Source: Dehalococcoidia bacterium | GTDB lineage: Bacteria; Chloroflexota; Dehalococcoidia; Lucifugimonadales; SHYT01 | NCBI GenBank assembly: GCA_009692665.1 | Contig: SHYT01000008.1 | Span: 14,764 to 78,763 of the forward strand | Reading direction: 5' to 3' | DNA: 64,000 nucleotides | Shown here: one piece after another, positions 1-64,000 of the stretch | How the letters are laid out: every line of letters starts with the position of its first letter | Position numbering within the stretch: the stretch's first letter is position 1 | The notes under the pieces: generated by a model | Told to the model about the DNA's origin: nothing | Database searches by the model: none | Seen by the model: the letters and a program-made list of their open reading frames with translations, nothing else | Made by a program: the position numbers and the translations under genes

Positions 1-1271
1 TGATTCCTGAGTGGAATGACCTCGTCTATCGGGGTTTGTGGAAAGAAGCCCTCGATCGTCTCCTGAAGACGAACAATTTCCCTGAGTTTACCGGGCGTGT
101 CTGCCCGGCCCCATGCGAAGGCTCCTGCGTGCTCGGCATCAATGAGGCACCAGTGGCGATCAAGACCATTGAACAGGAAATCATTGAAAAAGGCTTTGCC
201 GAGGGTTGGATCAGGCCCAATCCCCCGGCTGTTCGGAGCGGTAAGAAGGTCGCCGTTGTGGGCAGCGGGCCCGCGGGTCTCGCCGCCGCTGACCAGCTCA
301 ACCGTGCCGGCCATCTCGTGACCGTGTTCGAGCGGGCCGATCGGCCTGGCGGTCTGTTGATGTACGGCATTCCTAATATGAAGCTGGAAAAAAGGGCGGT
401 CGTGGAGCGCCGCCTTCGCCTCATGGAAGAGGAGGGCATCACCTTCCAATGCAACACTGAGGTTGGAAAGAGTTATCCAGCAGACAGGCTCTTAAAGGAA
501 TTCGATGCCGTCGTGCTCAGCACTGGCGCGACCAAGCCCCGTGACTTGCCGATAGATGGTCGCGGGCTTAAGGGCGTCTCTTACGCGGTGGACTTCCTGA
601 CGGCAAACACCAAATCTCTCCTGAATGAACACACCAACGGGGACTACATCAATGCCGGTGGCAAAGACGTCATTGTGATAGGCGGCGGCGACACCGGGAC
701 CGACTGCGTTGGAACCGTCATGCGGCACAATTGCAGGAGCCTCATCCAACTCGAAATCCTTCCTCAACCTCCCAATGAACGTCCAAGCGATAACCCCTGG
801 CCTCAATGGCCCCGCATCTATCGAATGGACTACGGCCAGGAAGAGGCGGCTGCCCGCTTCGGCGCGGACCCTCGGCGATACTTGGTTACCGCCAAGCGAT
901 TCATTGGTGATGAGCGCAGCAACCTTAGCGGCATTGAAATCGTCCGTGTAGAGTGGGCCAAGGACGCATCGGGTCGCCTCAACCCCGTGCCTGTCGCGGG
1001 TTCTGAACAAGTCCTGCCTGCTCAGCTGGTTTTCTTGGCCATGGGATTCCTGGGACCGGAAGATGCCGTGGCTGGCCAGCTCGGCGTCGCCCGTGACGAA
1101 CGCTCGAACTACAAGGCCGTCCACGGACGCTTCGCCACCAACATCCCAGGTGTCTTCGCCGCTGGCGATTGCCGTCGCGGCCAGAGCCTCGTCGTCTGGG
1201 CGATTAACGAAGGCCGGGGTGCAGCCCGAGAATGCGACCGCTTCCTGAGCGGCACGACCTCTCTTCCATAA
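1..1271 (+). CDS. gltD: Glutamate synthase small subunit / GltD-family NADPH oxidoreductase (5' end outside window)
   Basis: Frame is open from base 3 ([17 protein letters not shown]...), so the start lies left of the window. Shows the [17 protein letters not shown] Fe-S cysteine motif, the [14 protein letters not shown] dinucleotide-binding motif and C-terminal [16 protein letters not shown]. Stop TAA at 1269-1271. Confidence 0.9.
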
Positions 1272-1289
1272 AAGAGGCTGGGCTTTGGT

Positions 1290-2238
1290 GTGGGCGACTT
1301 CAATCCTATATGGCGGGATGAGGACTACGCTAAGAAGAGCCGCTTTGCCATGCTTACCGCTCCGCCTCTCTTTGTCTATTCCGTTGATCTTGCTGCAGAC
1401 ATTATCAGCGGGGGTGTCGACTCCTCACGCCTGAGCAATACATTTCGCTGTTCTATGCATCGGTGGACATGGAGTTCCACAAGACTATTTGGGTGGGTGA
1501 CCGGCTGTATGCGCAAACCACGCCGATCGACGTCGTTCGGAAGGATACTCAGTCTCTTGGTCCCGTGTGCTTTGTTGCAGGCCGGACCCAGTACATCAAC
1601 CAGCGCCATGAGGTGGTGGCCACGACTATCACGCAGTTTGCGCGTTTTGTGAACCCTGGCAAGGGTGTGCAGTACAACCGAGAAAGCAAAACAGGGGTGC
1701 CGGGGAATGAGGCGCCGGACCCCTTGGTATGGGAGCGCAAGGCTCGTGGTGGTCAGACCAGGCACTGGGAAGATGTGCATAAGGGGGGGAGCAGCTCCCG
1801 GACGTTAAGAAGGGCACTTTTACTCTCACAGAGATGTTCAATTTTAGTCTGTGTGTGCTATCCCCCAGTCGTCCAACGCGCAAAGCAATAGAGGAGGCTG
1901 GCACCATAGACTTTGGGGGTGGAGGCCGTGCTGATCCTGGCTATGCCCAGAGGAGCCGGGCGCAGCAAGGGCAGTTTGACTACGGCCCGCAGCGGGTGTG
2001 CTGGGTCAGCCAAGTGGTAACGGATTGGATGGGCGATAACGCTACGCTCAAGAAACTGAAAGTGGCAGTCCGCCATCCCAATATTGTGGGGGACACCAAC
2101 ACGGTGAAGCGCAAAGTCCGGAACACCTATGTTGAGAATAGTGAACATCTGGCCGATATTGAGGTGGCGAACAAAAACCAGTCTGGTCTCGGAACTGCCA
2201 TCGGCATCGCTACCGTTGCTTTGCCAAACAAAGCCTAA
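1290..2238 (+). pseudogene. Decayed MaoC-like double hot-dog hydratase gene (5'-truncated, split over three frames)
   Basis: ORFs 1290-1652, 1463-1891 and 1834-2238 lie in three different frames. Read in order they match the intact paralog at 36926-38014 ([16 protein letters not shown]~GDMNPLFLDPTYGAKS; VDMEFHKTIWVGDRL~VETEWHKPVKVGDRL; HWEDVHKG~YWEDVKEG; VVTDWMGDNATLKKLKV~VLTDWIGDEGWLRKLRV). The frame opens right at the gltD stop, so about 50 N-terminal residues are missing. The second shift maps to a G7 run at 1783-1789. Confidence 0.75.
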
Positions 2239-2403
2239 GGTGGCATAGCTCTAGCGTCTTGGAGAGGGCACACGTGTTGTGCTCTCCCCTTTTCTGGTGG
2301 TTCGCTTGCCAGTTGCTTATTGGCCACCTTTGGAAGTATCGTCCGCTAAGCGCTTTTGTGCTAGACTGCGCCACATTGGTAATTTCCTATGGACAAGAAA
2401 TAG

Positions 2404-3687
2404 ATGAGCGAGCCGGAGACCCAGCTTCCAGCCCCCAAGGCTGCTGAGCCCTCCCTTGTCAAACGCATCGGAGGGTCAGTCGGCAAAGCCGCGGAGTCCC
2501 TCCGATATCGGAACTTCCGCCTTCTCACGCTGGGCTCTCTGTCTCTGGGATACGGACAGTGGTTCCAGTCCATTGGTCTTATGTGGCTTGTGCTGACCAT
2601 GTCCCACTCGCCGGTTCTCTCTGTGAGCGTGGCGGCTTTGCGGGGTGTTCTTGCCATCGCTGTTTCGCCCGCAGGCGGATGGATCTCAGACCGGTACAAC
2701 AGGAAAGCGGTCGTCGCCTGGAGTACGGCTCTGGCGAGTGGGCAGGCCCTTATTCTCTGTGCCTTGGTACTGACGGGCCACGCCAACTATTGGGTAATCT
2801 ACGGGTTCACGGCGTTGGAAGGAATTTCTCAGGGTATCTATGGGCCAGCCCGGCAAGCTCTCGTATTCAGCGTCGTTCCCCGCGAGAGTTTGCCAAACGC
2901 AGTGGCTTTGAACTCCATGTCACAGAATCTTGCTCGAGTCACCGGGCCGGTCATAGCCGGTATGGTCATCGGTTTCTGGGGCAACGGATGGGTCTTTGCT
3001 CTGCTGGCCCTATCCAGGATCATCGCTTCTCTGTGGACTATGCAGATCAGCGCGGTAGCGCAGCAGCAGGCCAGCAAGCACGAGTCGGCGTGGGCCAGCA
3101 CCACGGCCGGATTCCGCTATGCCATCAAGGACAAGACCGTCGGCAGCGTCATCATTCTCCAGCTCATACTCTCCTTGCTCATCCTGCCATACGTGCAGCT
3201 GCTTCCGTTCTTCGCGGACGAGGTCTATCACCAGGGCGCGCAAGGGTACGGCATTCTGACTACATTTGTCGGATGGGGCTCCCTTGTTGGCCTGAGCACG
3301 CTGGTCTTTATCGGACGCGTGAAGCGAAAAGGCCTGCTTGCGCTGGGTACCCTCCTTGCCTACGCCATCTTCGTCATGGCTTTCTCCCGCTCAACGGTAT
3401 TCAGTCTCTCGATTGCCATTCTCGTCTGTGCTGGCTTTTCTCTATCAATCTTTATGGCTATGGAACAAACGCTACTCCAGCTCCTCACGCCAGACGATAT
3501 TCGGGGAAGAGTCTTTGCACTTTCACAAATGGGACAAGGCTTCCAACCGGTCGGCACCTTCCCTATGGCGTACGCAGCCGAGCAGATCGGCCTCGCCAAC
3601 GGGGTGACCGCGTTCATGGCCATGGCGGTTGTTGCTACCTTGGCAGTCGCGGCCTTTTCCTCCAAGTTGCGGGCAACCCGTGTATGA
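2404..3687 (+). CDS. MFS transporter
   Basis: 427 aa, hydrophobic multi-helix profile throughout. MFS motif-A-like GGWISDRYNRK loop after the second helix. ATG start. Confidence 0.85.
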   Translation: MSEPETQLPAPKAAEPSLVKRIGGSVGKAAESLRYRNFRLLTLGSLSLGYGQWFQSIGLMWLVLTMSHSPVLSVSVAALRGVLAIAVSPAGGWISDRYNRKAVVAWSTALASGQALILCALVLTGHANYWVIYGFTALEGISQGIYGPARQALVFSVVPRESLPNAVALNSMSQNLARVTGPVIAGMVIGFWGNGWVFALLALSRIIASLWTMQISAVAQQQASKHESAWASTTAGFRYAIKDKTVGSVIILQLILSLLILPYVQLLPFFADEVYHQGAQGYGILTTFVGWGSLVGLSTLVFIGRVKRKGLLALGTLLAYAIFVMAFSRSTVFSLSIAILVCAGFSLSIFMAMEQTLLQLLTPDDIRGRVFALSQMGQGFQPVGTFPMAYAAEQIGLANGVTAFMAMAVVATLAVAAFSSKLRATRV

Positions 3688-3716
3688 ACCGTAGCAGGCT
3701 GGGGTAGAGGTCGTAT

Positions 3717-4907
3717 ATGGTCGCGCCACTGGACGGCATCAAGGTTATTGATCTATCGCGCCTTGCTCCCGGCCCCTTTTGCACTATGATTCTTGGCGAC
3801 CTTGGCGCCGAGGTTCTTCGGGTCGAAGAGCCCGGTGGCGGAGCTATGGCGGCCTCTCGCCCTCGACAGGATCCAATTGCGATACGACGAGCGGCGGCAT
3901 TCAGTGCCGTTAACCGCAATAAGCGGAGTATTACCCTGAACCTCAAGCACCCAGAGGCGCGCACGGTGTTATACCAACTCTGTCAAGATGCCGACGTCTT
4001 TGTGGAAGGATATCGGCCTGGCGTCGTGAAGCGCCTTGGTTGCGATTACGAGACGCTCCATGCTATCAACCAGCGCCTGATTTACTGCTCGCTATCCGGC
4101 TACGGCCAGACTGGGCCGTACCAGGGTCTCGCCGGCCACGATATCAACTACATTTCCTTCGCTGGGATGCTGGGCCTCATGGGTCCTGCAGATGGTCCCC
4201 CAGCCATCCCCCTCAATATCGTCGCCGATATGGCAGGCGGGGGTATGCACGCAGCCATAAGCATCCTGGCTGCCCTCCTAGCGCGCGGTAAGACGAGCGA
4301 GGGGCAGTATGTGGACGCGGCCATGCTGGACGGTGTGTTCTCCATGCTGCAAAGTGTTACCTCCGCGTTCCTGTCAACGGGGCGCGTGCCCACCAGGGGC
4401 AGCGAGTCGCTCAGTGGTAGCCTGCCGCACTACAACGTGTATGAGTGCGCTGACGGCAAGTACCTGTCTGTGGCCGCGTTGGAGCCTGACTTCTGGCAAA
4501 CCCTGTGTACTGCCATGGGCCGTGAGGACTTCATTCCACACCAGGGCGACGAGGCACAGCGCACAGAGCAGTTCTCTTTCTTCCGCCGCACGTTCAAGAC
4601 GCGCACCCGTGATGCATGGTTTGACCTGCTCTCTAGGGCCGGCGACAGTGCGACGGCCAAAGTATTAAGCATGGATGAGGTGGTTACTGACCCACAGGTT
4701 CGTGCCCGTGGCCTCGTGGCCGAGGTCGGCGTCGTCAATGGCGAGACCGTCCGCCATCCCGGCATAGCGTACAAGCTTTCAGCCACGCCGGGGAGCGTCC
4801 GGAGCCTGGGTGTCCCGCGGGGCGAGCATACCGATGAGGTGCTTAAAGAGATGGGCTACTCGTCAGAGCGTGTGCGGGTGATGAGAGATCAGGGTGTAGT
4901 GGAATAG
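3717..4907 (+). CDS. Family III (CaiB/BaiF) CoA-transferase fold protein, alpha-methylacyl-CoA racemase-like
   Basis: N-terminal IKVIDLSRLAPGPFCTMILGDLGAEVLRVE and NRNKRSITLNLK are typical of the family. AGHDINYISFAGMLG resembles the GHDINY His region of alpha-methylacyl-CoA racemases. Confidence 0.8.
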   Translation: MVAPLDGIKVIDLSRLAPGPFCTMILGDLGAEVLRVEEPGGGAMAASRPRQDPIAIRRAAAFSAVNRNKRSITLNLKHPEARTVLYQLCQDADVFVEGYRPGVVKRLGCDYETLHAINQRLIYCSLSGYGQTGPYQGLAGHDINYISFAGMLGLMGPADGPPAIPLNIVADMAGGGMHAAISILAALLARGKTSEGQYVDAAMLDGVFSMLQSVTSAFLSTGRVPTRGSESLSGSLPHYNVYECADGKYLSVAALEPDFWQTLCTAMGREDFIPHQGDEAQRTEQFSFFRRTFKTRTRDAWFDLLSRAGDSATAKVLSMDEVVTDPQVRARGLVAEVGVVNGETVRHPGIAYKLSATPGSVRSLGVPRGEHTDEVLKEMGYSSERVRVMRDQGVVE

Positions 4908-5151
4908 CCACGGACGGGACGGGAATCACGCGTAGCAAGACTCCCCAGCGTTGCCCAACAAACCTCTCGGCTTCAGTTATATGGGCCATGTACTTGGTAT
5001 AAGCTGAAAAGTGAGGCATTCCGTGAACAAACTCAGTGCAATACAATCCATACCAATACCGCACGGAAATAGGCTGGCATGATCTGATTATTCCCGCACA
5101 ATTCTGAGCTTTTGTGATACGTTGCATATACTAATCGCTGGAGAGGGAAGT

Positions 5152-6162
5152 ATGCAGAAGACGACGAAGGGAAAATCTCGACAGAATGCCAAAGCTGTGG
5201 CGCCTCAATCACGCCGCGCTACTCCCCGAATCCCCAGCGAGGCTGAAGCGCGTGGCTATCTGAAAGACCTCAGCAACTGGGGTAGATGGGGCAAGGAAGA
5301 TACATTAGGTACTCTGAATCTTATCTCTCCCAAGAAGCGGGTGGACGCCTCGCGGCTGGTTAAGGAGGGGACGACAGTCAGCCTGGCCAGGCAGATCAAG
5401 AAGGAGACGGCGCCTGACATCACAACCCCCTTCCAACACTTCATGACTGGCACAGGCGAGTCGTTTGCTAATAAAAAAACTCCGCCAGGGTCTATGCAGG
5501 GGGCAGGTGACTTCTATGGCATTGCGTACCACGGGTATTACTACACCCACTTGGACGCGCACAGCCACGTTTTCTCTGACGGCAAGCTGTACAACGGAAT
5601 GCCTGCGGAGATGGTGACATCGCGGGGCGGCGCTGGCGCAGGCAGCGTTGAGGCCGCTCACAGTGGCGTGGTCACCCGCGGCGTGCTGCTAGATGTTCCA
5701 AAGATACGCGGAATCAAGTGGCTGGAGCCAGGTCAGGGCGTTTTCCCGGAAGACCTGGAAGCCGCTGAGAAAGCGGCTGGCGTGCGCGTAAGCGAAGGGG
5801 ACGCACTGCTGGTCAGGGTTGGACACTGGAAGAGGCGCACGGAGCTTGGCCCCTGGCCGTTGACTCAGGGCTGGGCCGGGCTACACGGCGCTTGTCTGCC
5901 CTGGCTTCGGGAACGCGGCGTGGCTTTGATAGGGAGTGACAGCGCCAATGACGTAGTCCCCAGTGGCTACCCTGGCTTCTCTCGCCCAATCCATGAAACA
6001 GGAATCGCCAAGATGGGCTTATGGCTCTTGGATGACTGCGATTTTGAAGAGCTCGTGGCCACTTGCGAGCGGCTGCGCCGATGGGAATTCCTTTTCAGCC
6101 TGGCGCCCCTCAGGGTCGTGAACGGCACCGGTTCTCCCGTAAATCCCCTTGCAATTTTCTAG
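5152..6162 (+). CDS. Cyclase-family (kynurenine formamidase-like) metal-dependent hydrolase
   Basis: NWGRWGKEDTLGTLN and a His/Asp cluster YHGYYYTHLDAHSH match the HxGTHxDxPxH-type cyclase motif. ATG 5152 follows GGAGAGGGA. The longest ORF starts at TTG 5122. Confidence 0.75.
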   Translation: MQKTTKGKSRQNAKAVAPQSRRATPRIPSEAEARGYLKDLSNWGRWGKEDTLGTLNLISPKKRVDASRLVKEGTTVSLARQIKKETAPDITTPFQHFMTGTGESFANKKTPPGSMQGAGDFYGIAYHGYYYTHLDAHSHVFSDGKLYNGMPAEMVTSRGGAGAGSVEAAHSGVVTRGVLLDVPKIRGIKWLEPGQGVFPEDLEAAEKAAGVRVSEGDALLVRVGHWKRRTELGPWPLTQGWAGLHGACLPWLRERGVALIGSDSANDVVPSGYPGFSRPIHETGIAKMGLWLLDDCDFEELVATCERLRRWEFLFSLAPLRVVNGTGSPVNPLAIF

Positions 6163-6230
6163 TCCTCTGGATTTGGTCCCTGAACTAGAGATCGTGCAGC
6201 GCAAAATAACCGGGAAGGAGACTTAACGGT

Positions 6231-7439
6231 ATGAGCCAAAGTGACATCCTTTCCCACCTTCGCGTCCTGGATGTGAGCGACGGTGTTGCTGGGGCGCATT
6301 GCACCGCGTTACTGGCCAGCTTAGGCGCAGAAGTCATTAAGGTAGAATCCCCGCAGGGAGACCCCTCACGCCAAGTCGGGCCTTTCCCCAAAGATCTGCC
6401 ACACCCTGAGCGTAGCGCTCTGTTTCTTTATGAGAATGTCGGGAAATTTGGAATAACCTTGGATATGCATACCAAGGATGGTATCAGGGAATTTGCCCAA
6501 CTGGCGCAGCAATCTGATGTCATCGTAGAGAGTTTTGCGCCTGGCGCTCTCCAGCAGTTGGGGCTTGGATACGGGCTACTCGCACAGCACAATCCGCGGT
6601 TGGTGCTGTCATCTATCACGTGGTTTGGCCAGAGCGGCCCGTATCGGGACTGGGCAGGCGGGCCAATGGTCACCTTTGCCGCTGGTGGCCTTATGCGGCT
6701 CGCAGGCGAGCCAGGCCGGACACCGTTGCACCTGCCATCCTACGTACTGGAGCGCATTGTCGGTATCAGCGCTTTTACCGCTACGCTTGCCGCTGCGCAC
6801 GTCGCTGGGCTCACAGGCAAGGGACAAGAAGTCGATGTCTCGTTTGTTGAGACTGTGGCAAGCATCCACGAATTTACCGTTCCTGCTTATATCACCAAGG
6901 GGCAAATAGTCAACCGCGTCGGCAACTACGCCCTTTCCTGGTCAATCGTGCCCTGTAAAGACGGCTTTCTTGGCTTTAACGCCGTGTCCGCCAGCAATCG
7001 ATGGGACCGGCTATGTGAGCTGTTGGAAATGCCCGACCTGCGGACGGACCCTCGCTTTGCCGATAGCGGCGCGCGGAATCGCAACGCCGATGAGTTATTC
7101 GTCGTCCTTCTGGAATGGGCCAAGGACAAGCCTAAGGACGAGGTGTTCACCAGGGCGCAACGTTCAGGCCTTGCCATAGGAGTCGTGCAAGATGTGGATG
7201 AGGCTTTCGCCATGGAACAGTTGCGCGCCCGCGCGTTTTTTGTTCCTGTAACGCATCCAGAAGTAGGCACCCTTGAGTATCCAGGATTTCCTTTCCACGT
7301 AACGGATCCAACTACACCACACAACGCGGAACAGCACCAGGCCTCGGCACAGCCAATGGGCGGTCGGTTTGCCGAGCGACCCCTGAGAGCGCCTTTACTT
7401 GGTGAACATAATGCCCTTGTCTCCTCTCGATTGCGTTAA
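6231..7439 (+). CDS. Family III CoA-transferase (CaiB/BaiF)
   Basis: LRVLDVSDGVAGAHCTALLASLGAEVIKVESPQGDP N-terminus and overall length are typical of CoA_transf_3 proteins. Confidence 0.85.
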   Translation: MSQSDILSHLRVLDVSDGVAGAHCTALLASLGAEVIKVESPQGDPSRQVGPFPKDLPHPERSALFLYENVGKFGITLDMHTKDGIREFAQLAQQSDVIVESFAPGALQQLGLGYGLLAQHNPRLVLSSITWFGQSGPYRDWAGGPMVTFAAGGLMRLAGEPGRTPLHLPSYVLERIVGISAFTATLAAAHVAGLTGKGQEVDVSFVETVASIHEFTVPAYITKGQIVNRVGNYALSWSIVPCKDGFLGFNAVSASNRWDRLCELLEMPDLRTDPRFADSGARNRNADELFVVLLEWAKDKPKDEVFTRAQRSGLAIGVVQDVDEAFAMEQLRARAFFVPVTHPEVGTLEYPGFPFHVTDPTTPHNAEQHQASAQPMGGRFAERPLRAPLLGEHNALVSSRLR

Positions 7440-7514
7440 GCATCAGTCAATCAAGGGAAAACCAGGTAGGGACGGTTCGCACGAGCCAGCGCGCCAGGAT
7501 AAAGGAGATGTGTG

Positions 7515-8822
7515 ATGCCACAAGCGCTTGAGGGCATTCGCGTACTCGACTTGGGCATTGCCTGGGCGGGTGCCCATTGCACAAAAATACTGGCGGACAT
7601 GGGCGCCCAGGTGATTCGTATTGAATCCCCCACCGAGCCAAATCTGCGCGGCCCAGCACGCCCTGCACCTGGCTTTGGCATGTACCCTAAGAATGATCCT
7701 GGGCCGCGTCCTTGGAACCGCGCTGGTGGGTTCAATGAGCGCAACCGCAATAAGGTAGGCATCTGTCTTGACTTGGGAACTGAAGAAGGCCAGAAGATTT
7801 TCCATCGCCTTGTGGCCATTAGCGATGTGCTAGTGGAAAACTATAGCTCCCGTGTCGTGGCCAAGCTGGGCTTCGGCTACAAAGTGCTCCAGCCCGTCAA
7901 TCCCTCCCTCATTCTGCTGTCTATGCCCGGCATTGGTCGAGAAGGCCCCATGCGAGACAATGTTTCCTATGGCCCCACGCTTGAACAGATGTCTGGTGCT
8001 GCGTCCATTGAGGGCTACGTGGATGGTCCGCCTCAGCTCTCAGGCGCCCTCTACCCTGACCCGACAAGCGGCATCCTAGGCGCGGGGGCTATTTTGGCAG
8101 CGCTCGAACGCCGCCGCCGCACGGGGCAGGGTGCCTACATAGAGATGCCTCAGCTTGAGACAACTGTAGGGTTGATCGGCGAAGTGTTCTTGGACTACCA
8201 GATGAATGCTCGAAAGCCACGGCGGACTGGCAATACACGCGCCAGTGCGGCCCCCCATGACGCATTCCCCTGCCTTCCCTCTGCTGGGCCTGACGGCGCC
8301 GAACAAGAGGGCTGGGTCGCTATTTCCGTGTCCAGTGACCAGGTGTTCCAGCATCTGTGCGCGGTCATCGGTCGACCAGAACTGGCGGCCGATAGCCGGT
8401 TCTCCACGCCAGCTGCCCGCCATGAACGTGAAGAGGAATTGGCGGAGATCATTTCCGCTTGGACAAAGACACAGCCGCAACGCGCGGCAATGGAAACCCT
8501 CCAGGGAGCCGGAGTGCCTGCCGGCGCCTTACTCTCCGCGCCAGAACTGCTCAGCGATCCCCACCTGACCGAACGCCACTTCTTTGAGATCAGCCATCAC
8601 CCTGAAGCTGGTAGCTTCCCGGTCCCCGGGGTGCAATTTAAGCTCTCCGCCACGCCGGGCAGCGTGCGCACCCCTGCTCCTACGCTCGGGCAGCACAACG
8701 GGTGGGTTCTGAGCGAACTGCTAGGCTTTTCATCCGCGGAGATAGCTTCTCTGAATGCAAGGCGGATTGTTACCACGATTCCTACAGACGCGGTGACGGA
8801 GCCAGGAGCACCTAAGGGCTGA
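7515..8822 (+). CDS. Family III CoA-transferase (CaiB/BaiF)
   Basis: IRVLDLGIAWAGAHCTKILADMGAQVIRIESP and NERNRNKVGICLDL match the family. ATG 7515 is preceded by AAGGAG; GTG 7512 is an alternative start. Confidence 0.85.
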   Translation: MPQALEGIRVLDLGIAWAGAHCTKILADMGAQVIRIESPTEPNLRGPARPAPGFGMYPKNDPGPRPWNRAGGFNERNRNKVGICLDLGTEEGQKIFHRLVAISDVLVENYSSRVVAKLGFGYKVLQPVNPSLILLSMPGIGREGPMRDNVSYGPTLEQMSGAASIEGYVDGPPQLSGALYPDPTSGILGAGAILAALERRRRTGQGAYIEMPQLETTVGLIGEVFLDYQMNARKPRRTGNTRASAAPHDAFPCLPSAGPDGAEQEGWVAISVSSDQVFQHLCAVIGRPELAADSRFSTPAARHEREEELAEIISAWTKTQPQRAAMETLQGAGVPAGALLSAPELLSDPHLTERHFFEISHHPEAGSFPVPGVQFKLSATPGSVRTPAPTLGQHNGWVLSELLGFSSAEIASLNARRIVTTIPTDAVTEPGAPKG

Positions 8823-9047
8823 GGTCACTATGAATGGCGCGTGGATTTTTGCTCCCTCACGACCTTGTCGCAGGTAGCGCTTGGCCAGAGTGCGGAACAA
8901 AGGTGTCAGGGTTCACCTGCTCAAGAAGGGTTCCATCTGCCTCTTCGACGAAAAGGCGATATCGCGCATTTAAATAGGTAGCTGGCATTCTGTTCCAACG
9001 CGATATATGATTGGTTTCAATCGGGGAAGGAGGAAAGGCGAAAAATT

Positions 9048-10307
9048 ATGTTCTTCATGCATTTCACAGAGAAACCTTGGCAAGACGACAGAACTGAGCG
9101 TGTAGGCCAGAACGACTTCGACTTGGAACTGAGCAACGGTTTCTATGACCCAGTGTTGGGCAACAAGCTCTATAACCGCTACATTGACGAAGATATTTTC
9201 TGTGAAGAGATGGGCTTTGACGGCCTCATGCTCAACGAGCACCATAGCACGCCAGGCTGCATGCAAGGTGTCACCAACGTTGGGTTGTCCATCTTGGCCC
9301 GCGTTACCAAGAAAATCAAGTTGATTCCCCTTGGGAACATTCTCCCTGCTTGGGATGACCCCATGTGGCTCGCGGAACAGCTAGCCATGATCGACGTGAT
9401 TTCCGGCGGCCGCTTGGTCTCCGGCTGGGTGCGTGGTACTGGCCGGGAGCACGTGGTGCACAACACGCATCCCCCGTCCAACTGGGAGCGGTTCCAAGAG
9501 GCACACGACCTCATCATCAAGACCTGGACAACACCTGGGCCGTTCCGCTGGGAAGGGAAGCATTTCCAGTACCGGTATGTGAACCCCTGGGTCGTGCCCT
9601 ACCAGAAACCCCATCCGCCTATCTGGATTCCGGGCACAGCAAGCCGTGCCACCGTGGATTGGGCTGCCAAGAACGGGTTCCCGTACATCATCTTGGGGGC
9701 CGAGCTGGAAGCGACAAAGAGCACGTTTGCGTACTACCACACCGCGGCTGCGGAGTATGGGTTCAAGACGGGTACCCAGCACAATGGGGAGCTCATCAAG
9801 GTCCACTGTGAAGCCACAGAAGAGAAGGCTGACGAGGTCGGACGGAAATTCCTGGGCGGAGTCCGGAATCCTTTCCTGCTTGGTAATGAAGGGCGTGTGA
9901 AGTCGTGGGTGCAAGCCCTCCCAGGGCTGTCACCGAGGAAAGCGGCTGAGAGGATCGAAACGGGCATCGGTCCAGTTGGCCGCGGCGGTCCGGCCGGTGG
10001 CGCACAGTCAGCCTCATACGAAGAACAGTCCGCAAAATACTTGATCATCAGCGGCACACCCAAAACCGTTATTACCAGGGTGAAACATGTGATGGAGCAG
10101 ACGAGGCCTGGTACCCTGCTCCTTTGGGACGGCGAAGGGGCCATGAACCATGAGGACCACATGCGCAGCCTGAAACTCCTGGGGACGGAAGTCCTGCCTG
10201 CGCTGCGTGACTATGCAAAAGAACTGGGCATCGTTGGCCCGTTTGACACGAATCCGGTTGCCGGTATGACCCGCGGCTTGGTCCCAGAGGCGGTAACGGC
10301 TCGCTAG
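9048..10307 (+). CDS. Luciferase-like (LLM) flavin-dependent monooxygenase, subfamily A copy 1
   Basis: GFDGLMLNEHHSTPGCMQ and IDVISGGRLVSGWVRG match the LLM TIM-barrel pattern. Close paralog of 27807-29075. Confidence 0.85.
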   Translation: MFFMHFTEKPWQDDRTERVGQNDFDLELSNGFYDPVLGNKLYNRYIDEDIFCEEMGFDGLMLNEHHSTPGCMQGVTNVGLSILARVTKKIKLIPLGNILPAWDDPMWLAEQLAMIDVISGGRLVSGWVRGTGREHVVHNTHPPSNWERFQEAHDLIIKTWTTPGPFRWEGKHFQYRYVNPWVVPYQKPHPPIWIPGTASRATVDWAAKNGFPYIILGAELEATKSTFAYYHTAAAEYGFKTGTQHNGELIKVHCEATEEKADEVGRKFLGGVRNPFLLGNEGRVKSWVQALPGLSPRKAAERIETGIGPVGRGGPAGGAQSASYEEQSAKYLIISGTPKTVITRVKHVMEQTRPGTLLLWDGEGAMNHEDHMRSLKLLGTEVLPALRDYAKELGIVGPFDTNPVAGMTRGLVPEAVTAR

Positions 10308-10381
10308 CCTCCGCGGTTTTTGGCATGGGATATTCCAAAACGCGCTATGAGCTAGTGTCGTAGCACAAAAAGGGGTTCTAG

Positions 10382-12262
10382 ATGTTAAATCCCGTCCGGC
10401 GCCCTATACCCATTCTGCTTGTTGGCATTCTAGCGCTCGTTTTTGCCTTAGCCTGTTCAAAAGCAGCAGCCCCTGCAGCAACGCCTTCACCTGCGCCATC
10501 GACTACCCCATCGCCCACGGCTGCGCCCGCCCCGGCCACTGCGCCCGCGGCAATTACGGCGCCACTGGCCTCCGCAGGAGTGTTCGCGGTCGATCCGCGG
10601 TCAGACGAGCCGGGGTCTACCATGCCGCAAGAGGTCTTGAAGTACAACTACACCAAGCTGCCCATGTGGACAAAAGCGAAGTACGGCGGCGAACGCGTCG
10701 GAAACGGGGGAACGTATAGCATCCTCCAGCAAAACCCGTTCACGTCCTTTAGCAAGCGCAACATCTTTGCGGGCATGTTCATCATGATTGACGCCGGGAC
10801 GTGCAGCTCCATTGGGCGGACGGACTTCTCTGAGTGCAATGGCGTCCGTAACAACGCCCTTGTTGGCACGCTGGTGCCTGGTCTGGTGGAGAAGTGGGAG
10901 CGGCCAGACCCGCTGACGGTGGTTCTTACCCTACGGCAGGGGGTGCTCTGGCCCAACTTGCCACCCATGAACCTCCGCCCCAACCGGAATGTCACCGTGG
11001 AAGATATGAAGTGGTACTTTGAAACGCAGAAGAATGAAGGCGTCTACCGGGACACCTTCGCATTGGTGGACACCTTTGAGGTCGTCGACAGCCGGACGTT
11101 GCGTCTGCGTTTTGCCCAGCCTCACTCCACCTTCATTCAGATGCTGGCCAACTACGGCCTTGGCATCATCCCCAGGGAATGCTACGAGGATAAGGCGGGA
11201 TGCCTGGCCAAGCGTCTCATCTCCCCAGGTCCGTTCATCTATGATGAAGCGGGTTCCGAGCCTGGTAACAAAGTGATCTACAAGAAGAATCCCGAATTTT
11301 GGCTCAAAGGACTCCCCTACCTGGACCAACTGCGGACGATCCGGGTCACGGATTTGGCGGCACAGCGGGCGGCCTATATCACGGCGCAGTTCGATCAGTT
11401 CGCGGTATATTCGCCGCGAGAGCGCGATCAGCTTCTGAAGGAAACGCCGGCTTCGCAAGTCCAAACACAGTATTGCTCCTGCGGGTCTGCCCATTTTCAG
11501 ATGCGGATGGACCAAGCGCCGTTGAACGACGTGCGTGTCCGCCGTGCGCTGTCCATGGCCATGGACAGGCCCAAGGCGTGGTTAGCTGGCAACGACGGCT
11601 ACAACGCCATGGGTTCACCGATGGCGTTCGACTTTTTGGGCCTCAACCTCTTCGTCAGCCTGAAAACTGCGGGCCCATACAACCAGTACAACCCTGCGGA
11701 AGCAAAACGGCTCCTTGCTGAAGCTGGCTATCCAAGCGGTTTTGCGATCACTGTTAACATAGCAAATAGTGGAGCCAGCACCCAGTACGGAAGCGTCGAG
11801 ATGGTTACTTCGTTACAACAGGACTGGGCCAAGGTCGGTGTGACCTTGCAACTAAAACTCATTGACGCTCAGGCGGAAGCTGGTTTGAGGCGCGACAAGA
11901 AATGGGATGGCATGCTGTTCAGTCAGTGCTATGACTGTAACGCCACTGACCCGGACAGCTACTTCCTCGTCGGCTATTCCAAGAGTGTCCGGAATTTGCA
12001 GGGGATCAATGACCCCATCATCGACGATATGTACCTGAAAGCCCGTTCTGAGGTGGACCCCAAGAAGCGGGAGCAGATCTACTGGGACTTCAACAACCGC
12101 ATGTTTGACCAGATGTATGGTATGCACTTTGGCAATCCTAGCGGCTTTGAGTTTTTTGCCCCATGGCTCAGGAACGCCTCAAGCCATGTGTGGGCCTACG
12201 CTAGTATCACCAACTTTGCCAGTTGGGTCATGTGGATTGATCCCGACCTCATGAAGAAATAA
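10382..12262 (+). CDS. Lipoprotein, ABC-type family-5 solute-binding protein (SBP1)
   Basis: Signal peptide with lipobox (LVFALAC), then a Pro/Ala/Thr-rich tether, then an SBP_bac_5-like body. Close paralog of 42915-44807. Confidence 0.85.
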   Translation: MLNPVRRPIPILLVGILALVFALACSKAAAPAATPSPAPSTTPSPTAAPAPATAPAAITAPLASAGVFAVDPRSDEPGSTMPQEVLKYNYTKLPMWTKAKYGGERVGNGGTYSILQQNPFTSFSKRNIFAGMFIMIDAGTCSSIGRTDFSECNGVRNNALVGTLVPGLVEKWERPDPLTVVLTLRQGVLWPNLPPMNLRPNRNVTVEDMKWYFETQKNEGVYRDTFALVDTFEVVDSRTLRLRFAQPHSTFIQMLANYGLGIIPRECYEDKAGCLAKRLISPGPFIYDEAGSEPGNKVIYKKNPEFWLKGLPYLDQLRTIRVTDLAAQRAAYITAQFDQFAVYSPRERDQLLKETPASQVQTQYCSCGSAHFQMRMDQAPLNDVRVRRALSMAMDRPKAWLAGNDGYNAMGSPMAFDFLGLNLFVSLKTAGPYNQYNPAEAKRLLAEAGYPSGFAITVNIANSGASTQYGSVEMVTSLQQDWAKVGVTLQLKLIDAQAEAGLRRDKKWDGMLFSQCYDCNATDPDSYFLVGYSKSVRNLQGINDPIIDDMYLKARSEVDPKKREQIYWDFNNRMFDQMYGMHFGNPSGFEFFAPWLRNASSHVWAYASITNFASWVMWIDPDLMKK

Positions 12263-12307
12263 CCTGAAGCGCGCTAGGTGTGGCTGGCGAACTACGGGAA
12301 GCTGCCA

Positions 12308-12346
12308 AAAGGCCGGCACTGAAGGAATTCAGTGCCGGCCTTTAAT
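12308..12346 (+). terminator. Rho-independent terminator after SBP1
   Basis: Perfect 16-bp stem AAAGGCCGGCACTGAA / TTCAGTGCCGGCCTTT with a GGAA loop, followed by TTTAATT. Confidence 0.7.
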
Positions 12347-12537
12347 TGCTGGCGGTTGTTTACGCGGCGGGCGTCGTGCCAACCTTGTGGCTTTGGGCGT
12401 AATGTGCCTCTCTTCTCGACCAATAGACTGTGCGTGAGGCTTTCGCGCCATGAAAGCCCTAGGGTTTCGTGTACTCGCTTTCTATGTGCCAGCGTGGAAG
12501 CGAATATCTAGGGAAATGGATATAAATAAAATGGACG

Positions 12538-13299
12538 CTACTTGTTAGCAGCAGCCAGCCACGGCTTCACAGGCTCCAGATCAAACGGGTGGTCGAGCTG
12601 TACCAGAAAGAGCTGAACGCCTGCCTTAAGGTACTCATCCACTCTGGAGACGGCGCTGGGCGGAAGGTTGGTCGAATGCTCAATGTCAGCCGGGTTTCGG
12701 CCTACTTTTTGGCACCAATCATCAAGAAGCCCGCTCCTCCGAGCGTACTCTTCTGGCGTGCCGCCAAAGTTGCAAATGTCCGCATATTGCGCGACAAGCC
12801 GGAGAGTAACTTTTTCGCCGCCGCCGCCAATGAGAATGGGCAGCGGGCCTACCGGCGGGGGATTCAGTTTGGCAAGTCGGCTCTTAATGACCGGGAGAAC
12901 CTCTCGGAAGTATTTGAGGCGGCTGGCCGGCGTGCCGAATTCGAAGCCGAACTCCTGGTAATCACGCGCACTATTTCCGGCGCCAAGCCCTAAGTTAAAC
13001 CGGCCGCCGCTGAGATGGTCAATGGTGCGGGCCATGTCAGCGATAAGGCTTGGATTACGGTAGCCCACGGAGCTGACCATGGAGCCAATACGCGCGTGGC
13101 TTGTCTCACAAGCCATCGCCGCCATCAAGGACCAGCATTCAAAGTGGGAACCAGCCGGGTCACCGGAGAGGGGATAGAAATGGTCCCACGTTGTGATGCA
13201 GTCCACCCCAAGTTGATCAGCCCCCTTCCAGGCCGTGCGAAGCGCCTGGATGGTGGTGTGCTGCGGGCGTAAATGTACCCCAACTTTGAATCGAGCCAT
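12538..13299 (-). CDS. LLM-class oxidoreductase (probably F420-dependent)
   Basis: MARFKVGVHLRPQ..., WDHFYP, GYRNPSLIADMARTIDHLSGGRFNLGLGAG and ILIGGGGEKVTLRL resemble F420-dependent LLM families. ATG at 13299 chosen; the longest ORF starts at TTG 13398. Confidence 0.8.
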   Translation of the reverse strand: MARFKVGVHLRPQHTTIQALRTAWKGADQLGVDCITTWDHFYPLSGDPAGSHFECWSLMAAMACETSHARIGSMVSSVGYRNPSLIADMARTIDHLSGGRFNLGLGAGNSARDYQEFGFEFGTPASRLKYFREVLPVIKSRLAKLNPPPVGPLPILIGGGGEKVTLRLVAQYADICNFGGTPEEYARRSGLLDDWCQKVGRNPADIEHSTNLPPSAVSRVDEYLKAGVQLFLVQLDHPFDLEPVKPWLAAANK

Positions 13300-13440
13300 A
13301 CGTGGGCCATTGTAGCAGACCTTGTTGGCAATGAGACCGCTCGTGAAGCCGTCGCTCTGTGGCCCTAGAATCACGGTCTCGTTGTCATTGCTCTCCAAAT
13401 AGCTTTCCCGCTCAGGTGGTTTGGTGTCTATACCTGTTCT

Positions 13441-13660
13441 CCCCTTCCTTTTAGGGAAGGTGAGTTAGAGGGATTAGGTGGGCAGGGCGGCGATGGCCTG
13501 CCGCCAGCAGCAGCACGTTTTCCTCTGGCAAAAGCATGAGAGATTCTGAGTGGCAATGAGCCGTAGCGAAATCCGACTGCGCCCAGTAAGACGAAGCATG
13601 CCTGAAGCAGACGTCGCAGACCCCGAGTTAGGTCGAGGGGAGCCGAAGCCGAAGGAAATC
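13441..13660. repeat. Intergenic repeat cluster A (degenerate REP-like units)
   Basis: Contains the hairpin CCTTCC-TTTTAG-GGAAGG, GGATTAGGTGGG, the cores GAGAGATTCTGAG (13538-13550) and GTCGCAGACCCCGAG (13613-13627), and GAGCCGAAGCCGAAGGAAA. These are shared with clusters B and C. Confidence 0.6.
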
Positions 13661-13950
13661 TGCGGGCGGGGAAACACACGGTTTTTGAGGCAAAATAGGC
13701 CAAAATGCGAATTGTGAGGCAAGCCGATAAGAAGGGGATTTAGTCCCTACGTCTCAAGAACGAATTCTAGCATAGCAATGGCCATTAACACTGGAATGAG
13801 TCGCGAGAAATAATGATCTTGGGCTTGCACAGAAATTGGCCTGAAAATGGGATTTGTTGTGCAAAGCCTGATCGTCTTGACAAGTCGCTTCAGCAATCAC
13901 TAGGATGGCGCGAAACTCGAAGTACGGCAAAAATTGGGGAGGGATTGAAC

Positions 13951-15030
13951 ATGGTAGTTGGATGGGCCATCGAAGGTCTGGGTGGATGGGCCGATCATAC
14001 GGTCGCTCCCGCGCTTAAGCAGGCTAAGAATACGAAGCTGGTTGGCGTGGTCAGCAGAGATCTGGCCAAAGCTCAGAAGTTCGCGAAGTACCACGAGATT
14101 ACGAATGCATATGACAACTTGGGGGCCTTACTCAACAACAAGGATGTCAACGCTATCTACGTGGCTACCCCAAACAGCTTGCATGCAGATTCGGTCGTGG
14201 CGGCTGCGCAACGCGGCATTCACGTCATGTGCGCAGTGGCGATGGCCGTCACCGAGGAAGACTGCGTCAAGATGGTGGATGCCTGCAAGAAGTACAACGT
14301 GCGGCTAGGCGTGGACTTCCAGACCCGCTGGCATCCGGCGTTCCGCGCGCTGAAGCAGACTATTGCTGATGGCACAATTGGCCAGGTAGTGACTGCCCGC
14401 GTGCAGCTGTCCAGCGCAGGGGCTCAGTACCGCCCGCGCCAAGCCTGGCGTGTGCCCAACGATGGTGTTGACGGCGACAACATCATGCCAAGAACAGGTG
14501 GAGGCCCGGCGCATCCGGACGCGTGGCAGCGCAACCTGGCCATGCGTGGAGCGGGCGTACTCTCCGGGCGCGGCATGTTTGGCACGGACATGCTTCGCTT
14601 CCTCTTCGGCGACTTTACTGAGGTGAGCGCCATTTCGAACGTGGCGACCGCGCCGCGTAACCAGGAGACGTTTGTTGTGGCTAGCGTGGCGTTCAAGAAC
14701 GGCGTGGTGGCCAACTACGATTCTGCGGATAGCACGCCATTCCCGGACAACTCGGTCACTGTCTATGGCACCAAAGGCACCGCCATAGCTACTGGGCTCC
14801 AGACTTCTCACGCGGACGGCACGCTGGAAGTGAAGACGGACAAGGGCCGGCTGTTCCGTGAATTCTTTGGGTACAACATGTATCAGGATGAGTTTGAAGC
14901 GTTCAACGAGTGCATTGCCACCGGCAAGGACCCGGATCCGTCCGGCGTAGATGGCTGGCGTGAGCGGCAGATGACTCTGGCCATTCGTGAATCAGCGGTC
15001 AAGGGAACGGCGGTCAAAGTCAAGATCTAA
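13951..15030 (+). CDS. Gfo/Idh/MocA-family oxidoreductase (atypical: EKP motif absent)
   Basis: Family-like N-terminal Rossmann region and KLVGVVSRDLAKAQKFA. The position of the GxHVxCEKP motif reads GIHVMCAVAMA. ATG 13951 follows GGGGAGGG; the longest ORF starts at 13813. Confidence 0.7.
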   Translation: MVVGWAIEGLGGWADHTVAPALKQAKNTKLVGVVSRDLAKAQKFAKYHEITNAYDNLGALLNNKDVNAIYVATPNSLHADSVVAAAQRGIHVMCAVAMAVTEEDCVKMVDACKKYNVRLGVDFQTRWHPAFRALKQTIADGTIGQVVTARVQLSSAGAQYRPRQAWRVPNDGVDGDNIMPRTGGGPAHPDAWQRNLAMRGAGVLSGRGMFGTDMLRFLFGDFTEVSAISNVATAPRNQETFVVASVAFKNGVVANYDSADSTPFPDNSVTVYGTKGTAIATGLQTSHADGTLEVKTDKGRLFREFFGYNMYQDEFEAFNECIATGKDPDPSGVDGWRERQMTLAIRESAVKGTAVKVKI

Positions 15031-15098
15031 CCCGCAAGCTATGGTCTCGGCCGGCGCCTACCGAACAACCAAAGCCGAAGGGAAAGGGGGTGGTATCC

Positions 15099-15848
15099 AT
15101 GCCAACAGTGCTCTATGAAAAGAAGGGCCACGTCTCCTATGTGACACTCAACCGGCCAGAGGTCCTTAACGCCATTAACTCAGAGATGCGTGAGGAGCTC
15201 GAGCAGGTATGGTTCGATTTCGAGCAGGACCCGGACGCATGGGTTGCCATCATGACCGGCGCGGGCCGCGGCTTCTCCGCTGGTGGTGACCTGCGGGCTC
15301 GCGACCGCGGAGCGGCCCCCACGAGGCCTGCGCATAGCTACAGCCACAGGGACGTTATGAAGCCCATCATCTGCGGCATCAATGGCCCGGTCCGGGCGGC
15401 GGGTATGGACATGATGCTGCCGTGCGACATCCGTGTCGCCGCAGATGTCGCAACCTTTGGCATGACCATGACCAGCTGGGGTGTCATGGCCTCCACCGGA
15501 GCCTCGCAGCTCCCGCGCTCCATTAGGTGGGCGAATGCTATGGAGTTGCTTATGACCGCGGAGCCTATCAACGCCCAGGAGGCCTATCGCATTGGCCTGG
15601 TGAACAAGGTGGTGCCCCTGGAGAAACTGATGGAGACGTGCGACGAGTACGCGGCGAAGATTTTGCGGAACTCCCCGACCGCTATCCGCCTGACGAAGGA
15701 AGCCGCCGTGCGCGGCAGAGACGCTACCCTGGCGGAGAGCTTGCACATCGGTTCCATGCTGGGACGCTACTCTGGGACAACTGAGGACTCCAAGGAAGGG
15801 CCAAAGGCGTTTACAGAAAAGCGTAAGCCCAACTGGAAGAACCACTAA
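15099..15848 (+). CDS. Enoyl-CoA hydratase/isomerase (crotonase fold)
   Basis: VTLNRPEVLNAIN and IMTGAGRGFSAGGDL are crotonase signatures. ATG 15099 follows AAGGGGG. Confidence 0.85.
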   Translation: MPTVLYEKKGHVSYVTLNRPEVLNAINSEMREELEQVWFDFEQDPDAWVAIMTGAGRGFSAGGDLRARDRGAAPTRPAHSYSHRDVMKPIICGINGPVRAAGMDMMLPCDIRVAADVATFGMTMTSWGVMASTGASQLPRSIRWANAMELLMTAEPINAQEAYRIGLVNKVVPLEKLMETCDEYAAKILRNSPTAIRLTKEAAVRGRDATLAESLHIGSMLGRYSGTTEDSKEGPKAFTEKRKPNWKNH

Positions 15849-16028
15849 CAGCCTCATTGTGGTGTTTTGCACGCTGTATCTTGGACAGGCATGCAGAACA
15901 CACCCAAAGGCCAGGAACATTTGCAAAAGTTTCGATTTTTTGCTGACTAAAGCCAATCAAAACTGAAAAAATGGAAAAGGGGGGACGCGAGAGCCGTTCT
16001 CTCGGTTCTGGCTAGAGGCCGGCCAGCC

Positions 16029-17282
16029 TTAGGCCCGCGTCTTGGCTCGTGCTCGTGTCCCGGTTTCGGGCAGGGTAAATGCGACAATAGTCATCAGCAC
16101 AGGGAAGAAAATCAACGCAAGAAGTCCTGCCTTAAGCGATCCGGATAAGGTCGCAACGATACCGGTCAAGAGTGGACCACCTAGAATCCCCAACGTGACA
16201 ACCGTACGCATGACAGACTGGCCCATTGCTATATCAGAGGGACTCGTGTCGGGGAGTTCAAATGGGATGCTTTGGAGCGCAGGGAAAGGCGACCATGCGA
16301 CGAAGCCCACGACCACCGCCGTGGCAAGCAGTGCTTGCCAGGATAAGGGTGAAAGCAGAAGAAAATAAAGGAAAGGGAGCAGCACGCCGCTGGGGATAAT
16401 GGTCGGCTTCCGTAGCCCTATCTGGTCGGACAGGTATCCCATAGTCACAGTGGCTAATATTCCGCCTACCGATAGACCGCCTACGATAAGACCAGCCATC
16501 GAAAGGGAGAACCCGCGAGATTCCGTCAGGTAGCTGGGCAGAAACAAGATAAACGTTGTCCATGTAATTGCAGTGCTCCATTGAGCAAGTCCAAGGAGAA
16601 AGTACTCCTTTCGCTTGAAGACTTTTTTCAGTGAGCTCCAGCCGCCGCCTCTGGTCACAGCACTCAAATATCCGGAAGTAGGGTGCTCTTTTCCTGTAAG
16701 GGCCCAAAAGCAGGCCAACACCAGCACGGCCATCCCAGTGACAATGTAGACTTGCCGCCAGTTGCCTATGAGCCCCAGCAGCACAGGCACCAAGATGGTC
16801 CCCGCGCTTTGGCCGGTATTGGATAGCCCCATGCTGAAGCCCATAACGGTCGCGAACTCACGTCTTGGTATCCACTGTAGCCGTAGCAAGGTGAGGGGGA
16901 TTTGCAAGGAGGAATTCACCACCGTAAACAGCACTATCGCTATCGATAGCGATAAATAGCTCTGGACGAAGCCGGTCGCCAATAAAATGACGCCCACTAA
17001 GAAAAGAAAAGAACCGTATACCCACTTTGGGCTAAGTTTCACCAGCACCAGGGAAGAAGGAATAATCGTGAGCGCCACAGCCAGTTGACTGGCGCTGCCA
17101 AGCCAGCCTGCCTGAAGCAGCCCAAAGCCTAAATCTTTGCGCATTGCGGGGAGCAAGACGCCCAAAGGCAAGAGCAAAATCATCTGAGTATGGATCCATG
17201 TACTGCCAATAATAACCCAGCGGTACCCAGATGGTTTGCTGGATTCTGCAGAGGTAGACGTTTCAGAAATTTTGTTGAGCAT
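16029..17282 (-). CDS. MFS transporter
   Basis: 417 aa, about 12 hydrophobic segments, GYLSDQIGLRKP loop in the second half. ATG start. Confidence 0.8.
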   Translation of the reverse strand: MLNKISETSTSAESSKPSGYRWVIIGSTWIHTQMILLLPLGVLLPAMRKDLGFGLLQAGWLGSASQLAVALTIIPSSLVLVKLSPKWVYGSFLFLVGVILLATGFVQSYLSLSIAIVLFTVVNSSLQIPLTLLRLQWIPRREFATVMGFSMGLSNTGQSAGTILVPVLLGLIGNWRQVYIVTGMAVLVLACFWALTGKEHPTSGYLSAVTRGGGWSSLKKVFKRKEYFLLGLAQWSTAITWTTFILFLPSYLTESRGFSLSMAGLIVGGLSVGGILATVTMGYLSDQIGLRKPTIIPSGVLLPFLYFLLLSPLSWQALLATAVVVGFVAWSPFPALQSIPFELPDTSPSDIAMGQSVMRTVVTLGILGGPLLTGIVATLSGSLKAGLLALIFFPVLMTIVAFTLPETGTRARAKTRA

Positions 17283-17491
17283 AGTGAAGTCTCTGCCTTA
17301 CGCGTTTCGAGTGGAGTGATTCCAGCAAATCCGCCAAGACTGCCACATCATGCTTCGCAGCAAGGCCAGCGCTCCTGCCGAAGCCCATTGTACAGGCCTA
17401 GAGCACTACTGCAGACGGCCTTGGGTAGGTGATAGCCAGTTCATCAGCATCCAGGCACTGAGGCAACTTAGCGCTCAAGCTACGGGATAGT

Positions 17492-17511
17492 GAATGCAGT
17501 ACACTGCATTC
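17492..17511 (+). promoter_or_regulatory. 20-bp palindrome upstream of the hydratase RBS (candidate operator or 5'-UTR hairpin)
   Basis: GAATGCAGT-AC-ACTGCATTC has perfect 9-bp arms and ends 9 nt before the GGAGG of the 17532 gene. Confidence 0.3.
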
Positions 17512-17531
17512 CGCATTGTAGGAGGCAGAAC

Positions 17532-18374
17532 ATGACTGAAGTCAAACGGACACCGGATGGAAAGATTGTGCCGGCCCCAACTCCCGATGACGTTCTCTAC
17601 CGCACTAAGGACGGGGCTGCATGGATCGCGCTGAACCGGCCGGACGTCCTCAATGCTATCAGCAAGAATGTGCTGCGCCTGTTGTACAAGGCCCTTGAGC
17701 GTGCGGATGCCGACCCCGCTGTGAGAGTCGTCATTCTCACCGGGGAGGGACGGTCGTTTAGCGCCGGAGGGGATCTCAATTCCGCTCGTTACTATCCCGA
17801 TGCAGATCCAGCGCCAACCTCGCTCGAGGTCCAGATGAAGATATGGGGGCTTTCAAAGCCAGTCATTGCGATGGTTCGAGGCCATGCCTTGGGCCAGGCG
17901 TGCGAGCTGGCGGGTGTCTGTGATATGACCATTGCCTCCGAGGACGCGCAGTTCGGCGAAATACAGATTAGGAATGGCTCGCTGCCGCCTGTGCTCATCA
18001 CGCCATTTCTCGTGACGCTAAAGCATGCGAAGGAGATCCTGCTCTTGGGCGATGTCCTGAGCGCCACTGAGGCCGCGCGAGTGGGACTCGTGAACAAGGT
18101 GGTGCCTTCTGACAAGCTCCAGGCTGAGACTGAGGCACTGGCCCGCAAGTTTGCTGCCCTATCGCAGCATGCGGTGAAGATGAATAAGGCGCTCATCAAC
18201 CGGGTGTATGAGCTAGCCCACATCCAGAAAGCAATGGACTATCGGGATGACCCCGCGATAGCTGCGGCGCTGGAAGCGGGCAGGGCTGATGCTCTGACAC
18301 AGGAGCGCCGCAAGACCCTGCAAGAACAGGGATGGGATGCCTTCAAGGAATCACGGGACAAGGAATATAAATAG
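17532..18374 (+). CDS. Enoyl-CoA hydratase/isomerase (crotonase fold)
   Basis: IALNRPDVLNAIS and ILTGEGRSFSAGGDL match the fold. ATG 17532 follows AGGAGG; the longest ORF starts at 17490. Confidence 0.85.
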   Translation: MTEVKRTPDGKIVPAPTPDDVLYRTKDGAAWIALNRPDVLNAISKNVLRLLYKALERADADPAVRVVILTGEGRSFSAGGDLNSARYYPDADPAPTSLEVQMKIWGLSKPVIAMVRGHALGQACELAGVCDMTIASEDAQFGEIQIRNGSLPPVLITPFLVTLKHAKEILLLGDVLSATEAARVGLVNKVVPSDKLQAETEALARKFAALSQHAVKMNKALINRVYELAHIQKAMDYRDDPAIAAALEAGRADALTQERRKTLQEQGWDAFKESRDKEYK

Positions 18375-18419
18375 TATTCCAGTCTAGGCGCGACCACAGC
18401 CCTCATTGGGCCGCCATAA

Positions 18420-18458
18420 AAATGCATGGCAAAGGTCATAAACCTTTGCCATGCATTT
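18420..18458 (+). terminator. Rho-independent terminator
   Basis: Perfect 17-bp stem AAATGCATGGCAAAGGT / ACCTTTGCCATGCATTT with a CATAA loop, followed by a T-containing tail. Confidence 0.7.
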
Positions 18459-18530
18459 GGTTCAAGTGCCGCTCGGTCTTAGCCCCCGGTGGTAGCCCTT
18501 GATTGCTTTAATGCCAACCTCTACTTCAGG

Positions 18531-18808
18531 GAAGGTCGCAGGCGCAGACCCCCGAGCCGTGCCGAGGCGTAGAGTCAAAATGGAAAGGGCAGGAAAGTCC
18601 CTCTCCTCGTGGGAGAGGTCGCAGACTCTGAGCTTGCCGAAGAGGATTTAGGGTGAGGTTGGCTGGGCGGAGAGGATCTGCCGCTACAGCGACAGTTTTC
18701 AATACAGATTGGCATTCTGGCAAGAGCACGTACAATTCCGAGCCACAGCGTTACCCGACTGCTGCCGCCAGGCTCCGAGTAGGGTGGAATCCGCAGCCCT
18801 TCGTGTCT
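18531..18808. repeat. Intergenic repeat cluster B
   Basis: Cores GTCGCAGGCGCAGACCCCCGAGCC (18535-18558) and GTCGCAGACTCTGAGC (18618-18633), and the hairpin CCTCTCC-TCGTG-GGAGAGG. GTTACCCGACTGC (18750) and GGGTGGAATCCGCAGCCCTTCG (18782-18803) are matched in cluster C. Confidence 0.6.
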
Positions 18809-19481
18809 ACCACCGTTCGAATTTGATGCGCTCTGAGGGCACATGCATGCTCCGCAGGTCCTTATTGAGTCCGTCAACCATTTCTTGTGGCCCGCACAAA
18901 TAAAATACAGGGCGCTTTTTGTCAAACTCTTCTAGTTCCTTGCGCCCGATTCGGCCTTCGCCCGATTCCGTAACGCGGGGCACATAGTGAATGTGGCTGG
19001 CGTTGGCGGCAAGACGGCCCAACTCTTTTCGATACAGTAGCTCGTCAGCGCTATGCACGCTGTGTACAAGTGTGGTCTGAACACGTGGTTCAAACCGCGC
19101 AACGAATCGAACAATGCTCATGAGCGGCGTGAGACCAATGCCTCCCGCGATTAGTAGTAGGTCTTGTGCGGAACCGGGTTTGTAGTAAAAGTCGCCATAA
19201 CCGCCGTCTAAATACAGGGTATCGTCAACCGTTGCGGATTCATGGAGATAGTGGGTCACAGGATTTATTCCCACACGCTTCACTGCCAGCTCAATAAACT
19301 CGGTGTCAGCCGGTGTTGACGTCATTGAATAGCCGGCGACAATCTCCGGCTTTTGGGGGTCCAGATAACAGTCTAGCCATTGGCCGGGCAGGAACTGAAA
19401 TGTCTGTCCGGATAGCACCAGCTTAAACGAGCGTACGGTAGGGGTTTCTTGTGTTATTGCTGCGATTGTGACGCGGATCAT
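18807..19481 (-). CDS. FAD/NAD(P)-binding ferredoxin-reductase-type oxidoreductase
   Basis: FR-type FAD domain (GQWLDCYL, AGYSMTS) and NAD-binding LLLIAGGIGLTPLMSI. ATG 19481 follows GGAG; the longest ORF starts at GTG 19505. Confidence 0.75.
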   Translation of the reverse strand: MIRVTIAAITQETPTVRSFKLVLSGQTFQFLPGQWLDCYLDPQKPEIVAGYSMTSTPADTEFIELAVKRVGINPVTHYLHESATVDDTLYLDGGYGDFYYKPGSAQDLLLIAGGIGLTPLMSIVRFVARFEPRVQTTLVHSVHSADELLYRKELGRLAANASHIHYVPRVTESGEGRIGRKELEEFDKKRPVFYLCGPQEMVDGLNKDLRSMHVPSERIKFERW

Positions 19482-19752
19482 CAAGACTCCAAGTGGCGAA
19501 AGCACCCAGGTTGAGAAGATCAGTCGGCTGAATTATATGGCCCATAGCGTTCAAATGGGCCGGCTATCTTCCAGGAAACCGTGCCCCGTTCACCTGCACT
19601 GTAGTCACGCATGGTAGAATCGGGACATACTGTCAGGACGCAGTTCGGAGCGGCCATCCGCATCACATCTGGCGAGAGTAGTGGTAGCAACGAGCACCTC
19701 TGATACGACCTGTTACCACGGTTATCCTACATTGCAGAAGGAGGCATCCACA

Positions 19753-22146
19753 ATGGTTCAGCAGGCAAAAGAGAAAGCCAAGTATAAAGTCATCGGCACC
19801 AGGCCAATCCGCCATGATGGCGTGGACAAGGTAACAGGGCGTGCCCAGTATGGCGCAGACATCCGGCCTACTGGGCTCCTGTACGCCAAGATGCTCCGCA
19901 GCCCGCACGCGCACGCGCGCATCAAGAAGATAGACGTCAGCCGAGCCTTGGCCCACCCGGGAGTGCGCGCGGTGGTCACGTCCGCGGACCTGGCAGAGCA
20001 ACCGCCCCGCATCGCAGACTTGGGCGAGGGCTCATTTACGAACATGGGATTCCTGTGCATGAACGTCCTCGCGCGCGGAAAGGTCCTGTTCAAAGGCCAC
20101 GCGGTAGCCGCTGTGGCCGCCATCAACGCCCATGTTGCAGAAGAAGCCGTAGGGCTGATTGACGTGGAATACGAGGTGCTTCCTGTCGTTTTGGATGGGC
20201 TGGAGGCCATGAAGCCGGACGCGCCCTTGCTGCACGAGCGTCTCGCAAGCCTTTCCAACCCCAATGTCCGCCCCGGCGGCCTTATGGACGAGAGCGATAA
20301 GCGGAAAGGCAGCAACGTCGCCAACCACTTCGTCTTTGAGATTGGCGATATCGCTAAGGGTTTTGCGCAGGCGTCTATCGTTGTAGAGCGCTGGTACAAG
20401 GTCTCAGCGGCCCATCAGGGGTACATTGAGCCGCTCTCCGCAACGGCCAAATGGAATCCGGACAGCTCGCTCACCATCTGGTGCAGCAGCCAGGGCCACT
20501 TCACTATCCGGGAGCAGACTGCCAAGCTCCTCGGCCTGCCGGTATCCAAGGTCAAAGTAGTCCCAATGGAAATCGGCGGCGGGTTCGGTGCAAAAACCCA
20601 GGTCTTCCTGGAACCCGTTGTCGCCCTCCTCTCCAAAAAGTCTGGCCATCCGGTCAAGATGACTATCAACCGCACGGAGGTCTTTGAGGCCATCGGTCCT
20701 ACGTCCGGCGGCTACGTTCGTGCCAAGATGGGCGTCACCACGGAAGGCCGCATCATTGCCGCGGATGCCACCCTGGTCTACGAGGCTGGCGCGTTCCCAG
20801 GTTCTCCCGTCAGCGGCGGCGCGCAGTGCCTCCTCGGCCCGTACGACATCCCGAACGCGCGCGTTGAGGGATACGACGTCGTGGTAAACAAGCCCAAAGT
20901 CACCGCCTATCGCGCCCCCGGCGCGCCCAGCGGTGCCTTCGCGGCCGAGTCTCTAATAGATGAAATCGCACAGCAGCTCAAGATGGACCCCATAGACTTC
21001 CGGTTAATGAACTCCGCCAAAGAAGGTACGCGCAGGGTGAGCGGTCCCGTCTTCGGCAGCGTCGGCTTTGTAGAGGTGCTGAAGGCCGCCAAAGCGCACC
21101 CGCATTGGAAGGCCCCGCTTACTGGCAAGAACCGTGGGCGCGGTGTGGCTGCTGGGTTCTGGCACAACGGTGCCGGGCCCGCCAGCGCTACGGTCAGTGT
21201 CAACGCGGATGGCACGGTCAACCTCGTGGAAGGCTCGCCGGACATCGGAGGCAGCCGCGCTACCGCTGCTATGCAGGTGGCTGAGGTGCTGGGCTTGCGC
21301 GCGGAAGACGTTCGGCCCCAGGTGGCGGACACCGAGTCCATTGGCTTCACGTCTACCACCGGCGGCAGCGGCGCAACCTTCAAGACCGGCTGGGCCTCCC
21401 ATGACGCCGCCCAAGAGGTGAAGCAGCAAATGCTGGCCCGCGCCGCTACCATCTGGAATGTGAAACCTGACGATCTTAAGTACGAGGGAGGGGTGATCTC
21501 CCACAAGTCGGATCCCGCCCTCCGCATGCCCTTCCGTGACCTGGCGGCCAGGCTGAATGACACCGGCGGCCCCATTGCTGGCCGTGGCGCCGTGAACCCA
21601 CGTGGTGTAGGCGCGGCCCTCTCCGTCAACATCGCGGACGTTGAGGTTGACCCGGACACCGGCAAGACAACTGTCCTGCGCTATACCGCAATTCAGGACG
21701 TCGGTACCGCCATCCACCCAAGTTACGTGGAGGGCCAAATGCAAGGTGGCGCCGTCCAGGGCATCGGCTGGGCATTGACGGAAGAGTTCTATTTCAGCGA
21801 CAAGGGCCAGATGATGAACTCTTCGTTCTTGGACTACCGCATGCCTACCGCGCTGGACATCCCCATGATCGATACGGTCGTCGTCGAGGTGCCCAACCCA
21901 GGCCACCCATTCGGAGTGCGCGGCGTCGGCGAAGTCTGCATCGTGCCTCCGCTGGCGGCCATCGGCAACGCAATCCACCGCGCTACTGGCGTTCGCATGC
22001 ATACCCTGCCCATGAGCCCAAACAATCTTCAGCGGGCAATCGCTAAGAAAGGCGATGATGTCCACTGGACGGTTCCTACCAGCAACGGCGCGTCGCAGTC
22101 CATGAAAGCCGCCGTAGACGCCGAAGGTATCGAGCGCCATGAGTAA
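19753..22146 (+). CDS. Xanthine dehydrogenase/aldehyde oxidase-family molybdopterin-binding large subunit (L1)
   Basis: IGTRPIRHDGVDKVTGRAQYGAD N-terminus, AYRAPGAP, and the C-terminal RGVGEVCIVPPLAAIGNAI Glu loop. ATG 19753 follows GAAGGAGG. Confidence 0.9.
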   Translation: MVQQAKEKAKYKVIGTRPIRHDGVDKVTGRAQYGADIRPTGLLYAKMLRSPHAHARIKKIDVSRALAHPGVRAVVTSADLAEQPPRIADLGEGSFTNMGFLCMNVLARGKVLFKGHAVAAVAAINAHVAEEAVGLIDVEYEVLPVVLDGLEAMKPDAPLLHERLASLSNPNVRPGGLMDESDKRKGSNVANHFVFEIGDIAKGFAQASIVVERWYKVSAAHQGYIEPLSATAKWNPDSSLTIWCSSQGHFTIREQTAKLLGLPVSKVKVVPMEIGGGFGAKTQVFLEPVVALLSKKSGHPVKMTINRTEVFEAIGPTSGGYVRAKMGVTTEGRIIAADATLVYEAGAFPGSPVSGGAQCLLGPYDIPNARVEGYDVVVNKPKVTAYRAPGAPSGAFAAESLIDEIAQQLKMDPIDFRLMNSAKEGTRRVSGPVFGSVGFVEVLKAAKAHPHWKAPLTGKNRGRGVAAGFWHNGAGPASATVSVNADGTVNLVEGSPDIGGSRATAAMQVAEVLGLRAEDVRPQVADTESIGFTSTTGGSGATFKTGWASHDAAQEVKQQMLARAATIWNVKPDDLKYEGGVISHKSDPALRMPFRDLAARLNDTGGPIAGRGAVNPRGVGAALSVNIADVEVDPDTGKTTVLRYTAIQDVGTAIHPSYVEGQMQGGAVQGIGWALTEEFYFSDKGQMMNSSFLDYRMPTALDIPMIDTVVVEVPNPGHPFGVRGVGEVCIVPPLAAIGNAIHRATGVRMHTLPMSPNNLQRAIAKKGDDVHWTVPTSNGASQSMKAAVDAEGIERHE

Positions 22147-22171
22147 TTCCTAACCAAGGGCCGCAAGAAGA

Positions 22172-22200
22172 AGCTAGGGCGGGTACATCCCGCCCTAGCT
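22172..22200 (+). terminator. Terminator hairpin after L1
   Basis: Perfect 12-bp stem AGCTAGGGCGGG / CCCGCCCTAGCT with a TACAT loop, 26 nt after the stop. No strong T tract. Confidence 0.5.
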
Positions 22201-22362
22201 GTTATGAGGATGTCCGTCGAGCGCAGCGAAGGAGAAATCCTCCCGCCCTCGTATCCAATCCAACTACATGGCCGCTGAGGCTGCTCTCGCACTACCCAAG
22301 AGCCTTACACAAAAATGCTCGGTGCATGCACGAAAAGCCGCCGCCATCCACACGACCTTCTG

Positions 22363-22512
22363 TTGTCATTCTGAACCGCAGTGTTACCCGACTCGGTGTT
22401 ACACGACTGCTAACAGTAGGGCTCCGCGTAGGGTGAAGAATCCGCAGCCCTTCGCAGACTCCGAGCCGGGCCGAGGGGTCGCAGATCCTGAGCCAAAGCC
22501 GAAGGAGAGAAA
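22363..22512. repeat. Intergenic repeat cluster C
   Basis: GTTACCCGACT (22383), GGGTGAAGAATCCGCAGCCCTTCG (22431-22454), cores CGCAGACTCCGAGCC (22453-22467) and GTCGCAGATCCTGAGCC (22478-22494), then AAAGCCGAAGGAGAG. Co-linear with part of cluster B. Confidence 0.6.
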
Positions 22513-23263
22513 CGTCCCGACCTTTTTGTCCAAAACCACTACCTAAAGAAAGCGATCATCAACCCCTTGCTTCACACCTCTCGCGGCGAAATACTTGAAA
22601 GAGTGCGGAGTCGTGCTCTGGCTCGCTACGAAAACAATGTGCAATTGAAAACGTGCCAACCAGCAGCCAGTGGCACTGTGGCTAATCCGAAGTGCCGTTC
22701 TAAGTTGCACTGCAACTCCTCAGAAATACCTGACTGCCTGGCGTGACGCGGCCTTGCACGAAAATCTGCCCTGAGGATACTCGTGCGCAGGCACGCTCAG
22801 TCCCCCCTCCTGCGAGAGTGGGCGAGGGTGCTACGCAACACCCCGTGCCGATGCACTTGCACTCAAGCACCAAACAGTTTGAAAGCAAAGCCCCCGTGAG
22901 CAATGGAAAGGGGCAAGGAAGTAACGTTACATAATAAGTTAGCTAGTAAAGTACAGGAGGGGTCATGAAGGCTCACCACGCTGGGGACTGTGTTTCTACA
23001 AGGGGCAATCTTGATCCCAGAATCAGGGCAAGGTATCTTGTGACACCCTCAGTGCCTGGGCCATCGCGGGCCAGTTGCGACACAATGCACTCATTCCTGT
23101 AATCCTCAACGGCAATGCAGCGGAAGTCGTTAACGCTGCATCTCCCGCTCCAATGACAGTAGTGGCCATACTTGGCAGGCTTGACGTATAACAGTAAGAT
23201 TCATGCAACCTGCAAGTACCCACAGCGGCACAATACGGAAGTATCTAGCAAGAAGGGGACTCG

Positions 23264-25588
23264 ATGACAACTACCTCTGGTCGCACAAATACCCCTGCCA
23301 CCCAATACAAAGTCGTCGGCACAAGGCCAATTCGCCACGATGGAGCGGATAAAGTAACAGGGCGCGCTCGGTATGGCCTAGACTTCAACGTGGTAGGTCT
23401 GCTGCATGGGAAAATCCTTCGTAGCCCACACGTACATGCCAGGATCAAGTCCATTGACACCAGCGCAGCCGAAAAGTTGCCAGGGGTTAAGGCGGTAGTC
23501 ACAGCGCGTGATTTCCCCGCCAACCCGAAAGGCCAACCCATCGATTTTGCGGAAGCGGGCGCCGACGTCCGCGTACTAGCCGAAAATATCATGGCTGGCC
23601 GAGTGGTCTTGTACCAGGGCCATGCGGTTGCAGCAGTCGCCGCTACCAACGAGCATATTGCGGAAGAAGCCCTGGGTCTCATCAAGGTAGAGTACGAAGT
23701 ATTGCCTGCATTGCTGGACGTGCGGGAATCCATGAAACCGGATGCGCCTCTTATCCACGAAAAGCTGACTACATTTTTTACAAAGGACCGGCAGGGTAGA
23801 GGCGAGAACACCGGCGTCAAGAGCAACATCGCCACCCACTTGCAGTTTAAGCGCGGTGACCTCGCCACTGGCTTCAAAGAAGCCCACGTCGTCGTGGAAC
23901 GAGAGTTCACAACCTCCATGGTGCATCAGGGCTATATCGAGCCCTACGTCTCTACAGGTCAGTGGGGGAAAGACGGGCGTATCACTGTTTGGACGAGCAC
24001 ACAGAATCCGTTTGGCATACGGGCTTCCACTGCCGCAATCCTTGGAGTGCCTGAGTCCACAGTTAAGGTCGTCTCCATGGAAATTGGCGGCGGGTTCGGT
24101 GGCAAGCAACCCGCGTACCTGGATCCCGTGGCAGCCATGTTGTCCAAGAAGAGCGGTCGTCCGGTCAAGATCGTCATGACGCGCAAAGAAGTGTTTGATA
24201 GCACTGGCCCTGCCTCCGGCTCGTACCTGCGTTGCAAAATCGGCGCCACAAAGGACGGGCGGATCACTGCGGCCGAACTGTATTTGGCGTACGAGGCTGG
24301 TGCATTTCCAGGTTCACCAATCGCTGGCGGCGCAATGAGTAGCTTTGGCCCGTACAAAGTGGAAAACATGATGGTTGAAGGCTACGATGTGGTCGTCAAC
24401 AAGCCCAAAGTGCAGGCCTACCGTGCCCCCGGGCAACCACAGACAAACTTCGCTGTTGAGTCGGTAGTCGACGAGTTAGCTCAGAAGCTGGGTATAGATC
24501 CCCTGGAGTTTCGTATAAAGAACGCCACAGACGAGGGAGACCTGATGCCGAGTGGCATGGTGTTCCCTCCGATGGGTCTGAAGCAATTAGAAGAAGCAAT
24601 GAAGAACCACGATCACTATAAAACGCCATTGACTGGTCCCAATCGTGGTCGTGGGATTGCAGTGGGGTATCGTTTCAACGGTGGGGGAGTCTCCTCTGCG
24701 ACAATCAATGTAAACGACGATGGTACAGTCGCGCTGGTTACCGGATCAGTGGATATTGGAGGAACGCGAACATCTGTCGCGATGCAGGCGGCCGAAGTGC
24801 TTGGGCTTCGTGCAGAGGATGTCACCCCAACTGTGGTTGACACCGATTCGATTGGGTGGACCGGCACAACCGCCGGTAGCCGGGTTACTTTTGATACGGG
24901 CTTAGCCGCCATTACGACTGCGGAAGAAGTGAAGCGGCTTATGATCGCGCGGGCTGCCAAGATCTGGGAAGTACCGCCGGCGGAGGTTGCTTTTAAAGAC
25001 GGCGTCTTCACCTCCTTGAAGAATCCCAACGATAAGCTTACCTTCAAGCAATTGGCTGCTAGATTGCGAGCCACTGGCGGTCCTGTCACTGCTTCAGCAA
25101 TCAATGGCTCCACAGGCGTTGGTCCAATCTTCGCCGGCAATATCATAGACGTAGAGGTAGATCCCGAAACTGGGAAGGTTCAAATCTTGCGGTGCACAGC
25201 ATTCATGGACGCAGGCAAGGCCGTCCATCCCAGCTACGTAGAAGGCCAACTTCAAGGTGGTACTGCACAGGGAATTGGTTGGGCCTTAAACGAGGAGTAC
25301 TTCCTCACCAAGGAAGGTGGTATGGCCAATTCCACGTTCCTGGACTACCGCATGCCAACGGCGCTGGATTTGCCCCTGATAGATACGGTGCTTATTGAGG
25401 TGCCAAATCCACGGCATCCGTTTGGACTGCGTGGCGTCGGGGAGGTTCCCATTGTGCCGCCGCCAGCTGCTCTTGCAAATGCCATCGCACGGGCGACCGG
25501 AGCGCGGCTTACCAAGCTTCCCATGAAACCTGGCACTATTTGGGAAGCAGTAGAAGCACACAAGGCAGCCACCAAAACCAAGAAGTAG
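23264..25588 (+). CDS. Xanthine dehydrogenase/aldehyde oxidase-family molybdopterin-binding large subunit (L2, paralog of L1)
   Basis: VGTRPIRHDGADKVTGRARYG, AYRAPGQP and RGVGEVPIVPPPAALANAI are co-linear with L1 over the whole length. Confidence 0.9.
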   Translation: MTTTSGRTNTPATQYKVVGTRPIRHDGADKVTGRARYGLDFNVVGLLHGKILRSPHVHARIKSIDTSAAEKLPGVKAVVTARDFPANPKGQPIDFAEAGADVRVLAENIMAGRVVLYQGHAVAAVAATNEHIAEEALGLIKVEYEVLPALLDVRESMKPDAPLIHEKLTTFFTKDRQGRGENTGVKSNIATHLQFKRGDLATGFKEAHVVVEREFTTSMVHQGYIEPYVSTGQWGKDGRITVWTSTQNPFGIRASTAAILGVPESTVKVVSMEIGGGFGGKQPAYLDPVAAMLSKKSGRPVKIVMTRKEVFDSTGPASGSYLRCKIGATKDGRITAAELYLAYEAGAFPGSPIAGGAMSSFGPYKVENMMVEGYDVVVNKPKVQAYRAPGQPQTNFAVESVVDELAQKLGIDPLEFRIKNATDEGDLMPSGMVFPPMGLKQLEEAMKNHDHYKTPLTGPNRGRGIAVGYRFNGGGVSSATINVNDDGTVALVTGSVDIGGTRTSVAMQAAEVLGLRAEDVTPTVVDTDSIGWTGTTAGSRVTFDTGLAAITTAEEVKRLMIARAAKIWEVPPAEVAFKDGVFTSLKNPNDKLTFKQLAARLRATGGPVTASAINGSTGVGPIFAGNIIDVEVDPETGKVQILRCTAFMDAGKAVHPSYVEGQLQGGTAQGIGWALNEEYFLTKEGGMANSTFLDYRMPTALDLPLIDTVLIEVPNPRHPFGLRGVGEVPIVPPPAALANAIARATGARLTKLPMKPGTIWEAVEAHKAATKTKK

Positions 25589-25760
25589 CCTTAATTCCTT
25601 TAAGAGGGGTCTGCGTAGACCTATCTGGAGAGCATATATGGTAGAGTAGACCACCTTTGTAAAATGGCGCCAGGCTTACAGGACGGGCCAGCAATAGGGT
25701 TGCTGAACGACAATGGCTAGGAAGCAGCGCTTAAGTTCATACGTGAAGGAGGCGGGTTCT

Positions 25761-27698
25761 ATGCATCGACATGTGCGGCTGACCGGTTCACTACTTGTGG
25801 GACTAGCATTCGTTTTGCTACTAGGTGTTGCCTGTGCCAGCTCCACCAAGACACCTGCGCCAACCACCCCGTCGGCGACACCTTCCACCGCGCCGGCCCC
25901 GGCGCCAACTGCCACACCAACTCCAGCGCCTGGTAAGACGACCCCAGCACCCACGCCAGCAGCGCCGTCCGCGCAAGGGCAGGTACCGCCCAAGACGGGT
26001 GGCCCACTCGGCATCGAAGTCCCAATTCCGCTCCGTCAGGACACTGACGCTAGCTACGTCAACTCGTATCCTGGCGCCGCGCTGTTCTACAAGTATGATA
26101 GGAACAAGCTCCGGCTCTGGGAAAAAGCGACCTACGGCGGCGACAACAAGGGAGTTGGATCGTCGACCCCAAGCTTTTATGATCCTACAAGGTTCATCAT
26201 CTTGAGCCGGACCAACTTCTATGGCATGCTGCTCCTCCAAGACCTTGGGCTGTGCAGCTTGGTGGGACGGCAGGACTTTTCTACGTGCAGCGGCACACGC
26301 ACCTACAACACCACCACGGTGGTCGTTCCAGGCATCTTCCAGACGTGGGAGCATCCAGACGCATTGACCTGGGTGTTCCACATCCGTCAGGGCGTCCTTT
26401 GGCCGGCCATTGCACCAATGACTCGCTCTGACCGCCAGGTCACTGCTGAGGACGTCAAGTTCTTCTACGAGACCATGGCGCAGGGTGTGATGAAGACTAC
26501 GTTTGAGCGCGTGGCCAAGATTGAGGCCACGGACCGCTCCACGGTGAAGATCACGCTCAGTCAGCCGGAGGCAGAATTCCTGTATGCGCTCACCCACCAC
26601 AACTTTGGGATCTTCTCTAAGGAATGCTACGACGACAAGCAGAATTGCTGGGGTAAAAAGGTTATCTCGCCCGGGCCGTTTGTCATAACAGTCGATGAGC
26701 CCAGGGTAAAGTTCACTCTGGACAAGAACCCAGAATTCTGGCTCAAGGGCCTACCCTATGTGGACCGCAAGAGCATTGTGTACATTTCTGACCCCAACGC
26801 CCAAAAGTCCGCGTTTGTGACGGGCCAGTTGGACGACATTACGATCCAGACGCCGGGCGAGATCTCTCAGTTAGAGAAGCAGGTCCCTGGTGTTCAGGTC
26901 GACTTGGTCTATGGGCCGCCGGGCCAGGCCAGCTATGAGTTCCAAGCCAATAAGGCGCCCTTCAATGATATACGGGTGCGGCGGGCCATCTCCATGGCTC
27001 TCGATAGGCGCAACATCTGGGCAGGCGGATCCGAAGGCAATATGCTCCCCGGTATGCCTATGCCCTGGCACCTTATGGGCCGGGAGCTACCGATCAAGCT
27101 GGAGGAATCCGGCCCGTGGTATCAGTACGATCCCGTGAAGGCGAAGCAACTGTTGACCGAAGCGGGCTATGCTGATGGTATGAAGATCACTGTCAACGCC
27201 ACGGCCACCAGCGGACAGCTGTTTGATATGAATACCGTGGCAGCTGCACAGTTGAAGAAGAACCTCAATATTGAGCTGATGTATAAGGCGGTTGACTCCG
27301 TTGCTCTGACGAACCTATATAACTCAGCCAACTGGGACGGCTTCCACTACACCCAGTGCGGCGTCATTGGCTGCGCGGCGCAGGATGCCACAACGTACAT
27401 CCTTGCTTACTACTCCAAGAGCCCTATCAATACCCATGGCGTCATCGATCCCAAGTATGACGACATGTACCAAAGGTGGCGTGCCAGCACTACGATCAAG
27501 GTGTTCCAGGATATCCTCTGGGAAATGAACACCTATGAAATGGACCAGGTGTATAGAATCTGGGTCGGAGGACTTGGCTATTTCCAGGTGCTCCAGCCAT
27601 GGATGGAAAACGCGTCAACACATGTAACTACTTGGGGCGGTGTAACGAACGGGCCGGGCTGGGTGCAAATGATCAATCCTGCTAGGAAGCCCAAGTAG
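25761..27698 (+). CDS. Lipoprotein, ABC-type family-5 solute-binding protein (SBP2)
   Basis: ATG 25761 follows GAAGGAGG. Signal peptide with lipobox (LLGVAC), a long Pro/Thr/Ala tether and an SBP_bac_5-like body. More distant paralog of SBP1 and SBP3. Confidence 0.85.
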   Translation: MHRHVRLTGSLLVGLAFVLLLGVACASSTKTPAPTTPSATPSTAPAPAPTATPTPAPGKTTPAPTPAAPSAQGQVPPKTGGPLGIEVPIPLRQDTDASYVNSYPGAALFYKYDRNKLRLWEKATYGGDNKGVGSSTPSFYDPTRFIILSRTNFYGMLLLQDLGLCSLVGRQDFSTCSGTRTYNTTTVVVPGIFQTWEHPDALTWVFHIRQGVLWPAIAPMTRSDRQVTAEDVKFFYETMAQGVMKTTFERVAKIEATDRSTVKITLSQPEAEFLYALTHHNFGIFSKECYDDKQNCWGKKVISPGPFVITVDEPRVKFTLDKNPEFWLKGLPYVDRKSIVYISDPNAQKSAFVTGQLDDITIQTPGEISQLEKQVPGVQVDLVYGPPGQASYEFQANKAPFNDIRVRRAISMALDRRNIWAGGSEGNMLPGMPMPWHLMGRELPIKLEESGPWYQYDPVKAKQLLTEAGYADGMKITVNATATSGQLFDMNTVAAAQLKKNLNIELMYKAVDSVALTNLYNSANWDGFHYTQCGVIGCAAQDATTYILAYYSKSPINTHGVIDPKYDDMYQRWRASTTIKVFQDILWEMNTYEMDQVYRIWVGGLGYFQVLQPWMENASTHVTTWGGVTNGPGWVQMINPARKPK

Positions 27699-27726
27699 AG
27701 CCTTCTTGCAACCTTGACTTTAGGCT

Positions 27727-27769
27727 GATAGCATCGCCAGAGGAGTGTCAATGCTCTGGCGATGCTATC
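27727..27769 (+). promoter_or_regulatory. Intercistronic hairpin between SBP2 and LLM-A2
   Basis: Perfect 16-bp inverted repeat GATAGCATCGCCAGAG / CTCTGGCGATGCTATC with an 11-nt loop. No T tract. Confidence 0.5.
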
Positions 27770-27806
27770 GTGCTGCAAGAGTTGAAACGGAAAAAGGGGA
27801 AGTTCC

Positions 27807-29075
27807 ATGTTCATCATGCATTTCATGGAAGAAGCCTGGCAAGATGAGAAGTCTGGCTGGGTGGGCAGCAACACTAGCGACCTCCAGATCAGTAATAGCC
27901 TGTACGACCCCGTGCAGGCAAATAAGCTCTACCATCGGTACATAGACGAGAACCTCTTCTGTGAAGAGATGGGGTTTGATGGGCTCATGCTCAATGAGCA
28001 CCATAGCGCTCCTTTCTGTATGCAGGGCGTTACAAACGTCCAGCTCTCTATTCTGGCCCACGCCACTAAGAAGATTAAGCTAGTCCCGCTGGGAAACATC
28101 CTCCCGGCTTGGGATGACCCTATGTGGCTCGCCGAACAGCTAGCTATGATCGATGTGATTTCTGGCGGCCGCTTGGTCTCCGGCTGGGTGCGGGGTGGTG
28201 GCCGAGAACATGTGGTGCATAACACGCATCCGCCGTCCAACTGGGAGCGCTTCCAAGAGGCGCACGACCTCATCATCAAGGCCTGGACAACCCCAGGCCC
28301 CTTTCGCTGGGAGGGCAAGCATTACCAGTACCGCTATGTGAATCCTTGGGTTGTCCCTCTCCAGAAACCTCATCCTCCCATTTGGATTCCTGGGTCCGTG
28401 AGCCGCGCCACGGTCAATTGGGCGGCTAAGAACGGATACCCATACGTTATTCTTGGTGCAGAGCTGGAAGCGACAAAGAGCACATTTGCGTACTACCATC
28501 AGACGGCGGCGGAGTATGGGTTCAAAACGGGGACCCAGCACAACGGGGAACTCATCAAGGTTCACTGTGAGGAGACGGAAGAGAAGGCTGACGAGGCCGG
28601 ACGGAAGTTTCTGGGAGGGGTGAACAACCCTTTCCTCCTCGGAAACGAGGGAACTGTGCGCTCGAATATTACCGCGCTTCCTGGACTATCACCTAGGAGG
28701 GCCGAAGAAAGAATCGAAACTCGCGGCACTGCGCCGGTTGGTCGGGGTGGTGATGCCACTACTGGTAATTTGCGAGCCACATATGAAGAGCAATCCGCAA
28801 AATACCTGATCATCAGCGGCACACCCAAAACCGTTATTACCAGGGTGAAACACGTGATGGAGCAGACGAGGCCCGGAACACTCCTGCTCTGGGATGGTGA
28901 CGGGGCGATGACACACGAGGATCACATGCGCAGCCTGAAGCTCATGGGTAAGGAAGTGCTGCCTGCATTGCGTGACTATGCGAAAGAACTGGGCATTGTT
29001 GGCCCGTTTGATGTGGACCCGGTTGTTGGGATGACCCGCGGTTTGGTCTCAGGTATGGCAACTCCAACTCCATAA
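27807..29075 (+). CDS. Luciferase-like (LLM) flavin-dependent monooxygenase, subfamily A copy 2
   Basis: Co-linear with 9048-10307 and identical at most positions by eye. Same LNEHHS and IDVISGGRLVSGWVRG motifs. Confidence 0.85.
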   Translation: MFIMHFMEEAWQDEKSGWVGSNTSDLQISNSLYDPVQANKLYHRYIDENLFCEEMGFDGLMLNEHHSAPFCMQGVTNVQLSILAHATKKIKLVPLGNILPAWDDPMWLAEQLAMIDVISGGRLVSGWVRGGGREHVVHNTHPPSNWERFQEAHDLIIKAWTTPGPFRWEGKHYQYRYVNPWVVPLQKPHPPIWIPGSVSRATVNWAAKNGYPYVILGAELEATKSTFAYYHQTAAEYGFKTGTQHNGELIKVHCEETEEKADEAGRKFLGGVNNPFLLGNEGTVRSNITALPGLSPRRAEERIETRGTAPVGRGGDATTGNLRATYEEQSAKYLIISGTPKTVITRVKHVMEQTRPGTLLLWDGDGAMTHEDHMRSLKLMGKEVLPALRDYAKELGIVGPFDVDPVVGMTRGLVSGMATPTP

Positions 29076-29093
29076 ACCTCCGCTAGCAGCGAC

Positions 29094-29134
29094 AAAAGAA
29101 AGAGGCCCTATAAAACACAGGGCCTCTTTCTTTT
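29094..29134. terminator. Bidirectional terminator between convergent genes
   Basis: Perfect 16-bp stem AAAAGAAAGAGGCCCT / AGGGCCTCTTTCTTTT with a 9-nt loop. The A and T runs on either side suit both strands. Confidence 0.75.
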
Positions 29135-29147
29135 CGGAGTCTAAAGA

Positions 29148-29987
29148 TTAGAGGCCCTGAAAGCGCGGAGGGCGCTCCTCAAAGGCGGCTCGCATTCCCT
29201 CGCGGTGGTCTTGCGAGCGCATAAGCTCCCGCATGGCATCGTGTTCCCGAAGGATCTGCTGTTCCAGCGTGGACTCCAGCCCAGCGTAGACTTGCTGCTT
29301 CAAGGCGGCCACCGCAAGCGGAGCGCTCTTTACAAGTTCGTTCGCCATCTCCCGTGCGGCTGCCAATACCTTCTCCTTCGGTACCGCTTGATTGACCATG
29401 CCCATTTCATAAGCCTCGCGGCCAGTGACGAACCTGCCGGTCAGCATCAGATCCATAGCCCTTGGAAGCCCGATCATGCGCGTCAAAAGAAGTGAAGACC
29501 CGTGTTCAGCTGCTAGTCCCAGGCGAGGCCATCGTGTGCCCATACGGGCATCTTCAGCAGCTATCCGCAGATCGCAGGCAAGGGCGAGTCCAAACCCCGC
29601 ACCAACCGCAACACCATTTATAGCTCCGATGACTGGTTTTGGGATACTTCGAAAGAGGGCTGGATAGGAGTTGTCCAGCCACCGCGAGCTATCGGCGGCT
29701 TCGCCTCCTGCAGGCTCTTGTCTGCCTTCCTCTGCGGACCGTCGTAGCGAAGATGTATCGCCTCCTGAAGAGAATCCCCGCCCAGCGCCAGTGATAATAA
29801 TCACGCGAACGCTAGGATCTATCTTGACCGACTGGATGGCGGCATCGAAGCCCCGCCGGAGCGCCTGGCCGAGAGGGTTCAGCCTCTTCGGGTCGTTCAA
29901 GGTTATTGTGGCGATGGCATCACTAATATTGACAAGAACTGGCGCCTCGACAGAATCTGTGTGTTCTGTCATGGATTCCACCCCCAT
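29148..29987 (-). CDS. Enoyl-CoA hydratase/isomerase (crotonase fold)
   Basis: ITLNDPKRLNPL and IITGAGRGFSSGGD match the fold. Alternative ATG at 29972 (MTEHTD) follows a GGGGGTGGA run. Confidence 0.85.
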   Translation of the reverse strand: MGVESMTEHTDSVEAPVLVNISDAIATITLNDPKRLNPLGQALRRGFDAAIQSVKIDPSVRVIIITGAGRGFSSGGDTSSLRRSAEEGRQEPAGGEAADSSRWLDNSYPALFRSIPKPVIGAINGVAVGAGFGLALACDLRIAAEDARMGTRWPRLGLAAEHGSSLLLTRMIGLPRAMDLMLTGRFVTGREAYEMGMVNQAVPKEKVLAAAREMANELVKSAPLAVAALKQQVYAGLESTLEQQILREHDAMRELMRSQDHREGMRAAFEERPPRFQGL

Positions 29988-30050
29988 GTACCGAAATCTC
30001 TATAAACGGCCGTCCAGTAATACAACCTTGAAAAGTGCTCTAGTCGCCAA

Positions 30051-30605
30051 TTACAGCTTGACGTCTTTCAGGTGAATGATATGAGCAGAGCGGTGACCTG
30101 GCTGAAGCTCCAATATGCCCACTGTGCCCAATTGTGGCATCAAGTTGTGCGGCAATGTTGGGCTGCCCGGATTTATCATAAACACGCCATCTTTTTCCAC
30201 CATGAGTTCCACATGGGTGTCTCCGCACACAACAATCTCGACGCGCCGGCCAAAGTTAAACTGCATGAGCCCGTTGAGATTATTCCGCCACGGTGGCTCG
30301 TCTGGAGTGGGAAAACCGTGGGTCATCCCAATAGTAAACCCCATAAGTTCGAGAACGTGTGCCTCTTTAACCCGAGGGTCGTCAGGGACACCCGGCCGGT
30401 TTTTGTTCAGTGATGAATAGTGGTCACCATTGCCGCGGGCACCAAGCACAGGCGCGATGCGCCCAAGCCTATCCAGCACGTCGATAACGTGCATATCGCC
30501 GGCATGCAAGATGAGGTCTACGCCCTCGAAGACTTTAAACACCTGTAACGGAATGTCTGGTCCCGACTCAGGAATGTGTGTGTCGGAGATAAGGCCAATG
30601 CGCAT
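30051..30605 (-). CDS. Metallophosphoesterase (YfcE/MJ0936-like)
   Basis: MRIGLISDTHIP, LHAGDM and GNGD metal-binding motifs. ATG 30605 follows GGGGAGG; the longest ORF starts at TTG 30623. Confidence 0.8.
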   Translation of the reverse strand: MRIGLISDTHIPESGPDIPLQVFKVFEGVDLILHAGDMHVIDVLDRLGRIAPVLGARGNGDHYSSLNKNRPGVPDDPRVKEAHVLELMGFTIGMTHGFPTPDEPPWRNNLNGLMQFNFGRRVEIVVCGDTHVELMVEKDGVFMINPGSPTLPHNLMPQLGTVGILELQPGHRSAHIIHLKDVKL

Positions 30606-30640
30606 AAGACCTCCCCAAAACAATCATGACTGAAAAGCCC

Positions 30641-31138
30641 TCAGCTACCCTTAGGCCGTCCCTCGAACTTCCACACATTAGCTGGTTGTTGCGTACTGAG
30701 CCGCCAACGGGGCATCTGCTTGCCGTCCGCCGAGATTTTTTCCCAGTACAGTTCCACCTTGGAGTTAATGCCAGCCTGGTCATCGCCTTCGTCAATGACA
30801 CCCATGACACGGACGGGTAGTCCCGTCACACCACGCATATCATCTAGATCAATGACAGCAGAAAGGTACGGGGTAGCTTCCGCAAACGCACCCAAAATAG
30901 GTTGTGTAACGACGATGAACGAGTAAATAGCACCCTTACCACTGCTTTCCACCCAGCTCGTCTTTTCGAAGTTCCCGCAACTGGAGCATCCTATTGCTCC
31001 AGGCGGCCACCACCGGTGACCGCAAACATCACAGCTTCTGACCATGAGCTTGCCTTCCTTGGTGAAATCCCACCAAGGGGCGGCATCATAGTCTGGGTTA
31101 ATCGTGAACTTGGACCAGTTGATTTTGGGACTCCCCAT
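30641..31138 (-). CDS. DUF35-type zinc-ribbon/OB-fold protein
   Basis: CDVCGHRWWPP...CSSCG four-Cys ribbon followed by an OB-like C-terminus. ATG 31138 follows GGAGAGGG. Lies 11 nt downstream of the thiolase-like gene. Confidence 0.8.
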   Translation of the reverse strand: MGSPKINWSKFTINPDYDAAPWWDFTKEGKLMVRSCDVCGHRWWPPGAIGCSSCGNFEKTSWVESSGKGAIYSFIVVTQPILGAFAEATPYLSAVIDLDDMRGVTGLPVRVMGVIDEGDDQAGINSKVELYWEKISADGKQMPRWRLSTQQPANVWKFEGRPKGS

Positions 31139-31149
31139 TTTGCCCTCTC

Positions 31150-32391
31150 CTAGTTGGCTGTGGCGAACTGGCTGAGTACGAGAGAACTGCTTTGGGTTGG
31201 TGACCCCCAGGCGCTGCAAAACCCAACATCATGCTTCTTTACTTGGCGGCATCCAGCTTTGCGATCATACGTGTGGATGCCTTCCTCCCAGTTCGGACAC
31301 GCATCATCAGCCCGTCCGCGGAGTTGGCGGGTCATTTCAATAACCATTTGTATCCCGTGACTGTAGCCTTCGGACAGGTGCGACCCGGAAGTGTTCACAG
31401 GAAGGTCACCGTCGATGAGACCACGCCCTTCCTGATACCAAAAGCCAGCCTCACCCGGCTTCACAAAGCCATATCCTTCCATTTGGAGTAGGGGAGTGAT
31501 AGTAAACGCGTCGTAGAAAGACGCGACGTTGATATCGCTGCGCGTGACGCCGGACATCCCAAACGCGCGGTTGCGTCCCCAGTTGCTGCCATGCCAGTAA
31601 ATCGGTGTGTGCAGCCGGCCTGCGTTGTAGGAGGGGCTTTCCGACATAGTGCGGGCGGTGCCCCCCAATACGAACACTGGTGGGTGCCGCAGGTCATACG
31701 AATCTTCTCTTCGCATGAGCACCATGGCACAAGAGACGTCCCGTTCCAAGCAGCAGTCGTAAAGACGGAAGGGCTTGGAAACCCAGCGAGCATTGTAATA
31801 GTCTTCCAACGTCAGCGGCTGTTTATAGAAGACCGCCTTCGGGTTGAGATTGGCGTGGTAGCGGTGGGTTAGCGCGACGGCCGCAAGCTGGCGGGTGCTC
31901 ACGCCGTAGTCGTGCATGTACCGCATAGCAGCCATGCCAAAATTTTGCGCCGGGGTGGTCACCCCCACCATTGGGCCTTGGCCGTCAGAAGTGACTACGG
32001 TGTTTGGCTGAGGGCCGGAGAGCGCTTGCCCTCCCATGCGCCGTCCGGTGCGCCCGCGCATAGACCGAAAAATGACTATTGCGCGGCAATAGCCTCCGGC
32101 AAGGAGACCCGCTGCGTGGGCGACGAGCGCTTCGCTGCTGGAACCACCGCCCATGATATCCACGGCGTAGTTAAGCCGCATACCGAGAGACTGTGCCATA
32201 TCATTTGAGCTATGCGAGTCTCCGGTCTGATAGCTGGTCATACCATCAATGTCGCTGAGCCTGAGGCCTGCGTCAGCCACCGCCTTCTTGATAGCCTCCA
32301 ATCCGAGCGAAAGTGTCGTCCGCTTCGCGTCCCGATAGAACTCCGTTTGCCCTACGCCTACAATGGCGGCTTTCCCTGTTAGCGCTCCCAC
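31150..32391 (-). CDS. SCP-x/thiolase-like protein apparently lacking the nucleophilic Cys (aldolase/lyase-like?)
   Basis: AAIVGVGQTEF N-terminus and NTSGSHLSEG...QLRG C-terminus are SCPx-thiolase-like. IMGGGSSSEAL aligns to the [11 protein letters not shown] nucleophile segment (Cys->Gly) and EGYSHG to KGHPLG (His->Tyr). GTG 32391 follows GAGGAGG; the longest ORF starts at 32628. Confidence 0.75.
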   Translation of the reverse strand: MGALTGKAAIVGVGQTEFYRDAKRTTLSLGLEAIKKAVADAGLRLSDIDGMTSYQTGDSHSSNDMAQSLGMRLNYAVDIMGGGSSSEALVAHAAGLLAGGYCRAIVIFRSMRGRTGRRMGGQALSGPQPNTVVTSDGQGPMVGVTTPAQNFGMAAMRYMHDYGVSTRQLAAVALTHRYHANLNPKAVFYKQPLTLEDYYNARWVSKPFRLYDCCLERDVSCAMVLMRREDSYDLRHPPVFVLGGTARTMSESPSYNAGRLHTPIYWHGSNWGRNRAFGMSGVTRSDINVASFYDAFTITPLLQMEGYGFVKPGEAGFWYQEGRGLIDGDLPVNTSGSHLSEGYSHGIQMVIEMTRQLRGRADDACPNWEEGIHTYDRKAGCRQVKKHDVGFCSAWGSPTQSSSLVLSQFATAN

Positions 32392-32684
32392 CGATATCCT
32401 CCTCAGAACACACAACACACACAACTTGACATCTATCCGGCGTTCTGTGTGGCACACTTTAACTGAGAATCTACCGGTTGGCAACAAACCGTGTCCTCCA
32501 AGCCTGACTGCATTAGTTTCTTCCCATTGCCCATCAACTGGGCTATGGCTGTGGTTTTGGGCATCAAAAAGACGCTGGTTCAAATACATGGAGCACATGG
32601 TGCTATAGTGGGTGCGCTGCAGGAGCACCCTGGCAGAAGCGTATTTCTCGTGGGAAGCTCGCTAGGAGTCAGGAGGAGGCGATT

Positions 32685-33530
32685 ATGGGAAAACTTGATG
32701 GTAAGGTAGCCATTGTCACTGGGGCCAGCCGCGGCATCGGCAAAGCCATAGCTATCCGTTTCGGCGCAGAAGGGGCTAAGGTAGTGTGTACCGCCCGTAC
32801 TCTCCACGAGGGAGACCATCGCTTCCTTGAAGGGTCTCTAGAGACAACAGTTGCGGAGATCAAGAAAGCGGGCGGCCAAGCAACTGCAATCGCCTCCAAC
32901 GTCTCCGAGTGGAAAGAGTGCGAACAACTTGTAGAGCAGACCAAGCGGGCATTCGGCCCGGTGGATATCCTGGTCAACAACGCTGCTCTGAACTACTATG
33001 TTCCTGTGGTTGACTATGAACCAAACCGCTGGGCCCGGTCGTTTGCAGTTAACATCAACGGGCCTTTCTATCTGAGCAAACTAGTGCTGCCGGATATGAT
33101 CGCTCGACGGAAAGGATCAATCATCAATATCTCCTCGGGAGCTGCTCGTGGCCCAGGTCGTGGCCCATACCCCGAGGCCCCTATCAGAGGTGGAACCATG
33201 TACGGCGCCAGCAAGGCGGCTTTGGAGCGTTTTACGCAAGGTTTGGCCCAAGAAGTGTGGCAGCACGGTATCAGCGTTGCCGCCTTCTCTCCTTCTGAGT
33301 TAGTGCCTACGGAAGGCACAACGTTCCTGGGTCTAACGAAGAGCCTTGACGATGCGGGCGAGCGGCCAGACATCATGGCCCAGGCAGCTGTCTTGCTCGC
33401 TACCTTGCCTTACGACAAGATTTCAGGACGCGTTACTTACAGCCAAGCTATCCTCAAAGAATTCGGCTGGACTAAGGATGGACATGGCATAGGATTTGGG
33501 CGGCCGGGTAGCGGTTACAGCGAGATATAG
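32685..33530 (+). CDS. Short-chain dehydrogenase/reductase (SDR)
   Basis: KVAIVTGASRGIGKAIA cofactor motif, NNAA, and the YGASKAAL catalytic Tyr-x3-Lys. Confidence 0.9.
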   Translation: MGKLDGKVAIVTGASRGIGKAIAIRFGAEGAKVVCTARTLHEGDHRFLEGSLETTVAEIKKAGGQATAIASNVSEWKECEQLVEQTKRAFGPVDILVNNAALNYYVPVVDYEPNRWARSFAVNINGPFYLSKLVLPDMIARRKGSIINISSGAARGPGRGPYPEAPIRGGTMYGASKAALERFTQGLAQEVWQHGISVAAFSPSELVPTEGTTFLGLTKSLDDAGERPDIMAQAAVLLATLPYDKISGRVTYSQAILKEFGWTKDGHGIGFGRPGSGYSEI

Positions 33531-33583
33531 CGTGGCTCCGCACACGCCTAAAGGCGAGCGTACCCAGGTGCAATGAGAGTTAC

Positions 33584-33617
33584 GAAAGAGTCTGCGCCCC
33601 GAAGCGTAGACTCTTTC
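33584..33617 (+). terminator. Terminator-like hairpin after the SDR gene
   Basis: GAAAGAGTCTGCG / CGTAGACTCTTTC forms a 13-bp stem with one G-U pair. It is built from the CGCAGACTC core seen in the repeat clusters. Confidence 0.5.
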
Positions 33618-33676
33618 CATTACTTTAGGATCTAGGCCAGCCATTTATGCTATTGAGCCGTAGTAAGGAGATAAGA

Positions 33677-34441
33677 GTGCAATGGGATCCTCAGCGCTAC
33701 CATCAGTTTCAAGCGGAGCGGTCTGCACCCTTTGACGATTTGGTCAAATTGATCGTTGTCAGAGACGGCGCAGATGTAGTGGACCTTGGCTGCGGACCCG
33801 GTGAGCTGACAAGCCGGCTGGCGAATATGTTGCCAAATAGCAGTGTGCTGGGTGTTGATAGTTCAGCAAATATGCTTGCGAAAGCGAGACAGCTCGAAAC
33901 TCCCGCCTTGCGCTTTCGGCAGCAGACCATCGAATCACTGGAAGGGCAGTGGGATCTCGTGTTTTCCAATGCTGCGATACAGTGGTTAGACGACCATCGA
34001 TCGCTCATCCCAAGACTCTTGTCCATGGTTCGGCCAGGCGGTCAGATGGTCATTCAGTTACCATCGAACCACATGCATGCTACACAAACCTTGATGGCCG
34101 ATGTTGCCCGTGAAGAGCCATTCAGGACAGCTTTCAATGGCTGGGCGAGGGAGTTTTCGGTATTGTCTATTGAAGAATACGCTGAAATCTTGTACACATG
34201 CGGGGCTGCAAAGATAACAGTATTCGAGAAAGTGTACCCGCAGGTTGTCAAAGATGCTCAGGCGCTTCTTGATTGGTCCCGGGGCACGGCCCTGTTGCCT
34301 TACTTGGAACGGCTATCAGATGACCTCCGATCGTTATACCTTGATCTTTACTTGCGGCGACTCAAACAGCGGTGGCCAGGTAGTCCTGTTTTCTTTCCCT
34401 TTCGAAGGATCATCATGGCTGCAACTCGTCCGGTGGGCTGA
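33677..34441 (+). CDS. SAM-dependent methyltransferase, trans-aconitate 2-methyltransferase (Tam)-like
   Basis: WDPQRYHQFQAERSAPF N-terminus and the VVDLGCGPGELT SAM motif. GTG 33677 lies 6 nt after AAGGAG; ATG 33647 is the alternative start. Confidence 0.75.
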   Translation: MQWDPQRYHQFQAERSAPFDDLVKLIVVRDGADVVDLGCGPGELTSRLANMLPNSSVLGVDSSANMLAKARQLETPALRFRQQTIESLEGQWDLVFSNAAIQWLDDHRSLIPRLLSMVRPGGQMVIQLPSNHMHATQTLMADVAREEPFRTAFNGWAREFSVLSIEEYAEILYTCGAAKITVFEKVYPQVVKDAQALLDWSRGTALLPYLERLSDDLRSLYLDLYLRRLKQRWPGSPVFFPFRRIIMAATRPVG

Positions 34442-34712
34442 CTAAGCGTTCCAGCAATTTGGGCCAGAAAGCACCGTCCTGGAGCGAATGTGCACGCCTG
34501 CTTAGAATTACGAGCTAGGTGAAGCGTGCAACCTCCTAAGTTGAGCGTTAGATAACCGCGTTCGCTTCAATTTATCTGATGCCTAGCTGGGATTCTAAAA
34601 CTAGCGAGACGGTTCGGGAGGCAATCTTGACAATAATGAGGCCGTATTGCATCGTCGCCGCGGAGCGGTCTAAAGAGCGTACATCGGTGTCGGCGATGAG
34701 GAAGTAGATGCA

Positions 34713-36017
34713 GTGAGCAAGTTAAAATTCACTGTGACAGCCAAGGCGTCACCCTCCCCGCTCAGCGTTAATCCCTCCGAGCATGCCCCTTTTGACGCTG
34801 GCACAAGCCCCGCGAAGGGATGGCTCATCTTTGGCCTTCTTTCCTCACTGACTACATTTAGTAGTGTAGTCCAATTTACCTTTGGTGTTATGCTTCCGGA
34901 GATCCGCAAGGATATCCCAATGAGCATGACATTGGTTGGACTACTCGCAGCCATTTTTTCGCTTTTTAACGCTGTTCTGGCGGTTCCCATTAATTCCTGG
35001 TTTTCACGGTATAACCCTGTCAAGTTGGTTGCTATATCAGGGGTCTTTGCGGCAGTATTCCTATTTCTTCAGGGCTTCGCCTGGAATTTTGCTAGCCTCT
35101 TCGTAGCGCGGTTTGTATTTGTGCTATTTAACGCTTTGAAAGCACCCGCGCGTTCCCTCCTTTTGCAACAGTGGTTAGCCCGCAGGGACATTGGCCTGGC
35201 CAACGCTATTGGTCAGGTTATTCACGGAGGAACCCAGACTGTTGGCCTGGCCTTGGCCTCACTGGTAGCACTTCTGATAGGCGGATGGCGTCCTACATAT
35301 ATGGCCATGGCAGTTGTCATGGCTATACAGGTATTAGCCTGGAGCCTCGTGGCCCGCCAGCGCCGAACGGAGCACTACGACCGCCAGTTTTTTGCGCAGG
35401 AAAAGACTCCTATGAGAGCGGTACTTCGGTATCCGCGCATGTGGTTTATCGGCTTTGGTGTCCTTGCAGCTTGCCTCCCATGGTCCGCACTGCTGACATT
35501 TCTGCCGAGCTTTCTAGTAGAGTCACGCGGAATATCTTTGACTATGGCAGGCCCTGTAACTGCTTTGCTGTACGCGGGTTCCACCGTTGGCTGGGCCCTG
35601 GCTGGAGTTGTGGATCGCTGGTTGCCCAAGAGAAAACTGTTTGTGGTTTCCTCCTCAACCGTCCTTGTTATAGCGCCACTGTTGCTCCTAAACGTAACTA
35701 ATATTCCGCTTCTCATGGCCCTCGCCTTTTTGAATGGGCTTGGATGGGCTTTCTGGCCAATTGTCCAGACCCTGCCCTTTCACTTGCCAGGAGCCAAACC
35801 ACGGGAGATAGCAGTAATGGTAGCCCTACTCCAAGCATTCACCGGCATTGGATTTGGACTGGGTCCCTTGCTGGCAGGAATTCTCGCTGACATCGCAGGG
35901 TCGCTCTGGGGTGCACTCATGCTGTTGGCCGTATTTCCTGTGCTGACCGTAGTCTCAGGGCTCGCTATTCCTGATCGATCTGTAGCACCATCCTCACCAC
36001 CTAAGTTGGCTGCTTAG
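34713..36017 (+). CDS. MFS transporter
   Basis: 434 aa, about 12 hydrophobic helices. GTG start after GAGGAAG. Confidence 0.8.
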   Translation: MSKLKFTVTAKASPSPLSVNPSEHAPFDAGTSPAKGWLIFGLLSSLTTFSSVVQFTFGVMLPEIRKDIPMSMTLVGLLAAIFSLFNAVLAVPINSWFSRYNPVKLVAISGVFAAVFLFLQGFAWNFASLFVARFVFVLFNALKAPARSLLLQQWLARRDIGLANAIGQVIHGGTQTVGLALASLVALLIGGWRPTYMAMAVVMAIQVLAWSLVARQRRTEHYDRQFFAQEKTPMRAVLRYPRMWFIGFGVLAACLPWSALLTFLPSFLVESRGISLTMAGPVTALLYAGSTVGWALAGVVDRWLPKRKLFVVSSSTVLVIAPLLLLNVTNIPLLMALAFLNGLGWAFWPIVQTLPFHLPGAKPREIAVMVALLQAFTGIGFGLGPLLAGILADIAGSLWGALMLLAVFPVLTVVSGLAIPDRSVAPSSPPKLAA

Positions 36018-36120
36018 GTTTACTTAAAAGCTCGCTTGCGCAAGCCAACAGGGTGAATGAAGCGCAGCCCTAAACTCGTGGATGAACCCTGAGGTACACA
36101 TGAAGCTTTGCCCAAGACTG

Positions 36121-36828
36121 CTACGGGGCAATTTTCCCTAGGTGCCGCAATGAGCCGACGTGAAGCCCTTCTGCCGCTGTAAAGGCTCCAGCTCGGAGTG
36201 CCTCGATTAATTCCTTTTCGGTTCTGACTGGCTCATGAAACGCGGTAACACATTTGCCCAGGCCATGGCTGGAGTGTGCGTCGCTCCCACCGGTACCAAT
36301 GCGCCCCAGGAGTCGTGCCACTTCGTGGGCGAAGTGATTTTCCTGTTCAGTATTTGCGCCATTTGCTATCTCAACCTCATCTACCAACGCGAATGCTGGA
36401 TGACTGATGGCATCCTGGGGCGTGGCGGGTAAGGGGGAATAGTTTCGGTACAGAAGATTAGTGGTTGGCAGCGACTCATTGAAAAGATTGCGGAACGGAT
36501 GGGCCAGAATCATGAATCCACCCAACCGGTCAACCACTCGACGCAGCTCTCTGATATCAGAAATCCCGGGATGATACCGATCTAGTCCGAAGACCAGGAC
36601 ATGCCCTACAGTTGTTTCGACTTCTAGTGCCTGTAGTATTGCCAGTCCGCTCTCATCAGCTAGACGTTGAATCTCCCGCGGATCGGACCACCCGCCATGT
36701 TCCGTAAGGCAAACTCCGGATAGTCCAATTCGATGTGCCTCATGGGTGAGTACGTCAAGCTGTAAACTGCTGTCACTGCTGCCTCGAACACTGTGCACGT
36801 GCAGATCAAAGAAAAAGGGCATCGTCAC
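36121..36828 (-). CDS. PHP-domain metal-dependent phosphoesterase
   Basis: FFDLHVHSVRGSSD, CLTEHG and GGSDAHS histidine motifs are typical of the PHP family. Confidence 0.8.
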   Translation of the reverse strand: MTMPFFFDLHVHSVRGSSDSSLQLDVLTHEAHRIGLSGVCLTEHGGWSDPREIQRLADESGLAILQALEVETTVGHVLVFGLDRYHPGISDIRELRRVVDRLGGFMILAHPFRNLFNESLPTTNLLYRNYSPLPATPQDAISHPAFALVDEVEIANGANTEQENHFAHEVARLLGRIGTGGSDAHSSHGLGKCVTAFHEPVRTEKELIEALRAGAFTAAEGLHVGSLRHLGKIAP

Positions 36829-36925
36829 ATCCAGTGAAACTAGAATGGCTTATTATACGAAGAAATTGCGACGACGCCGTTACACATCGCTACTTTGCCG
36901 GGTGCTTTGATTGGAGTGTGAAGCT

Positions 36926-38014
36926 ATGGACTGGTTAAGTGAACCCTGCCGGCAAAACATACCGGGGCTTGACTACGATTTGGAAGCCATGCGAAAACAG
37001 TTCCTTGGACTGGAAACGAAGCCAGTTCAAGGACGGTATCCAGTCGAATACGATCCGATTCGTCGCCACTGCCATATGACCGGTGACATGAATCCTCTTT
37101 TTCTTGACCCAACCTATGGTGCTAAGAGTAAATATGGGGCTGTTATCGTCCCGCCGCCGCTAGTTGCATATTTCGGGGTTCCAGGTGTGTGGCCTCCTAG
37201 ATCGCTGGAAGAACCACGACTTCCGGCAATACCTATGCCGGGTAATCGGTCCATCGCAATGATGGTGGAGACTGAGTGGCATAAGCCCGTGAAAGTGGGT
37301 GACCGGCTCAGTAGCATGAGCCGCTACGCCGATCTCTACTTCCTTTCTATCCGACTGGACTGGTGCGCCGTTTGGGTAACCACACAGAATATCCTTTCTA
37401 ACCAGCACGGTGATGCCGTCGCCACTGTTATGCAGATGTCACTGCGCCATCGCGGCGTTGACCAAGTACCCGACGGCCAGAAGGGAGCCCCAAATGTGGC
37501 GCAGGCGCCGGTACCTCCAATGCCGCAGCCCATTGGACAAACTAGGCCCCTGGTCACCCCAAAGCCCCAAGCGGAGCAAATCTACTGGGAAGACGTTAAA
37601 GAAGGCGATTTTCTTCCCGTTCTCGAATATCCCATCACCGAGACGCGTATTGTTGAGCAGGTAAGTGGGTCCCAGGACTTTTATGCTGTCCACCATGATC
37701 GTGCATTTGCCAGGGCGGCAGGACACAGCGATATCTTTGTGAACAATGGGTTCATGCGGGGCTGCCTAGCTCGCGTACTCACCGACTGGATAGGAGATGA
37801 AGGCTGGCTGCGCAAGCTCCGAGTAGAAATGCGCCGCATGAATGGTCCTGGAGACCTATTGATTTGCACCGGAAAAGTAGTTCGCAAGTACGAAGACGGC
37901 GCCGAAAAAATCGTTGAATGCGAAGTCTGGGCTGAGAACGCGCGTGTAGGGGTTACCACTCCGTGCCGTGCGTGGGTGGCATTGCCAAGCCGTTCGGGCC
38001 AATCGCGCCATTAG
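36926..38014 (+). CDS. MaoC-like double hot-dog enoyl-CoA hydratase (N- and C-terminal hot-dog domains fused)
   Basis: The N-terminal half carries GDMNPLFLDP. The C-terminal half carries FYAVHHDRAFARAAGH (D-x-N-x-H-type hydratase motif region). ATG 36926; the longest ORF starts at TTG 36911. Confidence 0.8.
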   Translation: MDWLSEPCRQNIPGLDYDLEAMRKQFLGLETKPVQGRYPVEYDPIRRHCHMTGDMNPLFLDPTYGAKSKYGAVIVPPPLVAYFGVPGVWPPRSLEEPRLPAIPMPGNRSIAMMVETEWHKPVKVGDRLSSMSRYADLYFLSIRLDWCAVWVTTQNILSNQHGDAVATVMQMSLRHRGVDQVPDGQKGAPNVAQAPVPPMPQPIGQTRPLVTPKPQAEQIYWEDVKEGDFLPVLEYPITETRIVEQVSGSQDFYAVHHDRAFARAAGHSDIFVNNGFMRGCLARVLTDWIGDEGWLRKLRVEMRRMNGPGDLLICTGKVVRKYEDGAEKIVECEVWAENARVGVTTPCRAWVALPSRSGQSRH

Positions 38015-38194
38015 TGTGATTTGTAAGGTTTGCGCGTCTAAGAGTCGAGTAGGTACACTGCAAAGTCTTTCTCGAAGAAGCGCTCTGGAGCGATTTGCAA
38101 CGCGTTGTCTAGCGTATTTTCGGAGCCTGAACGGTTACCATGGCCAACTGTAGGCGGCTCGCTAACTGCCTTCATTAGAATCGCTATGTTGCAA

Positions 38195-38793
38195 TTATTG
38201 ATTGTTCGGCCTGCAGCGGATGCTCTCAATGAATGACGAAGCAATTGTTTGTTGCCGCACATTAAACGGCGCACGTGGACTCGGATTCTTCCAAATGGTG
38301 TACAGGCCCATAAAGATGGCATACATTTCCTCGGCTAATGTCCTTAGATCCAGATCTGGCCTAACAGTTCCTTCTCGAATGCCTTTTTCAATAATCCCTT
38401 GAATTCCCTTGATATGGCTGTCAACTGACTCCCAGGTGGCTGCCGCAATGGGGGAAAGATTGCTTGGCGCGGCGGCCGCGAGGACTGCAAGATAAAAGTG
38501 GCGCGTTGGAACGTTTGCGTAGGCCAGTCCGTCATGAAGTACGTAAAGCAGCCCATCAATGGCAGTCCCGTGACTCTCGGCGTATCGATGACATGCTGGA
38601 ACCGTCCACATCCTTCTTGGAACACTGCCTGGAGGATATCTATTTTGTTCTTAAAATGACGATACAGAGAACTTTGTGTTAAGCCTACCGCTCGCGCCAA
38701 ATCCCTCATCGTTAGGGCGTCGGCACCTTCAGTCGACAGGATGTGGCGAGCTGCGGCGAGGATCTCTTTCTTTCGGTCTAAAGATTTTGGCAT
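38195..38793 (-). pseudogene. TetR-family regulator split by a 1-nt frameshift
   Basis: ORF 38344-38793 encodes the HTH domain (ALTMRDLARAVGLTQSSLYRHFKNK) and then drifts into Pro/Arg-rich nonsense. ORF 38195-38611, in the -1 frame, encodes a plausible TetR C-terminal ligand domain. Together they total about 196 aa. Confidence 0.7.
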
Positions 38794-38978
38794 AACCCTC
38801 CGCCTGCCAACAATGTAAGGCTCAGCGCATAAAGAATGTAAGCTCGTCTACACTGCGGTCAAGCTACTTATTTCCCGATTTCAGAAAGTGCCAATAACGA
38901 GTAATAATTCACGTCTTAAGTTGTTCACAATAGTTTTTGCGTAGATGCAAATCTTGCTCGGGCAACTGAGCTAAATGC

Positions 38979-39022
38979 TTGACATCCGAGATCAATTGCG
39001 GTACCTTACGGCCCACCGTAAG
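38979..39022 (+). promoter_or_regulatory. Candidate promoter (TTGACA-17-TACCTT) with overlapping inverted repeat
   Basis: TTGACA at 38979-38984, a 17-nt spacer, TACCTT at 39002-39007. The IR CTTACGG-CCCA-CCGTAAG at 39005-39022 could be the TetR operator. Lies upstream of 39122. Confidence 0.3.
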
Positions 39023-39121
39023 CACTTGTGAACCACTGTTCGCCAGTGCTGGCTGTCGGCTTAGTCTCCATAATTTTGTGGACGATTCGGAAAGGTTTTG
39101 ATTTCATAGATAGGGGAGCCC

Positions 39122-40438
39122 ATGCAATCCTGGCGTGAAGAGTATGCCGGAAAGCTGGTTTCTGCTGACCAGGCAGTCGCGAAAATTGGGCCGAATCAGC
39201 GGATAGTGATCCCGATAACTGGAGAGCCGCCGGCTGTGCTCACTGCTTTGGCGAAGCACACAGCCGATTTTAAGAATGTCCAGTTGCTAATGGGTGTTCC
39301 TCGTCAGGAGTGGGAATTCTTTCGCTCTGGCGTGGGTGGGCACATTGCAGTGGGCTTCGAAAATTTCGTGGGTGCCGGTGGACGCGCGGTCGTTGAAGAG
39401 CGATTGGTCGATTACTATCCCACGCTTTTCTCGTTCCACTCCAAAATTAATGAGGAGCGCAAAGGTGAAGCTCCTCCCATAGATGTCACCACATTCGTTG
39501 TGTCCCCCCCTGATGACGAGGGGTATTGCTACTTTGGGACGAGCGTGTGGTACAAGCCGGTAATAGCGCGTTGCGCAAAGGTCATTATTGCCGAAGTACA
39601 GTCCAACGTGATTCCTACAAGAGGTGGGGGCCGTCTTCACGTCTCCGAGATCGATTGGTTCGTAGAGAACGAAGTGCCTTTCGTTTCTCGTGGAGTACCA
39701 GACGCCGATGATGTCAGCATAAAAATTGCGACATCTATTCACGGACTTATTCGCGATGGAGATACGCTTCAACTGGGTACGGGTAGAGCTGCATTAAGCA
39801 TGCCTCTCGATATCCTTCTTAAAGGGAAAAATGACCTGGGGTGGCATTCTGAGATAACTCCAGGGCCCATTGTGAAGCGGATCAAAGCAAAACAGATCAA
39901 TAGCTCGCGGAAAACCCTTAATCGCGGCATAGCGGTAACAACTCTTGTACAAAACCATGACAAAGAAGATCTTGAGTTTGTGAGGGACAACCCTGCATTC
40001 GAGGTTCGGGATTCAACCTATGTGAACAATGTGGTCACGATTGCTACTCACGACAACATGGTTGCCATGAACAGCGGTCTTGCCATCGACCTAACGGGGC
40101 AGATCGCGTCCGAGACCATCGGTGGCGCTATTTTCAATGGCATGGGCGGACAGCAAGAGTTTGTTTTCGGGGCGATGCTTTCCAAAGGGGGGCGATCGGT
40201 GCACGTGCTGCCTTCCACGGCAGGCGATGGGTTTATTTCACGTATCGTCCCCAGACTTCCTGAGGGTGAGTACGTCACCATTCCCCGGTCTTGGGCGGAC
40301 CATGTGGTCACCGAGTGGGGCGTTGCCAAACTGCTCGGCAAATCCCACCGTCAGCGCGCCGAGGCGTTGATCGAGGTTGCCCATCCAGCGTTTCGTGAAG
40401 AACTTAAGGCGGCGGCAAGGAAAATGCACTGGCCTTAA
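39122..40438 (+). CDS. Acetyl-CoA hydrolase/transferase-family CoA-transferase (4-hydroxybutyrate/succinyl-CoA:acetate type)
   Basis: 438 aa. N-terminal ...KLVSADQAVAKIGPNQRIVI, internal GTGRAAL, and SGLAIDLTGQIASE...GMGGQQEF, typical of the family. Confidence 0.8.
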   Translation: MQSWREEYAGKLVSADQAVAKIGPNQRIVIPITGEPPAVLTALAKHTADFKNVQLLMGVPRQEWEFFRSGVGGHIAVGFENFVGAGGRAVVEERLVDYYPTLFSFHSKINEERKGEAPPIDVTTFVVSPPDDEGYCYFGTSVWYKPVIARCAKVIIAEVQSNVIPTRGGGRLHVSEIDWFVENEVPFVSRGVPDADDVSIKIATSIHGLIRDGDTLQLGTGRAALSMPLDILLKGKNDLGWHSEITPGPIVKRIKAKQINSSRKTLNRGIAVTTLVQNHDKEDLEFVRDNPAFEVRDSTYVNNVVTIATHDNMVAMNSGLAIDLTGQIASETIGGAIFNGMGGQQEFVFGAMLSKGGRSVHVLPSTAGDGFISRIVPRLPEGEYVTIPRSWADHVVTEWGVAKLLGKSHRQRAEALIEVAHPAFREELKAAARKMHWP

Positions 40439-40507
40439 TGGTTCTCTAGATGGCTTCACGCGTGTCCAGAAGAGAGCGGCAAAAAGAAAAATATACGAGG
40501 AGCGGGA

Positions 40508-41530
40508 ATGAAGTTCGGCGCGTTTGGTCTATCAGGCAGCTACCAGCAGGTCATTCAGGAATCCCAGGAGGCAGAGCGCTTAGGGTTTGATGGTGTTTTC
40601 TTTGGGCAACACCACCAGACGACGGAGGCTGCTGCACGTCAGGCAGTGTTCCAGAACCGCATTGTTGGAAATTTGGTGCTCTGCACAGCAGTGGCCGCCC
40701 GAACGGAGCGGGTACACATTGGGACTGCTATTCACCTTCTTCCCCTAAGTCATCCCGTACAAGTAGCAGAGGATACCGCGGCCATTGATATTGTTTCAGG
40801 CGGCCGGTTTATCCTTGGCGTGGGCATTGGTTACCGGGAATACGACTTTGATACGTTTGGCATACCAATAGCCCAGCGTGTGTCTCGGTTTGAGGAAGGG
40901 CTGGAGATTGTGCGCCGCGCGTGGACGGAGGACTCATTCTCCTTCGTGGGCAAACGGTTCACCTTGCGAAACGTCTCGGTGCCAAAGCCAATTCAGAAGC
41001 CGCATCCTCCTCTTTGGGTAGGGCCATGGTCTATGGAAGGAGCCAAGCGCGCAGCCAGGCATGGGGCGGGCTTCATTTCTGACCCGATTCACGATACACC
41101 GTCCCTTCAGCGCATGATCACCCTGTACAAGGATCTCTCCAAGGCGCGTGGCATGAAGCCATACGTAGTCATCATGCGGGAAATGATGCTTGCTGAGAGT
41201 CAGGAAAAAGCCAAGGAACTATACATGAACTCCGTTCTGGGGACGTATCGCAACTACTGGACGCACCACGGCATCAATCCAGAGTTGGAGCCATGGGTCA
41301 AAGAAATTAAGTCACAGGAAGAAGTCACCTGGGAACGTTTGACGAAGAACGACCGTGTGTTGTACGGTTCCCCAAGCGACATTGTTAAGCAAATCAAGAA
41401 GCTCAACGACGACCTCGGAGGCATTGACTACTTAATGCCAGTGTTTATCCACCCGCCTCAGCAGGGGCATGAGAAGGCAATGGAAGCGATGAAGTTATTC
41501 GCTGAAAAGGTCATACCCAATTTCCGATAG
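40508..41530 (+). CDS. Luciferase-like (LLM) flavin-dependent oxidoreductase, subfamily B copy 1
   Basis: LGFDGVFFGQHH, IDIVSGGRFILGVGIGY and KPHPPLWVG. Paralog of 44998-46053. Confidence 0.85.
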   Translation: MKFGAFGLSGSYQQVIQESQEAERLGFDGVFFGQHHQTTEAAARQAVFQNRIVGNLVLCTAVAARTERVHIGTAIHLLPLSHPVQVAEDTAAIDIVSGGRFILGVGIGYREYDFDTFGIPIAQRVSRFEEGLEIVRRAWTEDSFSFVGKRFTLRNVSVPKPIQKPHPPLWVGPWSMEGAKRAARHGAGFISDPIHDTPSLQRMITLYKDLSKARGMKPYVVIMREMMLAESQEKAKELYMNSVLGTYRNYWTHHGINPELEPWVKEIKSQEEVTWERLTKNDRVLYGSPSDIVKQIKKLNDDLGGIDYLMPVFIHPPQQGHEKAMEAMKLFAEKVIPNFR

Positions 41531-41755
41531 GCACGGAAGAGATAAGAGAGTTGCTTCTAGCTGAAGCCAAGTTCTTCAAATTCAGATCCAAGTGGCTGGG
41601 CAGTCATCAATGTTGGTATGAAACAATTTGACATTCTTACTCAAGAAGGCATTGACCCCGCGCAACCTCTTCGGCTTCTAATGAGCCGATTCGTAGTAGA
41701 CTTGTTTCGGGAAAGCTAGCTCTGAGGCAACCAAAAATAAGAAGGGGGGGAGAAC

Positions 41756-42718
41756 ATGGTCGTCTACCACAGCCACTTTGCGAAGCCACTGGACTACCAA
41801 GATATCATCTACAAAAAGGAAGGCAAAATCGCCCGAATCATCTTCAACCGGCCGGAGAAGATGAACCCGTTGCGGCACATCCTCCGGGGCGAAACGATCC
41901 ACGCTCTCAAGGTAGCAGAGACCGACCCGGAAGTAAGTGTGATCATTATCAAGGGCAATGGGCGGTGCTTCAGCGCCGGCCACGACTTGGGCGGGGGCAA
42001 TGAGGGGTTAACCCTACCGGATGTGGGCGCCCGGTTTCCTGGCCCCGGCCAGTGGCAGCGGCATTTGGGTGCCGGATACTTCAGCGGCATCTGGGACAAC
42101 GAAAAGCCGGTCATCGCTCAGGCGCACGGCTACTGTCTAGCGGGTGCAACGGAGCTCGCATCTTTCTGCGACCTGTTCGTCGTGTCTGAAGACTGCCAGA
42201 TAGGCTACCCGCCGATGCGGGCCATGGCCGTGACGAACAACATGTGGTTCCCCTGGCACATGCACATGCGCAAGGCAAAGGAGATGTGCTTCACCGGAGA
42301 CTCCATCACGGGAACTGAAGCAGTGGAGATCGGATTGGCGAACTACGCGGTGCCTGCGGAAGAGTTGGACGCGTTCACCACCAAACTGGCGAACCGCATC
42401 GCCCTGGTCCCGAGTTCGCTGCTGGCGCTCAGCAAGCGGTCTATCAACAAGACCTACGAGATCATGGGGATGCGGGTAGCCCTCGAGGTCTCTAACGTCG
42501 TCGCCGCCCTGAATCCCTTGCGGCCGGACGCCGGCGAGTTCGCGAGGATATCCAAGGAATTTGGCCTTAAGGCTGCCTTGAACTGGCGCGACGAGAAGTT
42601 CGGCGATTACGGAACAAAGCTGGACGTCAAACAGGCCCGTGAAGCCCGCCTGAAGGACCGGAAGCCTTCCACTGTTCCGGTGAAGAACCTGAAGGGTGTG
42701 GGTGAAGAAGAAAACTAG
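41756..42718 (+). CDS. Enoyl-CoA hydratase/isomerase (crotonase fold), long form
   Basis: IIFNRPEKMNPL and IIKGNGRCFSAGHDLGGG match the fold. ATG follows GGGGGGGAG. Confidence 0.8.
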   Translation: MVVYHSHFAKPLDYQDIIYKKEGKIARIIFNRPEKMNPLRHILRGETIHALKVAETDPEVSVIIIKGNGRCFSAGHDLGGGNEGLTLPDVGARFPGPGQWQRHLGAGYFSGIWDNEKPVIAQAHGYCLAGATELASFCDLFVVSEDCQIGYPPMRAMAVTNNMWFPWHMHMRKAKEMCFTGDSITGTEAVEIGLANYAVPAEELDAFTTKLANRIALVPSSLLALSKRSINKTYEIMGMRVALEVSNVVAALNPLRPDAGEFARISKEFGLKAALNWRDEKFGDYGTKLDVKQAREARLKDRKPSTVPVKNLKGVGEEEN

Positions 42719-42726
42719 CAGACTGG

Positions 42727-42764
42727 GCAGGCTGCGGACGGAATTCCGTCCGTAGCCTGCTTTT
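42727..42764 (+). terminator. Rho-independent terminator
   Basis: GCAGGCTGCGGACGG-AATT-CCGTCCGTAGCCTGC forms a 15-bp stem with one G-U pair, followed by TTTT. Confidence 0.8.
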
Positions 42765-42914
42765 AGTGGGTAGGACGCACATATCCGGACAGCTTTTAGC
42801 GGAAACGCCGGAAAGCTTTGTAGGACATGCGCGGATAGACCGGACTTGGCGAGGAGTTGGCAGCATCAGTCCACAGAGCGTCGAAAACGCATGACGAGAG
42901 GAAAGGGAGAAATA

Positions 42915-44807
42915 ATGGTTTCACGCCTACGACGACCAGGAACTGCCCTGTTCTTAGGTGTCATCCTAATGTTGGTTTTAGCTCTAGCTTGCGCTGGAGG
43001 AAAGACGGCTGCTCCGGCAGCCCCAGCTCCAGCACCGTCTACAAGCCCGGTGGCCGCTTCAGCACCGGCAACGACTCCTGCCAAAACGGTGGGGGAGACT
43101 ACCGGTACAGTTCCAGTTCTGGCTGCGGAACTCAAGCTCGACCCGCGTTCGGATGAGCCTGGTTCCACCATGCCGCAGGAAGCCCTGAAATATCACCACA
43201 CCAAGATGCCACTATGGACGAAGGCCAAGTACGGCGGTGAGCGTGTTGGGACCGGGGGGACCTACAACATTCTGGGCCAGAACCCCTTCACCGTCTTTAG
43301 CAAGCGTAACAATTTCATGGGCATGTTCATCATGATCGACGCTGGGACGTGCAGCTCTATCGGGCGCACAGACTTTTCTGTCTGTAATGGCGTCCGCAAC
43401 AACAACCTTACAGGCGTCTTAGTGCCCGGTATCATTGAGAAATGGGACCGGCCAGATTCCCTAACTGTGGTATTTACCATCCGTCAAGGGGTTCTTTGGC
43501 CCAACCTGCCTCCTATGAACCTCCGTCCCAACCGCAATGTAACCGTGGAGGACGTGAAGTGGTACTTTGAGACGCAGAAGAAAGAGGGCGTCTACCGGGA
43601 CACCTTCACGCTGGTGGACACCTTTGAGGTCGTCGACCAGAGGACATTGCGGCTCAAGTTCTCACAGCCCCACGCTACATTCATCACCATGATGGCGAAC
43701 TACGGCCTGGGCATCATTCCCCGCGAGTGCTACGAGGACAAGGATGGATGCCTTAGTAAGCGGCTCATTTCCCCCGGCCCGTTTATCTTTGACGAAGCAA
43801 GCTACCAGCCGCGGAGTGTGGCGATTTACAAGAAGAACCCCGAGTTTTGGCTGAAGGGTCTGCCTTATCTTGATCAGCTCCGGACCATCGCTGTCTTGGA
43901 CACGAATGCAGCGCGGGCGGCGTACATCACGGGGCAGTTCGACCAGTTCCAGAACTTTTCGCCTCGAGAACGTGACGCGCTGTTGAAGCAGGTGCCAAAT
44001 TCCCAGATCCAGACGCAGTATTGCTCCTGTGGGTCGGCGCATTTCCTGTTGAGATTAGACAAGGCGCCGTACAACGACGTTCGCGTGCGCCGCGCGTTGT
44101 CCATGGGCATGGACCGGCCAAAAGCCTGGCTCGCGGCCAACGACGGCTATAACGCCATGGGTATGCCGATGGCGTTTGACTTCCTGGGGCTCGAGATGTT
44201 CGTCAGTCTGAAGACGGCAGGTCCCACCAACCAGTACAACCCGACGGAGGCAAAGCGGCTCCTTACTGAAGCCGGGTATGCCAACGGGCTTACCGTTCCT
44301 ATTATCATGGCCACTACCTGGCCCACTTCGTGGAGCAGTGCAGACCTAGTTACGTCCATCCAGGAAGACTGGAAGAAAATCGGCGTAACCCTGGACTTAA
44401 AGGTCGTCGACCCTCTACAAGATGCGGGCATGCGGCGCGACAAGAACTGGGACGGCGGGCTGTTCAGCCAGTGCTGGGACTGCAGCGCCACGGACCCGGA
44501 CAGCTACTTCTTGATGGCGTACTCCAAGAGCCCGCGTAACCTGATGGGCCTCAATGACCCGATCATTGACGACATTTACCTCAAGGCCCGCTCGGAGCTC
44601 GACCCCAAGAAGCGTGAGCAACTCTACTGGGACTTCACGAACCGCATGTATGACCAGCAGTATGGCATCCACTTTGGCAATCCAAGTGGCTTCGAGTTCT
44701 TTGCACCGTGGCTTAGAAACGCCGCGAGCCATGTGTATGCGTATGGTGGCGTCACTAACTTCAGTTCCTGGGTCATGTGGGTTGATCCTGACTTGATGAA
44801 GAAATAA
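42915..44807 (+). CDS. Lipoprotein, ABC-type family-5 solute-binding protein (SBP3)
   Basis: ATG 42915 follows AAGGGAG. Lipobox LALAC, Ala/Pro-rich tether, and a body co-linear with and highly similar to SBP1. Confidence 0.85.
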   Translation: MVSRLRRPGTALFLGVILMLVLALACAGGKTAAPAAPAPAPSTSPVAASAPATTPAKTVGETTGTVPVLAAELKLDPRSDEPGSTMPQEALKYHHTKMPLWTKAKYGGERVGTGGTYNILGQNPFTVFSKRNNFMGMFIMIDAGTCSSIGRTDFSVCNGVRNNNLTGVLVPGIIEKWDRPDSLTVVFTIRQGVLWPNLPPMNLRPNRNVTVEDVKWYFETQKKEGVYRDTFTLVDTFEVVDQRTLRLKFSQPHATFITMMANYGLGIIPRECYEDKDGCLSKRLISPGPFIFDEASYQPRSVAIYKKNPEFWLKGLPYLDQLRTIAVLDTNAARAAYITGQFDQFQNFSPRERDALLKQVPNSQIQTQYCSCGSAHFLLRLDKAPYNDVRVRRALSMGMDRPKAWLAANDGYNAMGMPMAFDFLGLEMFVSLKTAGPTNQYNPTEAKRLLTEAGYANGLTVPIIMATTWPTSWSSADLVTSIQEDWKKIGVTLDLKVVDPLQDAGMRRDKNWDGGLFSQCWDCSATDPDSYFLMAYSKSPRNLMGLNDPIIDDIYLKARSELDPKKREQLYWDFTNRMYDQQYGIHFGNPSGFEFFAPWLRNAASHVYAYGGVTNFSSWVMWVDPDLMKK

Positions 44808-44875
44808 CGGTGGCAACCAGGTAACTAAGTTCTAACAGAGGTTAGACTAGACTAGTCGGCAAGCATGAGCACCGA

Positions 44876-44921
44876 GACCCCAAGAACTGGACACGGTAGA
44901 GCATCACCAGTTCTGGGGGTC
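44876..44921 (+). promoter_or_regulatory. Intercistronic hairpin between SBP3 and LLM-B2
   Basis: GACCCCAAGAACTGG / CCAGTTCTGGGGGTC forms a 15-bp stem with one mismatch and a 16-nt loop. Confidence 0.45.
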
Positions 44922-44997
44922 GCTCGGGTCTCTTTGGTCTCAGAATGTCGGGTTCAGCAGACGACCCAACAAATTTGGAAGGGGAGATGAGCATACA

Positions 44998-46053
44998 ATG
45001 AAATTTGCACCTTTCGGCGTTGGCGGCGGCGCATTTGAGGCTGCGGCAGAGACTGCGCAATTGGTTGAGTCAATCGGATATGATGGTTTATTCTTTGGAT
45101 TCCATCACTCGCCGGACTTGCAAGCGGCGGTGGGGATTAAGAACGCGCCTCCACTTGGCGGCGGTGGCAGTGACCGGGGCGGTTCCCAGTGGCCGCGCAT
45201 CGCGGCCCTGGCTGCGCGGACCAAAACGCTCACGTTTGGCACAGGGATATTCCTCCTGCCTTTTGCGCATCCGCTCAACGTCGCGGAAGACGTCGCGACT
45301 ATTGACCACATTTCTAAAGGGCGCATCATTCTGGGCGTGGGACCCGGCTACAACAAAGCCGACTTTGATATGTTCGGCATGCCCGTCTCGAATCGGGTCT
45401 CTTTGTTTGAGGAAGGCTTAGAAGTAATCAGGCGGGCATGGACGGAAGACAAGTTTAATTTTGTCGGGAAGCGATATACCATTCGCAATGCCCGCGTTCT
45501 TCCCAAGCCGTATCAGAAGCCGCACCCACCAATTTGGGTGGGCCCGTGGAGCATGGAAGGGTTCAAGCGCGCTGCACGGCAGGGGGATGGAGTCATCACC
45601 GATCCGATGCAGGGCAAGGCGGCGCTCAAGGCATTTATCGCTGCGTACCGTGAACTGTGTCTCGCCAGAGGCAAGAAGCCGGTCGTGGCATTAATGCGCG
45701 AGATGTTGCTCGCATCTAGCAAAGAGGAAGCGCTGCAGCTCTACGGCAAGTCCATTATCGGAACCATGCAGTACTATGCCTGGGGCGGCGTCCTGAACAA
45801 AGAATATGAGCCATGGCTCAAGGACGTGAAGTCGTACGACCAGATCACGTTCCAGATGGTCAACGCCGACAATCGCCTTCTCTGGGGCTCTCCAGACGAC
45901 ATAATTGGCCAGATCCACCAGATGAATGAAGAGTTCGGTGGTATCGATTACCTCATTCCCGCATTCGTAGGCACCGGTGGCCCGGATGCCGCGAAGCACC
46001 AGCAACAAACATTGCGTCTTTTCGGCGAAAAGGTTATGCCCAAGTTCAAGTAG
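44998..46053 (+). CDS. Luciferase-like (LLM) flavin-dependent oxidoreustase, subfamily B copy 2
   Basis: IGYDGLFFGFHH, IDHISKGRIILGVGPGY and KPHPPIWVGPWSMEG. Carries a Gly-rich insertion (PPLGGGGSDRGGS) relative to copy 1. Confidence 0.85.
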   Translation: MKFAPFGVGGGAFEAAAETAQLVESIGYDGLFFGFHHSPDLQAAVGIKNAPPLGGGGSDRGGSQWPRIAALAARTKTLTFGTGIFLLPFAHPLNVAEDVATIDHISKGRIILGVGPGYNKADFDMFGMPVSNRVSLFEEGLEVIRRAWTEDKFNFVGKRYTIRNARVLPKPYQKPHPPIWVGPWSMEGFKRAARQGDGVITDPMQGKAALKAFIAAYRELCLARGKKPVVALMREMLLASSKEEALQLYGKSIIGTMQYYAWGGVLNKEYEPWLKDVKSYDQITFQMVNADNRLLWGSPDDIIGQIHQMNEEFGGIDYLIPAFVGTGGPDAAKHQQQTLRLFGEKVMPKFK

Positions 46054-46056
46054 AAA

Positions 46057-46098
46057 GGAAATGCCCGTCATGCCTCAAACGGCATGGCGGGCATTTCC
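46057..46098 (+). terminator. Terminator hairpin after LLM-B2
   Basis: GGAAATGCCCGTCATGCC / GGCATGGCGGGCATTTCC forms an 18-bp stem with one G-U pair and a 6-nt loop, directly after the stop. Confidence 0.6.
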
Positions 46099-46199
46099 AG
46101 CTAGAACTTGTAATGTGGGTTCAAGAGAACTGGGGGCAAAGGTCGCCCTGAGGCGTCGCCTGAGTACTCCCCCGTGCATTCCATTCAAGGAAGGGTACT

Positions 46200-47387
46200 A
46201 TGGATCTGACTTATCCGCCTGAAGCAGAGGCGTTCCGCCAAGAGGTGATAGCCTGGCTACAGGCCAACTTGCCGTCAGGATGGGGCACCCCTCAATTCAA
46301 GCTGCCTGGCGACCCTAAGCAGCGGCGCGCATGGCATGTTGACTGGCACAGGAAGATGCATGCGGCTGGCTACGTCGGCCTGACGTGGCCCAAAGAATAC
46401 GGCGGCCAAGGCGCCGATCCTGTGATGAGTATGATGCTCAATGAGGAATTGACTCGGTTCGAGGCTCCGCAAGGGGCCAACGCGCTTGGCACGCGTATCG
46501 TTGGGCCAACCATCATCCAGTTTGGCAATGAAGAGCAGAAACGGGCCCACCTGTCCAAGATTCTGAGTGGCGAGGAAATGTGGTGTTTAGGAATGTCTGA
46601 GCCCGGCGCAGGCTCAGACCTCGCCTCCCTGCAGACCCGTGCCGTTGAAGAAGGTGATTTCTTTGTCGTCAACGGCCAAAAAGTGTGGACGTCTTCTGCC
46701 CACCTGGCAAATTACATTTACCTGTTGGTGCGGACGGATCCCACCGCTGAAAAACATCGGGGCATCAGCGTCCTGCTTGTTGACATGAAGACCCCAGGCA
46801 TCGTCGTGCGGCCGCTCAAGCAAATTACTGGCGAATCCGAATTCAATGAGGTCTTCCTCCAGGACGTTCGTGTCCCGCGCAGCAATCTCCTGGGCGAAAA
46901 GAACCAGGGGTGGCGCGTGATTATGGGTCAGTTAGGGTATGAGCGCTCCGGTGGTTCGCGTGGCATGAACTGCCAGCGGGCTTTAGAGGATTTGGTGCGG
47001 TTGGCAAGGAACACATATCGCAATGGCAAGCCAGCCAGTGAGGACCCAATCATCCGCAGAAAACTTGCTCAGCTTGCCATCGAGGTCAATATCGTTCGAC
47101 TAACTGATTACAAGGAGATGACCATCCAACTACAGGGAGGGCGCCCTGGCCCTGAGACATCCTTCGGCAAGCTGTTTTGGAGTGAGCTGAACCAGCGGCT
47201 CTCATCGGTAGGGGTGCAAATCTTGGGCTTAGAGGGTACTCTTAGCAAGCAATCCTCTGACGTAGTCAAGAACGGCGAATATCTTTACGCTTTTCTCCGT
47301 GCATATGGGAACACTATTGAAATGGGCACTTCGGAGATTCAGCGGAACATTATCGGGGAACGAGTATTAGGGCTGCCCCGCGGTTAA
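46200..47387 (+). CDS. Acyl-CoA dehydrogenase (FadE-type; C-terminus IEMGTSEIQRNIIGERVLGLP)
   Basis: ACAD N, middle and C domains are recognisable (GLTWPKEYGGQG, MSEPGAGSDLASL, GTSEIQRNII). Confidence 0.85.
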   Translation: MDLTYPPEAEAFRQEVIAWLQANLPSGWGTPQFKLPGDPKQRRAWHVDWHRKMHAAGYVGLTWPKEYGGQGADPVMSMMLNEELTRFEAPQGANALGTRIVGPTIIQFGNEEQKRAHLSKILSGEEMWCLGMSEPGAGSDLASLQTRAVEEGDFFVVNGQKVWTSSAHLANYIYLLVRTDPTAEKHRGISVLLVDMKTPGIVVRPLKQITGESEFNEVFLQDVRVPRSNLLGEKNQGWRVIMGQLGYERSGGSRGMNCQRALEDLVRLARNTYRNGKPASEDPIIRRKLAQLAIEVNIVRLTDYKEMTIQLQGGRPGPETSFGKLFWSELNQRLSSVGVQILGLEGTLSKQSSDVVKNGEYLYAFLRAYGNTIEMGTSEIQRNIIGERVLGLPRG

Positions 47388-47418
47388 GGCGCACTCTTTC
47401 TCAGGAAGGCCGACTACC

Positions 47419-48576
47419 ATGTTTTTTGACCTAACGGACGAACAGAAAGCTATTAAGAAAGCGGCAAGGGACATGCTGGAGATCGAATGTCCCAGGTCCT
47501 ACGTCCGCGCCATGATGGACGATGCCCGTGGGTATCAGCCGGAGCTTTGGAAGAAGATGGCGGATCTGGGCTGGATGGGCCTGGCTCTACCGGAACGCTA
47601 CGGTGGAGCAGGGCTGGAGTTCTTGTCGCTCACTGGTCTCATCGAAGAAATGGGGCGATTCTTGTTGCCAGGGCCTTTTGTCTCCACGGTTGTTGGTGGT
47701 GGACTAACACTGGCGGCGGCGGGCAGCCCTGTACAACAGGAGAGCATTCTGCCCAAGCTCGTCAGAGGAGACCTGCTGATGACGCTGGCCGTAGGCACAG
47801 ATCACGGCCGGTTGGATGCGGGGGGGGTACAGAATTCTGCAGTCCGGCAGGGAGACGGGTTTGTCTTGAATGGCATCGTTCGTTTGGTGCCGGACGCACA
47901 GACAGCAGACATAATTCTTCTTGCAGCCCGCACCAGCCAACAACATGAGGAAGGATTGACATTATTCCTTGTGGATGCGAAGGCCCCTGGACTGTCAGTG
48001 CATCCGCAGTACACTACCGATGGGCGCAAAGTCGCCAACTTGGAATTCTCTAGCGTTCGAGTGCCTTCCACCGCAGTGGTTGGGCGGGTAGATGGTGCCT
48101 GGCCGATAATAGCGGCAGCCCAGCGCCGGCTCACTCTATCTTTATGCGCGGAGGCTGTTGGGGGCGCAGGTATGGCTATGGAAATAAGTGTGGAATATGC
48201 CAAAACCCGAGTGGCATTCGGACGTCCCATTGGCATGTTCCAGGCGATTAAGCACAAGTGCGCCAACATGTTAGTGCAGGTTGAATCAGGACGGTTTCTA
48301 CTGTATTATGCGGCGTGGTTGCTGCAAGAAGGTGCTTCGGAGGCACCAGAGGCGGTGGCTGTGGCGAAGGCTTGGTGTGGCGATTCGTACACCAAAGTTG
48401 CTTCAGATGGTATCCAGGTGCATGGGGGGATTGGCATGACATGGGAACATGACATGCACCTGTTTCTCAAGCGCGCAAAGGTAATCGAATTGTCGTCGGG
48501 GGATTCTGATTACCACGCTGAGCACATCGCTAAGGAGCTCGAGCGCCGTGCAACGGCAATATCGAGTGCGAGATAG
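47419..48576 (+). CDS. Acyl-CoA dehydrogenase-fold protein (divergent; lacks the YEGT catalytic-base motif)
   Basis: ACAD-like throughout (ALPERYGGAG, FQAIKHKCANM), but the C-terminus reads VIELSSGDSDYHAEHIA instead of I-Y-E-G-T-S-E-I. Starts 31 nt after the preceding ACAD. Confidence 0.8.
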   Translation: MFFDLTDEQKAIKKAARDMLEIECPRSYVRAMMDDARGYQPELWKKMADLGWMGLALPERYGGAGLEFLSLTGLIEEMGRFLLPGPFVSTVVGGGLTLAAAGSPVQQESILPKLVRGDLLMTLAVGTDHGRLDAGGVQNSAVRQGDGFVLNGIVRLVPDAQTADIILLAARTSQQHEEGLTLFLVDAKAPGLSVHPQYTTDGRKVANLEFSSVRVPSTAVVGRVDGAWPIIAAAQRRLTLSLCAEAVGGAGMAMEISVEYAKTRVAFGRPIGMFQAIKHKCANMLVQVESGRFLLYYAAWLLQEGASEAPEAVAVAKAWCGDSYTKVASDGIQVHGGIGMTWEHDMHLFLKRAKVIELSSGDSDYHAEHIAKELERRATAISSAR

Positions 48577-48721
48577 GCTCAAGAGTAATCGGCTGTGGTC
48601 ATATAGGGTGTCTGGCATAATGGCCAGAGGGTGCTTTTACCGGTAATGAGCTTCCTTTTCCAGTGGGGAAGCGGGAAACAAGCGGCAGCAAAGATAACTG
48701 AGATGTGTCCAGGAGGGTTGC

Positions 48722-49603
48722 GTGCAGGCATTTGAGTATGTAAGCGCAAAGTCGGTAGGGGAGGCGGTTGGCGTCCTGTCTCAGCATGGTGAAGGGGCTC
48801 GCCTTATGGCGGGTGGGACAGATGTATTGGTACAGCTCCGGGCAGGGCGGCGCCCTCAGGTCAAGGTGTTGGTCGATGTCAAAGGTATCGGCGAGCTCAA
48901 CGAGCTTTCCTACAATGACCGTCAGGGCCTTATCATCGGGGCTGCCGTGCCTTGCTATCGCATCTACGAAGATCCCACGGTCATTAAGAGGTATCCAGGC
49001 ATCGTGGACTCCGCCTCAATTATTGGAAGTGTTCAAATCCAGGGCCGCGCATCGTTGGGCGGCAATATCTGCAATGCTACGCCCAGTGCAGATGGCATTC
49101 CCCCGCTCATTGCGTTGGGCGCGGTGTGTATCATAGCTGGCCCAAACAATAGTCGGCGGGAACTGCCTTTGGAGCAATTGTTTGCTGGACCTGGCCGCAC
49201 GACACTGCAGAACGGAGAGATGCTTATCTCCGTCAGGGTGCCGCCGCCGCCAGCCAACTCTGGAGCGCAATATCTGCGCTTTACACCTCGCAACGAAATG
49301 GATATCGCTGTTGCTGGAGTTGGTGCAGCTATCACTTTGAATGCCGCAAAGAACACGTTCGTATCTGGGCGCGTGGTTCTGGCTGCCGTTGCGCCTATAC
49401 CGCTGTTGGTGCCTGCCGCGGGCCAGGCGTTGGCTGGCAAGCCGGTGAACGATGAGACCATTGGCAAAGCGGCGGAAGCTGCGGTAGCAGCAGCGGTTCC
49501 GATTACTGACATGCGTGGCACTATTGAATACCGCAAGCACCTGGTAGGGGTACTGACCCGCCGGGCTCTCCAAGGTGCAATTCAAAGGGCGAAGGGGGTA
49601 TAG
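48722..49603 (+). CDS. Molybdenum hydroxylase FAD-binding (medium, CoxM/XdhB-like) subunit
   Basis: FEYVSAKSVGEAVGVL...LMAGGTDVLVQLR and GGNICNATPSADG match the FAD_binding_5 pattern. GTG start after AGGAGGG. Confidence 0.85.
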   Translation: MQAFEYVSAKSVGEAVGVLSQHGEGARLMAGGTDVLVQLRAGRRPQVKVLVDVKGIGELNELSYNDRQGLIIGAAVPCYRIYEDPTVIKRYPGIVDSASIIGSVQIQGRASLGGNICNATPSADGIPPLIALGAVCIIAGPNNSRRELPLEQLFAGPGRTTLQNGEMLISVRVPPPPANSGAQYLRFTPRNEMDIAVAGVGAAITLNAAKNTFVSGRVVLAAVAPIPLLVPAAGQALAGKPVNDETIGKAAEAAVAAAVPITDMRGTIEYRKHLVGVLTRRALQGAIQRAKGV

Positions 49604-49607
49604 TCAC

Positions 49608-50093
49608 GTGGCTGATAAAGTTCGAGTGCAATCAACTATCAATGAGGAAACCGTTGATTTTCTGTGCGAGCCTCGCCAGAGCTTGCTGGAGACGCTCCGG
49701 GATGTCTTGGGCATGACCGGTACCAAGGAAGGCTGCAACGACGGTAACTGCGGTGCTTGCACCGTCATTATTGATGGCAGAATGGTAACCTCATGCTTGG
49801 TGCTGGGGGTTGAAGCAAGCGGCAAGAAGATTGAGACCATTGAAGGCGTGTCTCAGCCGGATCATTTGCACCCCATTCAGCAGGCGTTCTTGGAAGGCGC
49901 AGCTCTGCAATGCGGCATTTGCACACCTGGCTTTATCATGGCGTCAAAGGCGCTGTTGCAGGTTGAGCCAAAGCCGTCGGAAGAGCGTATTCGCCTGTGG
50001 CTGGCTGGTAACCTCTGCCGCTGCACGGGCTACGACAAAATTGTCCGCTCTGTACAGAGCGCCGCCACTAAAATGAGTGGAGAGCGTAGGTAG
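49608..50093 (+). CDS. Molybdenum hydroxylase [2Fe-2S] (small, CoxS/XdhC-like) subunit
   Basis: GCNDGNCGACTV and CGICTPGF...CRCTGY cysteine clusters. GTG 49608 follows AAGGGGG, 4 nt after the medium-subunit stop. Confidence 0.9.
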   Translation: MADKVRVQSTINEETVDFLCEPRQSLLETLRDVLGMTGTKEGCNDGNCGACTVIIDGRMVTSCLVLGVEASGKKIETIEGVSQPDHLHPIQQAFLEGAALQCGICTPGFIMASKALLQVEPKPSEERIRLWLAGNLCRCTGYDKIVRSVQSAATKMSGERR

Positions 50094-50171
50094 GTTCTAA
50101 CTTGTGTTGTGGCAAACCGGAAACGAACCACGGAACAAAGGTTCACGCTGAGCCTTAGCAAGAAGTGGGTC

Positions 50172-50459
50172 ATGGCAGATGTCTGGATTCCGCCCATCAT
50201 GCAGCAGTGGACAGGCGGAGCGAAGCGCGTCCAGGTGTCAGGTGCTAGTATTCGGCAGATTATTGACAATTTGGAGCGACTCTATCCAGGTATTGCCGAG
50301 CATTTATATGAGGTTGACGAGGACAGACTAATGCCCGGCCTCGCCGTGTTTGTGGACGGCGAGGCCGCTACTCTTGGTCTCATGGAATCCGTCAAAGAAA
50401 ATGGTGAAGTCCACTTTCTTCCCGCTATTGGTGGCGGGGCAACCGCCCACAAGCGCTAA
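50172..50459 (+). CDS. MoaD/ThiS-family ubiquitin-like sulfur-carrier protein with C-terminal extension past Gly-Gly
   Basis: MADVWIPPIMQQWTGGAKRVQVSG...GEVHFLPAIGGG follows the ThiS/MoaD beta-grasp pattern but continues ATAHKR before the stop. The start is uncertain; the longest ORF starts at 50109. Confidence 0.65.
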   Translation: MADVWIPPIMQQWTGGAKRVQVSGASIRQIIDNLERLYPGIAEHLYEVDEDRLMPGLAVFVDGEAATLGLMESVKENGEVHFLPAIGGGATAHKR

Positions 50460-50575
50460 CCAATGGAACGCCAAAATTCTTAGGATATCTATCTCATCCA
50501 CACCTTCCGCACGCTGGGCTTTCGGATCAGTTCCCAGAGGATGTTACCCTTTCAAACAGCCGCCAATATTGACCC

Positions 50576-50609
50576 TTGACATACTATCATCTATGTGCTA
50601 ACTTCACAT
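50576..50609 (+). promoter_or_regulatory. Candidate PadR promoter (TTGACA-17-TAACTT) with ATGT-N9-ACAT inverted repeat
   Basis: TTGACA at 50576-50581, TAACTT at 50599-50604. The IR ATGTG/CACAT at 50593-50597 and 50605-50609 overlaps the -10. The start codon lies only about 10 nt downstream. Confidence 0.4.
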
Positions 50610-50614
50610 ACGTG

Positions 50615-51106
50615 ATGAACGATAAACAACAGAAGGCACGAAGAGGCACTCGCTCCTCTACTCAAGGCTCCAGTTCGCCTATGGGCATGTTCACCTTGAA
50701 TGAGATGCCCAAGTCGTTTCTAGAAGCATGGCTGCTTCTGATGCTTAGGACCTGGGGCGGGCACGGATATGCGCTTGCGGAAAACATGACTCGGATGGGG
50801 TTCTTTGGCATAGACCACACTCGTATCTATCGCCAGCTTCGCGATTTGGAAAAGCGTGGGTTTCTGCTATCTAGTTGGGAGGCGGCTTCTTTTGGTCCAG
50901 CAAAACGCGTCTACAAAGTTACCGCCGCAGGTGAGCAGTTCCTGTCGGTGTGGGCTCACACGCTACAAGGCTACAGCAAGATGATGGAGGCGTTCACCTC
51001 CATGTACACCGGTGCGTTCAGCGCTCCACCTACCCGGGGCCGAACCCAGGAGGGGAGCGCGGACCAAAAGGGCAAAGAAAAGCAGGAGGATACTACACAT
51101 GGCTAA
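50615..51106 (+). CDS. PadR-family transcriptional regulator
   Basis: LLLMLRTWGGHGYALAENM...IYRQLRDLEKRGFLLSSWE...KRVYKVTAAGEQFL matches the winged-helix PadR pattern. ATG 50615, with GTG 50612 as an alternative. Confidence 0.8.
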   Translation: MNDKQQKARRGTRSSTQGSSSPMGMFTLNEMPKSFLEAWLLLMLRTWGGHGYALAENMTRMGFFGIDHTRIYRQLRDLEKRGFLLSSWEAASFGPAKRVYKVTAAGEQFLSVWAHTLQGYSKMMEAFTSMYTGAFSAPPTRGRTQEGSADQKGKEKQEDTTHG

Positions 51107-51112
51107 CGCTAA

Positions 51113-51424
51113 CTCGAACGGGCACCCATCTATGACTGGATTTTTGGCATAAGCCTCATATCTGCTGTCATCAGCACACAACTCCTACCACAGAGCATAC
51201 CCGTGTATCTTGTACAGTCAATTCGCTTTCTGAAGCCCGTCTTCATCGGCGATATCATCACGACGACCTGTGAGATCAAGGAAGTGCAGGCTGACCGTCC
51301 GGTCATGGTTATTGCCTGTCGGTGCAAGAATCAGCGGGGAGAAGAGGTTATGACTGGCGAAGCCTCCGTCCTTGTCGACTCGTATCCATTCGTCCCACGT
51401 TCCCGCGCTCCCAAACAGGTGTAA
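51113..51424 (+). pseudogene. N-terminally truncated MaoC hot-dog fragment
   Basis: The frame opens at a TAA 4 nt after the padR stop. It encodes ...GISLISAVISTQLLPQSIPVYLVQSIRFLKPVFIGDIITTTCEIKEV, the C-terminal two-thirds of a MaoC dehydratase. The D-x-N-P-x-H region is absent. Confidence 0.6.
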
Positions 51425-51660
51425 CAAGTGGGGGTAGCCGCCTAACCACCAAGCACAGCCCCGGTTAGAGTAGCAGCTATTTGGCCTTCCCACTGGAAAT
51501 ACAAGGACTCCTGCGGCTCATCTAGCCAGGAGTCTTTGTGTTTGTTAGGACTCTTGCAGTATTTCTCAAACGCCCATCTTTCGTACTTGTGCGACTCCAA
51601 CCTGGAACAAAGACGGGCGAAATCAGTACACTGTGTTTAGTTAGGACTAAGAGGACATGC

Positions 51661-52371
51661 ATGGTTGACGAACAAACGATCGTTGCGAACCTGAAGCGGG
51701 TTCGAGACAGGATGCAACTGGCGTGCGAAAAAGCTGGGCGTGACCCGGCTGGGGTTGCCCTCCTCCTGGCAACTAAGACAGTGCCTGCGGACGTGATTGC
51801 CGTGGCTGTGAAAGCGGGAGCAAACCTTCTTGCTGAGAACCAGGCCCAGGAGTTTGTGCAGAAGCGGCCTTTGCTGGCCGGCCTCCCCATTACCTGGCAC
51901 TTCATTGGCCACCTCCAGACGAACAAGGTTAGGAGCCTCGTACCGCATGTTGCGTGCATCCAGTCTGTGGACCGGCTATCACTTGTTGCGGAGTTGCACA
52001 AACAGATGAGTAACCGAGGCTTGATTCAGGACGTTCTCATTGAGGTGAACACCTCGGGCGCTGCGAGCAAGCAGGGGGTTGCACCAGCCGAAGCACTGGC
52101 CTTTGTGCGCGATGTCGCCCGCTACACGTCACTGCGCGTGCAGGGCTTAATGACTATTGGCCCGCTGACTGCGGATACGTCCACGGTCAGGGATAGCTTT
52201 CGCACGCTCCGAGAGCTTGGTAGTACCATCCAGCAGGAAGGGCTAGAAGGCGTGCAGATGAAAGAGCTTTCAATGGGCATGTCCGGCGACTTTGAACTTG
52301 CGATTGCAGAGGGCGCTACGATAGTTCGGGTTGGCACGGCGGTGTTTGGCCACCGTCCGCTACCTGCTTGA
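51661..52371 (+). CDS. yggS: YggS-family pyridoxal-phosphate homeostasis protein
   Basis: LLATKTVPADVI (PLP Lys), WHFIGHLQTNKV, VNTSGAASKQGV and LSMGMSGDFELAIAEGATIVRVGTAVFG. ATG 51661 follows AAGAGGA. Confidence 0.85.
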   Translation: MVDEQTIVANLKRVRDRMQLACEKAGRDPAGVALLLATKTVPADVIAVAVKAGANLLAENQAQEFVQKRPLLAGLPITWHFIGHLQTNKVRSLVPHVACIQSVDRLSLVAELHKQMSNRGLIQDVLIEVNTSGAASKQGVAPAEALAFVRDVARYTSLRVQGLMTIGPLTADTSTVRDSFRTLRELGSTIQQEGLEGVQMKELSMGMSGDFELAIAEGATIVRVGTAVFGHRPLPA

Positions 52372-52533
52372 TGGCCCGCCGCCGCGTTATCTGCATCCCC
52401 AGCCGTATTCCGTTCTGTTAACGCCCCTGATCCCGATCATTGGAGCGCAGGTATATCATAGGTGCCATTGGTGTGCGGCTACGCCTGCGTGGCTTCATGC
52501 TCGGCTACCGGGTCAAAAACATCGGAGGGATCT

Positions 52534-53871
52534 GTGGCTATAAGCGTGTCAACCCACAAGCCTGGAAAGATTTTCTACGGCTGGTGGGTCATTTGGGTAA
52601 TCGTTATTGGTGCATTCTTCTCCGCTGCTCTTTCACAGGTCTTCACCGGCGCCATGCTTCCAGCCATAGCCAGCGACACGGGGTGGAGCCGAGCTTCCAT
52701 CACCTATGCCGTCAGCTTGGGGAGCATCATGGCGGGCCTAGTTGCCCCATTTTTCGGTCGCTTGGCCGACATTCACGGCTCGCGGATGCTCTCTGTAGTT
52801 GGTCTGCTTGTTGCCGCCGCAGCGATGGTTGCAGTTGCGTACAGCGCGGCGTTTGGTATCGTCGTTTTCTACGGGGCCTATATTATTGGCCGCGCCATAT
52901 CCCAAAACTGTCTGAGCGGCGTAGTGCCAAGAACTGCCGTTGTCAACTGGTTCCGCCGCATGCGCGGCAGGGCCATGGGCTTCACCCAAATGGCGCTGCC
53001 GCTGGGCAGTGCCATCATGTTTCCCATTTTTCAGGTAGCTATGGGCAGAGGCCTTACCTGGAAGAGCGTGTTTCTGATATTGAGCTTGTGCATGCTGGCA
53101 ATTGTGCCGCTTGCTGTTCTTGTCTTGCGCCGTCGCCCGGAAGACATGGGCCTGCTGCCAGATGGCGACGACGCGCTGGCGGGTGCCCAGCCGTCCGCGA
53201 AGCCTGCGAAGCAACACCGGCAGGGTGATGTAGAGCACAACTACACCCTGAAGCAGGCCGCCCGCACGCGCTCGTTCTGGATGCTGAACGCTGCGCTCTC
53301 GCTGGGGGTCTGTGCCAATGGCGCGCTCAGCTTTCACCAGGTGGCCTACTTCATGGACAAGGGACTGGCGGCTGCAATGGCGGCGACGGCCCTGAGTGTG
53401 TACGCCCTGTCCGGTGCCCTTGCGAATGGCATCTGGGGGTTCCTGGTTGAGCGGATGTCCGAGCGTGTGATTGCGGCCTTCACCGTCCTGTGCGCCGGTC
53501 TTATTACATTCTTCCTGCTCATGGTTGATACGCCGGCAGAGGCTATCCTTTTTGCTGCCCTGTTCGGGTTGGCTGCACGGGGCGAATCGTCGCTTATTCT
53601 CATGATGCAGGCTGAGTACTATGGAAGGAACTCCTTTGGCGCCATCTCCGGTTTTTCCACCCCGTTTCAACAGATTGCGCTGGGGCTGGGGCCCACCGTT
53701 GCGGTGATCCCCTACCAGTTAACGGGGTCATATACGGTGCCTTTTGTTGCGTTTGGGTTCATGTACGTTGTTGCGGCGACGCTGATCTGGTTTGCTAAGA
53801 AACCTGGGCCACCACCAGCAGAGACTTCTCCTATCGGTGGGTTAGCAGGTATTGGCAGTGTGCCTGCGTAG
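52534..53871 (+). CDS. MFS transporter (oxalate/formate antiporter-like)
   Basis: About 12 hydrophobic helices and an MFS motif A FFGRLADIHGSRM. GTG 52534 lies 5 nt after GGAGG; the longest ORF starts at 52462. Confidence 0.8.
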   Translation: MAISVSTHKPGKIFYGWWVIWVIVIGAFFSAALSQVFTGAMLPAIASDTGWSRASITYAVSLGSIMAGLVAPFFGRLADIHGSRMLSVVGLLVAAAAMVAVAYSAAFGIVVFYGAYIIGRAISQNCLSGVVPRTAVVNWFRRMRGRAMGFTQMALPLGSAIMFPIFQVAMGRGLTWKSVFLILSLCMLAIVPLAVLVLRRRPEDMGLLPDGDDALAGAQPSAKPAKQHRQGDVEHNYTLKQAARTRSFWMLNAALSLGVCANGALSFHQVAYFMDKGLAAAMAATALSVYALSGALANGIWGFLVERMSERVIAAFTVLCAGLITFFLLMVDTPAEAILFAALFGLAARGESSLILMMQAEYYGRNSFGAISGFSTPFQQIALGLGPTVAVIPYQLTGSYTVPFVAFGFMYVVAATLIWFAKKPGPPPAETSPIGGLAGIGSVPA

Positions 53872-54103
53872 ACAGTATCCCTTCGAGCTTGCCCTGCCGT
53901 TCGACAGTGGATTGCTTGGGCGGCTTCATACCGTAAGCAGTATTTCGCCGCGAGTGGTGTGAAGCAAGGGGTAGGTGTCCCGACAAACTGCTGCGTCTGG
54001 CCATGGCCGTATGCACTCCTACGCGCTTGGGGCTACAGCTAGGACAGCCAGGAGAAGGAGAAAGCGTAGCTTTCTCCTCGTGCTTACGTTTTACTCGGGC
54101 CAT

Positions 54104-54301
54104 TTACTTGGCCGGGCGGCGGTGTGTTTTGGCGACCCGGCGGGTGGCTGCGCGCTTTTTGGGAGCGCGGTCTCGCTGGCCAATGGAGGCCTGGATGAAC
54201 TGCAAAACACTCTGCAAGGCCTGCAGCGTCACTGGTTTGACCAGGTGGAAGTCGAACCCCGCCTCCCGCGAGCGGCGCAGGTCTTCGGTTGGCCGAAGCA
54301 C
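54104..54301 (-). pseudogene. Remnant of a response-regulator receiver domain (C-terminal end only)
   Basis: REAGFDFHLVKPVTLQALQSVL matches the alpha4-beta5 (aGfd.hl.KPv) end of receiver domains. There is no phospho-acceptor Asp region and the frame is closed by a stop at 54425. Confidence 0.4.
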
Positions 54302-54447
54302 TGGGGTGGGTTTCTTACTCCTATATTTCCCCTTGAAGAGTGGCAGCGGACGTGCGGGCTTAACGCAAGTCGGCTCAACGCCTGAGAGAGTCGAGAACTT
54401 CCCGTAGCAACCGCGCGTATCAGTCTATTCGCGGCTGCTGTGTTGGT

Positions 54448-54524
54448 GAGACGATAACGTTGTTGAGACTATGCAATTTCTTTGTCGTGTGTGAGCGTTC
54501 ATCGGCAAGAGACGATAACGTTGT
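54448..54524 (+). repeat. Two perfect 16-nt direct repeats GAGACGATAACGTTGT
   Basis: Copies at 54448-54463 and 54509-54524, 61 nt start to start. They lie between the receiver remnant and the zinc-ribbon ORF. Confidence 0.7.
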
Positions 54525-54556
54525 CGGCCCACAAGAAGTAGTGTATGCTATTGCCC

Positions 54557-55006
54557 ATGAACAAGATCGACGCCTCGTCTTTGGGCAGGATGCTGGCTGC
54601 ACGGCGGCAGCGCCGTGGGAGCGTGTGCCCGGTCTGCGGCGCCGGCTTCAGCGCGTTTGGGCGCCAGAAGTATGACCGGCCTGCTTGCAGGAAGCGCGCT
54701 TTTCGGATGAAAGCGCAATTGCTTGCCGAAGGTACAGCGAAGCGGCGGTCAGGGGTTCAGCGGAAGGCGCGTGCCGGCAAGAAGGCTGCCGCCTCAATTC
54801 AGAAGGCACAACAGCCCCCATCAGCGAACGTTCCCCAGAGGCTGGTCTGGAGGCTCTGGGTTCGGGATCCACAGAACTGGCAATTCAGGTCCGATGGGAC
54901 AACGCACTTCATTAATCCGGAGACGCATTACGTGCAACCTGGACTGCGCTGTCCGCCTTCGGTGCTGAGAGTGCTTATCATGCGGGGAGTGGAGAAGCGA
55001 CGGTGA
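54557..55006 (+). CDS. Hypothetical protein with CxxC...C zinc-ribbon-like N-terminus and basic linker
   Basis: CPVCGAGFSAFGRQKYDRPACRKRAFR, then a Lys/Arg/Ala-rich stretch. No family recognised. ATG at 54545 or 54557. Confidence 0.35.
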   Translation: MNKIDASSLGRMLAARRQRRGSVCPVCGAGFSAFGRQKYDRPACRKRAFRMKAQLLAEGTAKRRSGVQRKARAGKKAAASIQKAQQPPSANVPQRLVWRLWVRDPQNWQFRSDGTTHFINPETHYVQPGLRCPPSVLRVLIMRGVEKRR

Positions 55007-55414
55007 AGTCTGCTTGGCACGTGCGGGGAACATACAGCGTATGACTGGGCTTTTGCTGTCAGGCCGCCTGCCGCAACTTTACCGCAAGGTCGGCTTTGAA
55101 AAGACGAAGCAGCGAGCCTTGTGGCGGAATTGCTAGAAGGCAAAGGTATCCAGATGCCGCCCCAACAGCAAGTCAGTACCACGTTCAAGAAGGCACCACG
55201 GGCAAAGGAACCAAAGGTGGAAACCTTAGCAATGCCGCTCGACGGGTAGCCGGACTTTTGCATCAGACCTCCGACATTTGCATCAAGACCGACTTATTCA
55301 GCAAAGCCCACGATACGCAAACATTCGTCATACTCAAGGCACTCCACAACGAAATCCTTCAGTGAATACAATGGGTAGTGCTATGGCTAATCGAACGTTA
55401 GGTTAGGGGGGAAC

Positions 55415-56290
55415 ATGCCGGAAGTACGACGCCCAGACGGGGCCGTGATCCATTACGAGGTGTTTGGCTTTGGCTATCCGGTCTTGCTGATTGCACCGGG
55501 CGGGCTCAACAGCGAGATTGGCTTTTGGGAGCGCAGCCGCATTAACCCGCTGAAGCGCCCGGAGTTTGCGGGTTTCAGGTTCATTGGCATGGACCAGCGG
55601 CACGCAGGGGAAAGCTGGAACGCGCCAATGGCCTACTCCTATGAGCTTACGACCGGCGACCAGCTCGCGATTCTTGACCAGCTTGGCGTTGAGAAGGCGC
55701 ACGTGTGGGGTGGGTGCATTGGCGTTGCCCACGTGACCAACTTGCTGAAGACGGCGCAGCACCGCTTTAGCGCCGCAGTGTGCCAGGACCCCGTGGGACT
55801 GGACCACACGAACTCCATCGACGTGTTTATGTCGATGTTTGCGCCCACGCTGAAGCTGGTGCGTGAGAAGGGCACGGAGGGCGTGGTGCAGGCCGCGCTG
55901 GGAAACCCAATGTTTGTTGACCAGAACAACGGCGGGCCATTTGCCAAGCACATCGCGGGTGACTCTGCGTTCCGGGAGAGAATGCAGAAGATGAGTGCGG
56001 ACGAGTACATCCGCATTATTGAGGCGTTTGCCGCTGGCATGTGGCCCAACAATCCGCCGTTCCTGGTGGGTAACGAGGAGTGGATCAAGACGTTTAAGAC
56101 CCCAATGCTTATCCTGCCTGGCAACGACCGGTTCCACCCAACAACGGTCGCCTACCGTCTGGCGGGCAACGCACTGAACGCACGCTGCCTGGAGGTGGAC
56201 TGCCGGAGCGAGGAGAACCTGCCGCGCACCATCAAGAAAGTGGCGGAGTTCCTGACGCTGCACACGCCCAAGGAAGCGGTGAAGGCTTAA
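55415..56290 (+). CDS. Alpha/beta-fold hydrolase with Cys at the nucleophile elbow
   Basis: YPVLLIAPGG and the elbow HVWGGCIGVAH (G-x-C-x-G; Cys codon at 55715-55717). ATG follows GGGGGGAAC. Confidence 0.75.
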   Translation: MPEVRRPDGAVIHYEVFGFGYPVLLIAPGGLNSEIGFWERSRINPLKRPEFAGFRFIGMDQRHAGESWNAPMAYSYELTTGDQLAILDQLGVEKAHVWGGCIGVAHVTNLLKTAQHRFSAAVCQDPVGLDHTNSIDVFMSMFAPTLKLVREKGTEGVVQAALGNPMFVDQNNGGPFAKHIAGDSAFRERMQKMSADEYIRIIEAFAAGMWPNNPPFLVGNEEWIKTFKTPMLILPGNDRFHPTTVAYRLAGNALNARCLEVDCRSEENLPRTIKKVAEFLTLHTPKEAVKA

Positions 56291-56338
56291 CGTTCGTGCG
56301 TCGTTGCGGCACCCTGATATGCTTTCACATCGGCGCAG

Positions 56339-57376
56339 TTAAGGGGTTGCAGCGAGTTCTTTGCGCAGGATTGGGGCGACGCGGGTGCCGAGCAGCTCAA
56401 TAGCTTGCATTAGCTTGGGATGAGGCAAAGAGGCGGCGTTCATTTGAAACGTGATGCGGGAAATGCCACCCAGCGCTGCACTATGTCGCAGGATTTTCGC
56501 CGCCACCACTTCAGCGGTGCCGATCAGCAGGGCGCCGTCCGGCCTTAGTTGAGCGTCGAACTGGGCGCGGGTGACTGGCGACCACCCACGCTCCTTCCCG
56601 ATAGATGTGAAGGCGCGGGCGTACCCCGGAAAGAAGTCTTCTGCGGCCTCCTGCGCCGTCGCGGCCACATAGCCCAGGGCGTGGACGCCGACCTTCAATT
56701 GATCGGGTGAGAACCCGGCCAGCTTGCCAGCCTCCCTGTAGAGATCGACAAGCGGCCGGAAGCGCCGCGTTTCGCCGCCGATGATGGCGACCATCAGTGG
56801 AAGGCCGAGCTCGCCGGCGCGCAGGAATGACTGTGGGCTCCCGCCAACACCCAGCCAAATGGGCAAGGAGTCCTGCAATGGCCTGGGGTAGACGCCTTGT
56901 CCGGTCAGCGCGGCCCGATGTTTGCTGGACCAGTGAACATGCTCGTTCTCGCGGATATTGAGCAGCAGATCAAGCTTATCCGCAAAGAGAGAGTCGTAGT
57001 CTTCCAGCTTAAAGCCAAACAGGGGGAATGAGTCGGTGAACGACCCGCGGCCCACCACCATCTCCGCCCGGCCCTGAGAAAGCAGGTCAAGGGTGGCGAA
57101 GTTCTGAAAGACCCGTACGGGATCGGCTGAACTCAGGACGGTTACGGCGCTGGTCAGACGGATGCGGTGGGTGCGCGCCGCCGCAGCTCCAAGAATAACC
57201 GTAGGAGCCGAATCGAGGAACTCCTTGCGATGGTGTTCACCGACGCCAAATACGTCCAGCCCGACCTGGTCTGCATATTCGATTTGTTCCACCAAGTTAC
57301 GCAGACGGTCGGACGGACTCACCGCCAAACCCTGGCCCTCGTAGGCCGCTGCGAAGCTATCAACACCAATTTGCAT
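56339..57376 (-). CDS. Luciferase-like (LLM) flavin-dependent oxidoreductase
   Basis: MQIGVDSF..., GLDVFGVGEHH and DLLSQGRAEMVVGRGSF. ATG 57376 follows GGGAGAAGG; the longest ORF starts at 57418. Confidence 0.85.
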   Translation of the reverse strand: MQIGVDSFAAAYEGQGLAVSPSDRLRNLVEQIEYADQVGLDVFGVGEHHRKEFLDSAPTVILGAAAARTHRIRLTSAVTVLSSADPVRVFQNFATLDLLSQGRAEMVVGRGSFTDSFPLFGFKLEDYDSLFADKLDLLLNIRENEHVHWSSKHRAALTGQGVYPRPLQDSLPIWLGVGGSPQSFLRAGELGLPLMVAIIGGETRRFRPLVDLYREAGKLAGFSPDQLKVGVHALGYVAATAQEAAEDFFPGYARAFTSIGKERGWSPVTRAQFDAQLRPDGALLIGTAEVVAAKILRHSAALGGISRITFQMNAASLPHPKLMQAIELLGTRVAPILRKELAATP

Positions 57377-57770
57377 GGGCCTTCTCCCTTGGAAAGATAT
57401 TGTTTGGGAAGTGGTCAACTTCTTGTGCCTGGCACCATTATTTGTGACACACGTACAAAAGAGAAGTACGCACGTTCATGTGCAGCAGGCACACTCGTTC
57501 CTGTCCCCACGTAATCCGCTCCTGCTTCCGCTTTGCTTGGAGACCCCTTCCTAAAACCTAAGAAATGGTAGCGAACGGGCCTTGCCGTTGCTAGTTGCTT
57601 TCTTTGGATCAGCTTGCCCCTGCGCGGGTACCGCATTCCTTTTAGGGAGCAGATCATAACGCTTCGGCATGGGGGTTGGGTGGGCCGGCCGGAACTGTGG
57701 CACCGCAGCCGTGGGTTACGCGGTACAATTGCACGCGTAATAAAGCGGCGCGGCAGAGATTGGGGGCGCA

Positions 57771-58916
57771 ATGCCTGACATCATGTTGACCGAAGAAGAG
57801 TTGATGCTCAAAAGCGCGATCCGCGACTTTGCGGAACGGGAAGTCGCGCCGAGGGCGATGGAGATTGACCAGGAAGAGAGGTTCTCGTTTGAGAATTTCC
57901 ACGCCATGGGGAAGCTGGGACTGTTTGGGATGACGCTGGACCCCAAGTACGGCGGCAGCGCGGGCGGCATCAAGCCGGTGGTTGTGGTGGCGGAGGAGCT
58001 GGCGAGGGTATGCGCGTCCACGTCGAACGCGTTTGTGGTGCAGACCGGGCTGGCGGGCTATCCCATGAATCAATTTGGCAATGAGAAGCAGAAAGCACGC
58101 TGGCTGCCGGGGCTGATATCGGGCGAGAAGGTGGGCGCGTACTGCCTGACGGAGCCGGGAAACGGCAGCGACGCGGCGGCGGCATCCACGATTGCCAAGA
58201 AGGTCAGCGGTGGGTACGTGCTGAACGGGAGCAAGACGTTCATCACGCACGGGACCATCGGCGACGTGCTCATTGTATTTGCCACCATGGACATGGCGCT
58301 AAAGCACCGGGGCTTTGTGGCGCTGGTGCTTGAGAAGGGCATGAAGGGGCTGACAACGCAGAAGATTACCGGCAAGATGGGCATCCGCTCGTCCGACACA
58401 GGCACGATGTTTTTTGACAACGTGGAAGTGCCGGAGGAGAACCGGCTGGGCGAGGAAGGCCAGGGCTTCCGGATTGCGATGCAGACGCTGGACAACAGCC
58501 GCGTGGGCATTGCGGCGCAGGCGCTGGGCATTGCGCAGGGGTCGCTGGACGAGGCGCTTAAGTACGCCAAGCAGCGGCGCGCGTTTGGGCAGGCCATTGC
58601 CGACTTCCAGGCCATCCAGTTCTACCTGGCGGACATGGCGATGCGCGTGGAGGCGTCCCGGCTGTTGACCTACCAGGCGGCGGCACTCAAGGACGCAGGC
58701 CAGCCGTACGTGAAGCAGGCGTCCATGGCGAAGGCATATGCATCCGAGGCGGCAGTGTTCTGCGCGGACCGGGCGGTGCAAATTTTCGGCGGGTACGGAT
58801 ACATTCGCGAGTCTAAGGTGGAGCGGTTTTACCGGGATGCGCGCATCACGCCGATTTATGAGGGGACAAGCGAGATCCAGCGGATTGTGATTGCGCGGCA
58901 CCTGTTGCAGGAGTAG
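57771..58916 (+). CDS. Acyl-CoA dehydrogenase (canonical short/medium-chain type)
   Basis: CLTEPGNGSDAAA and the C-terminal PIYEGTSEIQRIVIARHLL, which carries the catalytic Glu motif. Confidence 0.9.
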   Translation: MPDIMLTEEELMLKSAIRDFAEREVAPRAMEIDQEERFSFENFHAMGKLGLFGMTLDPKYGGSAGGIKPVVVVAEELARVCASTSNAFVVQTGLAGYPMNQFGNEKQKARWLPGLISGEKVGAYCLTEPGNGSDAAAASTIAKKVSGGYVLNGSKTFITHGTIGDVLIVFATMDMALKHRGFVALVLEKGMKGLTTQKITGKMGIRSSDTGTMFFDNVEVPEENRLGEEGQGFRIAMQTLDNSRVGIAAQALGIAQGSLDEALKYAKQRRAFGQAIADFQAIQFYLADMAMRVEASRLLTYQAAALKDAGQPYVKQASMAKAYASEAAVFCADRAVQIFGGYGYIRESKVERFYRDARITPIYEGTSEIQRIVIARHLLQE

Positions 58917-58924
58917 AGACGTCG

Positions 58925-59752
58925 ATGCTCGACAGTCTTAACCTTGACGGCAAAACCATTATCGTCACCGGCGGAGGCACCGGCCTGGGGCGCGAAATTG
59001 TGCGGGCGCTGGCAAGGGCTGGCGCTGACGTCGTGATCACCGCGCGGCGGCAGGGACCGATTGATGCGGCTGCAGATGAAGTGCGGGCGCTCGGCAGGCG
59101 GGCGCTGGCGGTTTCGGCTGACCTGACGGTATCGGCGCAGGTGAATGCCATGGTGCAGCGGGCGATTGGCGAGTTCGGGAAAGTCGACGTGCTGGTGAAC
59201 AACGCGGGCATCGTGCGCGAGGAATCGAAGCCGCTGTGGGACGTGACGGATGCGGAGTGGCGGGAGGTGCTGGACGGCAACCTGACCAGCGTCTTCTACT
59301 GCTCCCGCGCGGTCATCAAGCACATGGTAGACCGTGGCAAGGGGCGCATCGTCAACATGTCGTCGGGGTTTGGGCTGCGCGCCAAACGGGACAACTACCT
59401 GTACGGCACGAGTAAGGCAGGAATCATTCAGTTCACGCGCATTCTGGCGCTCACCTATGGCGGGCGTGGAGTCACAAGCGCGTGCATAGTGCCGGGGAAC
59501 ATGGTAACGGAAGCCGGGGAGGAGTTCCGCGGAAGAGCGGGCTTCACGGCGGAGACGGCGTCGCTAGCCAATCCGTACATTCCTATAGGACGGGCGGGCG
59601 CCGCGTCAGAAATTGGGCCGCTAGCGGTGTACCTGGCGTCGGACGCTTCCGAGTACCTGAACGGGGAGATTTTCACAGCGGACGGCGGGAGCCTGGCGGG
59701 CGGGTACGCCCCGACAGGGCACGCGCCGGTGATTCCGCTGCCCGAAAAATAG
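58925..59752 (+). CDS. Short-chain dehydrogenase/reductase (SDR)
   Basis: KTIIVTGGGTGLGREI, NNAG and YGTSKAG. Confidence 0.85.
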   Translation: MLDSLNLDGKTIIVTGGGTGLGREIVRALARAGADVVITARRQGPIDAAADEVRALGRRALAVSADLTVSAQVNAMVQRAIGEFGKVDVLVNNAGIVREESKPLWDVTDAEWREVLDGNLTSVFYCSRAVIKHMVDRGKGRIVNMSSGFGLRAKRDNYLYGTSKAGIIQFTRILALTYGGRGVTSACIVPGNMVTEAGEEFRGRAGFTAETASLANPYIPIGRAGAASEIGPLAVYLASDASEYLNGEIFTADGGSLAGGYAPTGHAPVIPLPEK

Positions 59753-59790
59753 TAGACAAACGGTCTGCATTGTTGTGTCCTGGAGGATGT

Positions 59791-60552
59791 ATGCCCATTC
59801 CGGCAGAATGGACTCTTAGGGGAAAAGTGGTGCTGCTGGCCGCCGGCAACCGAGGGTGGGACGCCACCCTGGCAGAAGGTCTGGCGCAGGCGGGCGCGGA
59901 GGTCGCGATTGTCGGCGCGTCTGACGCGCAGTTGAAGGCGGCGGTGGACGCAGCGGCCAAGCACGGGCATCGCGCGGAGGCGTTCGAGGCTGACCTGACG
60001 CAGCCGGACGAAGTGCGCGAGGCGGTGCTGTGGGCCGAGGGCTCGTTTGGGAAGATTGACGCGCTGGTGAACGACACGCAGGTGGAGTTCGCGAAGCCGA
60101 TGGTGGACATAACCCCTGAGGAGTTTGACCGGGTCATGGCGCAGAACGTGCGGAGTGTGTTCCTGTTGTGCCAGGAGGTGGGGCGGCACATGCTCAAGCG
60201 AGGCGGTGGGCAGATCGTGAACATCACGTCAGGGCTGGCGGAGCGCGGACTGGGCAACGGCGCGGCGTACTGCTCGACCATGGGAGCGCTCCAGCAGCTC
60301 ACGCAGGCGCTGGCGTTGGAGTGGGGCAAACAGAACATCCGCGTGAACGGCATCGGGCCGGGATGGTTCTCGCATGAGGACACATCGCTGGAGGAACAGC
60401 GCAAGGAACTGTACGTGCGGTACCTGCCGATGCGGCGGCTGGGGCATCCCCGGGAACTGGTGCCGCTGCTGGTCTACCTGTGCTCGGACGCGTGCGCCTA
60501 CACGACGGGGCAGACGCTGTATCTGGACGGTGGCGCACTGAGCCATGCGTAG
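59791..60552 (+). CDS. Short-chain dehydrogenase/reductase (SDR), atypical glycine motif
   Basis: ATG 59791 follows GGAGGA. KVVLLAAGNRGWDATLA replaces TGxxxGxG. YCSTMGAL and GQTLYLDGG match the SDR core. The longest ORF (59482) overlaps the upstream SDR. Confidence 0.75.
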   Translation: MPIPAEWTLRGKVVLLAAGNRGWDATLAEGLAQAGAEVAIVGASDAQLKAAVDAAAKHGHRAEAFEADLTQPDEVREAVLWAEGSFGKIDALVNDTQVEFAKPMVDITPEEFDRVMAQNVRSVFLLCQEVGRHMLKRGGGQIVNITSGLAERGLGNGAAYCSTMGALQQLTQALALEWGKQNIRVNGIGPGWFSHEDTSLEEQRKELYVRYLPMRRLGHPRELVPLLVYLCSDACAYTTGQTLYLDGGALSHA

Positions 60553-60576
60553 AGAGTTCAGTTTGAGGGATATCTT

Positions 60577-61005
60577 ATGAAGACAATTTCGTATAAGACT
60601 CGGACATTTTCATGGATTGTATTCATGATCGCAGGCATGGTCGTTGCTTTAAGTTGCAGCCAACCGAAGGCAGTTGTGTCCGCGGCTTCGGCACCAACTC
60701 CTCCGCCCTCGCGTCTAGCCATCGCCCAAGCCACAATCTTAGGCCGATGGCAAATGATAAATGGGACGCAATTTTATAGCTTTTACCGGGACGGCACGAT
60801 GGACCTGGTTTTCAATAACGCTTTCGGAACAGCCATAACCAATCCAGGTACTTATCAACTCATTGACGAGAGCCATATTCGCACCCAAACAAGGGATGCG
60901 TTTAACTTTGCTACGGCGGCCACTTACGAACTGAAGTTTGGCACAGGAACGGCAACGTTCGTGGATGCCCAAGGGCGCGCTGTCCAATATCAAAAGGCTC
61001 AATGA
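60577..61005 (+). CDS. Small hypothetical lipoprotein
   Basis: Signal peptide with lipobox VVALSC. Beta-rich Thr/Gly/Asn body. Visibly more AT-rich than the neighbouring genes. Confidence 0.55.
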   Translation: MKTISYKTRTFSWIVFMIAGMVVALSCSQPKAVVSAASAPTPPPSRLAIAQATILGRWQMINGTQFYSFYRDGTMDLVFNNAFGTAITNPGTYQLIDESHIRTQTRDAFNFATAATYELKFGTGTATFVDAQGRAVQYQKAQ

Positions 61006-61145
61006 GGCGAGTTAGGCCGCTAGGCTACTCACAGCATTGGGCGAGGGCACGACACGTCTTTCAAAAGCAGTTTGCGATGGATGCTGATACTATCGAGACG
61101 CCGACCCAAGAGTAGTCCTCGAGAGCCACCTTCTAAGGATGTGCC

Positions 61146-62570
61146 ATGCCTGAGATAAAGAGCGCCCACTTCAAAGAAGCCGCCCGGAAGGTTGTTGCTG
61201 ACCCGCACCAGCAGGCGTCGCTGCAGAAGCTGGAGCGGTTTCGGACAGAGCGCATCCACGCCATTGCGGAGACCGGGCAGGCGCAGTGGGAAGTCATGCA
61301 GGCGCAGGCGCGGGCCATCAAGTGGCACACGCTAGAGCACCTGGACACCTACCTCGACCAGCTTGCGACGAAGGTGGAGAGGGCAGGCGGGCACGTCTGC
61401 TTCGCTAAGACCGCGCAAGAGGCGAACGACTACGTGGTGAAGCTGGCGCTTGACCGCGGCGTGAAGAACGTCGTCAAGGGCAAGAGCATGGTGTCCGAGG
61501 AGATGGGCATCGCGGACGAACTGGAGCGCAACGGCATCCGCCGCGTGGAGACCGACCTGGGCGAGTACATCCAGCAGCTTGCCCACGAGCCGCCGTACCA
61601 CATCATCGCGCCCGCCGTGCACAAGTCGAAAGAAGAGGTCAGCGACCTCTTTGTCCGCGAGCTGGGCGTGCCGCGCGTGACGGACATTCCGGCGCTGGCG
61701 GGGCAAGCGCGGGAAATACTGCGCGGGGAGTTCCTGAAGGCAGACATGGGCATGACCGGAGCGAACTTCGCTGTCGCGGAGACCGGCACCATGGCCATCA
61801 CCACCAACGAGGGCAACGGCCGCATGTGCTCCACCGTGCCGCGTATCCACGTGGTGACCATGGGCATGGAGCGCGTCATTCCCACGTTCAAAGACCTGGA
61901 CATTTTTCTGAAGCTGCTCACCCGCTCGGCGACGGGACAGCGGATTACCAGCTACGTGTCCATGTTCTCGGGGCCGCGCCGAACGGACGAGGAGGACGGG
62001 CCGGATGAGTTCCACCTGGTGATTCTGGACAACGGCCGCTCCAAGCTTCTAGCTGACCCCGAGATGAGGGAATCGCTGCTGTGCATCCGTTGCGGAGCAT
62101 GCTTGAACGTTTGCCCCGTGTACAACAAAGTCGGCGGGCATACGTACGGGTGGGTGTACCCCGGGCCAATCGGCGCGGTGGTCAGCCCGGTTCTCGTGGG
62201 CATCCCGAAAGCGAAAGATTTGCCGTTTGCCTCCACGCTCTGCGGTGCGTGCCGGGAGGCGTGCCCGCTCCAAATCAACCTACCGCGCATGCTGCTGACG
62301 CTGCGCGCCAAGGTGACCCAGGGTTCGATGGAAGACCGTGCGCCGTCCACGACGGAGACGCTGGCGATTAGGGGCTGGCAGTCGGCGATGAAGTCGAGCC
62401 GGATGTATGGGTTGGCGAGCAAGGCGGCGAGGATTTTGCAGAAGCCGCTGGTGAGCCACGGGTACATCCACAACCTGCCGGGGCCGCTAGGCGCGTGGAC
62501 CAAGTCGCGCGATTTCCCGCCGGTGGCAGACAAGCCCTTCCGGGATCGGTGGAAAGATTTGCACCCTTAA
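61146..62570 (+). CDS. lutB: Lactate utilization protein B-type iron-sulfur protein (LutB/LldF)
   Basis: LUD-type N-terminal region and 4Fe-4S motifs CIRCGACLNVCP and CGACREACP. Confidence 0.85.
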   Translation: MPEIKSAHFKEAARKVVADPHQQASLQKLERFRTERIHAIAETGQAQWEVMQAQARAIKWHTLEHLDTYLDQLATKVERAGGHVCFAKTAQEANDYVVKLALDRGVKNVVKGKSMVSEEMGIADELERNGIRRVETDLGEYIQQLAHEPPYHIIAPAVHKSKEEVSDLFVRELGVPRVTDIPALAGQAREILRGEFLKADMGMTGANFAVAETGTMAITTNEGNGRMCSTVPRIHVVTMGMERVIPTFKDLDIFLKLLTRSATGQRITSYVSMFSGPRRTDEEDGPDEFHLVILDNGRSKLLADPEMRESLLCIRCGACLNVCPVYNKVGGHTYGWVYPGPIGAVVSPVLVGIPKAKDLPFASTLCGACREACPLQINLPRMLLTLRAKVTQGSMEDRAPSTTETLAIRGWQSAMKSSRMYGLASKAARILQKPLVSHGYIHNLPGPLGAWTKSRDFPPVADKPFRDRWKDLHP

Positions 62571-62586
62571 CACCCGTACCCCGTAG

Positions 62587-62607
62587 GGGCAGGTTTGAAA
62601 CCTGCCC
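62587..62607 (+). repeat. REP-like hairpin GGGCAGGTT-TGA-AACCTGCCC upstream of the Y1-transposase-like gene
   Basis: Perfect 9-bp stem with a 3-nt loop, 17 nt after the lutB stop and 23 nt before ATG 62630. Confidence 0.6.
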
Positions 62608-62629
62608 TAACCTGCGGTGAGGAAACGCC

Positions 62630-63145
62630 ATGCCATATGATCCAGACAGACATCATAGACAAACCATCCGGTTGCAAGAATATGATTACACGCAACCGGG
62701 GGCATCTTTCGTCACTGTATGTACGCATAATCGGGGCAATTTGTTTGGCGCGGTGAGCAAGGGCGAGATGCGGCCGAATGCGTTTGGGAAGGTGGTGGAG
62801 GATGTGTGGAAGCAATTGCCAGCCCATTCCCCAAACGTTGTTCTGGACGCATTCGTTGTCATGCCCAATGACACATCGCGACCAACAGATAAACTCCGCA
62901 TTAACGTGACACCGGGTTCCCTGGGCGCCATTGTGCGTTCATTCAAATCCGCGTCGACCAAACAGATCAATATCCTCCGCAACACACCGGGCGCTCCCGT
63001 CTGGCAACGCAACTACTATGAACACGTTGTGCGGACGGAGGAGGATTTGGAATCCACCCGCAACTACGTCCTGGGCAATCCTGCCAAATGGGACGAGGAC
63101 CCGGACAACCTGCTCGTCGGTGGTGCGCATGTCCGCGCGCGATGA
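62630..63145 (+). CDS. REP-associated/IS200-like Y1 transposase homolog (RAYT-like) with degenerate HUH motif
   Basis: RQTIRLQEYDYTQPGASFVTVCTHNRGNLFG, LGAIVRSFKSASTKQIN and PVWQRNYYEHVVR (catalytic Tyr region) match the family. The expected VMPNH-x-H site reads VMPNDTS. The last 17 nt overlap the lutC start. Confidence 0.75.
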   Translation: MPYDPDRHHRQTIRLQEYDYTQPGASFVTVCTHNRGNLFGAVSKGEMRPNAFGKVVEDVWKQLPAHSPNVVLDAFVVMPNDTSRPTDKLRINVTPGSLGAIVRSFKSASTKQINILRNTPGAPVWQRNYYEHVVRTEEDLESTRNYVLGNPAKWDEDPDNLLVGGAHVRAR

Positions 63146-63857
63146 GTTCCTGAAATCTGTCCGCGACGCCATTCAGGCTGGCTCTGGCGCACACCACGAG
63201 GTATCGTCGTCCTCCGTCACGTTCGGTGGGCCAACGGACATCCGCGCTCGCGCTGAGGATGCCCGCCGCATCGCCGATGCCAAACGTCCGCAAGCCATCG
63301 AGACATTGGTGAAGATGGCACAACTTCAGGCGTGGAACCTGATCCGCGTACCGTCTCGCGACGGCGCCGCGCAGGCCGTCGCCGCAATAGCAGTGGAGCT
63401 GGGCGCAAAGCTGGCGGTGCGCACGCAGCACCCGGTGTTCACAGGAATGCCGCTGGACAAGGCGCTGGCGGACAAGGGCGTGCGCGTGCAGGCAATGAAT
63501 ATGGCTGAGGCGCCACCCGCTATGCTTCGCAAGACCGCCGCTGCTGCGGACATGGGAGTGACCGGCGTGGACTGGGTGGTGGCTGAAACGGCTACCGCTG
63601 TGCTGATTTCAGAACGGGGCAAGGCGCGCACCGCATCGCTGCTGCCGCCTGCGCACATCGCCGTTGTCGAAGCCAATCAGGTGGTGCCCACGCTGGCGGA
63701 GGCCCTGGCATTGGTGCAGGGATATGTCGCCGAGAAGGGGTGGGCAGGGCACTACGTGAACCTCATCAGCGGGCCAAGCCGCACCGCGGACATTGAGCAG
63801 ACCATCGTCATTGGGGTGCACGGGCCTGGCAAGGTGTATCTGGTGCTCATTGGGTAA
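63129..63857 (+). CDS. lutC: Lactate utilization protein C (LUD domain)
   Basis: MSARDEFLKSVRDAI..., ADMGVTGVDWVVAETATAVL and ISGPSRTADIEQTIVIGVHGP. ATG 63129; the longest ORF (62931) runs in an alternate frame of the transposase-like gene. Confidence 0.8.
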   Translation: MSARDEFLKSVRDAIQAGSGAHHEVSSSSVTFGGPTDIRARAEDARRIADAKRPQAIETLVKMAQLQAWNLIRVPSRDGAAQAVAAIAVELGAKLAVRTQHPVFTGMPLDKALADKGVRVQAMNMAEAPPAMLRKTAAAADMGVTGVDWVVAETATAVLISERGKARTASLLPPAHIAVVEANQVVPTLAEALALVQGYVAEKGWAGHYVNLISGPSRTADIEQTIVIGVHGPGKVYLVLIG

Positions 63858-63878
63858 CAGAGCGTTTGGGAAAACCTT

Positions 63879-64000
63879 ATGAAGGCTATTGATGTTCACG
63901 TTCATCCACCACGGCAGCCCGGTCTTGCGCCGGACATCTCCTTCCAGCACGTGGGGCGATATTTCCGGCTAAAACAGCTGCCCACCAATGTGCAGGAGAT
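63879..64000 (+). CDS. Amidohydrolase-family protein (3' end outside window)
   Basis: MKAIDVHVHPP... is the metal-binding start typical of amidohydrolase-2 proteins. Only 40 codons are visible. Confidence 0.4.
   Translation, partial: MKAIDVHVHPPRQPGLAPDISFQHVGRYFRLKQLPTNVQE

What the first reader, a model, noticed from the sequence alone, without database searches (positions are those of the whole stretch)
18807..25588. Two orphan molybdenum-hydroxylase large-subunit paralogs in tandem; the only FAD and 2Fe-2S subunit genes lie about 23 kb away
L1 (19753-22146) and L2 (23264-25588) are full-length paralogs. Both carry AYRAPG rather than the CODH form I signature, and both have the GVGE glutamate loop. 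A 1.1-kb repeat-rich, apparently non-coding spacer separates them. Neither has adjacent medium or small subunits, which is the usual L-M-S or S-M-L operon arrangement. One M plus S pair sits at 48722-50093 without a large subunit. A divergent FAD/NAD(P) ferredoxin-reductase-type gene (18807-19481) flanks L1. This suggests one electron-transfer module shared by two catalytic subunits, or L subunits that use a different redox partner.
Basis: partly seen in the sequence, partly recalled or inferred. Interest (0 to 1): 0.6.

Follow-up and report, generated by a model that had tools for sequence, protein, structure and literature searches.

The report
Unlinked molybdenum-hydroxylase catalytic subunit genes
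Two intact genes for the catalytic subunit of a molybdenum hydroxylase lie side by side without the usual electron-transfer subunit genes, and about 100 related loci show this separation is normal for their lineages in Dehalococcoidia/SAR202-type bacteria, so the flavin/iron-sulfur gene pair 23 kb away probably serves several catalytic subunits.

Summary
L1 (19753-22146) and L2 (23264-25588) are full-length xanthine-dehydrogenase-family large subunits, 57% identical, and both keep every catalytic residue checked. The window contains exactly two L genes, one M gene and one S gene. The 1.1-kb spacer is non-coding but is not repeat-rich.

The orphan state is not peculiar to this genome. L1 belongs to a clade of 60 metagenomic loci (522 kb of flanks) with no S gene nearby. 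All three L2-type orthologue contexts examined are also solo. Related L genes sit in M-S-L-ThiS operons.

The window's M-S-ThiS cluster (48722-50459) has that operon's gene order without the L gene. Its M+S is sister to an operon-linked M+S in 200 of 200 bootstraps. A second genome carries an L-less M-S pair 41 kb from a solo L.

The FNR-like gene is not conserved next to L anywhere else and looks like a flavin reductase.

Best reading (confidence 0.55): the detached catalytic subunits assemble in trans with a separately encoded M-S module. No assembly has been shown, and the rest of the genome is unseen. I call this a new variant of a known kind, of moderate interest.

The parts
18807..19481 (-). 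FNR-like flavin reductase gene (224 aa; ORF extends to 19505), divergent from L1. Judged not to be part of the Mo-hydroxylase system.
   Evidence: Pfam FAD_binding_6 + NAD_binding_1 with no Fe-S domain. Best matches are the reductase domains of flavohaemoprotein, BenC, MmoC and Fre, none at a curated cut-off. A homologue lies next to L only in L001, which is the same organism.
19753..22146 (+). L1: Mo-cofactor-binding catalytic (large) subunit, 797 aa, of the L1-type detached lineage.
   Evidence: Pfam three-domain architecture. Q247, F278, R387 and E727 align to catalytic and cofactor residues of KdhL and CODH and are invariant in alignment A1. Orthologues reach 66-72% identity in many metagenomes. 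The L1-type core clade holds only detached members in 98 of 100 bootstraps.
22172..22200 (+). Perfect 12-bp stem-loop 26 nt after the L1 stop, terminator-like. It implies that L1 and L2 are separate transcription units.
   Evidence: Folding gives dG -28.6 kcal/mol, z -4.8, and 0 of 200 shuffles fold as well.
22147..23263 (.). 1117-bp non-coding spacer between L1 and L2.
   Evidence: No ORF longer than 92 aa. No blastx hit at E<0.5 other than to its own copy in L001 (same organism). No Rfam match. Not repeat-rich. Promoter-like site at 23172-23200, and an AAGGGG ribosome-binding site before the L2 ATG.
23264..25588 (+). L2: Mo-cofactor-binding catalytic (large) subunit, 774 aa, of the L2-type detached lineage.
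   Evidence: Pfam. Same catalytic residues as L1. Orthologues reach 66-74% identity. The L2-type clade is monophyletic in 100 of 100 bootstraps. Three orthologue contexts are all solo.
48722..49603 (+). M: FAD-binding medium subunit, 293 aa.
   Evidence: Pfam FAD_binding_5 + CO_deh_flav_C, both full length. The closest homologues (64-66% identity) sit in M-S-L-ThiS operons.
49608..50093 (+). S: small subunit with two [2Fe-2S] clusters (161 aa from GTG 49608; the ORF opens at 49575).
   Evidence: Pfam Fer2 + Fer2_2. Both four-Cys motifs are present. Start inferred from sequence. 75-79% identical to S of L095, L096 and L098.
50172..50459 (+). ThiS/CysO-like ubiquitin-fold sulfur-carrier gene (95 aa from ATG 50172; ends ...PAIGGGATAHKR). 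It marks the 3' end of the ancestral M-S-L-ThiS operon.
   Evidence: Pfam ThiS 28.1 bits against a cut-off of 22.5. Best solved relatives are the CysO-type carriers 4n6e_B and 3dwg_C. Homologues lie directly after L in 29 of 89 loci and end in GG(G).

Best explanation
L1 and L2 are intact, separately transcribed catalytic subunits of xanthine-dehydrogenase-family molybdenum hydroxylases. They belong to two old paralogous lineages whose genes have left the ancestral M-S-L-ThiS operon.

The cluster at 48.7-50.5 kb (M, S, ThiS-like sulfur carrier) has the gene order of that operon without an L gene. The most likely mechanism is assembly in trans. The FAD subunit M and the 2x[2Fe-2S] subunit S are made from one locus and dock onto whichever L paralogue is expressed. 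This would give L1-M-S and L2-M-S enzymes with different substrate pockets and a common electron exit route.

Shown here: gene integrity, catalytic residues, lineage-wide detachment, the operon relationship of M-S-ThiS, and a second genome with the same split.

Inferred: physical assembly, that this particular M-S pair is the partner, the substrates, and the role of the sulfur carrier (Moco synthesis or sulfuration).
For: 1. Integrity. Both L genes have full three-domain architecture. The Gln, Phe, Arg and Glu that align to CODH E763/R387 and KdhL F269/R383/E748 are present and invariant in 15 relatives. Both have good ribosome-binding sites. Orthologues reach 66-74% identity in many assemblies.

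2. Detachment is lineage-wide. In the L1 clade, 60 loci with 522 kb of flanks have no S hit and one weak M-like hit. 35 of these loci have at least 1.5 kb upstream and 23 have at least 3 kb on both sides. The L1-type core holds only detached members in 98 of 100 bootstraps. The L2-type clade is monophyletic in 100 of 100, and L093, L094 and L101 are all solo.

3. Relatives 57-62% identical to L1 sit in M-S-L(-ThiS) operons. 12 of 16 evaluable clade-A loci do, as do L095 and L096.

4. The window's M-S is followed by the ThiS-like gene. Its M+S is sister to the M+S of operon L095 in 200 of 200 bootstraps.

5. On one 1.09-Mb contig, an M-S pair with no L lies 41 kb from a solo L1-type L.

6. No other redox-partner family recurs beside detached L genes. 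The only recurrent neighbours are ThiS-like (29 of 89 loci), luciferase-like monooxygenase (17), S (14) and M (14). The Pfam lists show no ferredoxin or cytochrome genes.

7. Detached L genes show no relaxation of the N-terminal domain, which embraces S in Kdh (PMC8305194). Mean conservation is 0.72 in both detached and linked sets. The 21 positions relaxed in detached L genes are scattered, and several lie next to the active-site loops (282, 356-362, 380-383).

8. Precedent: the functional Kdh enzyme of pAO1 has kdhL separated from kdhMS by pnh, and it was reconstituted from separately cloned kdhL and kdhMS (PMC10494377, PMC8305194).
Against: No direct evidence of L-S-M contact exists; no complex prediction, expression data or proteomics were available. 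Only 64 kb of an 89-kb MAG contig is visible, so other M-S pairs may exist elsewhere in the genome. L1 and L2 are equally distant (59-61% identity) from the L genes of the closest M-S-L-ThiS operons, so neither is clearly the L that left this operon. Deep nodes of the L tree are poorly resolved, at 40-62% bootstrap for the broad detached clade. M-S lies directly after two acyl-CoA dehydrogenase genes on the same strand, so it could serve another role. The interface argument is at domain level only, because no interface residues were mapped.
Confidence: 0.55

Rival explanations
1. L1 and L2 do use canonical M and S subunits, but these are encoded by other M-S pairs outside the window. The pair at 48.7 kb would then serve a third L gene elsewhere, or another function.
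For: Only part of one MAG contig is visible (contig of 89,190 bp). M homologues are very numerous in related metagenomes. L1 and L2 are equidistant from the L genes of the nearest M-S-L-ThiS operons.
Against: No L other than L1 and L2 lies within 23 kb upstream or 14 kb downstream of M-S. The same split, with M-S tens of kb from a solo L, recurs on a 1.09-Mb contig. Detached L genes far outnumber M-S pairs in the 0.5 Mb of flanks surveyed.
Confidence: 0.2
2. Detached L subunits work without M and S. They would pass electrons from the molybdenum centre directly to a soluble ferredoxin, a cytochrome or oxygen, or act non-catalytically.
For: Whole lineages have no M or S within 10 kb. Family members without an FAD subunit are known, for example the D. 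gigas aldehyde oxidoreductase matched (1sij_A); that it lacks FAD is from my own knowledge.
Against: Every solved relative matched has the two [2Fe-2S] clusters in a separate subunit or a fused domain (my knowledge of these entries, and PMC8305194 for Kdh). L1 and L2 have no fused Fe-S domain. No alternative partner gene recurs nearby. The S-embracing N-terminal domain is as conserved in detached as in linked L genes.
Confidence: 0.15
3. The divergent FNR-like flavoprotein (18807-19481) replaces M as the electron acceptor or donor of L1.
For: It lies adjacent to L1 in divergent orientation, 271 bp away. It binds FAD and NAD(P)H by domain content.
Against: Its only homologue among the 100 other loci is in L001, the same organism. 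It has no Fe-S cluster to bridge to the Mo centre. Its size and matches fit Fre/flavohaemoprotein-type reductases. The window holds seven luciferase-like monooxygenase genes, which typically need such a reductase (the need is from general knowledge).
Confidence: 0.03
4. L1 and L2 form an L1-L2 heterodimeric core, which would explain the tandem arrangement.
For: The genes are adjacent on the same strand. Family enzymes dimerise through L (general knowledge of the (LMS)2 structures listed).
Against: The tandem is not conserved. L2-type genes in L093, L094 and L101 have no second L within 10 kb, and almost no L1-type locus has one either. A terminator-like hairpin and a 1.1-kb gap separate the two genes.
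Confidence: 0.05
5. L1 and/or L2 are decaying, non-functional relics.
For: Partner genes are not adjacent, and a long non-coding gap separates the two genes.
Against: Both reading frames are uninterrupted and full length, with every catalytic residue checked intact. Each has many orthologues at 66-74% identity with 200-plus invariant columns.
Confidence: 0.02

Closest known systems
Heterotrimeric (LMS)2 molybdenum hydroxylases of the xanthine oxidase family: 4-hydroxybenzoyl-CoA reductase HcrABC (1rm6), aerobic CO dehydrogenase CoxLMS (1n5w, 8uem), ketone dehydrogenase KdhLMS (7dqx) and quinoline 2-oxidoreductase QorLMS (1t3q)
   Same: L1 and L2 align end to end with these L chains (E 1e-74 to 1e-86). 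They share the catalytic Glu, the Arg of the AYR loop and the GGGFG Phe. M and S have the standard domains and cysteines. The operon-linked relatives use the order M-S-L, as in form I cox operons (PMC13203968).
   Different: No curated equivalog cut-off is reached; the best are HcrA at 466 against 995 bits and XdhA at 460 against 780 bits. The loop is AYRAPG, not AYXCSFR or AYRGAGR. The L genes are unlinked from M and S across whole lineages. A ThiS/CysO-like gene is attached to the operon.
Ketone dehydrogenase genes on plasmid pAO1 of Paenarthrobacter nicotinovorans (kdhL - pnh - kdhMS)
   Same: This is a working family enzyme whose L gene is not contiguous with M and S (PMC10494377). It was rebuilt from separately cloned kdhL and kdhMS (PMC8305194). 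KdhL also carries AYRAPG.
   Different: Only one gene intervenes, within a single pathway cluster, and there is one L per M-S pair. Here the separation is 23-41 kb or unknown, the L genes lie in unrelated neighbourhoods, and several L paralogues face one visible M-S pair.
Paralogue expansion of CO dehydrogenase/xanthine dehydrogenase-family proteins in SAR202 (Landry et al. 2017, PMC5395668)
   Same: The window is a Dehalococcoidia MAG. Its gene content is of the kind described there: many luciferase-like monooxygenases, CaiB-type CoA transferases, enoyl-CoA hydratases and MFS transporters. The named relatives are SAR202, Dehalococcoidia and Chloroflexota. That paper counted 28 such proteins in five single-cell genomes.
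   Different: I found no paper in the searchable library that describes the uncoupling of L from M-S, L-less M-S pairs, or the linked sulfur-carrier gene. One SAR202 study notes genomes annotated with coxS and coxM but no coxL (PMC11245477).
MoaD genes strictly adjacent to tungsten aldehyde:ferredoxin oxidoreductase genes (Iyer, Burroughs and Aravind 2006, PMC1779556)
   Same: A ubiquitin-fold sulfur carrier with a C-terminal Gly-Gly is encoded right next to a pterin-cofactor enzyme and away from the main cofactor operon.
   Different: The enzyme family differs (xanthine oxidase family, not AOR). The carrier is closest to CysO-type proteins. No MoeB or MoaE gene was seen nearby.

Membership tests
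Xanthine oxidase/dehydrogenase-family large (Mo-cofactor) subunit | a/b-hammerhead domain plus two Mo-cofactor-binding domains | tested here: met
   PF01315, PF02738 and PF20256 are all far above cut-off in L1 and L2.
Xanthine oxidase/dehydrogenase-family large (Mo-cofactor) subunit | Catalytic Glu, active-site Gln, Arg of the AYR loop and Phe of GGGFG | tested here: met
   E727 aligns to CODH E763 and KdhL E748. R387 aligns to CODH R387 and KdhL R383. F278 aligns to KdhL F269. Q247 lies in the SSQ/STQ motif. These come, and all are invariant in A1.
Xanthine oxidase/dehydrogenase-family large (Mo-cofactor) subunit | Fe-S (and usually FAD) subunit genes adjacent, or fused domains | tested here: not met
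   There is no M or S within 23 kb of L1 or L2 and no fused Fe-S domain. The same holds in 60 related loci. This is a usual arrangement, not a strict family definition.
Xanthine oxidase/dehydrogenase-family large (Mo-cofactor) subunit | Bound molybdopterin (cytosine dinucleotide) cofactor with a sulfido ligand | not testable with these tools
   Requires purified protein.
Form I aerobic CO dehydrogenase CoxL | AYXCSFR active-site loop; equivalog score | tested here: not met
   The loop is AYRAPG. TIGR02416 scores 319 and 302 bits against a cut-off of 991.
Form II CoxL-like | AYRGAGR loop | tested here: not met
   AYRAPGA in L1 and AYRAPGQ in L2. Motif definition from PMC13203968.
4-hydroxybenzoyl-CoA reductase (HcrABC) | Equivalog scores for alpha, beta and gamma subunits; Cys-rich [4Fe-4S] insertion in the FAD subunit | tested here: not met
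   TIGR03194 scores 466 and 455 against 995. TIGR03195 scores 122 against 405. M is 293 aa with only three Cys. That HcrB carries the insertion is from my own knowledge.
Xanthine dehydrogenase proper (XdhA / XdhB / PucD) | Equivalog score; Glu equivalent to bovine E802 after GGGFGGK | tested here: not met
   NF043082 scores 438 and 460 against 780. Position 282 is Thr in L1 and Gln in L2. The role of E802 is from my own knowledge.
Family medium (FAD) and small (2x[2Fe-2S]) subunits | FAD_binding_5 + CO_deh_flav_C; Fer2 + Fer2_2 with eight Cys | tested here: met
   and the sequences (CX4CX2C...C and CX2C...CXC).
ThiS/MoaD/CysO ubiquitin-fold sulfur carriers | Beta-grasp ThiS-family domain | tested here: met
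   PF02597 scores 28.1 bits against 22.5. Solved relatives are 4n6e_B (2.6e-9) and 3dwg_C (7.4e-8). The MoaD_arch and SAMP1 models score below cut-off.
ThiS/MoaD/CysO ubiquitin-fold sulfur carriers | Free C-terminal Gly-Gly for thiocarboxylate formation | tested here: inconclusive
   The window copy ends GGGATAHKR, with six residues after the glycines. Many homologues end exactly at GG(G). Processing would be needed and cannot be tested here.
Fre/LuxG-type NAD(P)H:flavin reductase (for the FNR-like gene) | Two-domain FAD_binding_6 + NAD_binding_1 protein of about 230 aa without Fe-S; equivalog score | tested here: inconclusive
   The architecture and size fit. NF005963 scores only 70 bits against 230 and LuxG 68 against 340, so it is a generic FNR-superfamily member.

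The most novel reading that the evidence does not exclude
In SAR202-type Chloroflexota the xanthine-oxidase-family enzyme has become a hub-and-spoke system. One FAD/[2Fe-2S] electron-transfer pair, kept with a dedicated ubiquitin-fold sulfur carrier, serves a set of interchangeable catalytic subunits. Those subunits are encoded singly across the genome, next to the pathways they serve. This would explain how these bacteria widen their range of oxidisable substrates by duplicating only the catalytic gene. A corollary is that the CysO-like carrier linked to L supplies sulfur for the cofactor or its sulfido ligand through a thiocarboxylate, a route not described for this enzyme family.
Probability: 0.35. 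Interest if true: 0.7.

Novelty: new variant of a known kind. Interest (0 to 1): 0.45.

Why it matters
Xanthine-oxidase-family hydroxylases are normally read from genomes as L-M-S operons. Surveys of marine CO oxidation and organic-matter oxidation count coxL, coxM and coxS hits on that basis.

If catalytic subunits in abundant deep-ocean Chloroflexota are routinely encoded apart from a small number of shared M-S modules, three things follow. First, operon-based rules will misjudge which L genes are functional. Second, reports of genomes with coxM and coxS but no coxL have a simple explanation. Third, the paralogue expansions thought to underlie oxidation of recalcitrant dissolved organic matter become cheaper to evolve.

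It also yields a concrete biochemical question: can one M-S pair activate several L subunits? The window supplies the exact genes to clone. The conserved sulfur-carrier gene is a new lead on how the cofactor of this enzyme family is matured in these bacteria.

Tried and rejected
1. FNR-like gene as partner: rejected. No homologue lies near L in 100 other loci.

2. Spacer as a repeat array, decayed gene or riboswitch: rejected. It has only short chance-size repeats, no blastx similarity to ThiS, M, S or any neighbour ORF, and no Rfam hit at E<=1.

3. Pseudogene reading: rejected.

4. Conserved L1-L2 tandem or heterodimer: rejected, because the tandem is absent in relatives.

5. L2 as the specific L that left the M-S-ThiS operon: only weakly supported. 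The L2-type clade groups with the operon-linked set rather than with L1-type in about 90% of bootstraps, but its immediate sister is a locus with unknown flanks. L1 and L2 are equally similar to the L genes of L095 and L096. I leave this open.

6. The genome-contig scan returned only five proteobacterial loci at about 50% identity, three of which are M-S-L. They served as the outgroup only.

7. The look-up of the closest L2 orthologue, P0122, found no record. The 89-kb NCBI contig itself is not in the contig index, so the rest of the contig could not be read.

8. Literature searches for orphan or shared subunits found nothing relevant; the 'orphan' hits were an author's name. The supplements of Landry et al. 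held no subunit counts.

9. I did not attempt an S+L fusion structure prediction.

Full report
WHAT IS IN THE WINDOW

L1 runs 19753-22146 (797 aa) from an ATG behind a GAAGGAGG ribosome-binding site. L2 runs 23264-25588 (774 aa). Both have the hammerhead domain plus the two Mo-cofactor-binding domains of xanthine-oxidase-family large subunits. They are 57% identical over 755 residues. AYRAPG sits at residues 385-390 and GVGE at 724-727 in both.

Alignment to solved structures places L1 E727 on the catalytic Glu of CO dehydrogenase (E763) and KdhL (E748). It places R387 on CODH R387 and KdhL R383, and F278 on KdhL F269. These residues and Q247 are invariant in 15 relatives. No curated NCBIfam equivalog is reached; the best are HcrA and XdhA at about half their cut-offs. 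The enzymes are therefore family members of unknown substrate. The residue after GGGFG(G/A)K, which is Glu in true xanthine dehydrogenases (my knowledge), is Thr in L1 and Gln in L2.

A tblastn of the whole window with L, M, S, FNR-like and ThiS-like queries finds exactly two L genes and one each of M, S, FNR-like and ThiS-like. M is 48722-49603. The S ORF is 49575-50093; S most likely starts at GTG 49608, four bases after the M stop, and has all eight cluster cysteines. A ThiS-family gene follows at 50172-50459, then a PadR regulator.

The rest of the window is filled with luciferase-like monooxygenases, CaiB-type CoA transferases, enoyl-CoA hydratases, acyl-CoA dehydrogenases, family-5 solute-binding proteins and MFS transporters. 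The proteins are identical to those of an NCBI 'Dehalococcoidia bacterium' MAG (MSP78908-MSP78930, contig of 89,190 bp). This gene content matches what has been described for SAR202 (PMC5395668).

THE SPACER

The 1117 bp between L1 and L2 is the largest gap in my ORF map. It has no ORF above 92 aa. It has no protein-level similarity to any ORF in 101 related loci. It has no Rfam match even at E<=1, so there is no Moco riboswitch.

It is not repeat-rich. Inside it there are only two-copy matches of 10-16 nt. It does contain a perfect 12-bp hairpin 26 nt after the L1 stop (dG -28.6 kcal/mol, z -4.8), which suggests that L1 and L2 are separate transcription units. It also contains two short motifs that each recur once in another intergenic region of the window. 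I could not explain these motifs.

THE ORPHAN STATE IS A LINEAGE PROPERTY

L1 has thousands of homologues. The top hits are 66-72% identical, and the named ones are SAR202, Dehalococcoidia and Chloroflexota, with one Tectomicrobia. Four contexts on long contigs showed the L gene alone.

A metagenome scan then gave 80 loci with L genes 57-68% identical to L1. I searched all their ORFs with the window's M, S, FNR-like and ThiS-like proteins. Three contexts appear:
- M-S-L-ThiS operons.
- L-ThiS pairs.
- L alone.

On a neighbour-joining tree these sort by clade. The clade holding L1 has 60 loci and 522 kb of flanks. It has no S hit at all and one weak M-like hit. 35 of its loci have at least 1.5 kb upstream and 23 have at least 3 kb on both sides. 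18 of 49 evaluable loci have a ThiS-like gene within 200 nt downstream. The other clade has M-S directly upstream in 12 of 16 evaluable loci.

The narrower L1-type core contains only detached members in 98 of 100 bootstraps. The deep split is weakly supported, at 40-62%.

L2 has its own orthologues at 66-74% identity. They form a clade in 100 of 100 bootstraps. That clade groups with the operon-linked set rather than with L1-type in about 90% of replicates. Three L2-type contexts (L093, L094, L101) are all solo, flanked by luciferase-like monooxygenase genes in two of them.

The tandem L1-L2 arrangement is not seen elsewhere.

WHERE THE M-S PAIR COMES FROM

The closest M homologues (64-66% identity) lie in M-S-L-ThiS operons (L095, L096). 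A tree of M+S places the window pair as sister to L095 in 200 of 200 bootstraps.

The window cluster M-S-ThiS therefore has the gene order of that operon with L missing; 78 nt separate S from the ThiS-like start. L1 and L2 are each 59-61% identical to the L genes of L095 and L096. I cannot say which of them, if either, left this operon.

A second case of the split exists. On contig ERZ25766727:ctg361884 (1.09 Mb), an M-S pair with no L (locus range 217-238 kb) lies 41 kb from a solo L1-type L (locus range 259-282 kb).

PARTNERS OTHER THAN M-S

The FNR-like gene has no homologue near L in any other locus except L001, which is the same organism. It is a 224-aa two-domain flavoprotein without an Fe-S cluster. 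It is nearest to the reductase domains of flavohaemoprotein, MmoC and BenC, and to Fre. A role as flavin reductase for the many luciferase-like monooxygenases is more plausible; this is an inference.

Clustering all ORFs within 6 kb of L in 89 loci gives only four recurrent families: ThiS-like (29 loci), luciferase-like monooxygenase (17), S (14) and M (14). No ferredoxin or cytochrome recurs, and none appears in the precomputed Pfam lists.

Detached L genes are as conserved as operon-linked ones in the N-terminal domain (0.72 against 0.72). In Kdh that domain embraces the S subunit (PMC8305194). The 21 positions conserved in linked but variable in detached L genes are scattered, and several lie beside active-site loops. 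This fits changes in substrate pocket rather than loss of the S interface. It is a domain-level argument only.

MECHANISM AND ITS LIMITS

The best-supported model is assembly in trans. M and S are made from their own locus and bind whichever detached L is expressed. The ThiS/CysO-like carrier acts in cofactor synthesis or sulfuration. Its relatives 4n6e_B and 3dwg_C are sulfur carriers, and the family ends in Gly-Gly.

Kdh of plasmid pAO1 is a modest precedent. Its kdhL and kdhMS are separated by one gene, and the enzyme was rebuilt from separately cloned parts (PMC10494377, PMC8305194).

Nothing here shows physical assembly. The rest of the genome is unseen, and M-S also sits just after two acyl-CoA dehydrogenase genes. 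I put 0.55 on trans-assembly with a separately encoded M-S module, with the visible pair as prime candidate. I put 0.20 on partners encoded elsewhere and 0.15 on function without M-S. The FNR-like, heterodimer and pseudogene readings get small values.

COMPARISON WITH WHAT IS KNOWN

Expansion of this family in SAR202 is published: 28 proteins in five single-cell genomes (PMC5395668). One study remarks on SAR202 genomes annotated with coxS and coxM but no coxL (PMC11245477). MoaD genes next to tungsten aldehyde oxidoreductases are known (PMC1779556).

I found no description of three things: lineage-wide uncoupling of L from M-S, L-less M-S modules, or a CysO-like gene tied to this family. The searchable library lacks most subscription journals, so absence there is weak evidence.

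VERDICT

The shared-module reading is supported but unproven, and the FNR-like reading is not supported. The arrangement is ordinary for these lineages yet unusual for the enzyme family. I call it a new variant of a known kind, with interest 0.45.

Noticed in passing
window 50172-50459; loci such as L024 4817-5092, L028 5979-6254, L031 12284-12556, L095 13900-14181: A ThiS/CysO-like ubiquitin-fold sulfur-carrier gene is the most frequent neighbour of this L family. It occurs in 29 of 89 loci, often 4 nt after the L stop. The proteins end in ...HFLPAIGGG, sometimes with a few extra residues. Its closest solved relatives are CysO-type carriers. I found no report linking such a gene to xanthine-oxidase-family enzymes.
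   Followed up: partly
window 22398-22454 and 18750-18803; window 22562-22595 and 53939-53972 (reverse complement): Two short intergenic motifs in the L1-L2 spacer each recur once in another intergenic region of the window, at 82% over about 55 nt and at 33 of 34 nt. They have no significant fold, no further copies in the window and none in the 101 related loci. Their function is unknown.
   Followed up: partly
window 9034-12263 versus 27793-29052 and 43138-44808: Segmental paralogy. A luciferase-like monooxygenase plus family-5 solute-binding-protein module is present three times, at 69-90% nucleotide identity in stretches of up to 300 nt. One copy lies directly downstream of L2.
   Followed up: no
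L007 10441-12468; L098 11435-13082; L097 11435-16788: An Fe-alcohol-dehydrogenase gene plus a 168/169-aa protein with no Pfam match follows L (then ThiS) in L007. The same pair follows an L-less M-S pair in L098. In L097, otherwise the same locus as L098, three DDE transposase genes split the Fe-ADH gene.
   Followed up: partly
window 46200-48576: Two acyl-CoA dehydrogenase genes lie directly upstream of M-S on the same strand (145-nt gap). This neighbourhood is not seen next to M-S in L095, L096 or L098. The best family matches of L1 and L2 include the CoA-thioester enzyme 4-hydroxybenzoyl-CoA reductase, and the window is rich in CoA-transferase, hydratase and thiolase-like genes, so CoA thioesters are a possible substrate class.
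   Followed up: no
window 15090-15848 (+) versus 15180-15956 (-): The longer minus-strand ORF has no Pfam match. The overlapping plus-strand ORF is a full-length enoyl-CoA hydratase, so the real gene is the plus-strand one.
   Followed up: yes
JGI contig Ga0438285_000124 (locus L095; also proteins P0046 and P0242): The contig carrying the M-S-L-ThiS operon closest to the window's M-S also appears to carry a separate 801-aa L1-type L (P0046); both report the same longest-contig length of 124,470 bp. One genome may therefore hold both linked and detached L genes.
   Followed up: no

Follow-up and report, generated by a model that had tools for sequence, protein, structure and literature searches.

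Gene content of the locus

The window analyzed here, a 64-kb stretch of a Dehalococcoidia MAG, contains a string of four minus-strand genes, all of whose reading frames were recovered where the initial annotation had placed them. The first (31150-32391) encodes a thiolase-like protein of 413 aa (MSP78916.1, annotated as 'acetyl-CoA acetyltransferase'), identical in length to the public protein; its GTG start codon (32391-32389, minus) lies 6 nt downstream of a Shine-Dalgarno-like GAGGAGG (32398-32404, minus), as read from the sequence. After gaps of 11, 35, and 63 nt, respectively, follow a free-standing DUF35 gene (30641-31138; 165 aa; MSP78915.1, annotated as 'hypothetical protein'), a YfcE-type metallophosphoesterase (30051-30605; 184 aa; Pfam Metallophos_2; NCBIfam TIGR00040 yfcE at 86.7 bits, above its cutoff), and a crotonase-superfamily protein (29148-29987; 279 aa; Pfam ECH_1, 1.2e-55).

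The DUF35 protein consists of the Pfam domains zf-ChsH2 and OB_ChsH2_C, corresponding to a rubredoxin-like zinc ribbon and an OB fold. Its Cys4 ribbon is intact: the ligands Cys36, Cys39, Cys51, and Cys54 (30977-31033, minus; codons verified) are kept in 59-60 of the 60 aligned DUF35 partners. The top PDB matches are 6OK1_B, ChsH2(DUF35) (E 1.2e-10), and 9MYR_B, the DUF35 of Shy (E 2.3e-10), which are the DUF35 chains of two solved aldolase complexes.

Catalytic positions of the thiolase-like protein

Pfam detects Thiolase_C_1 in the thiolase-like protein (1.5e-31), together with a sub-threshold match to Thiolase_N. We assigned the catalytic positions from HMMER alignments to the true thiolases 7YVY and 6HRV, and from a MAFFT alignment of 115 sequences (110 homologues plus references). 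The initial annotation, working by eye, had proposed that the nucleophilic cysteine is replaced by glycine and the histidine of the G-H-P motif by tyrosine; both methods confirm these substitutions, and neither the nucleophile cysteine nor the G-H-P histidine was found. Gly83 (GGT, 32143-32145, minus), exactly the codon chosen by eye, occupies the nucleophile position, which is glycine in all 110 homologues, TcLtp2, CtSal, and 4U4E, and cysteine in 7YVY and 6HRV. The G-H-P histidine corresponds to Tyr343 (codon 31363-31365) in the sequence E-G-Y-S-H-G (Tyr343-Ser344-His345, 31357-31365, minus), while the histidine of the thiolase H-D-x-F motif corresponds to Tyr293 (codon 31513-31515) of a YDAF motif (Tyr293-Asp294-Ala295, 31507-31515, minus). 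HMMER and MAFFT agree on both replacements, and each position is tyrosine in 109 of the 110 homologues. Ala295 aligns with the acid/base cysteine of the SCP2-thiolase HDCF motif, and His345 is kept in 106 of 110 homologues (MAFFT).

Beyond the active site, the family conserves Cys102, Cys213/214, Cys365, and Cys381, and the clade has invariant residues of its own, Glu87, Asp78, and Arg247. A family-specific C-terminal stretch (residues 362-383, DDxCPxWxEGxHTYDxxxGCRQ; 31243-31308, minus), with Cys365, Pro366, His373, Asp376, and Cys381 invariant, includes an insert of ~19 residues opposite a gap in nine Ltp2 orthologues; with its Cys and His residues, the insert is a possible metal site or interface. 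The AlphaFold model of the protein is of moderate confidence (mean pLDDT 71), with values under 50 near Tyr343 (residues 335-343) and low values in the insert region too.

Could the protein nevertheless be an ordinary acetyl-CoA acetyltransferase or 3-ketoacyl-CoA thiolase acting through an acyl-cysteine, like the archaeal DUF35-associated thiolases or BbsAB? It has the thiolase fold, it scores against PRK06158 'acetyl-CoA acetyltransferase' (240 bits), BbsB (77), and an archaeal thiolase (118), genuine thiolases also pair with DUF35 proteins (6ESQ, 7PXP), and the family cysteines listed above are conserved. However, the nucleophile cysteine, the two catalytic histidines, and the acid/base cysteine are all replaced, a pattern fixed over 110 homologues, and every match to a thiolase model falls well under its cutoff. 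The Cys213/214 pair is found in Ltp2 as well, which is not a thiolase, and CtSal, with the same glycine, is reportedly incapable of thiolysis (PMC12329534). We consider conventional thiolysis extremely improbable.

Loss of the entire thiolase catalytic set would also be expected of a dead thiolase relic, serving only as a scaffold or as a lipid- or acyl-CoA-binding 'lipid-transfer protein', the name that some sources give to relatives. Tyr293, Tyr343, Glu341, and His345, however, are near-invariant across phyla (106-110 of 110 sequences), which is unexpected for a relic, and Ltp2, an enzyme, bears the same name (PMC12329534); a noncatalytic role is very unlikely.

A clade sister to Ltp2

The best PDB match of the thiolase-like protein is 6OK1_A, the Ltp2 of Thermomonospora curvata (TcLtp2; E 1.2e-63), and 6OK1 is likewise the top fold match (E 1.3e-32; TM 0.79/0.85). 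Given E values of 1.2e-63 and, for the DUF35 protein with 6OK1_B, 1.2e-10, both matches are far above chance. Tyr293 and Tyr343 coincide with Tyr294 and Tyr344 of TcLtp2, respectively the proposed catalytic base and acid on the basis of mutagenesis (PMC12329534). Glu216, Glu341, and His345 are present in the clade and in nine Ltp2 orthologues, and in neither of two thiolases; Arg109, Arg118, Gln149, and His179 are likewise shared with the orthologues and missing from at least one of the two thiolases. The 6OK1 match, the tyrosine pair, and the DUF35 pairing together support the earlier suggestion of an Ltp2-like candidate C-C lyase that lacks the thiolase cysteine and histidine. The same suggestion placed the protein in a non-actinobacterial host, which the Dehalococcoidia source bears out; Ltp2/Sal-type aldolases outside the Actinobacteria are already on record (PMC12329534, PMC12502768).

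Judged by its sequence, the protein is a member of a clade sister to Ltp2 rather than an Ltp2 orthologue. The sister clade comprises more than 560 loci in Dehalococcoidia, Binatia, Methylomirabilota, and some Alphaproteobacteria. True orthology would be consistent with Ltp2 being the nearest characterized relative and with the retained tyrosine pair, but the protein shares just 33-35% identity with Ltp2 and falls in a separate clade, whereas the listed orthologues are at least 80% identical to TcLtp2. The Ltp2 subfamily model PRK07855 is the highest-scoring NCBIfam model at 302 bits, under its cutoff of 469 bits; a TcLtp2 fragment scores 664 bits against the same model.

Conserved pairing with the DUF35 protein

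Of 80 related loci spanning several phyla, 70 have a DUF35 gene no more than 4 kb from the thiolase-like gene, nearly always directly downstream; in eight related loci none was found within 8 kb. This bears out the initial annotation's pairing of the two proteins, and part of the four-gene operon it had described: the thiolase-like/DUF35 pair is conserved as a unit, while the other two genes are not. Although the metallophosphoesterase gene lies within the four-gene string, its association with the pair is not conserved, a homologue standing beside the pair in a single locus of the 80 (L003). Nor is that of the crotonase; the crotonases close to the pair elsewhere are of mixed types. We propose that the DUF35 protein is an obligatory partner subunit of the thiolase-like protein. 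In Comamonas testosteroni TA441, aldolase activity strictly requires the DUF35 domain, which also functions when produced on its own (PMC12502768).

Other genes in the window and in related loci

The window crotonase lacks both hydratase glutamates, with Gly and Trp aligned at the Glu positions of 5ZAI, and has Glu at the catalytic Asp of PaaG ('IPDCGG'; alignment to 4FZW_C); it is probably isomerase-like or otherwise noncanonical. A more likely candidate for supplying a 3-hydroxyacyl-CoA is a fused double hot-dog MaoC-type hydratase on the plus strand (36911-38014; 367 aa; Pfam FAS1_DH_region and MaoC), both halves of which match M. tuberculosis ChsH1/ChsH2 (4WNB and 4W78; E 1e-7 and 2e-4). 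The same MaoC double hot-dog architecture occurs within a few kilobases of the pair in its closest relatives (L001, L017, L040, L083-L085).

Two adjacent acyl-CoA dehydrogenase (ACAD) genes (46200-48576, plus) resemble both subunits of the steroid-type heteromeric ACADs. The first matches Tcur3483 (6WY9; E 3e-59) and 4X28_A (E 1e-57), and the second matches Tcur3481 (6WY8_A; E 2e-42, its second best match) and 4X28_D (E 7e-37). A functional tie between the ACAD pair and the aldolase is possible; the putative hydratase and the ACADs lie 4.5-15 kb from the thiolase-like/DUF35 pair, outside its operon. CaiB transferases are found near the pair in the closest relatives, and in one related locus (L081) the gene order is ECH, CoA-transferase, ACAD, thiolase-like, DUF35, ECH. 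The context of the pair is CoA-ester catabolism.

These ChsH1/ChsH2-like hydratase and ChsE-like ACAD homologues would suit an Ltp2 orthologue, as would the proposal that SAR202 Dehalococcoidia attack sterol- or hopanoid-like molecules (PMC5395668). Against this, no ChsH2-type hydratase is fused to the DUF35 protein, and a Pfam survey of the window found neither an igr-like operon nor steroid ring-degradation genes (KshA, KstD, or Hsa types). Taken with the low identity, the PRK07855 score, and the replacement of TcLtp2 His296 by Ala, these observations leave orthology to Ltp2 with little probability.

Proposed reaction

From the observed residue pattern, homology, fold, and gene pairing, we infer complex formation, the chemistry, and the class of substrate. 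Because the thiolase residues are lost, the Ltp2 tyrosines are present, and a zinc-ribbon partner is adjacent, retro-aldol C-C cleavage of a bulky acyl-CoA is the most likely reaction: we think it likely that the thiolase-like and DUF35 proteins together cleave a 3-hydroxyacyl-CoA by this route rather than a 3-ketoacyl-CoA by thiolysis. The protein is thus a probable DUF35-dependent retro-aldolase, misannotated as an acetyl-CoA acetyltransferase.

By analogy, the two proteins would assemble into an alpha2-beta2 heterotetramer, in which the zinc-ribbon/OB subunit would be required for a stable, active enzyme and would contribute to the shape of the substrate cleft. Upstream, a heteromeric ACAD would probably dehydrogenate the precursor, and the fused MaoC hydratase would then add water to give the substrate. 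In a mechanism transferred from TcLtp2, Tyr293 would abstract a proton from the beta-hydroxyl, cleavage of the C-alpha/C-beta bond would yield a ketone or aldehyde and an acyl-CoA enolate, and protonation of the enolate by Tyr343 would release acetyl- or propionyl-CoA; the backbone of Gly83 would occupy the thiolase nucleophile site. Ltp2-type aldolases act in beta-oxidation-like pathways in which the beta-carbon is tertiary or sterically hindered, as with a side chain on a ring carbon, and therefore cannot be oxidized to a ketone. The host MAG encodes many luciferase-like oxidoreductases, CoA-transferases of the CaiB type, and crotonases, which makes an alicyclic or branched acyl-CoA the probable substrate; it need not be a steroid.

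One element of this mechanism differs. TcLtp2 His296 is a proposed contributor to the oxyanion hole, with a 14-fold effect on mutation (PMC12329534); it is Ala here, so the Ltp2 mechanism cannot carry over in full without modification. The invariant Glu87 and the Cys/His insert of the clade could signal a different chemistry. Decarboxylation, a synthetic aldol or Claisen-type condensation, or acyl transfer like that of PhlABC/MucABC would accommodate these features, along with the invariant Asp78 and Arg247, and thiolase-like/DUF35 pairs do serve several chemistries; weak decarboxylation has been seen with TbSLP. Yet PhlC-type acyltransferases retain the nucleophilic cysteine (a C88S mutant is among the fold matches) and require a KAS-III-like PhlA partner, absent here. 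Moreover, the two catalytic residues that define Ltp2 show the strictest conservation within the family, and the neighboring genes are catabolic (ACAD, CoA-transferases, hydratases). We regard such other acyl-CoA reactions as unlikely and favor retro-aldol cleavage.

Comparison with known systems

The closest known system is Ltp2-ChsH2(DUF35), the steroid side-chain aldolase (6OK1 in T. curvata, Rv3540c in M. tuberculosis, NCBIfam PRK07855). Common to both are the thiolase fold, glycine at the nucleophile position, the catalytic tyrosine pair, a Y-x-H-G motif (Y-[IL]-H-G in Ltp2, Y-I-H-G in TcLtp2, and Y-S-H-G here), and a DUF35 partner with a Cys4 zinc ribbon and OB fold. Besides clade and model score, the window protein differs from Ltp2 in having YDAF for YDHF, Glu87 in place of a Cys, and the C-terminal insert. 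DUF35 is encoded by a separate gene here and forms the C-terminal domain of a MaoC hydratase in the Ltp2 system, and the host phyla and gene context differ from those of steroid catabolism.

Sal-Shy(DUF35), the bile-acid side-chain aldolase of C. testosteroni (9MYR), is also a thiolase-fold retro-aldolase. Sal, which matches less strongly (E 4.8e-44, 31% identity), shares the glycine, the Tyr of YDxx, and a DUF35 partner with the window protein. It relies on Tyr302 together with Cys304 (YDCY), and Gln stands where the second tyrosine would be; in the window protein this second Tyr is retained and the Cys position is occupied by Ala. The DUF35 of Sal, with a Cys3His ribbon, is part of a fusion with the hydratase Shy.

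The second-best PDB match, 4U4E (E 2.8e-51), is a putative thiolase (PRK06158) from Sphaerobacter thermophilus, a member of the Chloroflexota like the window host. It too has glycine at the nucleophile position, with YDSF and a Y-T-H aligned with Tyr343/His345 (MAFFT), but it falls in another NCBIfam subfamily and has no C-terminal insert. Finally, the SCP2-type and archaeal thiolases with or without DUF35 (6HRV, 7YVY, 6ESQ, and BbsAB, 7PXP) have the same fold and a tendency to pair with DUF35; they retain the cysteine nucleophile and the HDCF and GHP histidines, of which the window protein has none.

A thiolase-like gene and its neighbors

The initial annotation proposed that four minus-strand open reading frames (ORFs) between 29148 and 32391 form an operon for an aldolase resembling Ltp2, and all four ORFs are present at these positions. 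They encode a thiolase-like protein of 413 aa (31150-32391; Pfam Thiolase_C_1, 1.5e-31), a DUF35 protein of 165 aa (30641-31138; zf-ChsH2 and OB_ChsH2_C), a metallophosphoesterase of 184 aa (30051-30605; Metallophos_2), and a crotonase-family protein of 279 aa (29148-29987; ECH_1), separated, in order from the thiolase-like gene, by 11, 35 and 63 nt. In the Dehalococcoidia metagenome-assembled genome (MAG) that contains the window, their public names are, respectively, 'acetyl-CoA acetyltransferase', 'hypothetical protein', 'metallophosphoesterase', and 'enoyl-CoA hydratase/isomerase family protein'. The thiolase-like gene starts with a GTG at 32391, 6 bases downstream of a Shine-Dalgarno-like GAGGAGG, and this start yields exactly the public 413-aa protein. 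A promoter and terminator scan of the locus was uninformative: it predicted sites inside genes, at counts that hardly exceeded those in shuffled sequence, if at all.

Active-site residues of the thiolase-like protein

We aligned the thiolase-like protein with HMMER to two genuine thiolases, that of Pyrococcus (7YVY) and the zebrafish SCP2-thiolase (6HRV), and used MAFFT to align 110 full-length homologs with five reference sequences. In the HMMER alignment Gly83 lies opposite the nucleophilic Cys, Tyr293 opposite the His of the thiolase H-D-x-F motif, Tyr343 opposite the His of G-H-P, and Ala295 opposite the acid/base Cys of the SCP2 HDCF motif. Each occupies the same column in the MAFFT alignment, where the replacements are fixed across the family comprising the window protein and its homologs (Gly83 in 110/110, Tyr293 and Tyr343 each in 109/110). 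Neither alignment places a Cys at the nucleophile position or a His at the GHP position, so the earlier by-eye observation stands; the codon it assigned to the Gly, at 32143-32145, is indeed GGT and encodes Gly83. We rejected an SCP2-type thiolase or acetyl-CoA acetyltransferase because the nucleophilic Cys, both His and the acid/base Cys are all absent. The Pfam Thiolase_N score (20.9 bits) is under the 26.4-bit cutoff and all NCBIfam thiolase models score under theirs; with these residues at the catalytic positions, it is extremely improbable that the protein is an ordinary thiolase. An acyltransferase of the PhlABC/MucABC kind was also set aside: the nucleophile position lacks Cys, no KAS-III-like gene is adjacent, and 5M3K_C is a weak match (E 1.8e-14).

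Among all solved structures, the best sequence match of the thiolase-like protein is chain A of 6OK1, the Ltp2 aldolase of Thermomonospora curvata (TcLtp2; E 1.2e-63), followed by an uncharacterized Sphaerobacter 'thiolase' (4U4E; 2.8e-51) and by Sal, the Comamonas bile-acid aldolase (9MYR; 4.8e-44), with true thiolases far lower (1e-24 and weaker). An AlphaFold monomer model of moderate quality (mean pLDDT 71, pTM 0.78) likewise retrieved 6OK1 first in a fold search (E 1.3e-32, TM 0.79/0.85), then 4U4E and 9MYR. In TcLtp2, the YDHF motif supplies both the catalytic base, Tyr294, and His296, which helps to form the oxyanion hole; Tyr344 acts as the catalytic acid, and a Gly replaces the thiolase nucleophile, while Sal uses Tyr302 and Cys304 and has a Gln at the Tyr344 position (PMC12329534). 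The window protein resembles TcLtp2 in its thiolase fold, in Gly83, which aligns with the Gly of TcLtp2, and in Tyr293 and Tyr343, which align with Tyr294 and Tyr344 (E-G-Y-S-H-G in the window, E-A-Y-I-H-G in TcLtp2). Unlike Sal, it has YDAF, with Ala at the Cys position of YDCY, and a Tyr at the Gln position. Judged by these residues, it carries the Ltp2 solution and not the Sal solution. A column comparison identified further residues common to the family and nine Ltp2 orthologs: Glu216, Glu341 and His345 are missing in both reference thiolases, and Arg109, Arg118, Gln149 and His179 are missing in at least one. A tblastn search of 72,556 plasmids with the thiolase-like protein returned only matches of at most 38% identity with generic names ('transporter', 'thiolase') and no characterized anchor.

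The Sphaerobacter thermophilus protein 4U4E, a 'putative thiolase' in the PDB, itself has a Gly at the nucleophile position and YDSF and Y-T-H motifs, although the HMMER and MAFFT alignments differ on its second Tyr. By extension from 4U4E, the PRK06158 family (NCBI name 'acetyl-CoA acetyltransferase') has the same motifs, and both may be aldolase-type as well.

The DUF35 partner and gene order in other genomes

The DUF35 protein combines an N-terminal zinc ribbon with a downstream OB fold: it exceeds the cutoffs for zf-ChsH2 (PF12172; 24.2 versus 23.2 bits) and OB_ChsH2_C (PF01796; 45.8 versus 27.1 bits), and its zinc-ribbon ligands Cys36, Cys39, Cys51 and Cys54 are all present; the four cysteines are kept in 59-60 of 60 aligned DUF35 partners. 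Its best structure matches are the DUF35 chains of both aldolase complexes (6OK1_B, 1.2e-10; 9MYR_B, 2.3e-10). In Comamonas testosteroni TA441, the aldolase cannot work without the DUF35 domain, which is also functional as a separate polypeptide (PMC12502768); this makes the unfused arrangement in the window plausible. By analogy, the DUF35 protein is probably required for activity of the window enzyme.

Relatives of the thiolase-like protein are widespread: searching a single genome from each species turned up more than 560 loci that encode them. The best 80 of these, to which the neighbor counts refer, come from Dehalococcoidia and other Chloroflexota, Binatia, Methylomirabilota/Rokubacteria, 'delta-/proteobacterial' MAGs, Acidimicrobiia, and Alphaproteobacteria. 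A cultured strain, Reyranella aquatilis KCTC 52223, contributes one of them; its copy has the GGG, YDAF, EGYTHG and DDSCP motifs as in the family and a DUF35 gene downstream. In 70 of the 80 loci the thiolase-like gene has a DUF35 gene no more than 4 kb away, nearly always directly downstream on the same strand; among the other ten, two reach a contig edge and eight lack such a gene out to 8 kb. These eight (L014-L016, L018-L020, L025 and L027) are mostly from 'Proteobacteria' MAGs, with one from the Binataceae, and in L015 and L016 a small MaoC-like ORF sits just upstream of the thiolase-like gene in place of DUF35. Duplications also occur: locus L013 has a tandem thiolase-like/thiolase-like/DUF35 arrangement (6758-9722 of that locus), and L035 has two successive thiolase-like/DUF35 pairs (2166-5741).

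Apart from DUF35, no neighbor is comparably conserved. Within 4 kb, phmmer found luciferase-like genes in 20 of the 80 loci, short-chain dehydrogenases in 15, crotonases in 14, MaoC proteins in four, and a metallophosphoesterase in one; greedy stop-to-stop gene calling and clustering were used qualitatively only, since such calling is noisy in high-GC loci and produces spurious antisense ORFs. We do not read the frequency of luciferase-like neighbors as enrichment, given how densely such genes are packed in these genomes (six among the scanned ORFs of the 64-kb window). The string of four ORFs is real, but as a unit the proposed operon thus contracts to two genes, the thiolase-like gene and its DUF35 partner (hereafter the pair). 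The metallophosphoesterase was rejected as a functional partner: it recurs in a single locus, from a 72%-identical marine relative, and looks like a lineage-specific passenger.

Surrounding pathway

Where Pfam-labelled gene calls exist, the context of the pair is acyl-CoA catabolism. The locus of a 58%-identical homolog (L081) reads ECH/acetyl-CoA-hydrolase-type CoA-transferase/ACAD/thiolase-like/DUF35/ECH, and three 76%-identical homologs (L083-L085) adjoin CaiB-type CoA-transferases, an amidohydrolase, and a 385-aa double hot-dog MaoC protein.

In the window itself, the crotonase of the four-ORF string (29148-29987, minus strand) has Gly and Trp opposite the two catalytic Glu of the bona fide hydratase 5ZAI, the equivalents of rat ECH Glu144 and Glu164. 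It has a Glu opposite the catalytic Asp of the isomerase PaaG, as does mycobacterial EchA12_1 (3QRE). In other loci, the crotonases close to the pair are heterogeneous, each retaining a different one of the two glutamates. A dedicated hydratase was rejected on both counts, and the residues suggest that the window crotonase is probably not a simple hydratase.

A better candidate for the hydratase, from its sequence matches, is a fused double hot-dog MaoC-type protein (36911-38014, plus strand), 4.5 kb from the pair and without a DUF35 domain. The best solved relatives of its N- and C-terminal halves are ChsH2 and ChsH1 of M. tuberculosis, respectively, with weak E-values (1e-7 and 2e-4). ChsH1 and ChsH2 form a heteromeric steroid side-chain hydratase, and because the two halves match ChsH2 and ChsH1, the MaoC protein is predicted to be a single-chain version of it. 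The protein collection does not contain its exact sequence, perhaps because a different start was chosen in the public gene call. Two adjacent acyl-CoA dehydrogenase (ACAD) genes (46200-47387 and 47419-48576, plus strand) have as their best or near-best solved relatives the steroid-type subunits Tcur3483/Tcur3481 of T. curvata (6WY8/6WY9) and chains A and D of M. tuberculosis 4X28. Each matches a different subunit, which suggests an alpha2-beta2 ACAD for bulky acyl-CoAs. With the ACAD, the MaoC hydratase and the aldolase/DUF35 pair, the window has relatives of all three actinobacterial igr enzyme classes; these lie scattered, and the window shows no steroid-ring genes.

The ORFs scanned in the window also include three tandem CaiB-type CoA-transferases, the first and second separated by a cyclase-like gene (3717-8822, plus strand), five crotonases in total, three SBP_bac_5 proteins, several MFS transporters, and luciferase-like oxidoreductase genes at 9048, 12538, 27807, 40508, 44998 and 56339. 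Two molybdenum hydroxylase large subunits of the xanthine dehydrogenase/CO dehydrogenase family (19681-22146 and 23264-25588, plus strand) lie more than 20 kb from a separate FAD-binding subunit gene (48722-49603, plus strand). In three other Dehalococcoidia loci (L069, L072 and L076; approximately 11.0-12.8 kb in the locus), whose thiolase-like genes are only ~43% identical to that of the window, a close ortholog (~570 bits) of the window luciferase-like gene at 27807-29075 lies ~2 kb downstream of the pair and is convergent, as in the window. This gene may have a specific functional link to the pair, for example as an oxygenase or oxidoreductase for a step ahead of the aldolase. A repertoire like the window's CoA-transferases, luciferase-like oxidoreductases, crotonases, SBP_bac_5 proteins and MFS transporters has been described for SAR202 Dehalococcoidia and linked to the oxidation of recalcitrant alicyclic organic matter (PMC5395668); by this likeness, the present MAG may belong to SAR202. 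Two SAR202 genome papers make no mention of thiolase-like aldolases or DUF35, and a full-text literature search for such a link returned nothing relevant.

A probable sister clade of Ltp2

Given its best structure match, the window protein could be a true steroid Ltp2. Its best-matching NCBIfam model is PRK07855 'lipid-transfer protein' (NF005892), which we regard as the Ltp2 model because a TcLtp2 fragment scores 664 bits, over the 469-bit cutoff; the window protein reaches 302 bits. Identity to TcLtp2 is 80-96% among Ltp2 orthologs, which span many actinobacterial genera, whereas the window protein is 33-35% identical to Ltp2 and lacks His296. We therefore consider a true steroid Ltp2 very improbable and conclude that the window protein is not Ltp2 itself. 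A neighbor-joining tree, a coarse method for this relation, places the family as a monophyletic group beside the Ltp2 clade and apart from Sal, 4U4E and the thiolases.

Near the active site, where Ltp2 has Cys, Arg, Gly and His296, the family has Glu87 (invariant), Asp78, Arg247 and Ala295, respectively, the last position being Ala in 106 of 110 members versus His in 9 of 9 Ltp2 orthologs. It also contains a near-C-terminal insert of ~19 residues, DDxCPxWxEGxHTYDxxxGC, found in none of the Ltp2 proteins examined. The insert-bearing stretch (residues 362-383; 31243-31308, minus strand) combines invariant columns, including Cys365-Pro366, His373, Asp376 and Cys381, with low model confidence; a structural metal site and a contact surface are both possibilities. 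Finally, the DUF35 protein of the window is free-standing, not fused to ChsH2.

Predicted reaction and comparison with known aldolases

From the residue pattern, homology, fold and conserved pairing, we infer that the pair is probably a DUF35-dependent retro-aldolase. The two proteins would form a complex like the alpha2-beta2 assembly of Ltp2 with the DUF35 domain of ChsH2 and cleave a 3-hydroxyacyl-CoA by a retro-aldol reaction, with Tyr293 acting as the base on the beta-hydroxyl and Tyr343 as the acid on the enolate, giving a carbonyl compound and a short acyl-CoA. Such an aldolase is needed where a beta-carbon that lacks hydrogen, or is part of a ring, blocks the usual dehydrogenase and thiolase steps. 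The surroundings of the active site are altered in this family and its Gly and two Tyr are fixed; we regard a different chemistry on the same scaffold as unlikely, and an inactive scaffold as considerably less likely again.

The retro-aldolase reading can be extended, more tentatively, to the whole clade, which may consist of widespread, previously unrecognized DUF35-dependent enzymes whose active site is modified (Glu87 present, His296 missing) and whose Cys/His insert is new and possibly metal-binding. Terpenoid- or CRAM-like alicyclic acids could be the source of their substrates, which would be non-steroid 3-hydroxyacyl-CoAs, tertiary or attached to a ring. If so, Dehalococcoidia (including SAR202-like lineages), Binatia and Methylomirabilota would be capable of C-C cleavage beyond ordinary beta-oxidation, and the genes would mark pathways for acyl-CoAs with a tertiary or ring-bound beta-carbon. 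Structures of that kind have been proposed for recalcitrant marine dissolved organic matter, thought to be oxidized by SAR202-type Dehalococcoidia (PMC5395668). We know of no cleavage enzyme named for that step. The pair offers a candidate enzyme for cutting C-C bonds of side chains or rings in bacteria that are believed to break down refractory organic matter.

The annotation of the clade, uniformly as thiolases in its phyla, needs correction. Hundreds to thousands of environmental genes are named 'acetyl-CoA acetyltransferase', 'thiolase' or 'lipid-transfer protein'; by their sequence they cannot be thiolases, so any metabolic reconstruction that lists them as beta-oxidation thiolases is in error there. 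Steroid aldolases with this fold have already attracted interest as catalysts (PMC12329534), and a two-gene, unfused sister clade would widen the substrate range for biocatalysis.

Actinobacteria and Proteobacteria are already known to have thiolase-fold aldolases with DUF35 partners. The kind of enzyme is therefore not new, and the finding is an extension, not a surprise. What is new is a large sister clade with a free-standing DUF35 protein, an altered active-site surround, and a family-specific insert.

Follow-up and report, generated by a model that had tools for sequence, protein, structure and literature searches.

A tandem pair of acyl-CoA dehydrogenase genes in a Dehalococcoidia genome probably encodes an α2β2-class heteromeric enzyme

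Introduction

The homotetrameric acyl-CoA dehydrogenases (ACADs), such as MCAD, SCAD, IVD and LCAD, have a catalytic base and a complete cis/trans FAD site in every subunit, and in IVD and LCAD the base is on helix G (PMC11153573). In the α2β2 class the catalytic Glu is in one subunit only of each heterodimer (PMC8399759), and there is one FAD per heterodimer, located at the interface (PMC8399759; PMC11153573), with the isoalloxazine and the substrate bound by the alpha subunit and the ADP-ribose by the beta subunit (PMC11153573). A proline in helix E, at the position of LCAD Pro132, unwinds the helix and gives a larger substrate cavity (PMC11153573).

Most characterised examples of the α2β2 architecture come from steroid-degrading Actinobacteria and Proteobacteria. 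Two solved examples are ChsE4-ChsE5 of Mycobacterium tuberculosis (FadE26-FadE27; PDB 4X28), which belongs to the actinobacterial cholesterol regulon and is encoded by adjacent genes, and Tcur3481-Tcur3483 of Thermomonospora curvata (PDB 6WY8/6WY9), whose substrates are bile-acid side chains (PMC8399759). A further two-subunit enzyme is PimC/PimD of Rhodopseudomonas palustris (TIGR03204/TIGR03203), although the heterotetrameric state of PimCD-like enzymes is itself merely suggested (PMC12543098). In the literature searched, no account of a heteromeric ACAD from Dehalococcoidia or SAR202 turned up. Here we describe two adjacent ACAD genes in a Dehalococcoidia metagenome-assembled genome that each carry half of what a homotetrameric ACAD subunit has.

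Results

Organization of the gene pair

The window analysed is a stretch of 64,000 nucleotides (contig SHYT01000008.1), and the ORF list places the two genes on its forward strand, both with ATG starts and each preceded by an AGGAAGG ribosome binding site. The features of the locus are as follows.

46188..46194, forward strand: ribosome binding site AGGAAGG, read from the sequence, 5 nt before the gene 1 ATG
46200..47387, forward strand: gene 1, alpha-type ACAD subunit of 395 aa (MSP78928.1), with the predicted active site and flavin-ring pocket (Pfam, NCBIfam, PDB, Foldseek)
47388..47418, forward strand: intergenic spacer of 31 nt, read from the sequence, with AGGAAGG at 47403-47409 as the gene 2 ribosome binding site
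47419..48576, forward strand: gene 2, beta-type ACAD subunit of 385 aa (MSP78929.1), lacking the catalytic base and flavin-ring pocket, with predicted ADP-side FAD contacts (Pfam, NCBIfam, PDB, Foldseek)
48611..48638, forward strand: terminator-like hairpin and T-run, 35 nt past the gene 2 stop, a consensus match only

Both products match the three ACAD domains PF02771, PF02770 and PF00441 in Pfam searches, confirming the first-pass annotation of two ACAD-fold genes 31 nt apart. The peptides quoted there are also exact: the C-terminal peptide of gene 1 is ...TIEMGTSEIQRNIIGERVLGLPRG, the gene 2 counterpart is ...KVIELSSGDSDYHAEHIA..., and a third ACAD in the window (57771-58916) reads PIYEGTSEIQR. 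In public annotation MSP78928.1 and MSP78929.1 are alike described as "acyl-CoA dehydrogenase". Gene 1 seemed to be absent from the protein database, an artefact of its 90% cluster being represented by a 54-aa fragment. Scans of the locus for promoters and terminators gave nothing better than shuffled sequence except for the one hairpin past gene 2, which possibly marks the end of a bicistronic unit; the 6-kb region contains 10 terminator-like sites, compared with 5.6 +/- 2.3 in shuffles.

Gene 1 has the features of an alpha subunit

Alignment of the gene 1 product with solved and homologous ACADs locates four informative sites.

46467..46469, forward strand: codon of Pro90 in helix E, in the column of ChsE4 Pro89 and, via PMC11153573, of LCAD Pro132
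46596..46619, forward strand: S133-E-P-G-A-G-S-D140, the middle-domain FAD motif, intact
46941..46946, forward strand: Glu248-Arg249 in helix G, of which the Glu corresponds to ChsE4 Glu247 and is the predicted catalytic base
47319..47324, forward strand: Glu374-Met375 in TIEMGT, with Met375 in the canonical catalytic-Glu column and Glu374 in the column of the Tcur3483 'key glycine' G363

The S, E, P, G138, S and D of SEPGAGSD are conserved in 100% of 70 alpha-type sequences, as is W163 of the flavin-ring motif W163-T-S, and both E248 and R249 are invariant (70/70). Pro90 is invariant in an alignment of 30 alpha sequences (A1). The canonical Glu column has Glu in 0/70 (G30, A17, T14, M7 at column 375), and the Glu of IEMGT in gene 1 sits one residue before it, in the Tyr column. 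We considered Glu374 as a shifted J-K-loop base, but the family does not support this: its members vary at column 374 (E34, A22, G6, M6), whereas E248 is invariant. The predicted base is the helix-G Glu248, positioned as in ChsE4, IVD and LCAD. The R-x-x-F-G...Q motif that binds the FAD of the partner subunit is lost from gene 1, and the aligned region reads NTYRNGKPASEDP.

This pattern parallels ChsE4, which shares the helix-G Glu (E247, equivalent to E248), SEPGAG(S/T)D, W-T-S and the helix-E proline (P89, equivalent to P90), and which likewise lacks both the J-K-loop Glu and the R-x-x-F-G trans motif. Gene 1, ChsE4 and Tcur3483 all have an insertion of 8 residues ahead of the last helices. 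There are also departures: E-M-G of gene 1 is G-G-G in ChsE4, the second ChsE4 proline (P91) is Gly92 in gene 1, and the alpha subunits are 33% identical. The J-K-loop glycine (Tcur3483 G363) is said to be key in steroid ACADs; it is the residue mutated in 6WY9 (G363A), whereas gene 1 has Glu374 and only 6/70 family members have Gly.

Gene 2 has complementary losses

The alignment of gene 2 identifies five further sites.

47791..47817, forward strand: V125-G-T-D-H-G-R-L-D133, a degenerate form of x-(S/T)-E-P-x-x-G-S-D
47881..47895, forward strand: R155-L-V-P-D159, replacing the canonical W/F-I-T-N/H flavin contact
48130..48132, forward strand: Leu238, at the helix-G catalytic column
48208..48243, forward strand: R264-V-A-F-G-R-P-I-G-M-F-Q275, the trans FAD-binding motif (canonical R-x-x-F-G...Q), kept
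48496..48498, forward strand: Ser360, in the column of the canonical catalytic Glu of the J-K loop

The family consensus at the R155-D159 site is LFVPD, with Pro at the Thr column in 88/110 beta-like sequences, and Glu or Asp is found in 0/110 both at the helix-G catalytic column (A80, G10, S9, L5, C3) and at the J-K-loop Glu column (F89, L13, Y4, S1, W1). In alignments with reference ACADs, Ser360 corresponds to rat SCAD E368 and to E364 of the third ACAD in the window. A substitute base at Glu357 (in VIELSS) was rejected: all 30 sequences of the beta alignment have this residue, but so do SCAD, which is catalytically normal, and Clostridium difficile butyryl-CoA dehydrogenase (ITEIYEGT) at the equivalent position, and Glu357 is therefore not a base. 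The trans motif is strongly retained, with R264, F267, P270, I271, G272, F274 and Q275 invariant among 30 beta sequences (A2), F267 present in 107/110 and Q275 in 110/110 of the larger set. Q333-V-H-G-G-I-G is also kept, and F267, Q275, G336 and G337 are 97-100% conserved across the 110 sequences. The beta subunit of ChsE4-ChsE5 similarly lacks a base, and the middle-domain deletions of Tcur3481 are absent from gene 2.

The suggestion that one of the two genes lacks the catalytic-base motif is correct for gene 2, which has Ser360, but gene 1 also lacks the canonical Glu, with Met375 at that position. The alignment does not give complete FAD and catalytic residues in both proteins, and the losses are reciprocal. 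The catalytic Glu is in one subunit only (E248 in gene 1, with Leu238 and Ser360 in gene 2), the genes are adjacent in one operon as in the α2β2 class, and the isoalloxazine/ADP-ribose division between alpha and beta is seen at the level of sequence motifs only. Both products have the three-domain fold of the homotetramers, but gene 1 is without the trans motif and gene 2 without the base and the cis motifs. All of these are present in the window's third ACAD (TEPGNGSD, F-I-T-H, R-R-A-F-G..Q, Q-I-F-G-G and Y-E364-G-T).

Profile, sequence and fold searches

Genes 1 and 2 find their best named NCBIfam models in the two subunits of a single enzyme, PimC (large) for gene 1 and PimD (small) for gene 2. 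Gene 1 matches pimC_large at 279.8 bits (residues 2-392 aligned to 1-395 of 395; cut-off 623.85) and gene 2 matches pimD_small at 215.2 bits (cut-off 652.7), corresponding to 45% and 33% of the equivalog cut-offs. The 395-residue PimC model equals gene 1 in length and the large-then-small gene order is shared; a pimFABCDE-like context is absent here. Gene 2 also matches the IpdE2 model (NF050027) in two stretches at 156.3 bits (cut-off 450). With the PimC, PimD and IpdE2 scores all far under their cut-offs, the pair is, on profile evidence, not an ortholog of these named enzymes.

Among PDB sequences, gene 1 matches Tcur3483 (3e-59) and ChsE4 (1e-57) best, and gene 2 matches Tcur3481 (2e-42) and ChsE5 (7e-37). 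Identity to solved subunits is about 33-36% (Tcur3483 36% and ChsE4 33% for alpha; Tcur3481 33% for beta). Foldseek searches used AlphaFold2 monomer models with pLDDT of 83 (gene 1) and 88 (gene 2). The top four matches to the gene 1 model are all alpha chains (6wy9_A, 6wy8_B, 4x28_A and 4x28_B), making Tcur3483 its best match by both sequence and fold. The top match to the gene 2 model is the Tcur3481 beta chain 6wy8_C, with a target-normalised TM of 0.93, although it is poorly separated from ordinary ACADs (E = 1e-25, followed by 4e-25) and 4x28_C ranks 25th. The closest solved relatives thus appear to be the matching chains of known α2β2 enzymes, clearly for gene 1 and more weakly for gene 2. 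The lowest-confidence segments of both models are FAD-contact loops (138-142 in gene 1, 334-342 in gene 2), which may hint weakly at loops ordered only in the holo-heteromer.

Linkage and co-inheritance

The same pair is present in a relative, also as 395-aa and 385-aa products (69% identical for alpha and 75% for beta), where its location between opposite-strand dapB and pnp genes indicates a self-contained unit. We examined 72 genome loci that contain a beta-like gene and enough upstream sequence, and in 35/72 an alpha-type gene lies 4-80 nt upstream on the same strand. For 37 pairs the alpha and beta distance matrices are highly correlated (Mantel r = 0.944), a value reached in 0/2000 permutations.

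Linkage is not universal. No ACAD is present within 6 kb at 33/72 of the beta-like loci, and these solitary loci have recurring SDR, thiolase-like/DUF35 fusion, SCP-x-type thiolase and small hot-dog protein genes. One beta-like gene in a complete Dehalococcoidales genome (P0054) has no alpha-type partner or other ACAD within 10 kb, and of the four alpha-type homologs sampled, two lack another ACAD within 6 kb. Either the subunits encoded by unlinked genes pair in trans or some of them act differently. An obligate pairing, as cited in the first-pass annotation for Mycobacterium enzymes, is not established here: close relatives of both subunit types are also unlinked in other genomes. Relatives of the beta subunit are widespread, with at least 582 matching stretches of reference-genome contigs, from many uncultured phyla.

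Genomic neighbourhood and likely substrate

Pfam searches identify LLM oxidoreductase, CoxM-like, CoxS-like and ThiS-like genes as the neighbours of the pair, within a catabolic region where genes for CoA-transferases, LLM oxidoreductases, hydratases and thiolases are abundant. Comparison of the neighbours in the window with those of the closest relative reveals no conserved pathway partner, and we rejected gene context as a route to the substrate because the two sets of neighbours differ. The scanned window ORFs include no ETF genes and no steroid-ring families (Kst-, Ksh- or Hsa-type) recognisable by Pfam. Three family-III CoA-transferases are encoded elsewhere in the window, as is a protein of the acetyl-CoA hydrolase/transferase family. 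The window also encodes a MaoC hydratase of the double-hotdog type and an SCP-x-type thiolase whose partner is a ChsH2-type OB-fold/Zn-ribbon protein. The CoA-transferases are about 38 kb from the pair and the steroid-like hydratase and thiolase genes are 8-16 kb from it, with the thiolase and its OB-fold partner on the opposite strand.

Conservation of Pro90 in helix E points to an enlarged cavity, and the substrate is therefore likely to be an acyl-CoA of the bulky, branched, alicyclic or long dicarboxylic kind. The missing steroid-type glycine, and a window in which no steroid catabolic genes were seen, argue against a steroid side chain.

Discussion

We think it highly probable, from sequence and fold, that genes 1 and 2 form a bicistronic unit encoding the alpha and beta subunits of an α2β2-class heteromeric ACAD. 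The alpha subunit would supply the pockets for the isoalloxazine (S133-E-P-G-A-G-S-D140 and W163-T-S) and for the acyl-CoA, together with the catalytic base, which is predicted to be Glu248 of helix G at the IVD/LCAD/ChsE4 position. The beta subunit is predicted to be catalytically dead and incapable of holding a flavin ring of its own, and its C-terminal domain (R264..F267-G-R-P-I..Q275 and Q333-V-H-G-G-I-G) would complete the ADP-ribose side of the alpha-bound FAD. Since alpha is without the trans residues, the reciprocal site, like any alpha-alpha or beta-beta dimer, is predicted to be without a complete FAD site, and only an alpha-beta dimer would build one. Each tetramer would be expected to have two FADs and two active sites and to catalyse the α,β-dehydrogenation of an acyl-CoA. 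We infer heteromer formation from the complementary loss of residues, and the stoichiometry and activity likewise. The division of labour between the chains would be that of Tcur3481-Tcur3483. The proposal of an α2β2 enzyme in the first-pass annotation is supported, its sequence-level predictions all holding and the closest structures being alpha chains for gene 1 and, at the top of the list, the Tcur3481 beta chain for gene 2. Its comparison with the FadE26-27 and FadE28-29 type is apt for the shared α2β2 design and fails as orthology, given the identity of about 33-36% and Glu374 at the key-glycine column.

A narrower version of this explanation is that the pair is orthologous to PimCD and encodes a two-subunit dehydrogenase of pimeloyl-CoA or medium-chain dicarboxylyl-CoA. 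PimC and PimD are the best NCBIfam models, and adjacent PimCD-like pairs of beta-proteobacteria are needed for growth on C7-C12 dicarboxylates (PMC12543098). With scores under half of the equivalog cut-offs, no pim-like operon around the pair and a different neighbourhood again in the closest relative, we regard this as improbable. The family-III CoA-transferases and acetyl-CoA hydrolase/transferase types found in the window often act on dicarboxylates, which speaks for this version, but the CoA-transferases lie about 38 kb from the pair. Orthology to ChsE4-ChsE5, ChsE1-ChsE2 or IpdE1-IpdE2, with a steroid side-chain or ring-fragment CoA ester as substrate, is very unlikely. The closest solved structures and the conserved helix-E proline are in its favour, and the thiolase/OB-fold pair and MaoC protein of the window resemble Ltp2, ChsH2-DUF35 and ChsH1-ChsH2; against these stand the low identities to the solved steroid enzymes, the IpdE2 score, Glu374 and Gly92 in place of the steroid-type residues, the distance and orientation of the steroid-like genes, and a window whose scanned ORFs include no Kst-, Ksh- or Hsa-type families.

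The two genes could instead be independent neighbours, gene 1 forming a homotetramer or having another partner and gene 2 having the ACAD fold but no catalytic function, in a role of its own such as its unlinked relatives in thiolase/hydratase operons might have. The singletons of both types are consistent with this, especially the 33 beta-like genes with no nearby ACAD whose loci have recurring thiolase and hot-dog genes. But each protein lacks exactly what its partner keeps, an alpha-alpha dimer would be without the R-x-x-F-G...Q contacts, a conserved feature of the canonical ACADs in our comparison, and the tight spacing, the co-inheritance and the joint movement of the genes into different neighbourhoods all argue for a functional pair, so that we give independence little credence. 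A wider reading starts from the α2β2 enzyme: since many alpha and beta genes are unlinked, one beta could serve several alphas in trans, or thiolase/hydratase assemblies. It is conceivable, although we consider it doubtful, that the alpha and beta half-ACADs constitute a mix-and-match system in Dehalococcoidia, Binatia, Methylomirabilota, Tectomicrobia and other uncultured lineages; if so, these bacteria would have a combinatorial set of enzymes for dehydrogenating bulky acyl-CoAs other than steroids, such as those from alicyclic or dicarboxylic compounds released when refractory organic matter is degraded.

With one two-subunit enzyme encoded here rather than two, the apparent number of ACADs at this locus would be halved, and expression of either gene singly would probably yield an inactive or flavin-poor protein. 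The pair extends the known α2β2 theme and introduces no new principle. The many relatives of the beta subunit across uncultured phyla nonetheless suggest that the design may be a general solution for bulky acyl-CoAs and not one that is specific to steroids.

Gene arrangement and relatives of known structure

The following two genes encode an alpha-type and a beta-type acyl-CoA dehydrogenase (ACAD) subunit, the proposed partners of an alpha2beta2 enzyme.

46200-47387, + strand, gene 1 (alpha-type), ORF of 395 aa
47419-48576, + strand, gene 2 (beta-type), ORF of 385 aa

The 31 nt spacer contains an AGGAAGG ribosome-binding site, which is also present 5' of gene 1, and a terminator-like hairpin begins 35 nt past the gene 2 stop, although the region shows no significant excess of such sites. 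The tandem arrangement and the peptides quoted in the first-pass annotation are exact in the sequence, including PIYEGTSEIQR in a third, canonical ACAD (57771-58916). Both products (MSP78928.1 and MSP78929.1) match all three Pfam ACAD domains and are annotated merely as "acyl-CoA dehydrogenase"; a database search finds a Dehalococcoidia MAG protein 100% identical to the gene 2 product. The absence of gene 1 from its own homology search is an artefact without biological meaning, because a 54 aa fragment (P0242) represents its 90% cluster and hides it from the clustered protein search. The best match in gene 1-seeded searches is 57% identical, though a relative with 69% identity (L002) exists.

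Among NCBIfam models, the two genes score highest against the paired subunits of a single enzyme, pimC_large for gene 1 (279.8 bits, aligned end-to-end) and pimD_small for gene 2 (215.2 bits), with both scores far under the equivalog cut-offs (623.85 and 652.7, respectively); gene 2 is also below the cut-off of the IpdE2 model (156 versus 450 bits). By sequence search, the solved structures nearest to gene 1 are the alpha subunits Tcur3483 of T. curvata (3e-59) and ChsE4 of M. tuberculosis (1e-57), and those matched by gene 2 are B. subtilis MmgC (6e-47) and the beta subunits Tcur3481 (2e-42) and ChsE5 (7e-37). Foldseek searches with AlphaFold models built from 30-sequence alignments (pLDDT 83.4 for gene 1 and 87.9 for gene 2) rank four alpha chains (from 6WY9, 6WY8, and 4X28) highest for gene 1, and for gene 2 the beta chain 6wy8_C (target-normalised TM 0.93), from which ordinary ACADs are poorly separated. 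Confidence in these monomer models is lowest at the FAD-contact loops.

46611-46625, gene 1 residues 138-142, G-S-D of the alpha motif
48418-48444, gene 2 residues 334-342, H-G-G-I-G of the beta motif

This is compatible with, and weak evidence for, loops that may become ordered only upon binding of cofactor and partner.

Active-site and FAD-binding residues

In alpha2beta2 ACADs the catalytic Glu is present in only one subunit, there is one FAD per heterodimer interface and thus two per tetramer, and the isoalloxazine and substrate are bound by alpha and the ADP-ribose by beta (PMC8399759; PMC11153573). The three window ACADs were aligned using MAFFT with rat SCAD, ChsE4, Tcur3483, Tcur3481, and 58 homologs, and the residue numbering was verified by counting, with SCAD E368 and ChsE4 E247 on the expected letters.

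Residue states in the ACADs of the window (gene 1; gene 2; third ACAD)
Middle-domain FAD motif: S133-E-P-G-A-G-S-D140, intact; V-G-T-D-H-G-R-L-D, degenerate; TEPGNGSD
Flavin contact: W163-T-S; R-L-V-P-D; F-I-T-H
Helix-G base column: Glu248 (= ChsE4 E247); Leu238; Ser243
J-K-loop base column: Met375; Ser360; Glu364
Trans FAD motif R-x-x-F-G...Q: lost (NTYRNGKPASEDP); R264-V-A-F-G-R-P-I-G-M-F-Q275, kept; R-R-A-F-G..Q
Q-x-x-G-G-x-G: Q-I-L-G-L-E-G; Q333-V-H-G-G-I-G, kept; Q-I-F-G-G-Y-G

An 8-residue insertion is common to gene 1, ChsE4, and Tcur3483. The initial proposal that one member of the pair lacks the catalytic motif holds for gene 2, which has no base, but gene 1 is also non-canonical at YEGT, and its predicted base is the helix-G Glu248, a placement seen in IVD, LCAD, and ChsE4 (PMC11153573). 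All 70 sequences of the alpha family share E248, R249, the SEPxxGSD core, and W163; among them column 375 is devoid of Glu (G30, A17, T14, M7), and column 374 is variable. Neither catalytic column contains Glu or Asp in the beta family (n=110), and F267 (107/110), Q333 (108/110), and Q275, G336, and G337 (each 110/110) are conserved. Genes 1 and 2 are therefore reciprocally incomplete in catalytic and FAD residues, and the pair would work like ChsE4-ChsE5 and Tcur3481-Tcur3483.

A Glu one residue ahead of the helix-G column is present in 20/110 beta-like proteins (e.g. LNEAAV, KHEAEV), including those of L004-L008, L010-L013, L016, and L018, and P0054; the carriers inspected are from Dehalococcoidales and other Chloroflexi MAGs, and gene 2 does not have it (QRRLTL).

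Genomic context and possible substrates

The 5' neighbour of the pair is a luciferase-like (LLM) oxidoreductase that barely passes the cut-off of the TIGR03619 F420-dependent subfamily (169.8 versus 166.9), and three genes lie on the 3' side.

48722-49603, CoxM-like (FAD) subunit, directly downstream of the pair
49575-50093, CoxS-like (2Fe-2S) subunit
50109-50459, ThiS/MoaD-like protein

No molybdopterin large subunit adjoins the CoxM- and CoxS-like genes; two Mo-hydroxylase large subunits are 23-29 kb upstream. The entire window is catabolic in character, also encoding three crotonase-type hydratases, SDRs, and MFS and ABC uptake components. Paralog expansion is strong, and includes four MFS transporters.

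3717-4907, 6231-7439, 7512-8822, three clustered family-III CoA-transferases
9048-10307, 12538-13398, 27807-29075, 40508-41530, 44998-46053, 56339-57418, six LLM oxidoreductases
10382-12262, 25713-27698, 42846-44807, three family-5 solute-binding proteins
19681-22146 (821 aa), 23264-25588 (774 aa), Mo-hydroxylase large subunits
30641-31219, - strand, ChsH2-type Zn-ribbon/OB-fold (DUF35) protein, adjoining the thiolase
31150-32628, - strand, SCP-x-type thiolase (Thiolase_C_1)
36911-38014, + strand, double-hotdog MaoC/FAS1-DH hydratase (367 aa), ~5 kb from the thiolase/DUF35 pair

In steroid side-chain cleavage, alpha2beta2 ACADs are partnered by SCP-x-type thiolases, ChsH2-type DUF35 proteins, and MaoC hydratases; the window genes for these enzyme types are dispersed and not operonic with the ACAD pair. 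A steroid acyl-CoA substrate is further argued against by the second ChsE4 proline being Gly92 in gene 1, by Glu374 at the "key glycine" of steroid ACADs (mutated as G363A in 6WY9; Gly in 6/70 relatives), and by there being no sterane-ring genes seen in the window. The pair has every sequence-level feature of the alpha2beta2 class and falls outside the steroid side-chain subgroup as well as PimCD and IpdE2. The idea of bulky or branched acyl-CoAs, raised in the first-pass annotation, gains support by analogy from Pro90, which is invariant in the gene 1 alignment and in the same column as ChsE4 Pro89; this is equated with LCAD Pro132, the proline unwinding helix E and enlarging the cavity for bulky substrates (PMC11153573). 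Dicarboxylyl-CoA is a live alternative, since PimCD-like pairs are required for C7-C12 dicarboxylates in beta-proteobacteria (PMC12543098), a parallel that may extend to this pair, although its PimC and PimD scores are below half of the cut-offs.

Linked and unlinked subunits

The closest relative has the same 395 plus 385 aa pair (alpha 69% and beta 75% identical) between opposite-strand dapB and pnp genes, and none of the window neighbours is conserved alongside it; the pair has moved and its neighbourhood is not kept. A beta-alignment scan of reference genomes matched at least 600 stretches, with at least 582 confirmed relatives, the best 80 of which were examined. After start trimming, an alpha-type gene precedes the beta-like gene by 4-80 nt on the same strand at 35 of these loci, and lies ~2.3 kb upstream at four; eight loci are truncated, and the other 33 lack any ACAD within 6 kb. 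For 37 pairs, the alpha distance matrix is correlated with the beta one (Mantel r = 0.944; reached by 0/2000 permutations). A heteromer is indicated for the window pair by its adjacency, its co-inheritance, and the reciprocal loss of residues.

All 33 unlinked beta-like genes (among the best 80 of at least 582) carry the full 'dead' beta signature. They are mainly from Binatia, and also from Myxococcales, Entotheonella/Tectomicrobia, Actinomycetota, Dormibacterota, and deltaproteobacterial MAGs, with the gene usually near 6001-7140 of the locus.

L009, L015, L017, L020, L022-L025, L029, L030, L034, L035
L042, L044-L046, L048, L050, L051, L053, L055, L058, L060
L063, L066, L068, L070-L073, L075, L076, L083

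Many share a recurrent order of SDR, thiolase-like protein with a C-terminal Zn-ribbon/OB domain, SCP-x-type thiolase, beta-like ACAD, and one or two small hot-dog proteins, as assigned from sequence reading rather than Pfam. The beta-like P0054 of a complete Dehalococcoidales genome (CP070800.1; L084 10001-11140) has no alpha-type gene within 10 kb, and an ECH, an SDR, and two family-III CoA-transferases are downstream. Two of four alpha-type genes sampled, P0133 and P0155 (L085/L086 6001-7194, L089/L090 6001-7185), lack another ACAD within 6 kb, and the other two (P0203 and P0140) are paired. Linkage in the wider family is therefore common but not universal, and the singletons of both types suggest that subunits pair in trans or assemble in some other way. 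The term "obligate", which the first-pass annotation gives to the Mycobacterium enzymes, may not apply here, as relatives of both subunit types also occur singly.

The alpha2beta2 ACAD principle has been known since 2013, and the literature covered by our search yielded no account of such an architecture in Dehalococcoidia. The assignment is of use to annotators and to groups expressing gene 1 or gene 2; the unlinked alpha and beta genes across many uncultured phyla are the more intriguing by-product.
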